Both the position numbers and the translations under genes were made by a program. Below are positions 1 through 64,000 of a stretch of DNA of 64,000 bases, piece after piece. The DNA comes from Trichoplax adhaerens (taxonomy: Eukaryota > Animalia > Placozoa). The stretch is from positions 62,001 to 126,000 of the forward strand of contig NW_002060943.1 of assembly GCF_000150275.1 (NCBI RefSeq). The letters are read 5' to 3'. The stretch's first letter is position 1, and the number at the start of each line of letters is the position of its first letter. The notes below the pieces were generated by a model. That model ran no database searches. It worked only from the letters and a program-made list of their open reading frames with translations, and was not told the origin of the DNA.

Positions 1-677
1 TACCTTTTATGTACGTTGCTAGATCTAGATGCAGATAATCCTTGGTAGAAGAACTAGGATCACCAAGTAACTCATGTAATCAAGTTCAGTCAATCCAAAG
101 AATTCGGCAGTTTATTATAATGAAATGATTCAATTTTCAAGTCATGGGCTAGAGAAATTGTAGTTGAGTAGTCATCCGTTTTGTAAAACACGTTTTTACA
201 AATGATGAAAACATGTTTTCCAGAATTTTCGATCGCAAAGGACTCTTTACGACCGCAGTGCACTAAAACTGCAATATTAGTCACATTTTACTAAAATAAA
301 CAAAAGAGAATACAAAAATGACCAGTAAAATTAGGATTGAGGAGACGAAGATCGCAAAGACTTGCTGAAAGGCCGCAATGCACTTTCCTGATTTCGTTAG
401 TCCTTTGCGAGCAAGGACGCTATAGTAAACGATACTATTGGCGAAGATGGTGTATTATTTCCTAGAGTGAGGAGTACCGTATCGTATATTGCTACAAGTT
501 GAAATGCTCGCAAGGCATTGACAACCTTCGTTAGTACTTTGCGGTGGATGATCACCGTACTAAACAAGGATGTCAGCCAAGATTCTATATGATGTCTTGT
601 ATTTGAATGGATTGTATGGGACATTACTCAAGCTGATGCAGCTTTAATGAAGACCGCAAAGCACTAAAGTTACAATT

Positions 678-799
678 GGAAAGGATCAACATTCGATAGG
701 TATAAATAGCCTTAGCATGACTGATTTTTTCTAAATTCTTTTCCGAAGCGAGGAAGGCTAAAGGAAGTTGAAATACCTATCCAAGTTGGACCCTTTACC
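678..799. repeat. Imperfect inverted repeat (degenerate MITE-like hairpin)
   Basis: Left arm ggaaaggatcaacattcgataggtat..tagcctt pairs with right arm aaggcta..atacctatccaagttggaccctttacc. Confidence 0.5.
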
Positions 800-999
800 T
801 GTTGAATTTTTGATTTAGATATCATTTCGTCTAAACCTTATCAAGTCAGCGTATCATGGATAGCTTAACAGATAGACCTTGCAACTATGTTGAAAGTAAG
901 TACTAGACTGTACAGTATATAGTGCATCAGATGTTTACAGGAATACACCGTACGCCTTGATTGGTACTACCAGTTGAATTTTGCTTAATAATCAATGTT

Positions 1000-1365
1000 C
1001 AACGTCTTGGCACTGAAAAATTTGCCTAGCCACCCATGTAATCAACGGCTACAATCAGACCTTTTAGATAAATTAAGAAAAAAGAATACCAATAATTGAG
1101 GTGCCAATGCAGTTGAATAACATAGAATGACCAATACACTACACTGTATGTCCAGTTAGAATGCCCTTGATCCGTACTACAGTAGTTTAACTTGGGTTAT
1201 CAACGTTTGCGGCTTCGCACTCCAAATTTATCTAGTCACTCATGGAATCAATGGCTAGAATCAGACCTTTTAGACAATTTATGAAAAAAGAATACCAGCA
1301 ATGCAGGGATCAATTGAATCGAATTGATCCGAACACAGCTCAATAACATTGAATGACGGACCAAT
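1000..1365. repeat. Diverged direct repeat, two copies about 205 bp apart
   Basis: ctagccacccatgtaatcaacggctacaatcagaccttttagata (1026) versus ctagtcactcatggaatcaatggctagaatcagaccttttagaca (1232). Confidence 0.8.
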
Positions 1366-1440
1366 GCAGTAAAGTAAAAAGTCGTTTATACAAGTGATTG
1401 TGCGCTATTATTTTTTGGATTTATTTTTAGTAGTCACACC

Positions 1441-1545
1441 GACTGTACAGTGTACAGTACAGTACACTGTACTGTACTGTACGCTGAGTATACAGTACAG
1501 TACACTGTACGCTGAGTGTACAGTACAGTACGGTAGTGTACAGCA
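1441..1545. repeat. Palindromic TACAG/CTGTA low-complexity tract
   Basis: Runs of actgtacagt, tacagtacag, ctgtactgta and two copies of ctgtacgctgagt(a/g)tacagtacagtac. Confidence 0.85.
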
Positions 1546-1681
1546 ATATTATTTTCCTATAAGATATTTGAATAAAAGTAGAAATAAAATGTATTACTAG
1601 ATGTCGGTATGAATTACTGCATTAGCCCGTTAGTTTTAGTTAGTTATACAGTACAGTATCCAAAACGAAATGTACTGTACA

Positions 1682-1690
1682 CCGTGTGCA
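1682..1690 (-). promoter_or_regulatory. Metal-responsive element (MRE) candidate
   Basis: ccGTGTGCA reads TGCACACGG on the minus strand, matching the MTF-1 core TGCRCNC plus the extended GG; about 220 bp upstream of the ATG at 1907. Confidence 0.5.
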
Positions 1691-1803
1691 GTGTACAGTT
1701 ATTACCGTATACTGTCTGTACTGTAGCACTATAGCAAAAAAAATAAATAAACAAATCAATCAAAAATCGGGATGGGTACAGACAGTCATGCGGACAATCT
1801 AAC

Positions 1804-1833
1804 TGCGCATGTCCAATATCCAATTTGTGACGT
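1804..1833 (+). promoter_or_regulatory. Proximal promoter motifs of the Cys-rich gene
   Basis: TGCGCATG (1804), two CCAAT (1813, 1820) and TGACGT CRE/ATF half-site (1828) clustered 75-100 bp before the ATG. Confidence 0.35.
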
Positions 1834-1906
1834 ACACTCCTACAGTACTCACTGGAGACCCTCTACAGTATGATGAAGGGTCGCTAGTACTCACCGCGCA
1901 ATCAAA

Positions 1907-4900
1907 ATGGGATGCTGTTACAACAGAATTTTTGACATTTCATTCTTTCTTCTTAAACTATAGCTGGAATTTGCAAATGTAGTCCTGACTGCAAGTGCAG
2001 AAACTGTCAATGCACATCAGACTGCAAATCATCCTGTGCAAAGAACTGCGACTGTTCTGGTTAGTTGAAACAAGTTCAATGAATACTCTACAGTCTACAG
2101 TCTATAGTAAACTGTATTGCAGATCTCAGTTGACTGCGTTATTTTCAATGTTTATGTTTAGCTGGCAATTGCAAATGCTGTTGTCATTGCGACTGTAGTA
2201 ACTGTCAATGTACATCGTGCAGCAAATCAACCAGTGGAAAAACTTGCGACTGTTCAGGTCAGTTAATAAAAGCATATAACGTAAACACCATTTCTTAAAC
2301 TATATCAGTTAAATAAATGTAATCACATAGTAATAATATCGTCGCTTCCCTATCTCGGTAATAGCGTATTACAGTAATCGAATTGTTTCTGGTATTTTAA
2401 TATTTAGACGATAATTGCACATGCTGTTCTCAATGCAACTGCACGAGCTGTAAATGCACATCATGTACTAAGTCGCCGAATGAAAACACTTGCGACTGTT
2501 CAGGTAAGTTAAAACAAATTAAATAAATACCATTTCTTATAGATAGGACTTACAATAATAATAATTAATTATAATCGAACCAATATAATCAGACATTACT
2601 CATTTCCTCACTTCCCTCCCTACCTTTTAGTAGTATTACATACTGTACGTACATATGCTATTTATATAGTGTATTGATTTATTTGTTTATGACTTTTACA
2701 TTTAGCTTGCGATTGCAAAAACTGCTCTGATTGCAACTGTACTAGCTGTAAATGCACATCATGCAGCAAATCGTCGAGTGGAAACACTTGCGACTGCTCA
2801 GGTCAGTTAATAAAGAGTCAAATAAATAATATGCGCTGCCTTAAGAGATATAATTTATATATTTATTATATTGAGAATATATCACAAGATATTACTCGTA
2901 TTATCACTTTCCTATGCTTGTGGTAGCGTGTTAATTTTATCGTTTCTGGCCATTACATTTAGCTTGCAATTGCAAGAGCTGCTCTGATTGCAACTGTACT
3001 AGCTGTAAATGTACATCATGCAGCAAATCGTCCAGTGGAAATACTTGCGACTGTTCAGGTCAGTTAATAAAAGAGTCAAATAAATAATATGCGCTACCTT
3101 AAAGAGATATAATTTATTCATTATATCGAAAATACGTCACAAGATAGTACTTGTATTGTCACTTTCCTATGCTTGTAGTATCGTGTTAATTTTATCGTTT
3201 CTGGCCTTTACATTTAGCTTGCAATTGCAAATGCTGCTCTGCTTGTAACTGTACTAGCTGTAAATGCACATCATGCAGCAAATCGTCCAGTGGGAACACT
3301 TGCGACTGCTCAGGTCAGTTAATAAAGAGTCAAATAAATAATATGCCCAACTTTAAAGGGATGTAATTTATTTATTATATCGAAAATACATCACAAGATA
3401 TCACTCGTATTGTCACTTTCCTATCCCTATAGTAGCGTATTAATTTTATCGTTTCTGGCTTTGCATTTAGCTGGCAATTGCAAATGTTGCTCTGATTGTA
3501 AATGCACTAGCTGTAAATGCACATCATGCAGCAAATCGTCCAGTGGAAACACTTGCGACTGTTCAGGTCAGTTAATAAGAATTAAATAAATAATTTGCCC
3601 AATTTTAAGGATATAATTTATTCATTATATCTAAAATATATCACAAGACATTACTCGTATCGTCACATTCCTATCCCTGTGGTAGCGTATTAATTTTATC
3701 GTTTCTGGCTTTCACATTTAGCTTGCAATTGCAAATGTTGCTCTGATTGTAACTGCACTAGCTGTAAATGCACATCATGCAGCAAATCGTCGAGTACAAA
3801 CACTTGCGACTGTTCAGGTCAGTTAATAAAGAGTCAAATAAATAATATGCCCAATTTTAAGGAGATATAATTTATTTATTATATCTAAAATATATCACAA
3901 GACATTACTCGTATCGTCACATTGCTATCCCTGTAGCAGCGTATTAATTTTATCGTTTTTGGCCTTTACATTTAGCTTGCAATTGCAAAAGCTGTTCTGA
4001 TTGTAACTGTACTAGCTGTAAATGCACATCATGCAGCAAATCGTCGAGTGGAAAAACTTGCGACTGTTCAGGTCAGTTAATAAAGAGTCGAATAAATAAT
4101 AAATAATATACACTACCTTAAAGAGATGTAATTTATTTATTATATCTATAATATATCACAAGATATTACTCGTATCGTCGCATTCCTACCTAGTTAGTAG
4201 CATATTAATTTTATCGTTTCTGACTTTTACATTTAGCTGGCAATTGCAAATGCTGTTATTATTGCAACTGTACTAGCTGTAAATGCACATCATGCAGCAA
4301 ATCGTCGAATGGAAACACTTGCGACTGTTCAGGTCAGTTAACTTCAATAAAGAATCAAATAAATAATAAATATTATGCACTACCTTAAAGAGATGTAATT
4401 TATTTATTATATCTATAATGTATCACAAGACATTACTCGTATCGTCGCATTCCTACCAAGTTAGTAGCGTATTAATTTTATCGTTTCTGGCCTTTACATT
4501 TAGCTGGCAATTGCAAATGCTGCTATTATTGCAACTGTACTAGCTGTAAATGCACATCATGTAGCAAATCGTCCAGTGGAAAAACTTGCGACTGTACAGG
4601 TCAGTTAATAAAGAATCAAATAAATAATAAATATTATGCACTACCTTAAAGAGATATAATTTATTTATTATATCTATAATATATCACAAGATATTACTCA
4701 AATCATCACATTCCTATCCCTCTAGTAGCGTATTAATTTCATTGTTTCTGGCTTTTATACTTAGCTTGCAATTGCAAAAGCTGTTCTGATTGTAACTGTA
4801 CTAGCTGTAAATGCACATCATGCAGTAAATCGTCAAGTGGAAACATTTGCGACTGTTCAGGTCAGTTAATAAAAATTCAAATAAATAATATACACTACCT

Positions 4901-7900
4901 TAAAGAGATACACGTATTATTTATTTACTGTATCTAAAATACGTCACCAGATATTACTCGTATCGTCACTTTCCTATCCTCTGGTAACGTATTAATTCTA
5001 TCGTTTCTGGCTTTTACATTTAGCTTGCAATTGCAAATGCTGTTCTGATTGTAACTGTACTAGCTGTAAATGCACATCATGTAGCAAATCGTCGAATGGA
5101 AACACTTGCGACTGTTCAGGTCAGTTATTAAAGAATCAAATAAATATATGTACTACCTTAAAAAGATGTGATTTATTTATTATATCTATAATATATCACC
5201 GGATATTATTGATATCATCGCATTCCTACCTAGTTAGTAGCGTGTTAATTTTATCGTTTCTGGCTTTTACATTTAGCTGGCAATTGCAAATGCTGTTCTG
5301 ATTGTAACTGTACTAGCTGTAAATGCACATCGTGCAGAAAATCGTCGAGTGGAAGAACTTGCGACTGTTCAGGTCAGTTAATAAAGAGTCAAATAAATAA
5401 TAAATAATATGCACTACCTTAAAGAAATATAATTTATTTATAATATATCACAAGATATTACTCAAATCATCACTTTCCTATCCCTGTAGTAGCGTATTAA
5501 TTTTATCGTTTCTGGCTTTTACATTTAGCTGGCAATTGCAAATGCTGTTCTGATTGTAACTGTACTAGCTGTAAATGCACATCATGCAGCAAATTGTCGA
5601 GTAAAAATACTTGCGACTGTTCAGGTCAGTTAATAAAGAGTCAAATANATAATAATAAATAATATACACTACCATAAAAAGATGTAATTTATTTATTATA
5701 TCTAAAATATATCACCGGATATTACTCGTATCGTCGCATGCCTACCTAGTTAGTAGCGTATTAATTTTATCGTTTCTGGCTTTTACATTTAGCTTGCAAT
5801 TGCAAGAGCTGTTATTATTGTAACTGTACTAGCTGTAAATGCACATCATGCAGCAAATCGTCGAGTGGAAAAACTTGCGACTGTTCAGGTCAGTTAATAA
5901 AGAATCAAGTAAATATATATATTACCTTAAAAAGATGTAATTTATTTATTATATCTATAATATATCACCGGATATTACTCGTTTCGTCGCATTCCTACCT
6001 AGTTAGTAGCGTATTAATTTTATCGTTTCTGGCTTTTGCATTTAGTTGGCAATTGCAAATGCTGTTCTGATTGCAACTGTACTAGTTGTAAATGCATATC
6101 ATGCAGCAAATCGTCCAGTGGAAGCACTTGCGACTGTTCGGGTCAGTTAATAAAGAATCAAATAAATATATGTACTACCTTAAAAAGATGTAATTTATTT
6201 ATTATATCTAAAATATATCACAAGACATTACTCGTATCGTCGTATTCCTACCTAGTTAGTAGCGTATTAATTTTATCGTTTCTGGCTGTTACATTTAGCT
6301 TGCAATTGCAAATGCTGCTCTGATTGTAACTGTACTAGCTGTAAATGCACATCATGCAGCAAATCGTCGAGTGGAAACACTTGCGACTGTTCAGGTCAGT
6401 TAATAAAGAGTCAAATAAATAATATGCCCAATTTTAAGGAGACATAATTTATTTATTATATCTAAAATATATCACAAGACATTACTCGTATCGTCGCATT
6501 GCTATCCCTGTAGCAGCGTATTAATTTTATCGTTTTTGGCTTTTACATTTAGCTTGCAATTGCAAAAGCTGTTCTGATTGTAACTGTATGAGCTGTAAAT
6601 GCACATCATGCAGCAAATCGTCGAGTGGAAAAACTTGCGACTGTTCAGGTCAGTTAATAAAGAGTCGAATAAATAATAAATAATATACACTACCTTAAAG
6701 AGATGTAATTTATTTATTATATCTATAATATATCACAAGATATTACTCGTATCGTCGCATTCCTACCTAGTTAGTAGCATGTTAATTTTATCGTTTCTGA
6801 CTTTTACATTTAGCTGGCAATTGCAAATGCTGTTATTATTGCAACTGTACTAGCTGTAAATGCACATCATGCAGCAAATCGTCGAATGGAAACACTTGCG
6901 ACTGTTCAGGTCAGTTAATAAAGAGTCGAGTAAATAATAAATCATATGCACTACCTTAAAAAGATGTAATTCATTTATTATATCTAAAATATTTCACCGG
7001 ATATAACTCGTATCGTCGCATTCCTACCTAGTTAGTAGCGTATTAATTTTATCGTTTCTGGCTTTTACATTTAGCTTGCAATTGCAAGATGCTGTTCTGA
7101 TTGTAACTGTACTAGCTGTAAATGCACATCATGCAGCAAATCGTCGAGTGGAAAAACTTGCGACTGTTCAGGTCAGTTAATAAAGAATCAAATAAATAAT
7201 AAATAATATGCACCACCTTAAAGAGATGTAATTTATTTACTATATCTATAATATATCACCAGATATTACTCGTATCGTCACTTTCCTAACCCTGTAGTAG
7301 CGTGTTAATTTTATCGTTTCTGACTTTTACATTTAGCTGGCAATTGCAAATGCTGTTACTATTGCAACTGTACTAGCTGTAAATGCACATCATGCAGCAA
7401 ATCGTCGAGTGGAAACACTTGCAACTGTTCAGGTCAGTTAATAAAGAGTCAAATAAATAATAAATATTATGCACTACCTTAAAGAGATATAATTTATTAT
7501 ATCTATAATATATCACCGGATATTACTGGTATCGTCGCATTCTTACCTAGTTAGTAGCGTATTAATTTTATCGTTTCTGGCTTTTACATTTAGCTTGCAA
7601 TTGCAAGAGCTGTTCTGATTGTAACTGTACTAGCTGTAAATGCACATCATGCAGCAAATCGTCCAGTGGAAACACTTGCGACTGTTCAGGTCAGCTAATA
7701 AAGATTCAAATAAATAATATGTAATACCTTAAAGAAATATAATTTATTTATCATATCTATAATATATCACCAGATATTACTCGTATCGCCACTTTCCTAA
7801 CCCTGTAGTAGCGTGTTAATTTTATCGTTTCTGGCTTTTTATATTTAGCTTGCAATTGCAAAAGCTGTTCTGATTGTAACTGTACGAGCTGTAAATGCAC

Positions 7901-8855
7901 ATCATGCAACAAATCTGCAAGTGGAAAAACTTACGACTTTTCAGGTCAGTTAAAACAAGTTAAAATAACACTATTCCTTAAAGATATAATTTATACTCGA
8001 ATAAACGTAATCAGACACTACTAGTATCGTTAATCTGCAATTCCTGTCGCAGTGTATTAATGTAATTGTTTCTGGCTTTTACAATAGCTTGCAATTGCAA
8101 ATGCTGTTCCGACCGCAATTGTACTAGCTGTAAATGTAAATGTACATCATGCAGCAAATCACCAAGTAAAAAAACTTGCGACTGTTCAGGTCAGTTAAAA
8201 ACGAGTTAAATGAATATACATGTCTTAAAGATATTTATTTATCTTCATTTTATTATAATTGAATAAAATGGGATCAGACATTATTCGGACCTTCGCTTTC
8301 CTAATTCTGTATTAGCATATTGATATCTCTGTTTCTGTCTTTACATTTAGCAGCCAATTGCAAATGCTGTTCTGATTGCGACTGCACTAGCTGCAAATGT
8401 GCATTATGCTGTAAAGCACTGAGTGGAAAGACTTACAGCTATTCAGGTCAGTTAGAGATACATTTTATAATAGCCGGATAAATATAATTGGACATTGCTT
8501 GTATTGTCGTTTTTCTTATACTTGTAGTAATATATCAAAGTTCATTGTTTCTGATTTTTACTTTTAGCTGGCAACTCTAAGTGCTGTTGTGAATGTGGCT
8601 GTACTAGCTGCGAATGCACGTCATGCAGTAAATCATCGCTAGTGGAAATACTTGCGACTGTTCAGGTTAGTAAAGTGAATACAATATCTTAAAGTAATCA
8701 GATATTAATCGGTTATTACGTTTCTATTCATGTAGTAGTGTATTAATTTCACTGTATCTGCCTAATATATTTAGCTACGAATTGCAAATGCTTTCCTGAT
8801 TGCGATTGCAATATCTGCAAATGTACTATTATGTAACAAATCATCTAATGAATAG
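1907..8855 (+). CDS. Giant multi-module metallothionein-like Cys-rich protein (spliced; short first exon plus 28 repeat exons)
   Basis: Probable start caaaATGG at 1907 (MGC, donor 1917; alternative ATG at 1870 with donor 1880). Repeat exons start at 1964, 2162, 2408, 2706, 2963, 3218, 3471, 3722, 3976, 4237, 4504, 4765, 5024, 5277, 5529, 5793, 6046, 6299, 6553, 6814, 7075, 7337, 7594, 7849, 8088, 8351, 8568, 8775, each after TAG and ending G|GT(C/T/A)AGT. Most are 96 nt, phase 1-1, consensus A[GC]NCK[CS]CSDCNCTSCKCTSCSKSSSGNTCDCS (CxC, CC, CxxC; Cys/Ser/Lys/Thr-rich; no signal peptide). Exon 7075 is 97 nt (frameshift), 8088 is 102 nt, 8568 is 98 nt, 8775 is 97 nt. Confidence 0.8.
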
Positions 8856-8871
8856 AGTCGCGGTTGTCCAG
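1964..8871 (+). repeat. Tandem array of ~255-bp exon+intron units (28 copies)
   Basis: Recurring unit: ...ttttatcgtttctggcttttacatttag, 96-nt Cys exon, gtcagttaataaagagtcaaataaataat...; central units are near-identical including introns, edge units are diverged. Confidence 0.97.
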
Positions 8872-9337
8872 GTTAGTTAAAACAAATTTAAATTAATTCT
8901 GTATTATAATAAAACAAATGTGCTTAGCATTATCTAATCACAACTTGTGGAATTCACGCTTTAACTCTATTCTCTATCAATCATCACAGGAAATGCAGCC
9001 AGCTATAATTATAAGAAATAGGAGTGTGTCAACCACAGCCGTTCAAAAGGATGCAGGAAGTTAATTTGCCATAGCTTTTACAATGAAACCTTCATCTTTT
9101 ACATGGGTACCTACTATCAATTGTTTACCGCTTATCTATAATAATTACATTCTAAAATATCTTGTTTAAGCGTTATAATCATAACAATAGACAGTTCGAC
9201 TATTCGGACACATACTCAAATTATAATTACTGCACCAATGCGCTATGCTAAGAAAATCAATAAAACTATTATTTTGAATCTATCTTGTGGAAGTCTTACT
9301 AAAAAAGTACAATACTAATTTTATCTATCACTACTAG

Positions 9338-9745
9338 CGATAACTAAAATTTCTATCGCATTTTAATCATAACTACGCGGATGAATAATGTTTGCACCTT
9401 GATGAGCTACTAAGAAGTTGGTGCATGTATCTGCTGAGTAATTTAATAAATAGATCATATTTGACTTAATTACCAACCGAGATTTAATATTGGTGTACGA
9501 GAATATTTCACTTAAAGTAAACGGAGCATAGAGCTGTTCTACGATAACTAAAATTTCTGTCGCATTTTAATCATAACTACGCGGATGAATAATGTTTGCA
9601 CCTTGATGAGCTACTAAGAAGTTGGTGCATGTATCTGCTGAGTAATTTAATAAATAAATCATATTTGACTTAATTACCAACCGAGATTTAATATTGGTGT
9701 ACGAGGATATTTCACTTAAAGTAAAATGAGCATAGAGCTGTTCGT
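9338..9745. repeat. Recent tandem duplication, 2 x ~204 bp
   Basis: cgataactaaaatttct...gagcatagagctgttc occurs at 9338 and 9542 with only a few substitutions. Confidence 0.95.
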
Positions 9746-10831
9746 ATGATCTAAAATACATATAGTTAATTAATTATATCAAAGACGTTTAAGAGTAAAA
9801 GTGCAAGGCAACGATTAACATCCAAAAAGGGTACAGTAATTAGCAGCTACAGTACATTAAACAGTACCGTGCAGTTTAAATTGAGCCTGTTAGGTGTCTA
9901 AAGTAAAAATAATGCTGTAGTTTCTAAATCTTCACAGTTCCAATAATTAGCAATTTGAAACACATTCTATCTAGGTAGTGCCGTATAAGACTCATTAAAC
10001 TAAAAGAATTTGATAGTGATTTCGTACATCTACGAAAACATCAGCAAAGCTAGAATCGACACTAATACTTATAGGAGAAAATTATAATTAGGTACCTGGT
10101 CAAAAGGAATAATCATCGTGGCTAAATTGTACACATAAACATGGTACTGTGCAGAACAGATTTGCAATAGAAGTGGCCTTTTCGAAATGTTTATTTATTA
10201 AGTTGCCATTGTAATTTAATGCAATAATGCGGTATTTTGCACGTGCAGAATAAATTCATCACTGTTCCACGTTATAGCTTACTAATTTGCATATCTTTCT
10301 ACTAATTGTATTTGTCGTAATTAAGATTACTACACTTACAATTGATCTTCTAAAATTAAATTTCATACCTCAGCCTCCTTGATTATTCTAGATTAAAATA
10401 AGGCTATACAAACACTGTGAAAGTATCTTTTGACTATAGTCATTTTTACATCGCTTATCGGGATTGCAATATGCTGTAGTACGATACTCGTTGAAATCCG
10501 TACTTTATGGTATAGCCTAGATGAATCAGAAAAGTTAATCGAAACTTCTTACCAGAAGCCAAAATTAAATATGTGAAACTAACTAGAGATAAAATAATAG
10601 ACGATAACTTTCTTACTAAATGTATGAGCGATGACATCATTAAAAAGTAATGCGTGAAAAGTTAGAACATCTATAGCTTATGACTACTAGAAATTTATGG
10701 ACCAATTACTGAACTTCTATCCATTTAAATCATAGTAAACCTGAATAAGTCTAATATTTCAATATAGTATAAATACCGATTTTATGCCCTTAATTAAAAT
10801 AGTATGGCAATTTATCCTGTTTGCCAACAAC

Positions 10832-11660
10832 TTATCCAATTACAGTTCCGCCGATCCACCAATTTGTAGTAGCTGTTGAGCTATTAGTACACCTAAATCT
10901 AGGATTTTCAGTTTGATATCGACCGAATGCCTCCTCATTAGCTATAGTGTCAGGAATTCTCAACCGTGAGCAAGCCTGTGTTGCTCGTGAAACATCAATA
11001 AACGTATGAAACTTATTGTTACCATAATAAATAGGAATACTACATTGCCGACATGAAAAACCTTGAATATTAAAGAAATCGACGGTAGCACAAGTGTAGC
11101 CAGAAGATGTGCCAAACATATTGTATCGGCAAAGTGCAACCCTCAGATAGTCGCGATGATCCGTTAAACCTTTATCTACTTCGGCATTAAATTACACGTA
11201 GCGCGTAGATAATTGGTGCCAGGATTATTCTTGATGGATAGCATTCTGGATTTGGAAAGTCGGAAATCAGACCAGTTAACTCCACAATCTTCAGATTCTG
11301 CATCGTATGCAAAGTTTTTTCGATAATTGGACGTTTTTGCTTTAGCTAAGGAAAGAGACTCAATTAGCGTCCAAGCAAAACCTGAATCTGATTCAAAATC
11401 ACAGTATGTTGCAAAAGGTTTATTTGTGCTATCAAATAGGACATAGTATCCATTTCGTTGAGCTGCTAATTCCCTTGCATGTAGACATGATTTAGGTTTG
11501 ATCGGCTGATAGAATTGAAAATTGATAAAATGTTAATTTATAAAATTTGTAACAAATGTCATATTTGACAAAAGAAAAAATGAATTTTTAAACTTACTGT
11601 CAGTATTACTGACTGTACCAGACCGAATAAAATGAAAACCGGTAGCTGAATCGATTTCAT
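10832..11660 (-). pseudogene. Secreted fibrinogen-domain-like protein, paralog 1 (single frameshift: pseudogene or assembly error)
   Basis: Exon 1 11660-11598 MKSIQLPVFILFGLVQSVILT|gtaagt; 92-nt intron; exon 2 11505-10832 PIKPKSCLHARELAAQRNGYYVLFDSTNKPFATYCDFESDSGFAWTLIES...STATTNWWIGG. One T is missing near 11190 (TGTAATTTAAT versus TGTAATTTTAAT in paralog 2); otherwise open and highly similar to paralog 2. Confidence 0.8.
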
Positions 11661-13951
11661 CGTAAAGACTATTGTAAATCAGTTCGTGATCAATTTCAAT
11701 TTGGTAATTTAGTCTATTATAATCTCGGTCCAAATTTAAAGACAATATTAAGCAATTATTTGTAGTTGCTAGAACTATTTCATCGAGGCTATTTAGAATT
11801 CTTTATTTAATTACTACCTATCAAATATCATAGCGGGTATCAAATTGGCTCCTCCCTTACCACATTTTGTTGCTTGGGTAAAATCTTATACTGTGCTAGT
11901 AGTACATTGTTCGTTTAAACTACTCAAATGAGATCAATAGCTATTAAATTATTTATTCACCAGCATGATCGAGATAGATAGATAGATGCTGAATGATGTT
12001 TTGGCCGCTACTTACGTCTTGTAATAAAATAAAAGATTCATTAGCTCTTAATTGAAATGTTTCAATTTATTGAAGCTATACACAGCATGTACAGCAGATA
12101 AGCGTTACTTTTAAGATCTGAATTCAGTATGATTTCTTAGCTTGTACTACTTGCAATTCAGTAATGATGAGGTTTAATCTCGATGAATACGGAAGTTTAG
12201 CCCGGTTTGCAGTAGACAAAGTGGTTAAAGTATCTGTTAATTATCAGTTGTTATTGGATTAAATAATAAAATAGTTACTGGATACGATATCAGCAGGGGA
12301 TAGTATGACTAGTCTCCTAATAATTTCACATGGCTACATTTAAAAACAGTGAGTATTGCGCTAGTATACATCCTTACTTAGTACCTGGCATAGCTTTCTA
12401 TTTATAGAATAGATAAATACCGTATATTCCAGAATATTGAACTCAGTCGTGTTGTTAAATGCCAAAATTTGTATTTAATTATTCATTAAACTATCACAAT
12501 TTTAAAAGTTATGATGTAATGCTTATTATACTCGTATTATTTCAAATTATGAATCAACAATATATCCGAGTGCCTGTACCATATTTACTAGACTGAATAT
12601 GGTACGAAGTGTGATAATATTGCTAATGGCAAGTTATGTCTTTGATACGTAATAAATTTCTCTTGAAAAAATAAACTTTATGTAAGCATACGTGATTAAT
12701 AAACCACCACTGGCATGCAATGGATCTATGACCGATGAATAAATAGATAAATGCTTTGATGACTAATTCGGTGGAGAATTAAAGTATAGATCAATCCTTA
12801 ACGAAATAATTATGAAAATTTTATAGAAATATTCTCTTTAACTATATCAATACGCTTAGGAAATCAAGGTCTTTGGAGAATTCTTAATAACTAATAAACG
12901 AACTCACCAGAAACGTTCTTAGTCAGGAAAAAATATAAGGTATTGAGACAGTCTGGGTGCTTTAGCATTTGTACACTAGGAATTCATTACACGCAGTGCA
13001 AACTCTTTTTCTAAATATTCTTTGTTTGGATCTCATTTATTTATCTTGTGAGTATATAGGTATTTTTCTTAAAATAGCCTTTGATATAAGAGGTAATCAC
13101 TGTGGAAATACGAGATGGATACAAAACTACACAAGATTTCGCTTAATATCCAGCGTATTTTATAACGAAAATTTATATACGACTAGGTATGACTATTTTA
13201 ATACCGAAAAATTTCAATCGATAAAATAAATTACTACCATATCCAAACTTGTCCCTCACTTTACTAAAGAGAATTTTATGATACTTTCACACGCTTGAAC
13301 AGTAAAATCTGGAAAAGTATCACATGCGGTTATAATTAATCTAGCGCAGCTATAGTTTTATTTTTTGCCATAGATCGCTATATAATGATTTAAAAGATTT
13401 TCGCGATAAAATTTAAGCATTAATTCAAGACTGACTTATGTCCTACAATACCGGTAGTATTAGTAATTTTTCATTATAAAGCTAATCTGACTCTTAATAT
13501 CACCTATGAGTATGCAGCTATTTCCATGATATAGAATGCAAAGAATCTTTCAAATATCAGGTATGCTTGGAAAATATGATGATTAAATATCAACGCAAGA
13601 AACAATTCTCTGTCATGCTGATAAAGAAAACAACTTATAGACAATGATGCCATCGACAAATGTTATTGTCTGAAACATTACAGGATAATGAAGAATATTA
13701 TATGATCTATTTAGCTTAGCAAGGGTAGTTACCATACTTCTCAGCATGGCTTTCCACCTCCAGTGGTTACTTATTGCCAATTTAATATTATATAAAGGCT
13801 TCTAAGTGATACACGAATTAAAATAGTTCCTAGCTATTTGTAACTAATAGTTAAAATATTGCCTAAACTTTGAGCGCAAGATCATAACTATTAAGTACTG
13901 TATTTGGTATCTATTAAAGCCATTAAAAAGTTTAAATAAAGAGCTGAAAAT

Positions 13952-14778
13952 ATGTCGATTTGGTTCTCTATAGCCATTTTATCTGTTCTAGTACCATTTG
14001 TGCAATTGACGGTAAGCTGAAATTGCTTAAACTCCTTTATACGTTGTTATAGAATCCGCTTAGGTACAATAATGGACTAAATCTGTTTCCATACCTTTTT
14101 TAGCCAATAAGACCTAGATCATGCCTTCAAGCCAAAGAATTAGTAGCTCAGCGCAACGGCTATTACGTACTATTTGATAGCACGAATAAACCCTTCATGA
14201 CTTACTGCGATTTTGAGTCTGATAAAGGTTTTGCTTGGACATTGGTCGAGTCTCTTTCTTTAGCTAAGGCAAAGACATCTAAATATCAAAAAAATTTTTA
14301 CTATGACGAAGAATCTGATGTTTGTACAGTCAATTGGGCTGAATACCGACTTTCAAAATCTAAAATGCTATCAATCTACCAAACACCTGGCTCCGATTAT
14401 GTTCGAGCCACCTGTAATTTTAATGCTGGTATAGATGGAGGTTTAATTGATCATCGTGACTATTTCCGCGTTGCAACTTGCCGTTATAATATGTTTGCCA
14501 TATCTAATTCTTTTGGTTGTATATCCCTCGATTACTTTAATGTACGAGGCTATTCATGTCGCAAATGTTCGGTTTCAGTTTATTACGGTAGGTCAAACTA
14601 TCACACTTTTATTGATGTCTCGAGAGCGACACAGAGTTGTTCAAGATTGAAAATACCTGAAACTATAAATAATGAAGAAGCTTTTGGCCGATACCGAACT
14701 GTTAATCCAAAATTTAGATGTAGTACAAATTCTACATCAACTACAAATTGGTGGTTTGGAGGAACTGTAATCGCGTAG
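13952..14778 (+). CDS. Secreted fibrinogen-domain-like Cys-containing protein, paralog 2 (244 aa, 2 exons)
   Basis: Exon 1 13952-14011 MSIWFSIAILSVLVPFVQLT (signal peptide)|gtaagc; intron 14012-14103; exon 2 14104-14778 beginning PIRPRSCLQAKE..NGYYVL..YCDFESDKGFAWTLVES, the SC..GxY..YCD..GWT pattern of the fibrinogen-related domain N-terminal subdomain, followed by a divergent Cys-rich region ending TTNWWFGG. Confidence 0.88.
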
Positions 14779-16329
14779 CTAGCAACGTCTGCAATACTGT
14801 TCTAATAACCAAATCAGGCACTTTGAGCTCATGTTGTACGTACTAACATAAAGTCAGTAACTTTTCTACAAGCATAACTTTCGCTAGTGCAAATAGTTTT
14901 ACAACAACTTTGCGAAATAGCATTATAAGCTTTCTTTATTTGAATGAGTTAAAGTAATATTTTCGTATATAATAACTGCCGGTGGTGGCTTTTTAATATA
15001 TTTTTCCTGAAACTGGCCGTAACTTCTTTTAGAATTTAGTGCGTAGTATTTTGTTTTATGGTTAAAATTTCTAAATCTTAATAAAAGTGATTACTATGCT
15101 ATGTGCGTATCACTAACTAAATAAAAAATTTTTAATTTTTCCAAGAATAAAATAATGAGCACCGATTAAACTGACTATCTGCTGATAAGTATCAATTTAG
15201 CAAACGCGTTTGATAAAGCAGCTTTAGCAGTGACGTTATATCAGCTCACAAATTAAAAATTTTTAATTAAAGTCCATTTTAAGAAGTTTAAGCACAGGCA
15301 GTGTACAATGCAATGATTAATAAAAGCAATAATTTATTCATTATGACGTTAATGAAGTTAAAAATAATAAGATTGCTTAAATAAACAAATTACTTACAGT
15401 ATATGTGGCAGTCATTACAGAATATTACTTCCAGAAATTCTAATCGCACAGATTTTAAATTTTAGAACTTAGCGGCGATGAACTAGTAACTATTATCCAG
15501 ATAGTCCGTCTACGAATAAGCCAAATATGTAACTGATAATCATTACAGATCTGTTCTTATCATCCTAATGTATTCGAAAGACCCTCTGTTACCGAATGAT
15601 TGTATTACAAATTTATTGATCTAGGAACTTAATCAGTCATATAATATGTAGTAACGAAGGCCAGTTTTTAACGTGCTTATTTCTTTATAATAATAATATA
15701 AAACTCTGGTAGGCACTATTTTGTTGGAAATTATTGCTATTAGATCTTGGAATGATGAAATTAGAAACTAATTCTTACCTCCTACTATAATGTGACGGCT
15801 CAACGAATAAATTAGGAGTAATGCTTAGGCATCTTTTGAAAATAAAACTACTAAACTATCCACGGCAGTTGCTTTTATGAAAAATGCTAAAGTAGAATAT
15901 CGTTCTTTTAATTAACTAGAATTATTCTTAGCGTTTCTCGTAAGGTAAATAATTGTCACTTTGTGTTCAATCTTACTTACAATTAGATCAATAATGGATA
16001 TTACCGGCACATTTTGCAAAGCATTGCTAAATAACAATCCATTTGAACGTAATGTACGCGTATACACTAAAAATGAACCGATGGGTCATATTCAAACATG
16101 TGCATCAATTAAATATCATTCGGTGTCACCCAAAGTGAGAAGTAATTTACTATTATGTTTTTCAAATTACGAATTCAGTTTTAGAATAAGTTAAAACTGC
16201 CTACAGTGAAATTTAAACGAAAACTTAATTCGCATTGTATTCAGGCTTGAAAGCTATACACAAAAGAATAAACCTATTCGAAAATTGGTTTAGTAATATG
16301 AGCAATGAAAATAAACGTATTGCAACAGT

Positions 16330-17262
16330 GTCGAATTTATATTTTATCGCTTTATTACTAGACATAATACTGTCAACGCTACTTACAGTAAGTTAATATT
16401 GCATTTATGCACCTGATAAATGGCATTTCGCCTCAGGTCTCTAAATTAAAATTTTGTCCATCTTTCATTTCTTACCAATTAAACCTAAATTTATACCTTC
16501 TAGCAAAAAAGATGTTAATCAATTACCCCGTACTATGATTTTGAGTCTAATCCTAGATCTACCTGGATGTTGATTGAATCTTCATCATTAGCTACATGGA
16601 ATTATCCATCTATTAAAGAATTTTGCTAATGAATAACAATTTTGATTGCTGGGGAGTCGATTGGTCTTAATTCTGGCTAGCTAAATCCGGAATGGCATCA
16701 AGAATTTGCCTAGTTCTAGTAATTTGATGACTTTCCTGCAACTTTAATGCTGATCTAAACAAAAGGTTAACTTATTATCGTGACAAATTTTCAAATAGCA
16801 TTTTGTCATTAAATGAAATTTTCGGTAATTTGACTTCTTTACTTATGCAGCAGTATTGGTTTGCATAAATTAAAGTATGTTAGTGGGCCGTGACTGATGA
16901 TGAAACGGTGAAGTATGCTTGAGGATAAGGCGTTTCGACACAATTAAGAATCCAAGTCGGTCTAAGATCATTAATTTACGAACTCAATGTAGTAGCAGTA
17001 AGGCTATTACAGTAGCCGTCCATTATTTAATTGTACGCGGCTATTTTTATAGCGACGGTGCAGAATAGCAGAGTAATCAAAAATTTTTATATGTATTAAT
17101 GTTTCTTAAGTATCTCAAACGTGATTTAAGATTGAAAAAGTCCTGCCATAATTACAAACGTAGTAGCTTTCGGCCAATATAATGCATCAAATCCGAAATT
17201 CAGCTGCTCGAGCAGTTCAAATGTGACTTCTAATTTGTATACGGGGAATTACAATTAGATGA
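16330..17262 (+). pseudogene. Decayed third paralog of the fibrinogen-domain-like gene
   Basis: Signal-exon remnant ..LLLDIILSTLLT|gtaagt (donor 16388); acceptor AG lost before PIKPK (16475); fragments YYDFESNPRSTWMLIESSSLA, GVDWS*FWLAKSGM, CNFNADLNKRLTYYRD, AFGQYNASNPKFSCSSSS with stops and frameshifts. Confidence 0.8.
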
Positions 17263-18130
17263 GCTAATAATAAATATGGCAGTGCCTGCTTATCTGCATT
17301 TAAGTATCTTGATCCTAATGCTAGCGCCTATTAATTTCCTAAATTATCATTTTAGACCATTTGTTAACGCTCAAGGATGCATTAGTATAAAGGTAAAGTT
17401 GTAGCTGCTAATATGTTGTTAAGTTGTCTAAGTTTACAATTGAAGATGGCAGATTGGCTGTATAACGATGCAAGGGATATCTTTCTATCAGATTATGATG
17501 TTTAAAAGGTTTATTTTAAAGTATAGTACATAAATACTCTTATAGCAGTAGTGAAATAGAAATGTTAATAAAAAGAATCAGAATATAGCGATTATGATAT
17601 TAAAAGAAATGAAAGCAATATATTTGAAAATCACAGATTCTACATCGTATGCTCTTTTAATACATGTATCTAACTACACTATCAACCTTATAACAAGTAA
17701 ATCTCTGCCAGTAAATCGAATAGATAAATCAATTGCTAAGCACACACATTGAAATCCTTTGTATTACCTATAAGCCATCGTAGACTACGCTAAATAGAGC
17801 AATTTTAAGTCAATAGAATAATATAAGCTATGTTCCAGACCAATGTCCAATTCTAATGACGTACAATAATACATTGTACGTACGACTAATAGTAAATATC
17901 ATGATTTATTATGAGGATACTAGACAATTCATAAAATTGTCTTCCACACTTATAAGTCACGTTTAATAGTTTTGCTTCACATCTCGAAATATATTAAAGT
18001 ACGAAGATATACAAATAAATTTTTTACTGCAATAACCACTGCATTATTCATATATCAGCTCTAATTTAATTGAAAATTATTTTTATACAACGTCCTAGTA
18101 ATTTCTAACTTTGGATATTTCAACAGAATT

Positions 18131-19252
18131 TTACGTAACATTATTAGCTGGTACCTGTGGTCGATTAGAAACAGGCCGAATCTTTTGCAAATTTCTCAGT
18201 GAACGTTGAGAAATATTTGTAATACGCAAAAAAATAAAAATAAATGGGTCAATTACACAGTTAGAGTAGGATAATAATGTCGCAATTGGCCAATATAGAG
18301 AAAGCGACTCAAAGTTAAATGTTTGAAATAGGGCACAAACTAAAAGAAAGGTAATGGGAAGATAAACAACAGCATTAGTGAGAACTATGCAAGCCAGCAT
18401 AACATTAATTCGATGTTGTGTTTTATAAACAAGTTCTGACGTATGTCTTCGAAGACTTTTTCGCAATCTGCAGCTAATTTTAATATATAAAATGATACTT
18501 GCAATGCAGGATGCAGTATTCATAAAAACTTCAAAAGCTGACAAGTATAAAATGAAGCCTACTGTTACCGGCTGGCATAAATGCACAATAATATTGTATT
18601 GAAATATGAAGTTAGTCTGCTGAAGGATCCATTTCATCATAAAATCGGAGCCAATAGTGATAGTTAATGAAAGAATTAAGCTTACTAACCAACCGAAACA
18701 AATGAATAATTTTGTGGCATTCATATTAAATTTTTGACCATGAATTGGATGATAAATAGCCAGATAGCGTCGAATCGTAATGAAAAGGGTAAACATATTA
18801 GCACAACCTAATCCAATTTGGCTAAAAAACCGAGCAGCAGAGCATAGATGATTGATGATCCATGTGTCTTCTAAGGCAGTAATATTGCCTAGGTGAGGAC
18901 TTAAATACAGGTTTCGATTAATAGCCTTACTACTGTTCAAGGTACCGTTAGAAACGTAATTTGCTCTGAGGAGGGATATTAGGTCTCCACTATTCATGAT
19001 ACTAAAGTAAATACTGCTGCCTAAATCTGCTAGGGCTAAGTGTAATAATACTAACAGCGCAGGGCTATTTCGAATGCTAAGGGTATTAAATCTTTTATTT
19101 CTTTGCAATTGTAAGCCCTTTCGTTGTCGGCTAGATAGCAACAATGATAATATAACAAATATATTACCTAAAACACCAAATATACCCAAACTCCAAGATA
19201 TAATACGAAGAGAATTGTATTTTAAATATACAGTTTGATTATAATTCCGCAT
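18131..19252 (-). CDS. Rhodopsin-class orphan GPCR with LGR/RXFP-like 7TM, no ectodomain found
   Basis: 373-aa ORF with 7 hydrophobic segments; LRIISWSLGIFGVLGN (TM1), HLALADL (TM2), C..ARF and ITIRRY (TM3), YLP (TM6), NCVIDPFIF (TM7). Splice acceptor at 19310-19311 with the frame open from 19309, so an upstream exon exists or existed. Confidence 0.92.
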   Translation of the reverse strand: MRNYNQTVYLKYNSLRIISWSLGIFGVLGNIFVILSLLLSSRQRKGLQLQRNKRFNTLSIRNSPALLVLLHLALADLGSSIYFSIMNSGDLISLLRANYVSNGTLNSSKAINRNLYLSPHLGNITALEDTWIINHLCSAARFFSQIGLGCANMFTLFITIRRYLAIYHPIHGQKFNMNATKLFICFGWLVSLILSLTITIGSDFMMKWILQQTNFIFQYNIIVHLCQPVTVGFILYLSAFEVFMNTASCIASIILYIKISCRLRKSLRRHTSELVYKTQHRINVMLACIVLTNAVVYLPITFLLVCALFQTFNFESLSLYWPIATLLSYSNCVIDPFIFIFLRITNISQRSLRNLQKIRPVSNRPQVPANNVT

Positions 19253-22200
19253 GTCGATGTTTAATTTAGCAATTGCTGTGCAATAGTAATTTATATCATT
19301 GTATAATACCTAGCAAGAGAAAAAATCACCTTGTTGTGAGATCAGAATTGCAAAAGATTAACAATTAAATTCTCATAGCCAAAAGAAACCTAGAAATTTA
19401 GAGTAATTGACGTCTATACATGATAACTAAAAGTGCTGTAGAGAAAGAGAATTCCGTCATTGTAAATTATTACCAAATTTTACACAACCGTCAGCTGTAG
19501 CTGGAATACTTTTTAAATGACTTCATGTAATGTGTTTAAGAATCAACGCTACCAATGACTGCTATTTCACTTCAATTTATCTCCATTAAGGCTAAGCCAA
19601 AAAGTGATCCCTTCTACATATTGAGATATTAGAAACTAAGTATAAAAATTATATTCGATCAACTGAGCTAACTTATTTAATTAGTAAAAAATAAATATTA
19701 TTGACTGGTAATATAACTTAAGCTAGTCTAAAGCCAATGTATCACAAACGAATGGCAAAATCAAAGCTAAATGAAATCTTCAATCTCAAAGGACACTTAT
19801 CGTAGCCTATATACTAATATTTTATATATTTCGCAAAGTAATATACAGATACAAATAACTACGGTATTTTAAGTAATTTATCATTAATTATTTATCACGG
19901 TTTTGTTCCGATATTGAAAATATAGCTTAGCAAATTAGCCGACTTCCCGAAATTTCAACCCATGACTGTTTCGAAGCCATGTTGATAAAGCTATGCGGAC
20001 TTATTAATATACTGTAAAATATGTAATAGCAATATTAATGAGGATAAAGAATTATGTCTAAACCTAGGTCATTCTTACTATTGTGAGTCAGTGAATCAGC
20101 AGCCATTGCTATAACATGAACGTAGCATCGCATAAAATTCCTTCCTTGATTTCAGGATCGTTTAAGTTTCTTACACTTTCTCCATACGAAATTGATGGGA
20201 ATAATATTATAGAATATGTGCGTGCAAGAACTAAAGAACAATAATAGCGGTTGTTTTGCGTTTCAACTTTTCCTACAGACCCGCACTGCTTCACATCTAC
20301 TTTATGATTTTATTTGGTATTACCTTATATTTTAATTATCCAAAGTTGGTAATTAAAGAGCAATAGTCACAGTTCTTTTAAATTTCAACTTTTCCATTAA
20401 ATCTGCACCGCTTCACAGCACATAATTTGATATCACCTTATATTGCTTTCAAAATCCAAAGCTAGTCATAAAATGATAAGATAGCCTAATAAAACTTCAT
20501 CAGCTGCAATGCTTCGTAGAAGAATCTAAACTGACTTTAAACTAGTTGCTTGCTGGTTGAAACTTAATTTCTGATTGTAAGGTTATTATTTAGAGACAGA
20601 AAAACCATAGTTACCAAATAATACTTTTAGCAATCGCGCGTACTATTTACTAATTAAACACGCAATTAACTTTAATTTCAAGAAAATTGATGCCATAGTA
20701 ACTTCATAATGAAATGATATATATCATAAAGATGAAGTCTTTATTTGATGCAAATAACCATAAGTTTAAGATTTGCGATTCATCGATCATATCAGTGTTA
20801 TAACAGTACATCGTTTAATTTTACTGTCCCTCTGCTATACTCAGCTACTTTTGAACATTCGCATTAACTATAGCAGCTTCCAACAATTTTAATATATTTC
20901 ACTAATTAGTTTCTTCGATAACTAGTTAAGGTTACGGTAATCCCTTTTATTCTAAGGATCCAACTTTTCAAACTAAAATACTTGTTTTCTATCTCGTCAA
21001 ATAGTATAATGATATCGGGAAATTTTAGCAAATTGCACTAGTTACAAAGACAGTACCGCATCCAATTAAACTAAGAAAATAGAATTCTTTCACGAAATAA
21101 TTATTCATAGTGAATTAATCCAGGTGTTTCGAGGCAAACCTGATAAAATATGATATACGAATATATTTATTATTATTACACCAAAGCAGCTAATAATTAC
21201 AGCGAACAACGACTTGAAGATTGAAGTAGCCATTTACAGCGCTTTAGGACGATTACTCATTAAAATCAATGCCCAGAATTAGCCTTTACGAAAATATGAA
21301 TTAATCATCCAATGATGTCATGCGATTAATCATAGAGCAGATAAAGCTAAATACCCATTCAGAGAAGAATTCAATGAGCACATAAAAATTTTAATTCAAT
21401 AGCGAAATTGCTTGGGTTTGAATATCACAGCTGTTGGTCTCATTAATCAAATCGAAAATTATTTTTTTCCTATTGCGTATTCAGTAACTCATACAAGAAC
21501 TGTATCGTCATTAAATTTTGCAAATAGTTGATATACGTTTTACTTCTCGTACCCATTACAGTAAATCGAACTAGTATCGGTTATGAAGGCATCTGCTCGT
21601 ATCTATAATAATGAGTATAGGCTTTTAAAACCTATACTCATCTACAATAAGTGAACATATAAGATACACATTCAAATTAGACTCATTAAATCCCAATCTA
21701 TTTTTGTAATCACCTGAAATACACATTAAAATATCACTGATTTTGAAGTGGTGCACATAACTTTACAGTAATCATCGCACGCACATTTTTGTGACATAAA
21801 CATTTATTTTATTTTATAGGTAAGACAATTTTAGCTGAATGAGCAATGATATTAGAGTCGTTGCCTTAATTATAGCAGATTTAAATATTTTGTAATCATG
21901 TAAAGTAGGTTATTTTCAAAGGAATTCATTATCAATCATTTTCTGCCGATGAAATATCTTTCTTAACTTCTATAGCATTTGCCTTGAGTTATTACGGTAT
22001 TGCCAGTGTATTAAGTTAGGTTAGGTCCCAGGTTACAAAATTAAAATACTTTTACACGCTTTACAAGCTAATGAACAACTTTAACCCTAAAATATGCTTT
22101 TGGAATAAATTTTATCACTATAAAAATAAATCTTTTGAATATTTAACCGCAAAAATAAGCACTAGTAAATATAAAATATTTTCCCTATTTATTGCCTGAA

Positions 22201-23322
22201 CGTTCTACATGCTAGTTTTACTGTAGTCATTAATTTAGTATAGGGTAATTTTAGTCAATAAAGTCATCAAAGTAAAGATAAGAGCATTTTATTAGTGCTT
22301 ACACCAGGAATCAAAACTATTTTTTACCAAATTTTTACGACCATTATAATTAAGAGTGATTTATTTATTAACTTAGCTACATAGTATTGATATTATTTTA
22401 AAGATAGATTTCAATTTTACAAAATTTCTGTATGAGAAAGAGTCCAGAATCGTTAATTCGAAAGACAATGAATTTCATTGTGTAATTAAATACTTTAATT
22501 TAATTAATTTATAATTGCCAATCTGGTAGCAAAGTATTCAACTAAATATAAACTGACTATCAAGATATATAATTAGAAAATGGCCAATGATATGAATACG
22601 GCCAATATGCTAACTAGAAAGCAAATTAAAATCATTTTTGCATAGTATTCTATACCTGTAGAGATAACTCTAGCCTTATTTTTGCTAATGTCATTAATAC
22701 TGTCCGTGAATGTATGGATTATCAATGGCTTTAATTTATTGAAATATTTCAAACAAGACAAAAGGTTATATCCAATACAATTTCTTTCACAAAGCCCATA
22801 GATCATACGTCTAGTACAAAGTAATTTATGAAAACGAAAATTAACTAGTGGCATCAACTACTAAAGGAAAAGCTTATTCAAAATAGAGAATTTTAACAAT
22901 GGTGACATATTGTAGTCTTTTAATATTTATCTAGTGCCATACTTATAAATAAGATTATTCTGTAATAGGAATATTTTAAAATTATAGTAAAAACTATAAT
23001 AATTATAGATAATTGAATGAATAATAAACAAGAGATTTAAATTTATTTAATGATGTTTAGCTAGGATATTTAATGAATTTCGGACTGCATTTTCACAATA
23101 ATGACTTCGGTAAGTCAAAATACTAAAGTAAGCTGTTTTATTTAATTCTGCTGAATGATTAATGAGGTCGATAGCTTGCAAAATAGATGTCAAAAAATAA
23201 TTATTTTGCCATGAATGTTGGGCGCAAGTATAAAAAATCAAGTAGTAAAGCAAAGATGATATCATTTGTGGCTTATAATTAATTATAACTGAATCTTATT
23301 CAATATTTTCGATATAGGATAG

Positions 23323-23923
23323 TGTCGTAGTCAGCCCACGACAAGGAGACCTGGGCCTTTGAAGTTATATGAATGCTAAGGCTACAACAGCCAAGTATGC
23401 TCCAACGGGCTAAGCGTAGACTAGTCTTAGGCTTTTAAAATAGTTTATTGAACGAAGGTAGTCTTGCCATCCAAGACTACTCTGACCCCACGGTCAATCG
23501 ACAACTGATCTGCTAGTGAGAGTGCTGGGCTTTATATATACCCTAGCTCGGTTGCACTCGGTGCACAGCTTAGGGAAACAGCTCTAAAACATACAGCTTT
23601 TGTATAGCCGACTGTCTATATGGTTTAGTATGGCAGACGGCGTAAACAACACTAATGAGTTATGAACTAATTAAGAGCCAATTAACAACCAAAGGCTCAG
23701 CACAAAGTAACAGAAATTACTATGGTGTGAATATTATTTATCACCTCTGTAAATACATTGCTCTGCACAGAGTCTACAACAAGTACTGTATAATTAGACT
23801 ACTAATAATGTTACAATTGTCCCATAACTAATAAATAAATGTCATTAACAATTAATAAAATCTTAATTACTAATTACTAAGGCTAAGGCCACAATTAATT
23901 GACGGAGTCTATACTCCGTCACA
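23323..23923 (-). mobile_element. Solo LTR (601 bp) with 5-bp target-site duplication
   Basis: Bounded by TGT...ACA and flanked by GATAG at 23318-23322 and 23924-23928. On the minus strand: 5' hairpin TGACGGAGT-ATAG-ACTCCGTCA, TATATATAAA box (~23531-23540), then AATAAA (~23444-23449). No internal gag/pol. Confidence 0.9.
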
Positions 23924-25065
23924 GATAGTTAGCTTATTAAGTCAGTTTTCATATGCTTTTATTTCACGATTGTGAACAGTTTGTACCATAAAAATTAACG
24001 AATTAATTAAATTACGTTGAATCGTTAAAACATTCTAAGTAGTAACCAGGGACGTTTAGTAGCTGCCAGCATAGAGCTAGAAATTGCACTGTCTTATAAA
24101 GTAGTTTATTAAGCGTCCAACTTGTGGTCGTAACAATAATATTAAAATATCTGCAGCAGCTATATGAGCATATCATATGAATTTAATGGCGCTGCTTGAC
24201 CAACTAGGTAAATTAACATTCAACAATTTCCGGCCTTTATCAATATAACGGCTAATAGAAAATTAATCTGCAAATACGATGGAGATTGTCTTTGCAGGTG
24301 ATCTTTAAAGGATATTATATCAAAATTTTATTTGCATCACAAAGCTAAGATTTCAGCGAAGATGATAATATGCTGTACAGTATCAATTGCAAGGTTAAAT
24401 TAATTTTAACTTATAAGAAGTAAAACTCTTTTAAACTACATTGTACATGACCGTCTAGTCTTGTGTAAGATTAGCCTAAAAGACTGAATTAATCAACACA
24501 AACGATAAAATATGTAATTTATGTTTATCAAACATTAAAGTAATATACAATGTATCGCACAGCTGCCTAAACCTATATTTGTTGTTAACTTTACATCTGC
24601 ATTTATAATCGAAATATGCTACAAAAGGAGTGTACCGTCTACAGATGATCTGAAATATATTGTACATACCAAACCTAATTAGCAAAAATTTATTAATAGA
24701 ATACAATGTAACAATAGAGTTTAAATTAAATTAGTAAACTATTACGAAGAATATAAGTTGAAATACAAATTTTCGTAGATGATTTACCGACAAAGCAGTA
24801 TTGGAATTCAATATTCAATATATAAAATCATTTTAAGATTAAAATGTTTTTGGTAACGATTATAGCACAAATATGATACACTAATTCCTCTGTCAATAAT
24901 TATAATTAAATGTAAACAAAACATTTGTATTTTTGCCTACTATTGCAATGGTTCATTTCAAAAAAGCAATAGCCTCTTCCTGAAATTCCTCAGTCACTAA
25001 TTGAAAGAGAAAATTACGTGATTATGATGCAACTAAGTAATTGTATGCTGCAAACGCTGCTGTAA

Positions 25066-28000
25066 TCATTTAATTTCCAAGTACTGTGCATACCTTTCGC
25101 TGGATAAATTACATTCTAGATCTGTTGGCGTGTAGACATCGCCATCATCGATGTCCGTTGAATTACTAGAAACAGATGGAATGCTGGCATAGTCATGGTC
25201 TTGCGAAACAGTTTGCTGGGCAAAAGGAGATGCGCTATCGACTACCATAGACGGAGAAATATTCAATAGACAGTCATCGGACATTTCCTCTTTCGTGGCG
25301 ATATTTACTGGATTATCAGACTCTTCACACAGCAATTTCGAATCAGATTCCTGAGATACCATGCCTGGAGAGCTTTGTGAGGTATCATACTCTTCATCTT
25401 TACTGTCTGATTCAATATCGCTATTTGCTGAAACTATATTACTGTCAATACCTTTATTTACCGTCTCGGAATTGGATTCTGTATCAATTGTACGTTTACG
25501 TGTTTGACCGCATTCGATAGCACCATCAATTAGATCGTCATATTCTTGGAAATTGTAGTTTATTTCCTTTCGAGCACGATTTGATCGGCGACTAGTAGAA
25601 TCATCATTCTGAAGCTATAGAAATAATAAATGATATTACAGCGCCGTAACAATACATATTGCATATCATGAAGCGAATTTAAAAATGCAATTATATGAAA
25701 AACCATTTCTGACATTGATAATATTGCTATAATCAAGACCATTCATTTTCATTCTAGTAAGAAGGCGAAATAAGCTCACGTTAAATATAACGGTAAACGA
25801 TTACTTAATTTTCATTGGCAGTTTTACTAACCGTCTGCTCGCTCTTTCGAGAGCTCTTTGCTTATATTCTAACTTTGTAATGTTATCTTTAAGATTTTTG
25901 GCAAGATTGATCTGAATTAAGAAATACCGCAAAGTAAACCTATGCTTAGCCATCTTCAATTAACCTTTACATTATCTTATAATATCAAGAACGTATAATA
26001 TCTTGTTTATACATTTTAACGATGCCTCAATAAAGTAGGGGATAGTTTTATTTCCTACTTTCAAGTTGTCAGTATCTGCATAATCTGTAATTGTACAGAA
26101 AATAAACAATCCAGTTACCTCATCGCAAAACGGGCAGTAAAAGTTGCCATCAGGAATTACAAATAGCGGAGGTCGAAGACAACTCATATGATATCCAGCA
26201 TTGCATGAATCACACAAAAGAATCTAAAAGCCAAACATAATTAGCTGTTATTGGTAGATTCCGCAAATACAATTACTTTACAAGAAAATGACAGTTTCTG
26301 TTATTTCAAGTAAAAATTTCTAACCGTTGCTGGTGATGCACAACTAAAGCAAGCCGTGCAAGGCTCATCCGCATCATTTTCCCAATCATCTGAAGCACGC
26401 TTTCTAGATTTTTTAACAAACTTACGAGCATCTTCGCGTGGATTCAACTGTATGCGATCAGATAATATTTCATAGATACTACATAATTGCTCGTAGTTTC
26501 TATAGTATTAAAATACAATAAAACTGATTTAATCTTCATATCTATTCCAACTTGATAAACTCCTTCACTCGGATAACTTCACCTGCAAACCACTGTCCAT
26601 GTGGAACTATCATCATCATCCTCTTCTACAGCATACAATCGAAGATTACATTCTTCATCCTAATTTTTTACGCAAAATATCGATAAGGAAAGGTTATTTG
26701 TACATGATAATACAAATAATTAATGGTGGAACGGTTAAAACTGAGGCATTCTTGCATATTTAATTTACAAGAACTTAGCACAAATTACATTGCAAGGTTA
26801 CTTAAATTTTACACGTAATGATGTCAAAATTTGTTATCTGTAAACTGAATGTGAAGATATTGGTATCATACGAAGTATCTCTTGTTAGAATAGTTTGACA
26901 AGAAACATACTAATAGTTACAACAAATTAAAATCTATTTCATGGAGAATGGATAGCATAAACCTTACCTGCTGGTACCAATAAACTAACCCAAAGCGATC
27001 TCTGCCTATTGGCTGCTGCCGCAATTCCTTAGCAAGGAATGGTCTAATGTTCGTTTTCAGTTTTAGATTTTTGTCAAATTGCGCTTCACAAAGCACCTAC
27101 AGTACAAATAAAGTTCATATTTAATTAGATAACGTTTATTATAGCATGTTGTTAGCATGTTTACTTGTACAGTTGTAAACCCGGATAAAAAGGCATCTGA
27201 ATAAATTTTACTGCTTATAGCAAATAATCAATGCACGAGTAACATACTTTTGTCACAAAAATTTTACTCTTGAGTGAAAATCCATCATAGTCAAATTCTT
27301 CCATTTCCCATAATACTTTTTTTTCGCCGTCGTATTCTCGTGCTAGCTGCAAAAGAGCAGGTGCAGGTTACCAGAGTAATATAACTAACAGCCGCAAGAA
27401 CTAATTAAGTATGCTAAAAGTGGTGACGTATATAAGCTAAATCGCTTAACTTTATGCGTCGTTTGCTAATCTAAAGTGATGTTGGTTAACAAGCCTCTTA
27501 AACAACCTCAATAATAAATAAATAAAAGGATGCTGCTCTGGTGAATGATTCACTTCTGAGTTAGTAAAATAATTTTCACTTATACTTCTCATGGTTACTC
27601 TTACAATGCAGGTCTTCTTAACGCCACTAGTAGATCAACGAATCGTTTGATTCATTGGAGTCATTATTACAGTTCATATAGCTATATAGTATCAATGTAT
27701 GAATGCACAGTCTAAATCCTATTTAACTTGCATGAACATGTGCGTACCTAAAGGCTGTTGTAATTTTTCATCAGCAATGAACCGTGATAAAACTGCAACT
27801 ATTTGAAAAGGTTATGATTTCCTTAGCTCATTTACGCATTATAAATTAATAATACCGATATTCTTCGTAATCATACGTATTATAATCTATTTATGGCGTT
27901 TCAGGTAAAGTTGATCCTGCATTCGATTTATAACTATGGTCATCCTGTAATTGCATAGCACTGTAACCTCAATTAAGAAAAATTAAGTAGTAGTATCATG

Positions 28001-29457
28001 CTTCCATCGACGTCCTGGAATTGTACTGAGTTCGAGTTGCAATGTTCTATTACAGATCCAGATCTACTACGAATGCTCACACGCGGTCAATTCATGGTAA
28101 GTTGGATATCGTTATCGACTGCGCTAATTCATGTATTGCAGTATTCTTGTGACATCAGCAAGAATACGATCGCACCAAATGCTACAGATTGAAAAGATGG
28201 TGCAACTGCCTACACGCTTATCTAGTCAAATTGAAATTAACCGCATTTGAAATTAGAAATGATACGTGATGATGACAAATAGGTTTAACGAATTGCGTCA
28301 ATGTGTGATTCTCTATTGATGCAGGCGCAAAGTTACAAGTAAGGTATGCAAAATATTGGTTAGAGAGGATGCAGAATGGTTGGATATGCAAACATAGTCA
28401 TATAGTACAGTACTGTAGAAGGGTAAAATTAGACATTAAGTGTATAAAACCAAGCAAAATATATAACGTAGATAGTATGCATATTAAAGTGGTGATATCC
28501 AATAATCTACTTACAGCGATGACCTTATTCTTCCAGGAGTTTCCATTAGGGGCAACGTTTATCCCAATTGCTCGTAACAATTTGACATGAACATCCACTG
28601 CATATTGTGCATCTTCATCATCCGCTATAAGAGAAATTTGGAAATCAAAACATATTAAGAAATGAATTACACAATACTCCATGACATCATGACATAATAT
28701 GCAGAAGACCGAGATTAATGGAATGTGGGGTGCGACATCGGAGGAACTAGAGCACAAACTAGTAAGTCCTCGTGTGTTCTCATAGTTGCAAAGACTGCTG
28801 CAATCAACATTCCTGCAGCATCACCGTGCTTCACTATACAGTGTAGAGTTACAGTAGCCAGAAGCTGGTAACTTAGCCTTGAGCATGCATTTAATAAGGA
28901 AAACAAAACTATACTACATACTCTAGAAAGCAAAATACAGTATTGAAATTCGTGGAACGTGCAAGATATGACATCGAAGTAAATTAATTTACTAAGGCAC
29001 AAAATAGTCTTTCCTTGCGTGCACCTGTAGTTGCAAAGATTCGCGTAATCAACATGATCACAATGTTCCTGCACTTACCGTAGCCAGAAGATGTTAACTT
29101 AGCATCGGGCATGCATTTAAGTAGTACAATAAAGTACAAAAGGTAATATACGAGACTAGACCTCACGATGACAAACTGACGCTCGCTATAGTATGGTAGT
29201 ATGTCGATTTTACCTGACAATGATGTATTGATTTGCAACACGAATTGACACTTGCCTTGATTGCTTCCGCTGTGTAAAGCGAGAAAGCCTCGGTCCAATA
29301 TTTCAATTTGTAGCTGTGCTAATTTACAGTAACTACTGAATAACTTTAGATAGGAACATATCACCGCAAAATCTGGATAGATAGAGGCAGACCAACGACG
29401 CTGATTATGGACTGTTGCTGCAGATGTCAAGATCATGTTTTGATTCGTATTCGCCAT
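25066..29457 (-). CDS. RSF1: Remodeling and spacing factor 1 ortholog (DDT/WHIM region + PHD finger), 10 exons, 521 aa
   Basis: Exons 29457-29256, 28624-28515, 27346-27248, 27096-26968, 26659-26583, 26499-26325, 26223-26119, 25911-25832, 25753-25714, 25614-25066; phases all compatible (1566 nt). RSF1 motifs PDFAVICSYL, VDVHVKLLRAIG, LCEAQFDKNLKLK, LRQQPIGRDRFGLVYWYQ, PHD CTAC..CDSC..YHMSC..CPFC, RRSNRARKEINYNFQEYDDLIDGAIE. Confidence 0.9.
28783..29160. repeat. Diverged direct repeat inside RSF1 intron 1
   Basis: tagttgcaaaga..aatcaacat..ttac(a/c)gtagccagaag..taacttagc..gcatgcatttaa occurs at ~28783 and ~29028. Confidence 0.75.
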
Positions 29458-32400
29458 AATAATATTTTGCTAGCTGAGCAATGGAATCCCTCTTGTTCTT
29501 GCAGGGTTAGTTTCAGCTTACACTAGTACTCTAGAAGTCAATAATTGATTGACAATAATATTTTCTTCTATCGATCTTTCTGATCACCTCTTGTTATTAG
29601 CTAATCTTGAATGATATTCATAAATTACTTACATGACCGAAATCAGCACTTCTACCAGCTCCATGGAAAGTGCAAGTAAGCAGTAGCCATGTTGACTTGA
29701 CTGCCTCAGCCGGACTGACTTTGGTCGAGTTGGCGAATACAGTATCTACTGAAGGGTACAGTACATTCTACACTAGAATCTACAGTATAATGCACTGTAA
29801 GCAACAGATCGTAAAACTAAGTCCAGGCAGGCTGTCCCCTATTGCCAGTACAGGAGAGGAAATTTCCAATTCAACTGGCCAATAGTAGTAAACAAATGAA
29901 CGGTATCGTACGCTATACTATACCAGTATGATATGATCAAGCACAGTCTGACTGGGTAGAGCAATCATGGCGGGAATTACGAAAATGATGCATATCTTTT
30001 TCCAGAAAGTCCAGCCATTTTTTGATGTTGTAGAAAGGATAAAAGATCAAAAATACATTTTGTGGTTCCCGGTCATGGACTTTGCAGAGAAATCTAGATT
30101 CTACAGTAGTAGTCTATGTACGAATCCACGATACACTTCATAGAGGTGCTTTGGTACAGCATTATGATTATGTGCTATATAATGAATTAGTCTTAAGATG
30201 TCCACCGATGTCACACCGATAGTGGACATTTGACAGGAAATGCTCCATTTCGGAGTTGTAATAAGTGCGTTTTACAATAACTATCTTAGTCAAATGGTAT
30301 TTTTCTTAATGGCTTTTATTACAAGGTTTTAGGAACAGTAGAGCAATAATTGATTACTACAAGAATCTAGTCTAAAATTGAAAGTATTCCGAACTCAAAG
30401 CGAAGTGAACTCTCTTCTCCCTCGTCAGCTCATCTCTGCAGTTCTTATATATGTTATATACATTTAGTTAAATCCATTTTATGACAACTTGATAAATCTA
30501 CAATCAGACATGAGTCAGTAAACAAAATACTTCTCTCTAATAGTACATCATTATTTTCTACTATCGAAATCATTCTCCTTAAGATGTCACTACTCTTCTA
30601 TTAACGTCTAGCCCCTTTCTGCGAAGGGGATCTTAACAACTACAATGTTTCTAGCTACATAAATCTTGTACCATAATTAGTCAACTGGCTACTATTAGTT
30701 CTAATATAGTAGTTTAGCAATCATCTAATATTAGCTTCACGATAATATCGATCTATTCAAAGTTACCTAACTATATCAAATATAGCTATCCGTATAATCA
30801 AATATGCCTACATCACTACAGGAGTTAAAAGAGCTTTACTTTGAGCTTTCCTCTACGGTTTTACCCTCACGATTTCTTACTGTATACGTACATCACTCGA
30901 GTACTTGGGTCGCAGCGCTACTCAAAATGGCCGACCATGTCGCTTGCTGTCGGCCTACAGCAGTTGACTGCAATCATTAAATTAAATAAAATTCAATACC
31001 TTAGTGCGTAAATGACAACTCCAGCTAGTGGTAGACTAGGACAGCTCGAGTCTCTATAAATCAAATGCAGTGATGGTGGATTATGGTTCATAAAATAGGA
31101 ATGAATTGATCAAAGAATTGCATAACACTTTGTTGGATAGAGTGCGGTATAAAATATTGACAATTTGCTTGCTGTACATCGAGCATACGGTATTCTCTTA
31201 TGGATTGCAATAAAAGTAAACTTTTATCTTAAATTAGTTTTGCCCAACTTGATTCTAAGGTAGTTGAATACAATTCAATACATATACATATAGATAGATA
31301 GATAGCCTTCCTTATTACTGGTAGCAATCAATTCTAATCGCTCGCTTCATTTATACAGTACTATATAATGATAATAATGCTAAGGACGAGACTTACAACA
31401 ACAAGGAATAGGTAATCTAGTGTATAAATAAATGTATCATTAGACAATAATTTCAAGGCAACAATTACCTGTTCAAAGAGAAATGAAGAATCTAGTTGTA
31501 GTGTAAACATCCCATATATAAGATAGAGTTACTAACTTTTGTTGACTAATTAATCAGAATCAGGCTTGTTGAACAAATGTCAACATCACTATTGATAGGT
31601 GCTAAGGGAAATTATGTGAGAATTAACTCATTAACGAAATGACTGTAGATTATATTAATGTTTGCATAATAATCAGCTATGATTGGTTAATGGATTGCTA
31701 TATTAAAATAATGTTACATCACACCTATACTCTAGAGTTTGATGAGCTGGTATGGTAAATTCAACGATTTATATTGGAAATAACGCTAAGCCGATTCTGT
31801 ATAAATAGAGAGAGATATATCAAGATAGTAGTCTGTCACCTATTTTACTGCTTCGGTTTTATTAGATCCGCTCGCAAGCCTTTAAAGGTATGTAAGAAAC
31901 ACTACTATTACCCGAACCACAATTAGAGCTATTAGACGAAGGGTAATCTTATAGGACATACTGTAGGTCAATATACTTATATTAATTTCAGGCAACAATT
32001 ACTAATAATGGGTGGGTAATTTAGTATAGGATATATTAAAGTAAATGCATTCAATAACTTCAAGGCAAAATTACTTGTTAATAATAGTAATCTGTAAGGA
32101 TAAGTCAATGTATCAAGACCATAATTCAAGGCAATTACGTTTTTATTTTGCATCTACTAACGACCAAGTGAGAGAGTGAAAAGTTTGAAACGCAATTATA
32201 GACACGGTAGTCATAATGCGATGAACACAATATATTAAATTTGAGCGTAAAGAGGAATTTTTTGCCTAACTTTATTATGGGTATTTGATTAGAATTAAGA
32301 TATAGCCTATCTTATTACATGTAGCAACCTGTTTTAATCACTCTTATCATTATAAGATAACATAATATTAAACATGAGACTCATGTCAATGGGAAATGAG

Positions 32401-33169
32401 TAATTCATATAAATAAAGGTATTGTTAGACAATCATTTGAAGGCAACAACTAGGTTTAGTTTGCAGCCCAGCGGATTGATAAAGTATTTTAAAATCGAGC
32501 GATTGAAAAATCCTCAGATTATTAGAACTCGGTATGTGTAGAAAGTGGTGAATGGCAAGAGAAATGAACGCTGAGTATGCAGAGATATTATAATTATTGA
32601 ATCCCATAATCTCTGAACGAGAATTATACGGTTACCGTACTATTCATAATTAGTTCTTGCCTTCATGCATTAAATACATAGCAATAGAATTATACTTCTA
32701 ACTGACTTATCCATACGTAAATGTACCTTATTAAGTTAAAATGAAATTTTTTTAAGTTCCCCGTCGCCTTAAAATATGAACGAATGTAAATATTTCGAGC
32801 CGCAGGAGATAGCTGCAGTTAGGATGGAATCAGTTAATAATTATTAAGAATAAGGGTCAAAGAATGGGATATGTCACAGTACATGAAAATTGTTCAAGCG
32901 ATACATGCAAGCCGTAAAGTCATAACCTGCTACCGTCGAAGAATAACTTTTTCAGTACTAAGCTCATCTTAAAACATTCAATTACTTCCTATGGATATAG
33001 CAAAGGCTTTACGTTTATAATATAAACCGAATGTCTATACTTGTATAGAGTTGTGAGGCTTTAGTAAATTGTAACACACTTTGAAACAACGCCGATAAGA
33101 AAGTTGGTAAACTAAAATTAAGTTTTTGGTATAGTCCGTTAGAAAGTTTGCTAATACCGATCATCATCT

Positions 33170-35783
33170 CTATATTCCGGTTTCTCTGTTCATGATCGAA
33201 TAGATGGGTTTGTAATTCTGTAACTGAAATTAAAGTAAAATATTACGCTATCATCAATTTAACTCTAACATTTTTATGCAATATCATTGGACAATCTATT
33301 CATTTGACCTATTTATAAGACATTAACCAGAGCTAAAAATAGCAATTTACAGCATTGGCTTCATTATATGCTAAAGTATTAATCTAGAACATGTTGATGC
33401 AGAATCTTGAATATTTATTCGCTATAGACCATGCTTGCTTAGCCACTATACTGTACTACAGCTTATGAATTCTATTTCGCATTTATTACATCATCACAGA
33501 TTCCCCTAGATTTAACTAATTCAACTCAATCTCATCAAATTATTTCATCGTAGTTATTGCATATGAACTAAACGATAAATGCTATACTGAAATAATTTGC
33601 AATTTCAATATCTCATTTTCATGGCAGTAATAGTGACTGCATCAATAATCGCTTACCCATTCTTGAGTTGCTTTCCATTGACATCTATTATCAACCGGTG
33701 GGCTGGCATTATTCTGAAAATTTTCATTACTTGTTACATTATTATCTGCCTTTAACTTGCATAATACGGCCAGTTCCTCACATAATAGCTTGATACTGTT
33801 ACGATCATTCATCAGTAAATTAACTTGGCTGGGATATCGTATGGCATCATGAAATACTTCAACTGTTAAAAATTTGCCCAATAATGCTTTAATTCTTTTG
33901 CCCTAGATATTTTACATATAATTACACAAGTACAACAATATCATTAGCAATTTTTCAATATAATTCATGATTTTAAATAAATTTATAACTTTATACAGTC
34001 ACAAGATCGCACTACAACACTATATGTGACATAACATTCAGGTATTTAAGTGGATGAGTTCATTGTACTGCCCTATGTATTGCAAAATGATTCTGTTAAG
34101 TACCAATATAATATTGATGCAAGAATAATTCTATTTATGACGCACAAGGCCAAATTCGAAATTAATGACTGAATAAAGAAAGTATTACAATTACTCTAAT
34201 ATATTACGGTAGGTATTTCATATTGTAGCTTAAAACGATACTAAAATTCACGTTGTACTCGGCAAGAACTAAATTTTCCACATAATTATAGCATTTAGTG
34301 TAATAAATTAGAACATGTTACATTACCAATTAAACTAATTTACGATCAAGATTAAATGATACTCGTGTAGTTATGATCGAATTATAAATTCGCATATGAG
34401 TTCGATAATAAAAAAATAATAGACTGTAATATATCACTAATCATATTGTCATCTATTGATATTCGCTCTTGCATACATATTATAAATAAAATCCATGATT
34501 TACCTTGCTAGAAATAACAATATATACGCTGTCAGTGCTGATACTACCATGGATAATTAAATGTGATTGTAGTGAATTGACGGCAATTTCAATATCTTGA
34601 ACAATGTGAGTAATACTTTCAGGAGTTAAATATTCAGATTGGCAAGAAATGAAGTCCTTTAATGTACATATATCTTCGCCAGATAAGGCGTAACATACTA
34701 ATCTAAAAGATACGATAGTGTATATTACAATAGTTTTAGATGAATGACTTGAGCAAACTTTCCTGATTCATGAAATATATATTTAATATACCGACGCATA
34801 GGTTAAATCTAAACAAGAAATTTAGTTTATCACTCAATATTAGATCATAAAATCTCAACAGAGATACTTAACATGATATAAATATAGTCTATGACCTACA
34901 GTTCCTTATCTAGTTGTATCTTGAGTTTTTTGGTATCTATATTACACTTTTCGCCTTCCCTAAACCATTTATGTTCAGCAATGTTATGTAACTTCCAACT
35001 GTATAGCTTCATATTACAATAAAACTGTTTCTCTTTCTCCCAGAATTTCCTTTCCTTCTTCTTGTAGCAACTCAGCCAAGCCAATATACTTTCATTATCA
35101 TGTTGGCTTGTTAGTCTTACCTTCAGACAGTTCTAAAAAATAACATTTATTCTTAAATTTCATATCTATCTTGATCAAATAAAGAAATATAGCCAAATTA
35201 CGCTATAACATGATTAAAACTGGATACTAGATTGCGGGAATAAATCATACAATTATTACTTATTCATTTACACTACTCAATAAAGATATACAAGGCCCTC
35301 ACTGTAAAGTAAGAAACCTTACTTTATTCTGTTTAAATTAATGCATTTGTTCGAAATAGATTAATTAAGATAAGCCATTCTATTAGCTATTCGACATTAG
35401 AAAGTAGTTAGTTTGTTTATGAATACGCACAAAATAAGAATTAGATTACTAAATTAAGTTATTTATTTACTAGCTCTAGTAATAACTGGAAATCTTGAAC
35501 GATAGAAATCTTATAAAAAAACAGAATCACTATCATTTCATAAATGATGCAAACGGCTAAGGTACGCCTAATTCAATACCGGTATATATTTTATTAAACA
35601 AGGAGGTCAATAACAAAATCGGACGAAAACATCCTTAATTAAATTCAAATTACGACATTATTAAAATATTTCATCTTGTTACCATATTCTCTAGCAATTA
35701 ATCACGTACTTTTGAGATACTAGATGTCACTGATGATGGTAAAATCAAAATTTTCTTATATTGGTGGAATTGATTTATGCAAT
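33170..35783 (-). CDS. Protein-kinase-fold pseudokinase exons (probably the C-terminal part of the LRR-GPCR gene, otherwise a separate gene)
   Basis: Exons 35783-35710 (phase 1-0), 35132-34900 (0-2), 34702-34504 (2-0), 33902-33657 (0-0), possible last exon 33223-33170. Translation follows kinase subdomains II-IX: AWLSCYKKKERKFWEKEKQFY..LHNIAE, TLKDFI..ITHIVQDIEIAVNSLQSHLIIHGSISTDSVYI, KALLGKF, DRNSIKLLCEEL. VAIK Lys, HRD Asp and DFG Asp are all replaced. Confidence 0.65.
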
Positions 35784-37505
35784 CTAATCAGTTCAATCAG
35801 GTTTATAAAAGAAAAAATTACGATCAGTACAAACTCTCTTCAAGGCTTTAATTAACATCAAGCTAGCGGTTTAGTCAATAGTTAATTTATCCTAGGAGAT
35901 ATTTGGTATCCATAACTATAGATTATAGTGGTATAGACTCTATGCTAGAGTAAAGATGATTATATACAGTAAGGTGTTGAGCTACTAATAAGGCTATAGG
36001 TAAAAATAGAACTGTAAATCATGCATTAGGATATGGTTAATTCATTGTACTTTGGCTGGTGTGAATAATGTCTACGTAAGTACTGTAGTCGTATCCATAT
36101 TGGATTAATGATGGTCCGCAGTAGAATAGTCTTTACTAAGAATAATTTAACTATGTGAAATATAAGGTATAAGGTTGCCATGCAGAATGTAGCTGCGAAT
36201 GCTACGAAAAGTATAGAAGCATGCAACTTTAGATTATTCTGTTAGTTCGTTCTTGAAGTTTTTAGTAGTAGTATTCGGCTAGAGTAGAGCTGTGTGTAGT
36301 TAATCTTTGTATAAGATTCAATAAAGCCCTTATTTTTCTAAAATTTGGAATCTCGAGATTGGTATATATCGCACTTCGATTTTAAATAATATGTGATTGA
36401 ATCCGTAATAACTTCTATTAATTTATTTTCAGTCTTAAACAATCTAGCAGTATATCATCAATTTATCTGCATATTCGATTTCGCTATTCTTCATAGAGAA
36501 TAATTGTCACACTAAACGCCTGTCTACCACATTTAGTTTACAGATAGGACAGACTTATGAGGAAATAAGGAAATAAAACAATTATAGTGAACTGTTTGGA
36601 ATTATGTGGCGTATGATGTTTATCTTCATATAGTACTGAGATATTAGGATAGTTCGATTTTATTAGACTCTAATATGTTGAGATACAGTGAATAAATTAT
36701 CGTGTTTAGAATTTTCAGACTGGACACTATTATTGTCAATCCTAGCCGTGTTATAGGTCCAAAGCTACAATATCAGTACAAATATAAATCCCTTTTAGGT
36801 GCACATATTATTACCATACTTAATATAGCTGGAACCTATCACCACCAGTTTACTAACACTATCCTACGGCTAAGACCTTGCTATATTGAATCGAAATAAA
36901 GCAATAATATTTAAGCTACAATTATTTAAATAATTTCTCAATAGAAAAGTAAAGAAAATAATTTTCAGATATAGAGTTTACTGATATTTACAAATAACAC
37001 TACACAAAGAAAATCAGGATTCTGCCATTTTCCGTTTAATATTCTTCTTGTTTTGAAATATCAAATAACTCTTCTAGTTTACTGCTGTAAGCTATCGAAA
37101 TATTCACTGGAATGTACGCATATAATTGCTTATTCAAATTCTTAAAATGTTAAACCAGAAAATTGATACTGTTTGTATGAGTCTATATTCCAAATCGCCT
37201 AAAGATTTCTGAAACATTGTGGATCTCAACTTTCCAATACTGCGACGAACTACAATTACTAGTACCTTATGTTGTAATTCTGATATGATTACTATTGCCT
37301 TGTTTCACATAGTTTTTGTATGGTAACATAACTTTGCGGGAAATACTAAAAGTGTGACACAGTATCAAGTTTAAAATATGTAATTTCCATATTTCAGCAA
37401 GACTATTCAGTAGAAATGCGCTGATATATGGTAATAATAAGTAAAGAACCTTATTTTTCCAAGAAGTCCAGCTAGATAATACGGGTACATCTAATTATGT
37501 CAATG

Positions 37506-38597
37506 CTAATAGAATATATAAATACCGTAATACTTACGCCTATTAAAGCTATGCGCTTGATTTTTCTTCAGATTATTACTTTTTTCCGATTCTGTTATGC
37601 GAAAGCAGCAAATGAAATTTCTCATAATTGTAATGGTATGATCAATGAATGTTTTAGTAAACATTGTGTATAGAATTGGATTGATACATGAATTTAAAGG
37701 CAAAGATAAGACGGCAACAAATGTTAATAAATGAGTCTCCAACTCAGATATAACTATGCCACGAATCAATACAATGTATAATGGTAGCCAACATATAAGA
37801 TCAGTAGCTACTATTGTAATCATTTTAGCAAGAACAATTTTTTCCAAAGTAGATATTTTCCGCCTGGCTGCTTTGCGTGATTTAGTTAAATCGATTATAA
37901 TGGTAAAATACATAATGCTAATGATGATCCAGATTATGAATGTGACACCACAGTAAGTTAGTAACCATAATTGCAAGATTGGATTTTCGATATTACCAGG
38001 TAGGCAGACAGCATTAGTGGCATATAAACGATTGTATGGAGGCTGATTATTGCCATAAAGTAGCGGTATGCCCGCAAACATAACTGCAATTGACCAAAAT
38101 ATAACGAAAATGAATATAACCAGTCGCCTTGACAACCGATAGTTATGAAATGGGTAGACTAAGAATAGAAAACGGTCTACTGTGATGATAAACATAATGA
38201 GTGTTGACATTAACGTCGAAACTGAGACAAGAAATGATGATACTAAGCAAAATGGACTCCTTAACCAAACTTCGTGATATTGGGAAAAGTGTCCGGCAAA
38301 ATAGACGTTAGCTGATGCGATAATAATTAAGTACAATCCCATCAATAAATCAGCAGCAGATAGATTAATAATTAGTGCTCTGACTATAGTATCATCTTTA
38401 TTTTAACACTTGCATGCCACATAATGGATAAAATATTTTCAATGATAGATAGAATACCAACAAGCCAAATAAAAATTCGTAATATTTCATGTGATAAAAT
38501 ATCATTACACGTTGAAAGGCTGAATTGATTAGGTAACGGTCGGCATATACTAATAGTCTTTGGGGCATGGCAACATAGATATTCTCGAGATGAAAAT
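37506..38597 (-). CDS. Hinge + 7TM exon of the LRR-GPCR (relaxin-receptor-like)
   Basis: ORFs 38384-38635 and 37506-38345 are two frames of one exon; adding one A to the A-run at 38401-38404 restores VKNKDDTIVRALIINLSAADLLMGLY. Confidence 0.92.
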
Positions 38598-41500
38598 CTA
38601 AAAATCAAAGTTACGCCTATTATATATAGAAACATCTTTGGCTATCTGCATTAAGAATTGCATTTCCTTCACATTACTAGGAAAATTAATTTTCGAAGTT
38701 AATCAAATACTATATTTAAGCTTGTTTCTTAAAGTTTAAATGACTTAAGCATTGAAAGATGTTAAAAATGACGTCGATTGAAATATATCGATAGCAAGTA
38801 ATATATAAGAGACATTTTTATCTCTTAAGTCGCACGATATTAAACTCATAATTAACCTATGATCCCAGAACTAAAGCAGGGATGGCTTAATTAAAGCATC
38901 CACTATACTGTACTGTAATGGAACTCTATTTTGTGCGGCAGGGGTTATTGACTGACCTATGATATTAATAATAATTGCTAAATAAGAATAGAATTTAGGT
39001 TACTTACTGTCACAAAACAGCTTTGCAACAAGATAACGCAATATACGATCAATAAGTCAATTCCTTGAACCATGTATCAAGGAACGATATCTGCACTATC
39101 ACAAACACTTTTTTGCTCAACTAGCAGACTATACAAAGACTTAGACGCCTCGTATTTTACGTTAAACACTAAGTTTGAGAATTCACTTTATTACACGATA
39201 TACTGCATTTATATACTATTCCTCAATAGCTCATGAGTCATAGTTAATACAATTAACATTGGAATCATTTACTGAATTAGATATTAATTTTAGCTACTGC
39301 TCCCTTAATGCAGACAACAGTATTTACGAACATAGACATGTAATGACTAATACAGAATAGTCAGATTACGATATGTCCTATCACGGAACATTTCCATGAT
39401 AATTTGCAATCTACCATAAGTAAATTACAATCACAATGATTGGAACTGTAAGTAGATGATTTGTATTTCCTATTATAACTATTAATTTCAGTATGTGTAT
39501 AAGTGTCACTGTCATAAAAAGTCAGTGCTATATTAAAACACAGTATATCCAAATTAGAAGTTAACTAAATAAGGATAGTCTAACAGAATTATCCTAACAT
39601 AGATATTTCTACTGTAATACAGTATATAACACTGTAACACTTACAGATCCGTTATTTCGCCAGCTCCAATTAATGAATATCTGGAGAATTGAATCAAAGG
39701 ATTGTTTTTTATGTTTCTGTGAAAATGAAATTGCAAGGATACAGAGTCGATTAAAATCTCAACTAGCCACAAACTTAGTAGATTTGAATGTGTAATCATT
39801 TTTATGGTCAATAAAATAGCGATTTCTCCAGGTAATAAATACCAAGAAACTTCTCTATTCACTAGTTTTGAATTCTTAAAGTTTCGAGCAGTAATCGTAG
39901 GGTATTTAATCATTATTAGACTGGATAAATCGGAGATTTCGTCAGGCAATAAATACATTGCAATTTATTATCTACTATTCTTGATTAAAATAATTTTCTT
40001 ACAGTTGTCGTAATTTTTTAAACCCCGCTAAACAGTATGGTCCAAGCGTCACGATGTTATTATCGTCGACACTCCTAAACAGGTATATTTTCGATTTCGT
40101 TAGCTAAATTTGTTTAATACCTTATGATCAATTTAATATTCTATAAAAATAAATGTTACATCAATGTAGAACTAAGCATATCTTTTAATAGGTAGATTTA
40201 CACGTACAAAAGTTCCAAATTTGAAGATGCAGCGTCAGGAGTTGTACATATATCAGTTATATTATTTCTATTAAGAAGCCTATGTCAAAATCATTTTTAA
40301 TAGAGCATTTATTAGCATAAGATATTCGAAATAAATTTAATCATTATGGTTAAACTAAAATAAAAGCATGGAGTTATGTTTCAAATTATGGTCAAGAATC
40401 GAAAAACTTGATTGAGTGATTATAGATACACTTACAGCTTTTTCAAGTTTGATAATTTTATCAAGGAGAAATAATCAGTATTTTGAAGCTGATTTTTATC
40501 GAAATTCCTAAATAGAAAGGATTGCATCAAGAAAGCGATAGTAATTTAATGGCACACTTTGAATTCTATCGCTTGGCAAAAATTGGTCTTTATTACATCA
40601 AATATAACAATTAAATATTAAAATCTTATATAGTATACATATGTGATTTTATCTAATCTGTGACAGTATTCAAGACTGTTCTCTATTTTATCTGAATTAA
40701 ATAACATAAAAGGTCTAAAAGATTGCTATCAATTTATTTAAAAAATTATAAAGGAAGTATTAGAAGTACGCCTTACAATCGATTGATATTGGCTAAAGGC
40801 GAAATACCTCCTAAGCCAATAGACTTGAGTTCACAATCTGATAATTCGCTTCAATATGAAAGTTATAAGAAGTTACGAATATTTATGTATACGCTACCGC
40901 TTGTAGTACTCCTTCTAAAATAACTAGAAAAAATCGATAAGTCAATATTTTAAAACTTACAGATGTCTAGTTCGGTATAATTTCCGTAGTATATTTTCCG
41001 AAAGTTGATCAAGGTCATTGCCACCTAAAATTCTGTTAACATTGGATGTAATTAATTTTATTAGTATTAGACCAATTTACCCCACCACGTCATTTATCAT
41101 TAATTGTTATATAATTTCTCAATAAAGAGTTTGAAAATACTCTACAGTTCAAAAAATTGTTTTCTTTCCGAAAATATCGGGACCAAATCGACAGCTGATA
41201 GGTTGGAATAACTTAGACCCCTAAAGGTTGCGATTTAATTTTATGTATGCTAAGAAATCTGGTATGCATTAATTTTAATATGTGCTACTTATAATATGAA
41301 AAACATAAACGTACTATGGTTAAGATGTTTATAAATTATGAATGCATAATTTATAGTAAAGCAGTAAGTAATACTGAATTGTTAATATCCATAATAAAGA
41401 ATTTACTTATAGGTTGTTAATAAGCCAGTGATTTGATATTGATTACTACAGAACGATGAATTGACTATTTCAATAATTAAATACAATTTCCAATAAATTG

Positions 41501-44500
41501 GAAATTACCAGTAAGATAATTGTATAGGAACTCGTAGCAAAGGAATTGACGGATACTTTGTAATTTATAATTATATACTTACAGGCTTATCATATTGACT
41601 AGGTTTGTGATCAAACTCAGATTAACCCCTGACAAATTATTGCTATCTAGATATCTGTAACATAAAATAGACAAGAGTCACTTTTATGTAAACCAGTAAG
41701 TGATTTTACATGATTTTCTATTCTTTAAATGCCGAGATGTGTAAGATAACGATGGCTTCTTGCGCATAATTTTAAAAAATTTAATATGGTAGATATTATG
41801 TGATTCTACAGTAAAGGTATCACAAAACGTAACTTTATTTGTGAGCAACAGTTATACAAAGACCAACACAGGATACAGTAGTGTATCAACATCATTTCCC
41901 ACTTCTAAAAATGGAATAGTTTGCAGATTTCACTTTCGCTTATATGATTAAAGCGATCTTATACATGCGCTGCTAAATATATAACTACACGATAGAGTTT
42001 TTAATCCATTGATATTAATTAACTTATTTCCATTTTATTATTTGTATATCAATCGCCAATTTTTTATGGAAATAAAATTAAGGTTTGTTTCAATTGCTCT
42101 AGTTATTTTGAAAAGATTTACTTACAATTCTTGGATATGAGCAAGCTCTTTAAATAAAGCGGCATTGATTATGGACTTGTTAAATTGGCAGTGTTTCATT
42201 TTCCTACGAAGCGACAAATTATGAACTTGGCTATGTACATGATGTTTGATATTCATAGGCGATATCATTTTTGGCATAAAACTGGTTTATACTAAGCAGA
42301 AGCTAACACCAGAAATATTGTAAACGATGACTAGCAAGAAAAAAGATTATTACAATGTCCGAAGAGATCTGAAATGGCTAAAGAGACGTAAATCAATAGA
42401 TTGCAAGTTAGGATTATTATTCATGTATCTATAATCAGGATAAAAAACATTAAATAAATTCAGATATTTAAAACCTTCAGATTTTTACTCATATAGTATA
42501 GTAACTGTGCACACTGCGATAAATCTTACAGTTCCTCGAGAAATGGAAGCTGCCTAAACGATTTTTCTTTCAACCGGGTTAAGTAACGACCTCCAATCGC
42601 CCTTTGGTATTATATCATTTTATTATACATTCAAAGCATTAAAATTAAGTTTATCAACTTTCGATTTAGCTATAAGAACTCGATTAAAATATGTTTATTA
42701 TATCAAAAAATATTCCTTACAATTTCTGCAGCCTAATTAATTTTACAAAAGCAAAATCAGGAATATCAGAGTATTTATTAGAAGCTAGATCCCTAGAGAA
42801 GGAGCAATTAATCGTTAAATTTATAGCCCTAAATATAACAGTATTATATCGTCTTTAAGTAATGGCTGATTGCAACAGAAAATATCTACATATCGTGAAA
42901 AATTCGAATAATTGCTTAAAATAACCACTAGTACTTTCATTTTTGTATCATTCAATCAATCAAACAATTCATCCAAATGCAAACAGCTGTTCGATTATAA
43001 CCAGCTTAGATTAATGCAAATAACAAGAGCCTCAATTATAAGGTTAATGAACTAATTTATACAGGTTCTAATAAACTTACAGTTCTTTTAAAATTATAGT
43101 ATTTTCGAAAAGATCAACAGGAATTTTTTTCAGTTGATTCCCAACCAAAAACCTTCATTTTTCAAATTATTGTTGATTTGCCAACATATGCAGATTAGTA
43201 GATTATATCAGTCGTAGTATCATCACCTGCTAGAATATCTATGAATCATGTGATCATACTTACAAGTGCGATATTGAAGAATTTATACCGAAAGCTCTTT
43301 CATGAATACTATTTAGTTTGTTATTGCTTAAAGTCCTATTTGAATAGAAGTTCTTCGTTATCTTAGTCAGTATTTGATACCCGTGCGATAGCATTTTATA
43401 TTAAGTTCTAAATTTGACAAATTTCCAATCAAAGCAAGAAATTTCAATTATATATTAGGAATAAATGATTGTTTTTACTGGTAATACTAATGATTATAAA
43501 TCTAACTTTGCTATTCATGTGATTCATTAGCCGACTACCCTATTTCTTACAAGTGCAGTGGTGCAAATGGCGAGAAAGTATTCAGCCCAAGATACTCTAT
43601 AAAGTTGCTCGTCAACCTCCTAGACATAAAATTGTAAGTAAACAAAATCATGGACTGATATCGGTCAAGAGTTTCCTAAAAATCACCTTCCATTAATCAT
43701 ATTGAATGATAAGGTTTATGATTTCATATGACTGAATGGATTTTGAAATTAAGCGAATACTTTTCAAATTCATTTAGGAAAAGTTTACAGCTTAGCATTG
43801 CTGTAAAAATATCGGATCGTTAAAGAATGCCATTCTAGTCCAAGTCACGACACACTTTATTTCACAAATACAATTTTTTCTAAAAATTACCCCTAGCAAC
43901 TGCTAGCATATCAGTACTGTAGCATCTCTTCATCTTCAGACAAATAAAATACCTATTTATGCGTGATGCTTTAGAAATTTTATGAAACTCACTATAGATA
44001 AAGTACAGAAATATTCTAAATAACTATCACGATTAATTTGGTGAAGCTAAACAATTAATTGCAATAAAAATGAGAAATTAAATTGATAATTATATCCATA
44101 ATTAGACTATGTTTCTCCTGAGTTCAAGTATCCTTACTTACACTATATTTAACGACCTCATGTCTTTGAAAGTTCCAGGCTCTAGAATCGATATTTTGTT
44201 GAAAGATAACGACCTACGGATGAAAATATCTGTTAGGTTGTCTAATCTGCATCAGGGTACTACAAAGATTTTGGCTAGTTTTGTAGCGACATTATAAGTT
44301 CTCTCGATCATGGATATTTATCTCAGGGCAATTTGAAGACTTTTAAATGATAATTTATTAAATTAACATAAAAATAGTCTAAAATAAGTAACTACGGTTT
44401 TGTACACTTATTATAAAGTAATATTGGCACACCCAAGATATGATAAGTACCGCCATGTTTCCTTTTGTCAAAATAAGAAGCTGACAATACATATATTTGT

Positions 44501-47500
44501 TGTGCCGAAGGACATGCAATCTTACATATACATTGCACAGTGCACTAACTCACAGGTTTTTGACAAGTAAACATTCGGAAAATTGCTGACGACTAAGTTT
44601 TTCAATTCTATTCTTCTTCAAGGAGCTTTGATGAGTATATTATACAATAGCAATAATAATAGCTTAAATTTAATTAAAATGTTGAGAATATTCTCTAATA
44701 TTGGTGAAATATTGTCATAATTTATTCCTTTCATAACAGAATTTCTTACAGTCTTTCCAAATGAGTACCATTGCATATATGCTTCGGTAGAGTTGCTAAT
44801 CGATTTGATGATAAATCTCTTTTCAGAAACAGAAGATATAATATAAAATTTTAACACTGGTAGTCATAAATTTGATATAATACTATATATAATAATTTAA
44901 GTTACTATCGCGGCTTTATTACAGCTATCATAATCACACTATTATACTACAGAAACATAATTTTGTAGTGTCACAAAACAACTTTCGTGATCATACCTAA
45001 ACTAGTCTATCTACTCTTATAGTTCTCCAACTAACTCCGAAAATCCTCAGTGAGGGAAAACTAACTTATTCCTATACTATAGTAATCGAGTAAAACGATA
45101 GGTTTAGGTTAATAAATATATTTATTACTAGCCCGTTTACATTAGTACCAGTGTACTCTACGTTAGCCTCTGTGGAACTGAGATTAAAAATTAATAATCA
45201 AGCTTATATACAATTTCATATGTCACACCAATAATCCCGGTGCTAATCTTTCACGTTAAATTATATAATGTGCAATACAGGCTTACTATAGACTATCGTG
45301 AATTGACTACTAGTTATATACGAGGAACATCAAGCTCCGTAACATGTAGTTTTATCTCGATTGAGCAGTTGAAGGTTTGCAAGCGTTGCATAATAAGAAA
45401 TTAATAATTGCGTTTTTATAACACTGCATAAAGCAAACATCGATACAGGATTTATAACAGCCGGAACTATTTCCACCGTTCCATCACAGCAATCATAATC
45501 ACGTTATTATACAGTAGAGACGTAATTTTGTTACTTCAGTTCGATTGAGCTATTGAAGATTCGTGCACGCTACATAATAAGAAATCAATAATTGTGTTTT
45601 TGCATATACAACATAAAACAAATATCGACACAGAATTCTATATTCTGCTATCTGACGTTGCGATCATCACTATTTTAAGTATCAGTATTATTAGTGCATA
45701 TAGACGATAATGAAACTGTAAAAATACTGTATGATCTTTAGGAAGCTAGCGAAACCTGTTGTCATTAATTAGATCTACAATTCTTTATTGGACACTGGGC
45801 AGCAAACTGCAATAACTACTTATGGAATCGTAATTTAGTTTGTTAAACCGAAATATAATCATTTCTTTGCGTCGCTATGCAAGTTATCCTCCGTGATACC
45901 ACTTGCAATTTTATTAAACCTAAGGAAATAATATATCAGATAATTTAACTAGGTAAAATTCGGTAGTTTGTAGAAGGTCTTCAAAGTTGTATTGAAACTA
46001 TGGTATAAGGTGTCTTTTTACAAAATAGATGGTCGTCGGCATATACTGTATATTACTGAGAATTCCAAAATCAATATTTTGTATACTTGTATATAAAAAA
46101 TATTTTTCTTTTTAGAAAGCGCTACTTCGAACATTTTAAATTGAATTATAGAGTTAAAACGTAGGCTAATTAAAACGTACACTTCAAACAAAAATGGAAA
46201 TTTGGAAAAGAATCCATCATCAATTCGTCCAATTCTGTTACCTAGTAGAAGGCTATTTCAAAAAGAACATAGATTGTATTTCGTAAGCAATGTACTTCGG
46301 AAAATAATCTACGAATCGACAAAAAGGAGTATGTAAACGATCTTCATTAACAAAGTTATTACCAACAGTTACACTATAAATATCTAATTAACCTGAATAG
46401 AAAGGACTAGAATACCGTATAACTATCTATCTTGTACTAGAATTGGCAAAATTTTAATATAGAGTTAGTAATGTGTAAACTTATCAATCCGACTATATCC
46501 TTCATAAATATATCTAATCACATATTTATGTACGAAATCTAATTAAAATGAATGAAAATTGAATGGTTTAAGAATTACTTACGAAGTAACAAATGGACGT
46601 GAACGAAATCAATTACTATTATTGAAAACATATTATCAAATACTCACAGGCGTTTTATCAATTTTTTTTTCGAATCTGAGTTTTTAAGTGAATGAATAAA
46701 GTTGTAGGAAAAATTTCTGAAATAAACAGATTAATATCAGTTAACCTTTAGTTGAAATTAAAAAATGGGCTTGAGCACGCATTGCAAACTAGAATATATT
46801 ATGGGTAGTGAAAGTTGTTGGCAATAAGACAATCTTAAGACTTGCTGTTCTAAGCTTTGTAACTTTATGAGCAAAATTAAAAGCTGGCTGTTCTTTCGTC
46901 CTCATTTACCTTTAATGGACAAACATCTACTCTAGACTAAACTACGGAATTTAAATCCTTTTCAGATTATAGCTGTTTTATCGAATAAGTGCTCCAAATA
47001 TGTCCTTGATATGGAAGTGAAATACTTTGGTCACTAATTAATATCTTTCAATACGGTACAATAAAAGTGATTTCCAATTGTCTACAACTTATGAAACTGT
47101 TAATTCACTCGATCAAGTAGCTAAGAATAATGTGTTGAAGGATACTATGCTGAACTTATATAGAACATTTTCATGTTGGATTTCTGGGATATTAAGATTT
47201 TACGTGGAAAATGGGGTAAGAAAAAAATAATCTTGGCCACTATTACAGTTTACAAAATAAAGTTATAAAATATTAAAAATATCGGATTAGGAATAGTAAT
47301 AGTCTTCATTTGCTCATTTGTACAGTATATAAACTTAGCCTTTACTTGATTGAACCAAATCTTACGCGCTAATTTATTATTCAATCCTTTTGCAATAGCA
47401 GCGTTTATTTTTCGACTAAACTATCATAACCGACTTCGAGGTAACAACTCTAAAAGTTAATTAGTTATAATTATATTATAAGTTGATAAATGCTTACGTA

Positions 47501-50500
47501 CATGAAGGAATTCGTTTTAAGAGAAGAAAACATTGCAAAGTCTAATTCGGAAATTCCGTTCAAAGAAAAATCCCTATTGCAAATTACTTTTAGTTACCAT
47601 ACTAATAAAAAATTTACAGAATTGTACTTTCAACTCTGCATTTCCAGTATTAGTTAATATCGAGAATTAGTTTCACAATCTACTAGTATTTCATAAATGT
47701 AGCTTGAAAGTTTCCTAGAAATATTTCTTTCTATAGCAATTACTTATTCATACAAAGTCAATATATAAATAAGTGTCAGAAATATTATTAAATCCCAAGT
47801 TATATAGCGTTATTAGATAATTTAACAGTCGCCTTACACATAGAAAATATCCGATAGTTTCCGGAATAAATCATTTGGTAACGAGGTTATTAAATTTTTC
47901 CCTAACTGCCTAAAAATTTAGGAGAATCAAAAGTTGTAATACAATCTAATTTTACCGTCAAAATTAATTGCTTAATAAGAAGGCCTTTACCAACTCTAGT
48001 AATTTCCACAAGCAAAGATCTACAGTAATTACCTAATTCGAAACTTACTTATAGTTTAAATAATACCATATACTCAAAAAATAATCACTTACAGTGCCTG
48101 AATTGTTTGCAGCTTCTGAAAGTGCTCTGGTTTAATTTCTCGGATACCACAATGTGAGCAAAGCCTAAATTTAGTCATATTGTCATTTCATTAGAGAAGA
48201 CTATTTCGAAAACACAGAAATATGGCCAGTGTTCATTAAATCACAACAGTACGGCAACATAAATGATGAAGAAATTTACTGATTCGCTGAAACAGTAATT
48301 TCTATCTATTGTTCCTTTTAACAATTTCTCGATTTTATTGAGAACCATTACGTAAAACGAAGATGTCATAAATAGCTAAACTTATAAATTGGATATCATA
48401 AACCTAGTAGAATTCTTATAGCTATCCTTGCTCCTTGTTGATTTTAGGATACACTTAATAAATTACAGTGGTTCTGTTTTAAGAACTCAAATCAAATTTG
48501 CATAATCTTTGTATTTAACATCAAGAACTACCACAAAAATTTCCGCTGGTTTTAGTATACAACATGTACTACTGTGAGAGCTATATAATTTGCAAACCAT
48601 ATGAGTAATGCCAATCTTTATAACGAAAATATCAAAGTAATGCTAATTATATAACTATTAATTATATCGTTAGTATCAAAATGAATATATTTATCTTACT
48701 ATTAAAGCACAGTGATTATTTGTAATATTGTAGTAGGACTAGTTCTTCTCATTTTAATTAGCATTAATAAAATTGCGTTAATATTTTCCTTATATAAGAA
48801 TGTTAAACTTAATTTAACTGAATCAAAAGAAATCTACTTTGCTGTCATAAGATAATATACTAACAATCCAACTATTATTGGACTCTCGGCGTATTTGAAA
48901 TTATCTGGGCCTAAGCTTGTGCCACTCCATTGCCTATTCCATAATTTTAATAAGAGATAAACACGTTACAATTTTTTTAATAAATCCATTTGCAGGAAAG
49001 GTACTTTTATCAAAAAAATTTTAATTATAGCACAAACAAGGTGGTCGTATAAGGAAATGGTCTCTTTCTTAGACTTTTTTCTGATGTTATAAATTCTTTT
49101 AGAGGATTTTCGGCAAAATTTCTAAAATTATTACTCAATAAGGTCAGCATATCTAAAATTTGTAGCATGTATTTGAAAAATCAGAGTAACATTCGATTCT
49201 GGGCTATCGTAGTCATAAAATTATTATGAGCTGTCGCTTACAACACCATATGACTAGCTATGCTGATATAATATTATAAGAGTAGAACTGAAATAAATTT
49301 TTAAAACTGTTTAGGTAATAGATTCCTTTGATGGGCCATTTTACTAATGAAATATTGATTAGACTGGTAGAGAATTGTAGTTAAGAGCTGTACTTGTAAC
49401 ATAATGGTATTGTCTCCAGAAATATAAACTATGATAAACTGTAACAGAAGGGAAAATGTAATAATCCTACATGAGGGTTTATATTGTTATTAGAGATACT
49501 TACAAGAAAAATAAATGACGAAAGTTTTCGAAGCAGCCAAAGCTTATCCGTTCTATCCGATTTCCATCGATATGCCTACGTATAATAGCCTCAATTACTA
49601 GAAAGCTAATATACAGTAATTACCTTACTATCATTGAGCAGTAATATTGGTTCAATGAAAGCTGTAATTAATTATTAAACATAATAAAGACTGAAGTTGT
49701 ATTTCGAAATTAAAATTGTATGATATTATCAGCTTACAACTCTAGCAATCTATTTAGGCCAACAAAAGTCTTCTCTCGGATAACAGACAACTTGTTCATT
49801 TCCAAAAATCTATCCAAAACAGGACATTAAAAATATCACTTTATGATTCTTTATTACCCTAACCTTACAGTCCATTTTTTAGAAAAAGTCTATAGTTGCA
49901 ATATCTCGATCATAAGCTTATAATAACTTGTAATTGATAGTTACAGAAATTGTAAATTTATTAAATCTTGGAAAGCGTATTCTTGGATATTTTCGATGAG
50001 ATTTAGTTTTAACGATCTAATACGAAATAAACAAGCGCGCAAGCTCATACACTCAGTAGAGTTATAGAATGCTAACTTAATACGATTATGAATCTAATAT
50101 TTACGCATGCACTTTCCAGTTATCTGCTATATTATAAATTTACAATAATTTTAGGTTTCCAAGCGACTTGAATTGGCCAACTGTAACGTTTACTAGATAG
50201 TTTCTTTCAAGCGATCTGAAAAAAAATGTAAATCAGTTGCAGAAAGGATTTCGGTTCGTAGTTTCAGAAAAATTTATCACAAGGTTCAGCCAGAAGCATT
50301 GCTATAGGAAGGTAGTATAAAGATGTAGCAATGCTAATTATTATTCTCAAATTTAATGAGTTGAAACAGTACATAACTAATAAAATCACAACATTATAGC
50401 AAATGAATACACGAAATGCGATAATTTAACTGATATTTATGTCCAATCACAAATCTTATACATTCGAATAATTTTATAGAATTACTTTGCGATTTCCGTT

Positions 50501-53500
50501 CGTACGCTTAGGAATAACTACGGTACGGAAAGTTTTAATAAAGCTAATAAAATTGCTTTAATAAGCTAAGACTGGTATTGCAACAGGTATTAAATATCTA
50601 TGGCAAGTCTACTTGATCTAGTTACATTCCTATCCTACCATAATACATATATACCGATAATTTTCTAATAGATACTGATTATCCTAATCTATTTAAACTG
50701 AATGTTATGGAATTTTAGAGAGAATAAATAGTTCTAAACAAGTATATTAGAGCAACTTTATGATAGCAAACTTAAGATTTAGATATATTTTCTAGTTTAA
50801 GTAATATAAGTATGTTTTACAAGGTCTGTAGCGTGGGCATCCTCTCGAAGCTGTGCGTCTCGATGAAACTGATAGCGTTCGACCCTAACTGACTAAGAAT
50901 TGTACATCAGTTCGTCTGGAGTCTATATGTATTTTACATTAAGGTTACTTATTTAGCTAGAGAAACAACAATCTTAAATAAAAAATCAACAACCCTCAAT
51001 GCATTTCACTTTAGCTATTTTATCATTAAATTGAAACTGACTGTCCAATTACGAAATATTAATGAAATTATAAAAGAATTTTCATACAGGTATCCTAGCA
51101 ATGGTAGATGAGGAAAGCTATTGTTGCTAATTGTTTGAATTCCATTGTAATTTAACGCCCTATAGACAAATTGTTCAGTATTTTAATGCTAATACCAAAT
51201 AAAATTTTATACTCTTAACACATTTTTTCCTTAATTATGTTTCGTTAGTAATCATACAAAAAAAATAAGGACTTTTGTTGGTTAAATTACTCTGTAAATC
51301 ATGATAGCATTATAATAATAAATATATATTTTCCTCATCTCTTGTACACTTACAGTCGCTTTAAGTTGATTAATCCTTCAAATCTGGTCCTTTTAATCGT
51401 AAAGGATGTATTTTGTGCATTTGTTATGATACTAAGCAATTAATATTACGTTAATTAGTCATAATTTCAACTTGTACTGCACAAGACATCATAGCAATAA
51501 GTGAATAGATTGCATTCGAGTTGAATTAAATGCTCGGATAACGTATTATGCGCTATTAAAATTTGAATAGGAAGTATTAGCTTGTCGTTTTGTCAATAAA
51601 TATGTGACACTCTGCTTCAATATTCTACTAAAAACCATGGATACCGTGTTGCTCAACGTTTCATATCTGAACTTACATCCAAGATAATAATGGATTCTGA
51701 CTAAAGGTATAGGCAGAATCTACATGACTTGGGTTAATGTATCTAGATTGGAAACAAACAATTTAGTCCATTTTATTAAACATTTGTAACAGCAGGCCTT
51801 TATCTATGCGGTTATTGATAATGTCTTCATAGAATGTATGGTAGCAATCTCAGCTTAGAAGCAAGTTTAAAACATCAAGAAATTTCATAAAACGGCAGCT
51901 CTAACTTTTATGCAATTAATTTTAATGTATATGAGACAGAGATTTACTTGAAATAGAGTCATAAGCTAATTGATACTTACAAGCGCTGCAACTTCTTCAA
52001 TGCTGATAAAGCTCTTTCATTGCTTTTTTCCTGACTTATCAATCTTAATTGTTAATTGAAGATTCATTACGTGAGATTTTGTCTTGAAAATGATGCCTTT
52101 TCTAACATTTGCTTTGATAATCTGTCAAAACATTTTGTACTCACAGCACTTGAGCATTACTGAAGACTGTAAATGCATCTGGGGATATATCTGATATCGG
52201 ATTATTTCTTAAATTTCTATTTGTTGTAGAAATTATGATTAAAAATTTTTCTTTTAATTCTTTGACATAAATATTGTTCAAAACTACATCTTCGAAGTAT
52301 TTCTAGCCAGCTTTTGCATAAAAGATGAAAAAGCTAACAGGTTCCGGCTCTCTAAATATTTTATTATCACTAATTCTATAAACATGAGCCATCGTTAGCT
52401 ACGACAGATCTTCACCAAAAACGTATAATGTAATTAAACCTCTGACCCTGCATACTTATTTGGCAGCCAATAACCTGTAGAGTGCTAATAATAGATTACT
52501 TACCGTACTAAACTGACGATTTTACTTTATATTTTTCTACGAAATACTGATATGAACATATAATATATTTAATTCTTACACAAAATATAATCTAGGAAGC
52601 GGTTTGACGGAAGTAAATGCATCCAAATGAATGGTAAAAATTTGATTTCCCTCCATATTTCTGAAACATATTACACAACATTTTTGATATATGAAACCAT
52701 GGTTTATATCAAAGCAGGATATAAGCAGTTATTTATAACATGTTTAAAAATATTCTTTTATTAGAAATGCTTCCTTTAAGTTGATGCTATTGAGGACTTA
52801 CAATGTTCTCAATGCATACATATTTGATAGTGATGTTACATTTAGGAATGAAATCATGTTTTTTTGTAGTAATCTGTTAAAGTGCAAAATAGTAAAGGCA
52901 AATTTTATTATAAATTAACGAATTTTTAATTAATGGAATTGTAGCAAATTTTTGGCCTAATTAGACAATAATCTCAGGATAAAGGTACGGAAACTTACAA
53001 AGTATTCAAACTAATTAAACATTCTCTTAAGGCTCCAAAATTAGCATGCTTGATATAATTTTCATTAATGGATCTGTAAAAGTACAAAATCAAATTTTAC
53101 ATGGTAAGCCTTATAATTATGGTTTACAGTTACATACATATAACCTACATCATACGGTATAGATAAGAATTAAGATGTTTATAAAAACATTTAAGTTCAA
53201 TTTTTATTCTTAGGCCTATAATAAAGGTTTAATTATTAATTATTTATGCCTATCTATAGTTGAGATGGTAGTAGCAGTTATCACAAAATCTTATATCAAG
53301 AGTATAGCATTATTGCTAAGTTAATGCTTTGAGAAAGACAAATAGATTAAACTATGGTCATACTTTATATCATTTACAAAAATATGAACACAGACATCAA
53401 GACTCTAATTGCACCCTTTAGATCTATATTAACAAACTCACAGGATTTTTAGCCGCCTTGAACCAAAGCAGATGTTTTCATTGATAGATTTAAAGCGATT

Positions 53501-56500
53501 ATTATCTAAGTTCCTAATATGCAGCAAATATATCTTAGCGAAGAATTTTTCAGGTATAAAAATCTATATTCCTAAAGCGTTATTAGGTGAAAGCATGCTG
53601 GTACTCTTTGAAAATCTTACAAATGTTGCAGAGAAATAAGGCCTTCAAGTGCGCTTTCTGGTACTTGCTCTATCATATTATCTTTTAAGTTCCTAATAGG
53701 ACAAGGTAATGGAGAAAGCTTTTTAAATTCATAAATTGTATTTAAGCGAAATAATTTTCATTTTATTAAATCAATTAACAAGGTGAACTATATAATGCTG
53801 CCACGGACTACTCTCTAGATAAAAAAATAAAAAGTATTCTGCTCTTCTAGATTGCTACAGTCAATTACTATTTTAGCTTAGGTCTGGAACTACCCTCTAG
53901 ACTGCAATCACAACGGTAAACTTCACAACTTCGAGCTACTTCTACTTTATTCCAACTAATACAGCCAACGCTATATTCTCGTGAAAGCTACAAAAATCAA
54001 TTGCTAAGGAGCAATATTTGCAATTACGAGTCAATCATAAAGCTTAGTTGACCAAACCTACATAGGAAGAAATCTACTAAACAAATACTTAATCTATACT
54101 ACTATTGAAGGTGCATTTGCACCTTGACAAATGCATATTTATTTAGGAATCAATAAATGATATTAGACGATTCTAACCAGCTATGACCCAAGTATTATCA
54201 GAATATAAGAAGAATGTATAAGAATAACGTTATCTATAATTCTTTACCGTTTATTTACGTTTACCATTATTAAATTACAAAATGGCTAAACAATATTTCT
54301 ATCCGAAAAGTTGATTGTGCTCGTAAATCGTGTAATCTTGAAAAATTCGTTCTTACATTGTTTTTAAAGAATACAAGCCATAAAATGTCATATTGCTAAT
54401 GTCCTTGATTTTGTTCTTGGATAAATTCCTGAAATGCATCAAAACGAAATGATATTATTATTCTCTGTAAACTTTTCATTAGTTGGAGAAAATACATGTG
54501 CTAGTGTAATACCCATAATAGATTCCTAAGGATATAAATTTTAAAATAAATAAATTAATAATATACGGTGGTAACCATGATCAGCTTATTAATTAATGCT
54601 TAAGATCTACGCTAATTTGGGAATTGATTCGCACAGCATCATAGCATTTAAGCTACAAAATAACATCTACTTTAAATGGTATGACATATTAATAATTTAT
54701 AAGTTTATTACATCTTCCTACGCACTAATTTCGTCGTAAGAGCAGGTGTCGTACTCGATATTACGGTAATTTCAGTAAATAATATTGCTGACTGAGAAAT
54801 TCTTACAGCGTAATACGGAATTTTGCTAGTTTGGGTATACTTATGATGTTTATTCATTCCGCTGTATAATGCAAGTGTATTTGTCGAAAACATATCTTAC
54901 TATGCTTTAAATTGTTTTAATTTTATGACATTAGAAAATTCATCGCACCTTTCCTGAATCTAGATTAGTAGTAAAATAAAGGTATTTGACAATATTACTT
55001 ACAAATCGGTTAGTGTACCAAGTTCTTTGAACGCTTGATCACATATTGTGTAAATGTGACTGTTTTGAAGCGAACTGTAAATTTAAAATGATGAAACAAA
55101 AATCTAAATTTACTACTTTATTACAAAATCTACAAATCAGATTTCTGGAATTACTTATATGATTATTTGATACCGTAAAAGAAATTAAGAATTATACGAT
55201 CATCAAAATCATTTTACCTTGTAAACAAATTTTATACTTTGAAATTAATGTTTAATAACTTTTAGCATTAGAGCTATCGATAAATTTCTAATATGGATAT
55301 TTTTCTTTGTTTATAATGATAGATAAACGATTAAATATTATAAAAACATCCGTTATTTCGATATATCTGCATTAGTAGTATTGTAGCTATTAGCTTACAG
55401 TTTTTCAAGCCTTGGTAAAAGCTTAATAATCCCACAATCCAGATGGTGAATATATCCCATTGTCAATTCGCTTGAAAAATTAATAAAATTTACTATACTT
55501 GCATTGATAATTGAACTTATCTAACAGGTAGTTGCTGTATTATAATCAAGACATTATCACTACGAATACAACATAACTGCCACTTTTAGTTTCTTATCTG
55601 TTTTAAAGGCTACTTTTTTATTCGCCTTAGTTTGTATTTTAACTAAGTAAAAATTGAAGGCCCTTAATCCTAGTTCACAATTCGACTAAGATGTACTCCA
55701 GAGTAAGTCAAACGCTTAATGCTATTATTACATACATCTACGTAATACTGGAATATATTTCACATTAGTAGTTACGTAATAGATGATGAAAATATATTAT
55801 CGTCTCTTACAAAATACAATATGTAAAGGCATAGAATTATTTTTTTCTAATATATGCCATTGAATTTCAATAGATGGCATAAAATCTATCAAAGGTTCAA
55901 ATACAGTGAAGCAGCCTAAAAGAATCGATACTAGACCATCAATGACAACTATAGAATTCTAAAGGCTTAAGTTTTAAATCAAGCTTTAATAATTAAAAGT
56001 CATACTTACAGAATTGTCAGATTAGCCATATTCTGGAATGTAGTAAAGGCCAAACCTCTATGATTCGTACTAGAGAATAGTCTAAAAGAATTTACCATTG
56101 AACTTAAGATGGCATAATTGGATAATTAACATAATAGTTTGCTCCGTATCTTTTCATTTCCTAAGACAGCAACTGTCATATCATCACTTGATCGATATTG
56201 TAATACGGTCTAAAATACTCTTATTCACATACGCGATACTAAGGTGAGGCATTCCCAGACCAGCCTTTTGTGGTATTTCTTGGATTAAATTACGAGACAT
56301 ATCTCTGCATTATAATTAAGAATTAGTTATTATAGCATTCAATAAAAGTGTACCTTAATAATGCAAGATTTAACCAGGTTATTTCCATGCTGTATTCTCA
56401 AGCGATTGTAAATAATTGTCATAATAAAATTAGTCAGATATTAACTATTGTACGCAATAGCAATTTCGTCTACAACTACTGCTACAAAATTCCAATATTA

Positions 56501-59500
56501 CAATTCATTTTGTGTAAATCATCCACTTTTCTTTTAAGTTCTAATCTCGAAAATATGTAGCGACAATATTATAAAGTAGGATACGATACTATTTTACATT
56601 CGGAAACAGATTCTTTTATTTGATGAAGAAACTGTAGACTGGTACTGCTCTAAATTTTAAATAACGGCGGAGATTTTTATGTAAATGATAGAAAACTAGT
56701 TGTAAACTTAGAATTTAACGATAAAGAAAGCATTTTTACAAATAAATACGATTATATGGTACAAGGTTACATCTACAGTAATGCACAATAATTTAAATTA
56801 TTACATTGGTATCGTCATATAGCAAATGCAATATTATCTTCAACCTACAGACTTTTCAGGTTATTCAAGTTTAGGAACGTATCTACGTCCAAGAATCGTA
56901 TTAGTGTTTCACTTACTTCCCTAATTAGAATGTCAATAAATTGATATAAAATTTCTAAGTGCTTAAATTTACAGTTAGTTTAATCGTCTTTAAGAATAAA
57001 CTATAAAATAAAGCTGTTATGCAGTTATCTTAATAACACATGAGTAAATACATAGTCATAATAAATTTAAAACCTAATGTATGCATCAAGTGTCTATGAA
57101 AAGTCTGTATCCAGATGCCTTTTAGCATCACGTCCGCTTTAGGACCCAAAATACTGACTGTCATGTAACATCCGTGAATAAAAAAGTCTATCGACTCAGC
57201 CAACGTTTCTATACAAGCTATAAAATCAAGTCATATTGAAGTACAAACTATTTAGTGATATAGCTGTAAATATCAATAATAGTTACCTAAATGACACTAT
57301 AAAACTCTTCAATTACCTTTGTAATATTGCTGATAGATAGATAAAATAAATTAATAATTTTTAGTAATTTTTAAATTAATTAAGGAAAAGCTCTTGTGAT
57401 CTTGTCATATTTGCTATATATTGAGACTGTTACGTTCGCATAGTACCAAAATAGTGGATATTACTTCGGTTCAGTTAAAATCAACTAAGCCCAATATACT
57501 TGTAATACACCATTGTGGATTATTATTATCGGTACATTACGATATTAAACTAGTATTTCTTCTACACATGTGTAGATTTACTGATTAGCAGAAATCAGTC
57601 CCTTAGTTACTTAGTTCTTGGATAAAGAGTTGCCTGTTCAGGATTATCGTACTATTATTGTTAGTAATATACGGACTACGCGCTTGTAGTTTATTAAGAA
57701 ATTAATGACTGATAAAGTAGCCAAAGAGTGCATATACATCACTAAATTTAGGCAGAGTGCCTCTAGCGATCAGTAAACAACGCAATTAGATGAGGTTTTA
57801 GGCCAAGATATTTTCGAATATTTTGATCGATCAATTCTTAGATGTAATAAGCCCAACTCCCTTACAAACTTGTAATAAAACCAATGTTATGATTAAAATA
57901 TCAAAATTGTTTCCGTTAAGAAGTTTAAATAAATACGTTAATTCGAGTGATTTGGAGGATTAAAAATTAAATCATAAAAGAAATGTTTTTATATAATGTT
58001 TCAGATGCTACTTATAGCAGAAATCAATTTCTTACAATATTTCCAATTTTTGCAAGGGGTCGAACACATGCTTGGAAAATTCAGTAATAGGATTTTTTGA
58101 CAACTTCCTGTAAATTAAAGAAACTTATGAGACCTCTAAATTTTACCTGATAGTATTATACCGTGATAAATGACTTATAGCACTACGTTCTACTGTGATT
58201 TATTTTTATTATTCATATCTACAAATAATACGATTTATAGTTTGAATCTTTTAAAATATGATTTTTAGGAATAGCTGAAGCGTTTACATGATTCTAAGGT
58301 TTCTTAATCCGTTGAAAGCCTTTTCATGAATGGATAGAATGTGAGATTGTTCAATTTGTCTAATTGAGAAGTATAGCTACAATATTAAGTCATTAGAACG
58401 CTACAACCCAATTTTATCATCAATAACTTACAAAACTTGTAAAGATTTCAAATTTACGAAGGCATGTTTGTGAATTTTTGTTATATAATTCATTCCTATA
58501 TTACTATCAGGACAAATATATGTTTTATGTCTTATCATACTTTTAAATCAAAAATCTTCCACGAAATTAATACCCAAAAAGACTTACAGCAAGCGAAGAT
58601 TTGGTAAATTCTTGAGATATTCTTGGGATATAGCTTCGCTATTAAGTAGATTTTGGTACGCATTGCTACATTAATAACATAAGACAACCTCAAAATTTTT
58701 TTGATAATACTGTAAATGGACTGTGAAATTAAAAATTAAAATACTCTACAATTGATATAGTTACCATATTAATGTATGATTGCACGGCAACGAATATTAT
58801 ATTCCATCTACTATATTCAAAAACGTTACATATTCTAGCTATACGCTTATTTTAAGAAATTTTATTTTTCCTTCGTGAATACTTCTTTAATTTCGCCTTA
58901 TATCTTATTTTGCAATGTATTCTCAAGCAGATTTTGTATTTATGTGACTAGCATGTGCTAATTTAATACTAACATGGTGTCATTTTGTAACCGTTATTAA
59001 TTCAAGTTATATCGCAAATTTACAATTCTTACGGCTAAGCGATATCTATACAGAAATTACTATATTTCAGGAGCCACTTGATAATTTATCTAGAAATGAA
59101 ATAGCATAAATCATAAATATTGTTTTAAAACTTACAGTTCATATATCCAAAGTTGAGGAATGGAGGTATCTATCGGAAATTCCTGCATGTAACTGCGGGG
59201 CACCATACTTGATGATGAAAATTGAATTTAGTTCGTGAATTATGAGTATAACTTATAGCTATTTTCTTTTAGTGTATAACTCATATATTTTTCGCTATTT
59301 GCACCAAATAGACATCTGTATCAGTGTCATGGCACTAGTCTAGCTATAAGAATCCAAAATGCGTTTAAAAGTCAATTTCTAACTATACTCATGGGAATAG
59401 AGTAGCCAACTTGTAGACAGTTTTAGGTATGCTAAGGCTGCCTATTAAAAATTAGTAACTATGTTACTATCCCTAAGACAACAAACGAACTACAGTAGCC

Positions 59501-62500
59501 GTAATATTGTATAACCCTTCACAAATATAGTATAGATAATAATTTTTATATAAGCTAACTATTTAAAATGCGGTGTGGCACAGATCATCTGTTTATTTTT
59601 TTCCAATTGATGATAATAAATACTGTACATCACCCATAGAATTAAAATAAAAAGAAACTATAACGCTTTTTCATGTAGAAGCTTATCGAAGTCTTAAGAA
59701 ACAAAAAAAGGAGTCTATCACCTGAATCTTGCAGATTCAAATGAATACTGCAATAGATAAAGGTAAATTATGCCCATCGGCTTGAGACATAACTTAATAT
59801 TGGGATTGTAGACTACAGTATTAGCCATACTTAGGATATCAACGTAAATAAAGTAGTCGTTTCTATATTGGATCAATGACTGTCCATTGTCAAATGTTGT
59901 TAGTAAATTTTAACACGTGTAAAATGCGGTAGAATATTGCTGTACTGATTGTAGCTACGAACGTTACGAAAAGTATACTAAAATAAGTCAATTAACTGTT
60001 AGAAATTCCTAGTTGTTGTAATTCCATGTTAAATGTAGAGTAGCACTGTAATACGTAGAAAACTCGCTGCATGCGTGTAAGCAAGTAACAACTGAAATAT
60101 GCCTTGTGCATACTGTATAGCCCTCAACGATTCATTTCTTAATTTCTATTGCCAACGCAACGAGACTCATAAACCGTCAACGAAGAGTAATCAAAGTTAT
60201 TTCTCAATTATTTACGAGATGAGATGTTGATTATTGACCTTTTTTGGCATTGTGTTCTACAGACTGTAAACTTCAATGTATGAAAATACTCTAATAGGCT
60301 GCTAGATTACCGATGACCATTATCTGCTGCACAGTAATATGTTACTAATTATATTCCGCAAAATTAAAATTGAAAATACACGTAGAATGTCTCTAAGATG
60401 ATTGTAACTACAGATATTATAAAAAAAATTAGAATACTTTCAAAGCTTACACTGACTGATAGGGTATAATCCATTTCTTAGGTAACTGAATCTTAGAACG
60501 AGAAGTACAGACTAAGCTTGTATTTGAACATGAACATTTCTTAATACATGGAAGTTGATCTAAAATATAGATGAAAGCAATATACAGCTCAGAGCCATTA
60601 TACTTTAGTGTTCTTTTCTATGAACTAAAGTAAATTTCGTAACAAAATCAAAATTTCCAACCTTAAAATAAATATTTGATAATACTACAGATTAAAAAAT
60701 ATATTTAATATTAATTAAAAGGCAAAGCGCTAATTCTATTTATATAACATAGTCTAGAAAATTATGAGGTAATATAATTAATCCATCATTCCTTAAGAGA
60801 GCGAAACTAAGTAAATGTGAGAATATAATAAACATACGGCAGCGTTCTTTTTTCATTGAGGTATTAGAAATTTTCCATAAAGGACATAAAGAAGGTTTAC
60901 AAACTAGAAATAAAAGTGGCATCATGATTGCTACTTTCTAATGATAGCACACAATCTATTGCTTGGATATGCGGTTAAATCTTCACATTATTCGTATACT
61001 TACTCGAAGCGAAATCGATTTTTTTATGCTTCTTACAAGAATCTTGGGTGCAATTATTTACGCTATTTGGAATCACTGCAGTATCCAGAGGTACTAAAGC
61101 AGAAAATACTAGCATTAATACGGGTGTAAGAATCACAAACAGGTGCAGCACTATGCCCTTGTGATAAAGTGTTTTCTCAAAAATATAACAAGAACTACAG
61201 CTTCTTGTAAACTTTAATTTATTACATAAGATTAGGTTCGTCTAACAACTACCAAGGACTATCTAACTTATTACAGCAATATTCACGATTTATATACAAT
61301 TAGTTTAATTTCAGTTTTAAGCTTAATCGGGCCTGCAGTACAGGTTTTAATAACTAAACCTGTCATCAGGATCTATGCAAAATATTAAAATCTATCACAG
61401 CATTTGTTTAAGATCTTTGTGTAGTCAAAGTGATATTGGTACTTTTTCGTTTTCAACATCACCATACTTATACTGATAGCTAACCATTTTTAGTAATCTG
61501 CATTCCTTGGAAAGCCTCACGATCTATCGTACTAAGAAGTAGGTTATCGCTAGTGCTAATGCATAAAGCGACATTACTTATTTCGCCTTGTAGCGATGAA
61601 CCGCATATCTGACTGTATTAATAGCTATGGTAGTTATATTTAATTAAGAAAGTCATATTTCTAATAAGGAATCTTATTACGTTGCTAACATTAGAATATT
61701 AGACCTATTGCATAATAGATTGGACAATTTACAATACTAGACATTGTTAATTATTAATTATAATTGGTTAAATAAGCATAGTACTAGGCCTATGTGAATG
61801 AGTGTACTGCAATGGTGAAGATACCCAACACTTTGTGGTGTTGGATAATAACAGAAGAGTAATGACATGTTAAGCATATTGGAAATTACGGTAGGATATA
61901 TAGATGACCCATTTTAAGGGAAAGTATTTTATTTAATAACTCAAGTCTGATTTTTGGCAACTTTATTGCAGTAAATATATCTAATGAAATATATTTCAGA
62001 AATGCGGATAAAAGCTTCACTCCTTTTGAGACCAGAATTCTTTATTTTAGATCAATCTTAATAGTTAAATATAATTCCAGTATTCTAAAGTATTCTACTT
62101 TAATCATTTTTAAATCTCATCTGTACGAAGATTATTAATTATAAGAATTAAATATTTATGTTAGATAGAGAGATTGTTAGATACTTTTATTACACATCCA
62201 TTAAGGTCTTAAGCTTATCTCATAACTTATCTGAAATGAAAGTTTATATTTTTCTTTCTTATGTTCATTATTCAAATGCTTACGATCAAATTATTAGCTG
62301 ATTTTTAGATAATGGGTATTTTGACGCTTAAAAGTAAAGAAGCAATATAACCTGAAAATTCAGTAACTATCTTTTACGGTGAAATCAGTAAACACTAACC
62401 GCAATCGACTTCGTCGTATCCATTCCTACAATCTAGCTTGCAGTCACAAAATTGCGATACCATAATTTGCTGTTCAGAATCACCGCAGCGTAAGCCTAAG

Positions 62501-62737
62501 GCTTCTATATCATAAAAGATAATAATAAGAGAAACATCACAGTTTACAATTGTGGATAGGTTTACAGTTAAGGTATTTAATAATCTCTATTTTGTTAACA
62601 AATGCTTGCGATATGAAGAAAAAGATCATGAAGATAAATTACTATTGGGTCTAAATTTTTTCATACATACCTTGAATAAGTAAGTTTATAGCCACAATTC
62701 TTAAAATTAAAACGTGGAATTTATTCACTCGCTTCAT
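37506..62737 (-). CDS. Giant LDLa-LRR GPCR (RXFP/GRL101-like, type C LGR architecture) with at least 49 LRR exons
   Basis: Signal exon 62737-62671 (MKRVNKFHVLILRIVAINLLIQ), LDLa exon 62504-62400, LRRNT exon 60559-60451, at least 49 stop-free phase-2 exons of about 63-81 nt between 59207 and 39645 (e.g. DLASNKYSDIPDFAFVKLIRLQKL 42792-42721; NLRNNPISDISPDAFTVFSNAQVL 52216-52145), then hinge+7TM exon from 38597 (YLCCHAP..CRP..STCNDIL, NLSAADLLMGLYL, ITVDRF, TDLICWLP, NSCINPILY). One-base frameshift near 38401; phase-1 donor AGGC|gtaagt at 37537. Confidence 0.88.
44969..45130 (-). mobile_element. Degenerate LTR-end fragment in an LRR-GPCR intron (similar short end at 39008)
   Basis: Starts tgtcacaaaacaactttcg and contains aggtttaggttaataaatatatttatt, matching the element at 63707. 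Confidence 0.4.
45345..45642. repeat. Diverged intronic direct repeat (~185-bp spacing)
   Basis: tcgattgagcagttgaagg..cataataagaaattaataattgcgttttt..atcgatacagga versus tcgattgagctattgaaga..cataataagaaatcaataattgtgttttt..atcgacacagaa. Confidence 0.8.
62400..62504 (-). CDS. LDL-receptor class A module exon of the LRR-GPCR
   Basis: ALGLRCGDSEQQIMVSQFCDCKLDCRNGYDEVDC with the CD...DC..G.DE..C signature; phase 1-1 with good splice sites. Confidence 0.85.
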
Positions 62738-63706
62738 GTTCACTTTCATCCGTATTCAGATTAACGAATTTAATTGTTGTTCCGTCACATTTTATAACTT
62801 AACGAAGGGCATAGATAGGCGTTGAAATAGATTATAATTTTAATTGGCTACTTTTCAAATAGTTAATCCTTTGACTGTTTTGTTTATTGTGGCTGGATGA
62901 AAAACTATATTGAATTCTTCATAATTTCTGAAGAAAAGAGTAATTCGAATACGCACACATATATCAAACTTTTGTTATACAATAATATAAAGTATAATTT
63001 GTGAAGAATAGATTGTAAAGTGAACCTACACACTCCAACTTTTTCTCTCAAGTTCAAAAGACTTTGTAGCCATAACTCGTAAGACTTCTACGTGAAGACT
63101 ATTCATTAGCTTTGCTTAGCTTATTGGCTTAACGAATTTGACTTTTGTGCCTCTGATTTTATGAATCGGCTTTGGCGTTAAAGTAGACTATTCTAGTTGG
63201 TTTTATTTCAAATGGTTTAATTAGTTGATTCTTTTTAGTTGTGATTTGGAAATATCGGTCTAAATTTTCTCTAATTACGATATCGATAATCTCAGAGGGT
63301 GGATGAGATGACTTAATAAACTTCTAAAGACTGTATATAAAGAACTTCCGCTCTACTTTGCTTTAGATGAGAGAATAAATAATATGTGTCATTGATAGCA
63401 TAAAAATGAAGATTCTATCTTCTCAGAAAAAAATAATTAGTTTATTACTGTTATTAATTATCTGTATGTTACAGTGTTATAACACTGCAGAGATTAGAGT
63501 AGAATTATCTATGATAAGGCAATTTTATTAACTTGCCCTTATTTAGTCACTTTCTAATTTAGATATATTGTCTTATAATATAATACAGGCTTTTGTATGA
63601 TAGCGGTATACGACCGAAAACTATATATATATACTGAAATTAATAGCTATATAAGGGATTCGAGAATAATCTATCCGTAGGTTGAATCACTGTGATTATA
63701 CCTAAT

Positions 63707-64000
63707 TGTCACAAACAGCTCGCGATGGAGATACCTTGGATCACTAAAACTCCTTAAAAGATAAAACTATAACAGCTAAATATGTCTACAACAACAGACT
63801 AGGAGTAGGCTAGGTTTAGGTTTAATAGAATTTATTTAATTTAGAAGTCTTGACATCCAAGGCTACTTCATCTACACACGCATACTACACGCTAATTATC
63901 AAATGATCAGTTAATGAGGGCACCGGGCTTCATATACCCTCTCTCGGCTGCACAGCTTACTGTAGATAAATAATTCTAAAACTAATATAGATTTGCATGG
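63707..64000 (-). mobile_element. Diverged LTR of the same family as 23323-23923, cut by the window end
   Basis: Colinear shared blocks: tgtc..cagc..cga..gaga, gtcttg(a/c)catccaag(g/a)ctact, gggctt..tataccct..ctcgg(c/t)tgcac..tgcacagctta, ctaaaac. Confidence 0.75.

Follow-up and report, generated by a model that had tools for sequence, protein, structure and literature searches.

The apparent 257-bp satellite at positions 1964-8871 of the window (the complete 64,000-nucleotide stretch of Trichoplax adhaerens DNA that was analysed; all window features described here lie on the forward strand) is a spliced exon array. It probably constitutes an expressed gene, here called gene B. Together with its sister gene, gene A, it forms a tandem pair of multi-module paralogues of the small Trichoplax metallothionein gene, and its product may act as a metal buffer. 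Gene B would be transcribed from a TATA promoter and would comprise a short exon 1 (856-895) encoding an acidic N-terminus without a signal peptide, 27 phase 1-1 internal exons, each about 96 nt long, and a terminal exon with a stop codon and AATAAA. The predicted product is a cytosolic protein with approximately 30% Cys, 661 residues long as assembled, or 906 residues if the base at position 7090 is spurious.

A script search reveals 28 tandem units of about 257 bp, each consisting of an exon and an intron, while Tandem Repeats Finder reports a single array at 2667-8454 with a period of 261, 22.6 copies and 85% matches. The exons are 96 nt long in 24 of the 28 units, encoding 32 residues in phase 1; units 21, 25, 27 and 28 measure 97, 102, 98 and 97 nt, respectively. 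All 28 splice-site pairs are preserved, with acceptors of the type ttttacatttAG and donors reading GTCAGT, GTTAGT or GTAAGT. Modules B1-B4 (1964-2059, 2162-2257, 2408-2503 and 2706-2801) are followed by B5-B20, sixteen 96-nt exons between 2963 and 6909 that are in frame and have intact AG/GT sites. The exons of B5-B12 start at 2963, 3218, 3471, 3722, 3976, 4237, 4504 and 4765, and those of B13-B20 at 5024, 5277, 5529, 5793, 6046, 6299, 6553 and 6814. Modules B22 (7337-7432) and B23 (7594-7689) are also intact. Each module carries 9-11 Cys residues in CxC, CC and CxxC motifs; nine Cys columns show no variation across the 19 central units, and two others are variable (Cys/Gly and Cys/Ser/Asn). 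Script search and alignment thus agree with the original prediction of 28 AG/GT-flanked phase-1 exons of 32 residues with this cysteine pattern. It was likewise correct that ORF-based annotation would miss the gene, as the 8.2 kb of gene B contain only four unspliced ORFs of at least 60 residues on both strands, and no protein model for gene B was found.

RNA-Seq contigs from two samples contain GT..AG joints at the predicted exon borders (2059/2162, 2257/2408, 2503/2706, 2801/2963 and 6394/6553), the first three of which are found in runs X19 and X20. None of the five exon-exon joints is present in the DNA run X3. The junction check that had been proposed therefore supports the exon-intron reading of the supposed satellite at the level of single joints. 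For B1-B4, the RNA may derive from gene A or from gene B, these exons being 98-100% identical to A1-A4. Other RNA contigs lie on 6812-6872 (a YY-type module, matched without mismatch) and on 6046-6140, and modules of these types are missing in gene A, so that this RNA is specific to gene B. In addition, some RNA contigs connect B22, at its end, with the beginnings of other modules, and central modules occur in an order other than that of the reference, with joints that lead back to earlier units. One 884-nt RNA contig comprises exon 1 and modules 1-4; no transcript across the whole array was found, and the RNA support is at junction level.

The central exons are under purifying selection. All 19 are 96 nt long and contain no indels, whereas 49 of the 185 alignment columns of the central introns are gapped. 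The nucleotide diversity of these exons is 0.060 at first, 0.057 at second and 0.131 at third codon positions, compared to 0.123 in the introns, and pN/pS is 0.26. The nine Cys columns are unchanged despite alternation between TGC and TGT. The earlier observation that substitutions spare the cysteines and that indels, apart from one unit, are intronic is upheld in the alignment.

At the 5′ end, the coding part of exon 1 comprises 40 nt (856-895), ends in phase 1 and is followed by the donor GTAAGT at 896 and a 1068-nt intron (896-1963). It encodes MDSLTDRPCNYVE, which is acidic, contains no hydrophobic run and, by inspection, lacks a signal peptide; an upstream exon with a signal peptide had been named as an observation that would speak against the prediction, and the upstream exon found here has none. 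An in-frame TAA is located 24 nt 5′ of the ATG. The exon-1 region is 88.7% identical to that of gene A, but a Tyr replaces the second Cys of the CxC motif present in gene A and in the small metallothionein gene. The only RNA contig with a first exon is the 884-nt contig mentioned above, in which the exon 1 of gene A is joined to module 1 at position 1964; the corresponding joint 895/1964 of gene B is predicted from the sequence. The original prediction had the gene start at the ATG at 1907. This ATG lies inside intron 1, its unspliced frame ends at a TAG at 1961-1963, and an RNA joint from it to the array (1916/1964) is absent from all runs. The first coding exon is that at 856-895.

The proximal promoter block (640-708), including a TATA box (TATAAATA at 701-708), can be aligned between the two multi-module genes and the small metallothionein gene. 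The upstream region of gene B contains three copies of the motif CCGCANNGCACT (253-264, 373-384 and 654-665). Gene A is likewise preceded by three copies at identical distances (120 and 281 bp), and one copy is found upstream of the small gene. Genome-wide the motif has only 49 copies, against 126 for a reversed control pattern, and it may have a regulatory role. Metallothionein genes are often inducible by metals; in the 900 bp that precede each of the two multi-module genes, no metal response element (TGCRCNC) is present.

Gene A is located 3 kb upstream of the window. It is intact, with 11 modules in 11 clean exons, and encodes 359 residues including 113 Cys, one His and no aromatic residues. 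The small metallothionein gene, 1.2 Mb away in the same genome, encodes 65 residues with 19 Cys in three exons (1094-1121, 2399-2494 and 2863-2937 in the numbering of its own stretch). Its exon 1 (MDPPCNCAE) ends in phase 1 with the same donor, GAAA/GTAAGTAC, as gene B, and its exon 2 (96 nt, phase 1-1) can be aligned to module B1 without gaps, with 39% identity and an E value of 4e-6. The small gene thus resembles gene B in its promoter block, in its first exon with the donor site, and in having a 96-nt exon of equal length and phase. It differs from genes A and B in having one module, followed by a distinct 7-Cys exon 3 that is missing in the other two. Gene B thus repeats in tandem a module of which its small paralogue in this genome has a single copy. 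The match of promoter, exon 1 and 96-nt exon to those of the small gene supports the reading of gene B as a metallothionein, and the Cys-rich composition without a signal peptide that had been noted at first is confirmed.

Database searches give a more limited picture. Pfam assigns no family to five single 31-residue modules (E up to 10), and no homologue was found in large protein libraries, nor was a paper on a placozoan metallothionein found in the literature. When a profile of the modules is compared with the Protein Data Bank, just two chains match, both of them metallothionein beta domains (mouse MT-1, E 0.33, and human MT-2, E 4.9; entries 1dft and 2mhu), but these matches are not significant and are suggestive only. 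With 661-906 residues the product is longer than the usual low-mass metallothioneins (about 60-70 residues), to which accepted multi-module exceptions measure 365-399 residues (PMC8283569, PMC8476144). A secreted disulfide-rich repeat protein was also considered; the lack of a hydrophobic N-terminus, judged by inspection, and of a Pfam domain in the five single modules argues against it.

In the proposed explanation, exon 2 of the small gene was copied to give each of the gene B exons. Unequal crossing-over between 257-bp exon-plus-intron units would add or remove modules, and since the exon is phase-symmetric such gains and losses leave the reading frame unbroken; in this way the middle of gene B may have expanded from about 11 to 28 modules. 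In the predicted protein the metal-binding unit, delimited by the Ser/Gly-rich linker SKSSSGNT, would begin at the final CxC of one exon and end at residue 19 of the following exon. The stretch between linkers contains 10-11 Cys in the arrangement [CxC]x2-4[CxC..]x2[CxC]x2[CxC]x2C, an order close to that of the vertebrate metallothionein beta domain with its nine Cys. Each unit would be expected to form a thiolate cluster with three to four divalent Zn or Cd ions, or with a larger number of Cu(I) ions. The whole chain would then bind roughly 60-100 ions and act as a high-capacity metal buffer or detoxifier.

The length of the product depends on module B21 (7075-7171, 97 nt), where a +1 frameshift leads to a stop at 7098-7100. 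Exon 1 and modules 1-20, when joined, form an open frame of 661 codons, and gene B as assembled encodes 661 residues with 208 Cys (31.5%). This form contains one His and 10 aromatic residues (1 Phe and 9 Tyr), the tyrosines being derived from YY variants in a few modules; metallothioneins usually contain few or no aromatic and His residues, and the Tyr-Tyr pairs, present in five modules, are unusual for them. The base at 7090 is missing in the sole contig of the independent DNA run X3 that covers B21, so the shift may be a reference error or a polymorphism. Without this base the frame encodes 906 residues with 273 Cys (30.1%). The size first proposed, 864-896 residues with about 270 Cys, is therefore approached by the 906-residue form and not by the gene as assembled. 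Similarly, the idea of one frame through 28 modules holds for the first 20, but the frame as assembled is interrupted by the stop in unit 21; units 24 and 26 have lost cysteines, and units 27 and 28 carry shifts.

Towards the 3′ end the modules are degenerate. B24 (7849-7944) and B26 (8351-8446) have lost their last CxC (TYDFS and TYSYS), and thus two Cys each, and in B25 (8088-8189, 102 nt) one Cys is changed to Arg. B27 (8568-8665, 98 nt) contains a CT insertion, causing a +2 shift. The terminal exon (8775-8913), with B28, carries a +1 insertion relative to A11 and an AATAAA at 8908-8913; its stop is located at 8834-8836 in the phase-1 frame, or at 8853-8855 in the frame after B27. B28 is orthologous to A11, which ends in ...SKSSNE and has its stop and AATAAA at equivalent places. 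If the shifts in B27 and B28 are real, they cancel each other, and the frame would regain the ancestral ...NKSSNE stop. In a tree of the modules, A1-A5 pair with B1-B5, A10 with B25 and A11 with B28. Modules 24-28 are on long branches, that of B27 being the longest, and the branches of B26, B27 and B28 are much longer than those of their gene A counterparts. In the 906-residue form an end segment of about 28 residues would then be outside the ancestral frame; it is hydrophobic (the mean Kyte-Doolittle value for 19 residues reaches 1.98), and seven polar residues come after it. If the B27 and B28 shifts are real and kept, and base 7090 is spurious, the product could be a tail-anchored, membrane-tethered metallothionein of 906 residues with 26 metal-binding modules. 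This possibility is considered very improbable, and metallothioneins are not known to be membrane-tethered.

These 3′ defects could also indicate that gene B is a transcribed and spliced but decaying duplicate, with gene A as the working multi-module metallothionein and a gene B product that is truncated, unstable or absent. As assembled, the stop in module 21 has seven spliced exons downstream, an arrangement that would normally invite nonsense-mediated decay of the transcript. The Cys-to-Tyr change in exon 1, the cysteines lost from B24 and B26, the shifted frames and long branches of the last modules, and the state of gene A, with its 11 clean exons, 113 Cys and no aromatic residue, fit such a decay. 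Nevertheless it appears unlikely, in view of the 20 consecutive intact modules, the complete set of splice-site pairs, the low pN/pS, the restriction of indels to the central introns, the B-type junctions in RNA and the absence of the extra module 21 base from the independent DNA contig. Alternatively, the number of units might be an assembly artefact, the true locus having fewer or reordered units that were inflated or shuffled in shotgun assembly. Of the 31-letter words sampled from the stretch, only about half occur in the independent DNA runs; many contigs can be placed at two positions, RNA contigs link modules in a different order, and the odd base in module 21 looks like a mixture of the module variants AAGAGC and AAATGC. 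However, the units differ from each other by 12-15% at every offset and are thus distinguishable in long shotgun reads. Moreover, the array is gap-free with a single ambiguous base (at 5648), the A/B module pairs form a coherent order, and collapse of such repeats is to be expected in short-read contigs. An artefactual unit number is accordingly regarded as quite improbable.

The protein might also be real without chelating metal, acting as an intracellular redox buffer or as a disulfide cross-linked structure like the high-sulphur keratin-associated proteins. The negative Pfam search with single modules, the negative protein-library searches and the Tyr-Tyr pairs of some modules would be compatible with this. 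Yet gene B shares its promoter, first exon and module by paralogy with a 65-residue gene of classical metallothionein layout, the Cys spacing is CxC, CC and CxxC throughout, unlike the pentapeptide repeats of keratin-associated proteins, and among solved structures the profile matches metallothionein beta domains alone; a non-chelating function is therefore highly improbable. The preferred reading remains that of an expressed multi-module metallothionein paralogue.

The evolution of metallothioneins is hard to trace, and non-bilaterian animals are little recorded. Here a whole family, with a small gene and two multi-module derivatives, is present in the genome of one of the simplest animals, and its mode of growth is unusually clear, the symmetric phase-1 exon with its intron being the crossing-over unit. 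As gene B is invisible to ORF-based or repeat-masked annotation, it is probably absent from placozoan expression atlases. Multi-module metallothioneins are already documented in tunicates, molluscs and fungi. The predicted gene B product is 1.7 to 2.3 times as long as the longest forms in the cited papers, OdiMT2 and BscMT1.

OdiMT2 of the tunicate Oikopleura dioica contains 399 residues with 123 Cys in six repeat units, a number that ranges from three to seven among populations (PMC8283569). Like gene B, it is a multi-module protein beside a small paralogue, has arisen by internal tandem duplication, has introns that mark the repeats and contains about 31% Cys. In contrast to gene B it has another Cys motif, one thought to have originated de novo in appendicularians, and has as its unit a domain pair of about 65 residues; it reaches at most about half the predicted gene B length, and its metal binding has been shown by experiment whereas that of gene B is predicted. 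BscMT1 of the ascidian Botryllus schlosseri (365 residues, 105 Cys) consists of nine 12-Cys domains that bind 36 Zn, the metal capacity being proportional to the domain number (PMC8476144). Like gene B, it repeats in tandem a domain that also makes up a mono-modular metallothionein of its own lineage, and it is close to gene A in size, but it belongs to a different phylum and has nine modules, compared to 20-28 in gene B, and a 12-Cys domain with a terminal CC. The metallothioneins of the door snail Alinda biplicata contain 9-10 domains (PMC7084494, PMC11645667). As in gene B, the repeats are beta-type domains, here with nine Cys and an assumed capacity of three divalent ions per domain, but the domains are fewer and mollusc-specific in sequence, and Cd binding and induction have been demonstrated in the snail.

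In Trichoplax the first intron is in phase 1 and follows the first CxC by two to three residues. Mammalian metallothionein genes generally have their first intron at the same position and in the same phase. The vertebrate beta domain has the cysteine order [CxC]x5[CxC]x3[CxC]x2[CxC]x2C (PMC8476144; PDB entries 1dft and 2mhu), to which the first exon of gene A joined to its module 1, with [CxC]x5[CxC]x3[CxC]x2[CxC]x3C, comes near, while the central units retain the ...[CxC]x2[CxC]x2C half. The similarity is not significant (E 0.33), chance alignment between Cys-rich sequences is easy (PMC8476144), and an alpha domain is absent. The resemblance in first-intron position, phase and first-domain Cys order to the vertebrate beta domain bears on the question of a single origin of animal metallothioneins.

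In the region that Tandem Repeats Finder reports as a single array (2667-8454; period 261, 22.6 copies, 85% matches), a script seeking AG...GT pairs around Cys-rich open frames recovers the exon-intron array that had been predicted instead of a satellite. Between 1964 and 8871 it finds 28 units, forming gene B (modules B1-B28), in the one assembly on which both this count and the three frame-changing indels described below rest. Exon length is exactly 96 nt in 24 of the 28 units, the exceptions being units 21 (97 nt), 25 (102 nt), 27 (98 nt) and 28 (97 nt). The introns of the array measure 102-202 nt and are near-invariant in their first six bases and in the acceptor region. A split codon for Ala, G+CT, contributes two bases to the start and one to the end of each exon, which makes the exons symmetric and of phase 1. 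The module consensus is A-(C/G)NCK(C/S)CSDCNCTSCKCTSCSKSSSGNTCDCS. Only four unspliced ORFs of at least 60 aa are present on the two strands of the same 8.2 kb. The array is free of assembly gaps and contains one ambiguous base, at 5648.

To assess splicing, contigs (not reads) from four runs, three of them RNA-like and the fourth of DNA, were compared with positions 1600-7599. In X19 and X20, on record as RNA-Seq and derived from two samples of a single study, contigs are joined at 2059|2162, 2257|2408, 2503|2706, 2801|2963 and 6394|6553, all GT..AG joints at the exact predicted exon borders, those in modules 1-4 fitting gene B and its 11-module sister, gene A, alike. None of the five joints occurs among the contigs of the DNA run X3 on 1600-7599. 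The contigs of X16, a run guessed to be RNA, are colinear with the introns and are uninformative on splicing. RNA contigs in the central modules also show backward joints (6141|3722, 7432|2963 and 7432|4765), each connecting an exon end to an exon start. These out-of-order joints are read as ambiguous paths through near-identical modules in contigs built from short words, or as another module order in the organism sampled; back-splicing is a further possibility. One more RNA-contig joint, 2257|6050, leads from a module end to a distant module start, and the same readings apply to it.

The 5′ end of the gene lies further upstream than originally proposed. In an 884-nt contig of X20, 550 upstream letters lead into modules 1-3 and the first part of module 4, and the letters directly before 1964 are identical, letter for letter, to the first exon of gene A (positions 5219-5258 of the fetched stretch L011), which encodes MDSSTDIPCNCVE. 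The window copy of this exon has its coding part at 856-895, consisting of an ATG, 13 codons plus one base, and is followed by GTAAGT. An in-frame TAA precedes the ATG by 24 nt, and a TATA box is located at 701-708. The 88.7% identity to the gene A region suggests 895|1964 as the junction in gene B's own copy, whose exon 1 contains the gene-specific letters TTAACAGATAGA and AACTATG. The originally predicted start exon at ATG 1907 (donor GTTACA) is abandoned: no joint is found there, the RNA contig links another upstream exon to 1964, and ATG 1907 lies inside intron 1, where its unspliced frame meets TAG at 1961-1963. An exon at ATGATGAAGG, about 1871-1880, was likewise rejected. The N-terminus encoded at 856-895, MDSLTDRPCNYVE, contains no hydrophobic stretch, in agreement with the predicted absence of a signal peptide. 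The gene ends with unit 28 as its terminal exon, whose 'donor' precedes AATAAA (8908) by 37 nt, as in gene A (L011 8875).

Selection statistics were obtained for 19 central exons (units 4-23 minus unit 21), all of which are 96 nt long. Their nucleotide diversity at codon positions 1, 2 and 3 is 0.060, 0.057 and 0.131, respectively, the pooled pN/pS is 0.26, and nine Cys columns are unchanging, even though most of them switch between TGC and TGT. The introns have a diversity of 0.123 and gaps in 49 of 185 alignment columns. Such a pattern is characteristic of translated sequence and not of satellite DNA.

As assembled, exon 1 and modules 1-20 are open, and a +1 shift in module 21 (...CNCKMLF, stop) results in a predicted product of 661 aa with 208 Cys. 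The sole X3 contig over the module 21 site lacks one base at 7090; its word depth of ~60 is about three times that of unique-sequence contigs nearby (~20), so that it may represent several collapsed units. Without base 7090 the frame remains open through module 26, after which shifts of +2 (module 27) and +1 (module 28) cancel and the reading ends at the ancestral ...NKSSNE stop, giving 906 aa and 273 Cys, including ~28 hydrophobic residues near the end that are out of the ancestral frame. The original prediction of 864-896 aa and ~270 Cys is thus approximated by the form lacking base 7090, but not by the gene as assembled. The last CxC is gone from modules 24 and 26, module 25 carries a Cys-to-Arg change, and B26-B28 are placed on long branches in a module tree. 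As judged from these Cys losses and long branches, the 3′ fifth of gene B looks relaxed, while constraint seems to act on its first 20-23 modules.

When all six frames of the entire assembly (105,631,681 bases in 1414 contigs) are searched with one module, matches occur only on the window's contig (13.26 Mb), in the window array and in another that starts 3 kb upstream of the window. The latter constitutes gene A (L011 5219-8826, equivalent to G000:C1414:57219-60826), which lies on the same strand as gene B and has its own promoter and its own polyA signal. It contains ten modules of 96 nt and an eleventh with the stop at L011 8824-8826, and is intact, encoding 359 aa, of which 113 are Cys and none is aromatic. 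A signal-peptide-like ORF at about L011 6030-6050 was discarded, as it is located inside intron 1, the true exon 1 being at 5219-5258. The duplication relating genes A and B spans the promoter, exon 1, the array and the 3′ flank. In the module tree, strongly supported pairings link A1-A5 to B1-B5, A10 to B25 and A11 to B28, and B6-B23 and A4-A7 fall into one poorly resolved clade. This pairing implies a common ancestor with about 11 modules, the middle of gene B having been expanded later. B9 pairs with B19 and B10 with B20, an offset of ten units that suggests a block duplication, and unequal crossing-over of the phase-symmetric exon would set the module number. The sequence just downstream of gene B is common with the gene A 3′ flank apart from a tandem duplication of 204 bp (2.0 copies, 97% matches) that it contains at 9338-9743. 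The small unplaced contig C804 (L013, 2628 bp) carries a copy of the gene A promoter region, 99.5% identical, and is probably a redundant haplotype contig.

A small metallothionein gene of the same genome is found 1.2 Mb away (stretch L012) and encodes 65 aa with 19 Cys in three exons. Exon 1 (L012 1094-1121) encodes MDPPCNCAE and ends in phase 1 at the donor GAAA|GTAAGTAC, exon 2 (2399-2494) is 96 nt long with phase 1-1, and exon 3 occupies 2863-2937. Exon 2 aligns without gaps to module B1 (39% identity, E 4e-6), and the proximal promoter and exon 1 can be aligned to those of genes A and B; on these alignments, genes A and B are exon-2-amplified paralogues of the small gene. Short TACAGTAC-type repeats are common to intron 1 of gene B (1440-1545) and of the small gene (L012 1500-1620).

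The promoters share the motif CCGCANNGCACT, with three copies at identical spacing upstream of gene B (253-264, 373-384 and 654-665) and of gene A (L011 4618-5031), and one upstream of the small gene (L012 907-918). The motif is rare, with 49 copies genome-wide versus 126 for the reversed control; 7 of the 49 fall in the three metallothionein promoters, which makes it a candidate for a regulatory element. The 900 bp preceding gene A, and likewise those preceding gene B, contain no classical metal response element (TGCRCNC). Two more copies of CCGCANNGCACT occur on contig C1410 in an unrelated 82-bp tandem repeat (L017 1150-1400, G000:C1410:6279150-6279400), and an ORF without a Pfam match (MASSSKKSN...) lies downstream of it. 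The promoter block and exon 1 occur a third time, at 74-84% identity, on the minus strand of L018 (2700-3040; G000:C1414, about 6.2572-6.2575 Mb). The exon of this third copy has lost both Cys and contains an in-frame stop, and the next 10 kb downstream contain no Cys-rich exon; the copy could be a relic or a promoter that another gene has taken over.

The predicted gene B protein, with about 30% Cys, CxC, CC and CxxC motifs and one His, has a composition that fits a metallothionein. When the chain is split at the linkers, the units show the pattern [CxC]x4[CxCC]x2[CxC]x2[CxC]x2C 8 times, [CxC]x2[CxC]x2Cx2[CxC]x2[CxC]x2C 6 times and an 11-Cys variant 4 times. The pattern of the vertebrate beta domain is [CxC]x5[CxC]x3[CxC]x2[CxC]x2C (PMC8476144); that formed by exon 1 and module 1 of gene A is [CxC]x5[CxC]x3[CxC]x2[CxC]x3C. 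A module profile searched against the whole Protein Data Bank has only two distinct matches, the beta domains of mouse MT-1 (E 0.33) and human MT-2 (E 4.9), a lead and not proof; single module sequences gave only noise against solved structures. Five single modules retrieved no Pfam family, a profile of 25 modules had no match at E <= 0.001 among 1.84 billion representative proteins, and word-indexed protein searches with a 101-aa open frame and a 50-aa frame (residues 10-49 scored) returned none. These searches, in which extremely short or strongly biased matches could have been lost, thus revealed neither an existing model nor a close homologue, which accords with the expectation that annotation had overlooked gene B. 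Queries were taken exon by exon, and the joined frame was translated for the counts of length and composition. A degenerate DNA pattern for CNCTSCKCTSC had no match in JGI metagenome contigs.

We infer translation, metal binding and regulation of gene B; its product would form a chain of 20-26 thiolate-cluster domains in the cytosol and serve as a high-capacity metal sink. A literature search retrieved no paper on placozoan metallothioneins. Multi-module metallothioneins are already known as a kind, with examples from groups that include tunicates, molluscs and fungi (PMC8476144). What gene B would add is a record length, a phylum new to the kind and an unusually clean architecture of one exon per module. 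The largest examples named in the literature found are OdiMT2, with 399 aa and a repeat number that varies from three to seven units between populations (PMC8283569), and BscMT1, with 365 aa and 36 Zn (PMC8476144). The expectation that gene B exceeds known metallothioneins holds in this comparison for the predicted length, at 661 aa as assembled and at 906 aa without base 7090; a single frame through all 28 modules is absent from the reference as assembled. The predicted product of gene A equals OdiMT2 and BscMT1 in size, whereas that of gene B is 1.7- to 2.3-fold longer.

What the first reader, a model, noticed from the sequence alone, without database searches (positions are those of the whole stretch)
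33170..38597. Candidate GPCR-pseudokinase fusion: 7TM tail splices in phase onto a kinase-fold domain
Seen: the RXFP-like 7TM exon has a consensus phase-1 donor (AGG C|gtaagt, 37537) just before its read-through stop. 1.75 kb downstream on the same strand a phase-1 acceptor (35783) opens four stop-free, phase-compatible exons for which I found no separate start exon. Established: the translation tracks kinase subdomains II-IX, with an N-lobe resembling TGF-beta-receptor/TKL kinases, but lacks the catalytic Lys, HRD Asp (HGS) and DFG (KFL). Inference: an LDLa-LRR-7TM-pseudokinase receptor, an architecture not found in characterised LGR/RXFP receptors and reminiscent of plant LRR receptor kinases. 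A nearer acceptor (~37346) would instead give a short tail, LFPAKLCYHTKTM*.
Basis: partly seen in the sequence, partly recalled or inferred. Interest (0 to 1): 0.82.

Follow-up and report, generated by a model that had tools for sequence, protein, structure and literature searches.

The report
LRR-GPCR gene with spliced pseudokinase tail
This Trichoplax locus is one of about 16 hormone-receptor-type GPCR genes whose last membrane-domain exon is built to splice onto exons for a catalytically dead kinase-like domain, a receptor design I found in no paper on animal rhodopsin-class receptors. This copy carries a frameshift in the reference assembly.

Summary
The window is Trichoplax adhaerens H1 (scaffold of 13.26 Mb). 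On the minus strand a rhodopsin-type 7TM exon (37538-38597) ends in a phase-1 GTAAGT donor just before its read-through stop. Five stop-free, phase-compatible exons (K1-K5, 35783 down to 33170) follow, and none has a usable start codon.

Every one of the 16 closest 7TM paralogs in this genome has the same K exons 0.7-4.3 kb downstream on the same strand. The 12 next-closest LGR loci have none. Six public gene models of five paralogous loci splice 7TM to K1-K5 at junctions of the same position and phase as in the window.

The tail is kinase-like. The K3 family profile hits kinases (PDB E 5e-5; hhalign E 4.6e-7). The AlphaFold model matches only kinases (VIA Z up to 10.4). The Lys, HRD Asp and DFG Asp are absent, so it is a pseudokinase.

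Three caveats apply:
- I found no transcript for this locus.
The H2 ortholog is intact.
- The LDLa module is unverified.

This scan already noted paralogous loci of this family elsewhere in this genome. I found no paper describing it.

The parts
37538..38597 (-). Hinge plus 7TM exon of an LGR (RXFP/GRL101-like) receptor. It has DRF and NPILY motifs and ends in a phase-1 donor (C|gtaagt). A 1-nt frameshift with an in-frame stop lies at about 38400-38404 in this H1 assembly.
   Evidence: Pfam 7tm_1 E 5.1e-28. TM1 and TM2-7 are in different frames. The H2 ortholog has one extra A and a T>G change there, giving one 376-aa ORF.
35784..37537 (-). Proposed 1.75-kb phase-1 intron between the 7TM exon and K1. 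It contains the read-through stop and the alternative acceptor near 37346.
   Evidence: The homologous introns in paralog gene models are 0.14-2.0 kb and have the same phase. H1 and H2 differ by 5 substitutions here.
35713..35783 (-). Exon K1 (24 codons including the split one). It is a linker plus the probable beta1 strand, with no Gly-rich loop. It enters at phase 1 and leaves at phase 0.
   Evidence: Sequence. K1 end plus K2 start align to a single continuous ORF in paralog L009. Equivalent 21-25-aa exons occur in models P0153, P0154, P0021, P0009 and P0007.
34900..35132 (-). Exon K2: kinase N-lobe (beta2-beta3-alphaC-beta4). It reads WLSCY where most paralogs have WLKxY, and it keeps the invariant WExE..FY motif. 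It ends at phase 2.
   Evidence: 17 further matches in the own genome. The family profile's only PDB kinase hit is the TGFBR2 N-lobe, residues 23-79, E 0.23.
34504..34702 (-). Exon K3: hinge, alphaD-alphaE, and a degenerate catalytic loop IIHGSISTDS in place of HRDLKxxN.
   Evidence: 19 further matches in the own genome. Profile against PDB kinases gives E 5.5e-5 and weaker. In 1.84 billion proteins, 295 hits reach E<=1e-3, and all 18 non-family hits I sampled are Pkinase proteins. hhalign gives probability 92.6%, E 4.6e-7.
33657..33902 (-). Exon K4: beta8, a degenerate DFG (GKF-L; GDF-S in two paralogs), and alphaF. It ends W|gtaagc at phase 0.
   Evidence: Family alignment A6. The phase-0 donor sits at the same column in 9 loci. 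AlphaFold places strands at 144-159 and a long helix at 176-205. This exon alone gave no PDB sequence hit.
33170..33223 (-). Exon K5: the last 17 codons plus TAG (LQNYKPIYS...). Its start resembles K5 of paralog L018 (LQHIKSVIYES...).
   Evidence: Sequence. K5 exons of 12-41 aa occur in the paralog models.
39644..39712 (-). Last leucine-rich-repeat exon of the ectodomain (23 aa).
   Evidence: tblastn with the H2 'Relaxin receptor 2' model P0153: 65% identity, E 1.6e-4.
42720..42788 (-). A further leucine-rich-repeat exon (23 aa).
   Evidence: tblastn with P0153: 61% identity, E 0.006. The H2 annotation has a 68-aa model at the matching place with a weak LRR_8 hit.

Best explanation
The window holds one member of a placozoan gene family of about 16 loci in Trichoplax adhaerens. 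These are type-C LGR (RXFP/GRL101-like) receptors with a leucine-rich-repeat ectodomain and a rhodopsin-class 7TM domain. About 35 residues after the palmitoylation-type CC motif, the cytoplasmic tail continues through a phase-1 intron into five exons (K1-K5, about 265 aa). These exons encode a divergent, C-terminally shortened protein-kinase-like domain.

Shown here:
- the exons and their splice phases;
- their homology and identical junctions in paralog gene models;
- co-inheritance of the 7TM and K modules across one well-supported 7TM clade;
- purifying selection on the K exons in recent paralogs;
- kinase-like sequence and fold;
- absence of the beta3 Lys, the HRD Asp and the DFG Asp in this copy.

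Inferred:
- The domain cannot phosphorylate. It acts as a receptor-tethered docking or allosteric module sitting under the G-protein/arrestin face of the 7TM bundle. It would couple ligand-induced 7TM rearrangement to a bound partner or to receptor dimerisation, as the kinase-homology domains of receptor guanylyl cyclases and JAK JH2 do.
- The N-lobe motif W..EK.FY and the single TGFBR2 hit suggest the module was captured from a TGF-beta-receptor-like (TKL) kinase once and then spread by tandem duplication.

In the H1 reference this copy has a 1-nt deletion between TM1 and TM2. The 99.5%-identical H2 ortholog is intact. So the gene was functional until very recently, or the H1 base call is wrong.
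For: Exons and phases.

Co-occurrence:
- K3 gives 20 matches, K2 gives 18, K4 gives 8.
- They lie downstream and on the same strand of every 7TM locus with at least 49% identity.
- None lies within about 7 kb downstream of the 12 next-closest LGR loci, and the positive control worked on all 19 fetched loci with K exons plus the window.
- The K-bearing 7TMs are split from those 12 by a branch with 100/100 support.

Fused public models: TRIADDRAFT_60495 (697 aa), TRIADDRAFT_60497, and H2 models RDD39592.1 'Relaxin receptor 2' (896 aa), RDD45091.1 (1129 aa), RDD41878.1 and P0154. The H2 models come from an evidence-based MAKER run with RNA-seq (PMC6057997).

Kinase nature:
- sequence: (Pfam sub-threshold on paralog models, E 2e-4 to 7e-4);
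- UniProt names two paralog models 'Protein kinase domain-containing protein';
- AlphaFold2 model of P0002: pLDDT 75, pTM 0.60;
- all Foldseek hits are kinases, probability 0.92-1.0;
- VIA Z 8.7-10.4 to CRAF, TBK1, WNK1, IRE1, Pragmin and IRAK4.

Selection: dN/dS is 0.24-0.38 over K2-K4 among recent paralogs.

H2 ortholog intact.
Against: - I could find no transcript or junction read for this locus. The word search with the K2-K4 model returned only itself.
- For this very locus the H2 annotators produced separate fragments: LRR pieces, no model over the 7TM exon, and a 'partial' K2-K4 protein with an ad hoc 7-aa start exon.
- The H1 7TM exon is frameshifted, and all four H1/H2 substitutions in it are non-synonymous. 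This fits relaxed constraint.
- Tandem duplication of a gene pair would also preserve adjacency.
- Pfam finds no kinase in this copy. The K4 profile and the single sequence P0003 found no kinase in PDB.
- Foldseek E-values are weak (5e-3 or weaker) and TM scores are about 0.3. The N-lobe segment 59-90 of the model is below pLDDT 50.
- The proposed scaffold function is pure inference.
Confidence: 0.78

Rival explanations
1. There are two separate genes. The receptor mRNA ends at the read-through stop, or uses the nearer acceptor (about 37346) for a 13-aa tail. K1-K5 (or K2-K5) form an independent small cytosolic pseudokinase gene that merely travels with the receptor in tandem duplications.
For: Public annotation of this locus in Trichoplax sp. 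H2 and of two H1 paralogs gives stand-alone K proteins: RDD39140.1, TRIADDRAFT_61685 and TRIADDRAFT_62588. No transcript evidence was available here. The intron here would be 1.75 kb.
Against: - K1 has no Met and its frame opens directly after a stop. K2 has no Met before alphaC. The H2 model needs an invented 7-codon first exon that is not conserved in paralogs.
- The 7TM ORFs of the clade all stop within a few codons after a phase-1 donor, and K1 always enters at phase 1.
- Six gene models of five paralogous loci join the two parts.
- The non-K LGRs carry ordinary long Ser/Thr-rich tails in the same exon, whereas the K-clade receptors do not.
Confidence: 0.1
2. The architecture is real for the family, but this copy is a dead gene in strain H1. 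The 1-nt deletion between TM1 and TM2 is genuine, so no full receptor-pseudokinase protein is made from this window. This overlaps with the best explanation and is not fully exclusive of it.
For: - There is a frameshift plus in-frame stop at 38400-38404.
- There are two adjacent differences from H2 at that spot.
- H1 and H2 differ by 4 non-synonymous and 0 synonymous changes in the 7TM exon, at about the intronic rate.
- This copy alone lost the beta3 Lys.
- Other family loci in H1 also show stops or frameshifts, for example L020, L021 and L026.
Against: - The site is an A-run in an 8x Sanger draft of a polymorphic diploid, so a base-calling or consensus error is plausible.
- The H2 ortholog is open over 376 codons.
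- K1-K5 are identical between H1 and H2. About 2.5 differences are expected at the intronic rate, so P is about 0.08, which is not significant.
Confidence: 0.3
3. The tail is not a kinase-fold domain. The motif resemblance is chance and the exons encode some other alpha/beta domain.
For: No Pfam hit for this copy. The K4 profile has no PDB hit. Foldseek E-values are 5e-3 or weaker with TM about 0.3. The region after alphaF is too short for alphaG-alphaI.
Against: - After the family itself, every sampled hit of the K3 profile in 1.84 billion proteins is a Pkinase protein, aligned at the alphaE/catalytic-loop position.
- hhalign E is 4.6e-7.
- K2 and K3 hit kinases colinearly, at N-lobe residues 23-79 and then about 100-160.
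- All listed Foldseek and VIA matches are kinases, with Z up to 10.4.
Confidence: 0.03

Closest known systems
Type-C LGRs: vertebrate relaxin receptors RXFP1/RXFP2 and invertebrate GRL101
   Same: LRR ectodomain with one repeat per exon, a hinge with the conserved Cys pattern, and a rhodopsin-class 7TM with DRY-like and NPxxY motifs. The best non-placozoan 7TM relatives are GRL101 and RXFP2 proteins at 25-32% identity.
   Different: All 24 sampled non-placozoan members end 9-96 aa after NPxxY and match no K profile. Here a tail of about 265 aa with a kinase-like domain follows. The LDLa module is not verified for this gene.
GPCR-kinase fusions: oomycete/amoebozoan GPCR-bigrams (GPCR-TKL), acanthoecid choanoflagellate GPCR-TKL/K, choanoflagellate and sponge GPCR-TK (PMC6033456, PMC5784254, PMC12716839)
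   Same: A 7TM domain followed in one polypeptide by a C-terminal kinase-type domain, here of probable TKL affinity. These fusions are thought to have arisen repeatedly. None has been functionally characterised (PMC12716839).
   Different: - Those 7TMs are not LGR/rhodopsin hormone-receptor types and have no LRR ectodomain.
- Their kinase domains pass standard detection and mostly look active, whereas this one is sub-threshold and catalytically dead.
[quoted passage not shown]
Receptor-embedded pseudokinase domains: kinase-homology domain of receptor guanylyl cyclases, JAK JH2 (from my own knowledge, not tested here)
   Same: A catalytically inactive kinase fold placed just inside the membrane that transmits or gates a receptor's signal. 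Both show HG-type degeneration of the HRD motif.
   Different: Those sit behind a single-pass receptor and in front of a catalytic domain. Here the domain is terminal and sits behind a 7TM bundle.
TGF-beta type II receptor kinase (TKL group)
   Same: The K2 family profile's only PDB kinase hit is the TGFBR2 N-lobe. They share the spacing of the beta3 Lys, the W..EK.(I/F)(F/Y) alphaC motif and the following NI motif.
   Different: E is only 0.23. The catalytic residues are lost, the C-lobe is shortened after alphaF, and there is no single-pass receptor context.
Plant LRR receptor kinases
   Same: An extracellular LRR ligand-binding domain and an intracellular kinase-fold domain in one receptor.
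   Different: The plant receptors are single-pass rather than 7TM and have active RLK/Pelle kinases. I saw no sign of common descent, so this is an analogy only.

Membership tests
Rhodopsin-class GPCR (Pfam 7tm_1) | 7TM domain scoring above the Pfam gathering threshold, with DRY-type and NPxxY motifs | tested here: met
   98.7 bits against a cut-off of 30.5, E 5.1e-28, for 37509-38402(-). DRF and NPILY are present. TM1 lies in another frame in this assembly.
LGR type C (RXFP/GRL101-like) | Leucine-rich-repeat ectodomain encoded upstream of the 7TM exon | tested here: met
   Two 23-aa LRR exons (39644-39712 and 42720-42788) are 61-65% identical to LRRs of H2 'Relaxin receptor 2'. The H2 model at this locus has a weak LRR_8 hit. 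Paralog models have LRR_8 at E 4e-24 to 8e-38.
LGR type C (RXFP/GRL101-like) | N-terminal LDLa module(s) | tested here: inconclusive
   The ORF at 62398-62586(-) has a CD.K.DC..G.DE..C-like motif but no Pfam hit at E<=0.01. It lies 24 kb upstream and was not linked to this gene. Paralog models show no Ldl_recept_a.
LGR type C (RXFP/GRL101-like) | Closest 7TM relatives outside the lineage are RXFP/GRL101 receptors | tested here: met
   With the closest paralog's model as query, hits were GRL101 (Biomphalaria and others) and relaxin receptor 2 (insects, mammals), at 25-32% identity over the 7TM half.
Eukaryotic protein kinase domain (Pfam Pkinase / PK_Tyr_Ser-Thr) | Score above the Pfam gathering threshold | tested here: not met
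   This copy has no hit, either exon by exon or as the public K2-K4 model P0002. Paralog models reach 14-22 bits, below the cut-offs of 23.1 and 31.7.
Eukaryotic protein kinase domain | Bilobal kinase fold | tested here: met
   The AF2 model has pLDDT 75. All Foldseek matches are kinases. VIA Z is 8.7-10.4 over 100-153 aligned residues, mostly C-lobe. The K3 profile against kinases gives E 5.5e-5 in PDB and hhalign E 4.6e-7. The N-lobe segment 59-90 has low confidence, and alphaG-alphaI appear to be missing.
Active protein kinase | Catalytic residues: Gly-rich loop, beta3 Lys, HRD Asp, catalytic-loop Asn, DFG Asp | tested here: not met
   - K1/K2 have no GxGxxG.
- beta3 Lys: Ser in this copy, mostly Lys in paralogs.
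- HRDLKxxN is replaced by HGSISTDS, and no paralog keeps the Asp.
- DFG is replaced by KFL. Asp is kept only in L009 and L020.
- The alphaC Glu is invariant.
Pseudokinase | Kinase fold with loss of at least one essential catalytic residue, conserved as coding sequence | tested here: met
   See the fold and residue rows above. dN/dS is 0.24-0.38 for K2-K4 among recent paralogs.
GPCR-kinase fusion proteins (GPCR-bigram type) | 7TM and kinase-type domain in one polypeptide | tested here: inconclusive
   For this locus there is only comparative evidence: identical junction phases and no start codon. For paralogs there are six fused public gene models. I saw no cDNA.
Choanoflagellate GPCR-TKL/K or sponge GPCR-TK families | Homology of the 7TM or kinase part to those families | not tested
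   No sequences of those families were in hand. The paper reports that their 7TMs cluster with no other eukaryotic GPCRs, whereas this 7TM is plainly an LGR.

The most novel reading that the evidence does not exclude
The tail is a captured TGF-beta type II receptor kinase domain that has lost catalysis but kept its partner surface. These placozoan LGRs would then recruit a type I TGF-beta/BMP receptor kinase or Smad-pathway component directly, giving a hard-wired link from a peptide-hormone GPCR to a receptor-Ser/Thr-kinase pathway that bypasses G proteins.
Probability: 0.08. Interest if true: 0.85.

Novelty: new variant of a known kind. Interest (0 to 1): 0.62.

Why it matters
GPCR-kinase fusions are known from oomycetes, amoebozoans, choanoflagellates and sponges, and none has been functionally characterised. 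The most recent survey I could read states that they were not found in other metazoan lineages (PMC12716839). Here an ordinary animal hormone-receptor type (LGR/RXFP/GRL101) carries a conserved, selected, catalytically dead kinase domain directly behind helix 8, in an expanded family of a nerveless animal that relies on peptide signalling.

If the fusion protein is made, it is a natural experiment in G-protein-independent or scaffold-mediated GPCR output. It is also a tractable case of how pseudokinase modules are recruited to receptors.

The domain escapes Pfam thresholds, which is probably why domain-architecture surveys missed it. For this locus, the H1/H2 difference gives a simple test of whether a family member is being lost.

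Tried and rejected
- Pfam on each exon alone found no kinase hit; only noise such as Asparaginase and YkoP.
- Pfam on the public K2-K4 model P0002 and on P0003 found nothing.
- The K4 family profile and the single sequence P0003 found no kinase in PDB.
- The strongest 'hits' of the K3 profile in PDB were TALE repeat proteins. These arise from summed matches of a short LTPE..V..I motif in every repeat and I rejected them as spurious.
- The word search with P0002 returned only itself. With the tail region of P0153 (633-896) nothing passed E 1e-3, so these searches give no information on other taxa or on transcripts.
- Alignment A5 (two whole domains plus exon fragments) misplaced the K4 fragments, so I discarded it.
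- H1/H2 divergence is too low to show selection on the K exons: 0 differences where about 2.5 are expected.
- Metagenome contigs with homologous K2-K4 arrays were too short to show an upstream 7TM.
My sample did not bear this out: 24 LGRs had short tails and no K-profile match, and none of the nine long proteins I checked among the top 150 representatives (those with the K3 match near the C-terminus) combines 7tm_1 with this domain.
The 7TM+K1-K5 spliced model of this window was neither searched nor folded. Whole-tail work used the public protein RDD39140.1, which equals K2-K4, so K1 and K5 are untested at fold level.

Full report
**What the window is.** The window is AT-rich (about 30% GC). 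It lies at C1414:62001-126000 of a 105.63-Mb assembly of 1414 contigs. The finding lies on the minus strand.

**Checking the observation.**
- The 7TM exon runs from 38597 to 37538. Its TM2-TM7 part (37509-38402) scores 98.7 bits, E 5.1e-28, on Pfam 7tm_1. It ends AGG C|gtaagt, which is phase 1, ten codons before the read-through stop.
- The acceptor at 35783 opens K1 (35713-35783; enters at phase 1, leaves at phase 0).
- K2 (34900-35132) ends at phase 2. K3 (34504-34702) ends at phase 0. K4 (33657-33902) ends W|gtaagc at phase 0. K5 (33170-33223) ends in TAG.
- K1's open frame begins directly after a stop and has no Met. K2 has none before the alphaC region.
TM1 (38387-38641) is in a different frame from TM2-7, with an in-frame stop in an A-run at about 38400. 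In all paralogs the two parts share one frame of 370-400 codons.

**Is the association more than chance?**
- Six-frame searches of the whole genome found 20 K3 matches, 18 K2 matches and 8 K4 matches.
- The 7TM query found 127 matches. Every locus with at least 49% identity has K2 and K3 (and K4 where detectable) 0.7-4.3 kb downstream on the same strand. That is 16 loci, one of which is probably an allelic duplicate scaffold.
- I fetched the 12 next-closest LGR-type loci (42% identity or less) with about 7 kb of downstream sequence. None has a K exon at E<=1e-2. The same search hit the window and all 19 fetched loci that carry K exons.
- Those 12 receptors carry ordinary long Ser/Thr-rich tails within the 7TM exon.
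- In a maximum-likelihood tree of the 7TM domains, the 11 usable K-bearing receptors are separated from the 12 others by a branch with 100/100 support and length 1.08. This fits one acquisition followed by duplication. The tree is unrooted, and loci with N gaps or broken frames were left out.
- The window groups with L009, L020 and L010.

**Are the two parts one gene?** I saw no cDNA. The evidence is comparative.
- A phase-1 donor lies within a few codons of the stop of the 7TM ORF in the window and in at least seven paralogs.
- A profile search of 1.84 billion representative proteins with the K3 exon family returned the public models of the family. Exact look-up named them.
- Six models of five loci are fused:
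  - TRIADDRAFT_60495 (697 aa), TRIADDRAFT_60497 (333 aa);
  - Trichoplax sp. H2 RDD39592.1 'Relaxin receptor 2' (896 aa), RDD45091.1 'GRL101-like' (1129 aa), RDD41878.1 (417 aa) and P0154 (747 aa).
- Three models are stand-alone K proteins, including RDD39140.1 (233 aa, 'partial'). That one equals K2-K4 of this window at 100% identity.
- Mapping the fused models back on the H1 loci shows the same chain everywhere: 7TM|K1 at phase 1, a 21-25-aa K1, K1|K2 at phase 0, K2|K3 at phase 2 (split Leu), K3|K4 at phase 0, K4|K5 at phase 0. The window has exactly these junctions.
- In paralog L009, K1 and K2 form one continuous open frame whose sequence aligns across the window's K1/K2 junction.
- The H2 models come from an evidence-based MAKER annotation using RNA-seq (PMC6057997). 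I cannot tell which junctions had read support.

**Is the tail a kinase fold?**
- Exon by exon, Pfam sees nothing. The public K2-K4 model also gets no hit, and paralog models reach only sub-threshold Pkinase / PK_Tyr_Ser-Thr scores (E 2e-4 to 7e-4).
- Family profiles do better. The K3 profile (11 paralogs) hits hundreds of PDB kinases at the alphaD-alphaE-catalytic-loop position, from E 5.5e-5 (MST1, CDKL3, GCN2, PAK, RAF, KSR, PknB). The higher-ranked TALE proteins are an artefact of a repeated short motif.
- In the 1.84-billion library, 295 proteins reach E<=1e-3. Beyond the family itself, all 18 that I sampled are canonical Pkinase proteins, many with several kinase domains.
- hhalign of the family alignment against one such kinase gives probability 92.6% and E 4.6e-7. 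It aligns IIHGSISTDS with IVHRDLKLEN.
- The K2 profile's only PDB kinase hit is the TGF-beta type II receptor N-lobe (residues 23-79, E 0.23). This places the family's WLKxY on the VAVK Lys and the invariant W..E on the alphaC Glu.
- K4 alone finds nothing.
- AlphaFold2 on the public K2-K4 protein, with a 24-row family alignment, gave pLDDT 75 and pTM 0.60. The strand/helix order is that of a kinase; residues 59-90 are below pLDDT 50.
- All Foldseek matches are kinases or pseudokinases (KKT14, ULK2, IRAK4, DAPK, RET, STRAD complex). Their probability is 0.92-1.0, but E is 5e-3 or weaker and TM about 0.3.
- VIA-align gives Z 8.7-10.4, with 100-153 residues aligned, mostly C-lobe (CRAF, TBK1, WNK1, IRE1, Pragmin pseudokinase, SYK, IRAK4).
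- The domain is short after alphaF, so alphaG-alphaI seem to be missing.

**Catalytic residues.**
- There is no Gly-rich loop.
- The beta3 Lys is Ser in this copy and Lys in most paralogs.
- The HRD Asp is absent in every paralog (HG[NSCDGF], once HRH).
- The DFG Asp is kept only in L009 and L020.
- The family is therefore a pseudokinase family, and this copy is its most degenerate kind.
- Among recent paralogs, K2-K4 have dN/dS of 0.24-0.38, with dS of 0.07-0.49. The exons are therefore selected as coding sequence.

**State of this copy.**
- The H2 ortholog contig (NOWV01000146.1) aligns to window 24000-45248 at 99.53% identity, with 99 differences.
- At the frameshift site H2 has one more A and a T>G change, giving an uninterrupted 376-codon ORF from the hinge through TM7 to the same donor.
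- So the H1 frameshift is either a recent strain-specific lesion or an error of the Sanger draft.
- The other four H1/H2 differences in the 7TM exon are all non-synonymous conservative changes. K1-K5 have no differences, but the expectation is only about 2.5, so neither figure says much.
- The H2 annotation is fragmented here: two small LRR models, nothing over the 7TM exon, and the 'partial' K protein. This suggests little transcript support at this locus.

**Distribution.**
- The 7TM half of the closest paralog's model finds GRL101 and relaxin-receptor proteins of molluscs, insects, cnidarians and mammals at 25-32% identity. Only Trichoplax proteins cover the tail.
- The 24 non-placozoan LGRs retrieved end 9-96 aa after NPxxY and match none of the K2, K3 and K4 profiles.
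- AT-rich metagenome contigs (ERZ23499115, ERZ27263980) carry K2-K3-K4 arrays with the same exon structure at about 35-55% identity. They presumably come from another placozoan lineage.

**Literature.**
[quoted passage not shown] It notes that none has been characterised.
- Papers on placozoan LGRs (PMC4079206) and on GPCR system evolution (PMC3971589) do not mention a kinase tail.
- Other loci of this family were already noted by this scan in this genome. I treated those notes as leads only.

**Verdict.** This is a member of a placozoan LGR-pseudokinase family. I class it as a new variant of the known GPCR-kinase fusion theme. Its function is inferred only: a tethered non-catalytic scaffold or allosteric module. 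In the reference strain this copy is either broken or mis-sequenced.

Noticed in passing
window 38396-38406 (minus strand): H1 and H2 differ here. H1 reads ...GTTAAAATAAAG... and H2 reads ...GTTAAAAAGAAAG.... H1 is therefore frameshifted between TM1 and TM2, while H2 has one 376-codon ORF.
   Followed up: yes
L020 = G000:C1390:634500-643500 (minus strand), the closest paralog: In H1 this paralog's 7TM exon also changes frame relative to the intact H2 model RDD39592.1, and it carries stops and an N gap in the long intron. So a second H1 copy of this subclade is broken or mis-assembled.
   Followed up: partly
L026 = G000:C1404:1073000-1082000: An orphan remnant of the K module: K3 and a K4 with an internal stop. 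No 7TM exon lies in the 5.7 kb upstream.
   Followed up: partly
L029, L030, L031 (ENA metagenome assemblies ERZ23499115 and ERZ27263980): Contigs of 28-30% GC carry K2-K3-K4 exon arrays of this family at about 35-55% identity to the window's, with Arg at the beta3 position. They probably come from another placozoan present in those samples.
   Followed up: partly
window 18134-19309 (minus strand): A single 392-codon open frame that looks like another, unrelated rhodopsin-type GPCR, with a Ser/Thr-poor tail ending in the same exon.
   Followed up: no
window 10835-11802 (minus) and 14104-14775 (plus): Two diverged, oppositely oriented copies of a Cys-containing secreted-looking domain of about 220 aa (motif YCDFESD.GFAWTL.ESL). 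I did not identify it.
   Followed up: no
window 24959-29462 (minus strand): The next gene downstream is a PHD-finger protein (H2 model of 534 aa, PF00628). This leaves about 3.7 kb between it and the K5 stop.
   Followed up: no
window 28000-30300: A local GC rise (0.39 against about 0.30) with long overlapping open frames on both strands. It partly coincides with the 5' part of the PHD-finger gene model.
   Followed up: no
window 1907-8871 (plus strand): Tandem Cys-rich one-module exons (CNCKCCSDCNCTSCKCTSC...), already listed by the scan as a candidate giant metallothionein. I saw them again in the ORF list.
   Followed up: no
window 62398-62586 (minus strand): An LDLa-like Cys/acidic motif ORF, 24 kb upstream of the 7TM exon. 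It has no Pfam hit at E<=0.01, and whether it belongs to this gene is unknown.
   Followed up: partly
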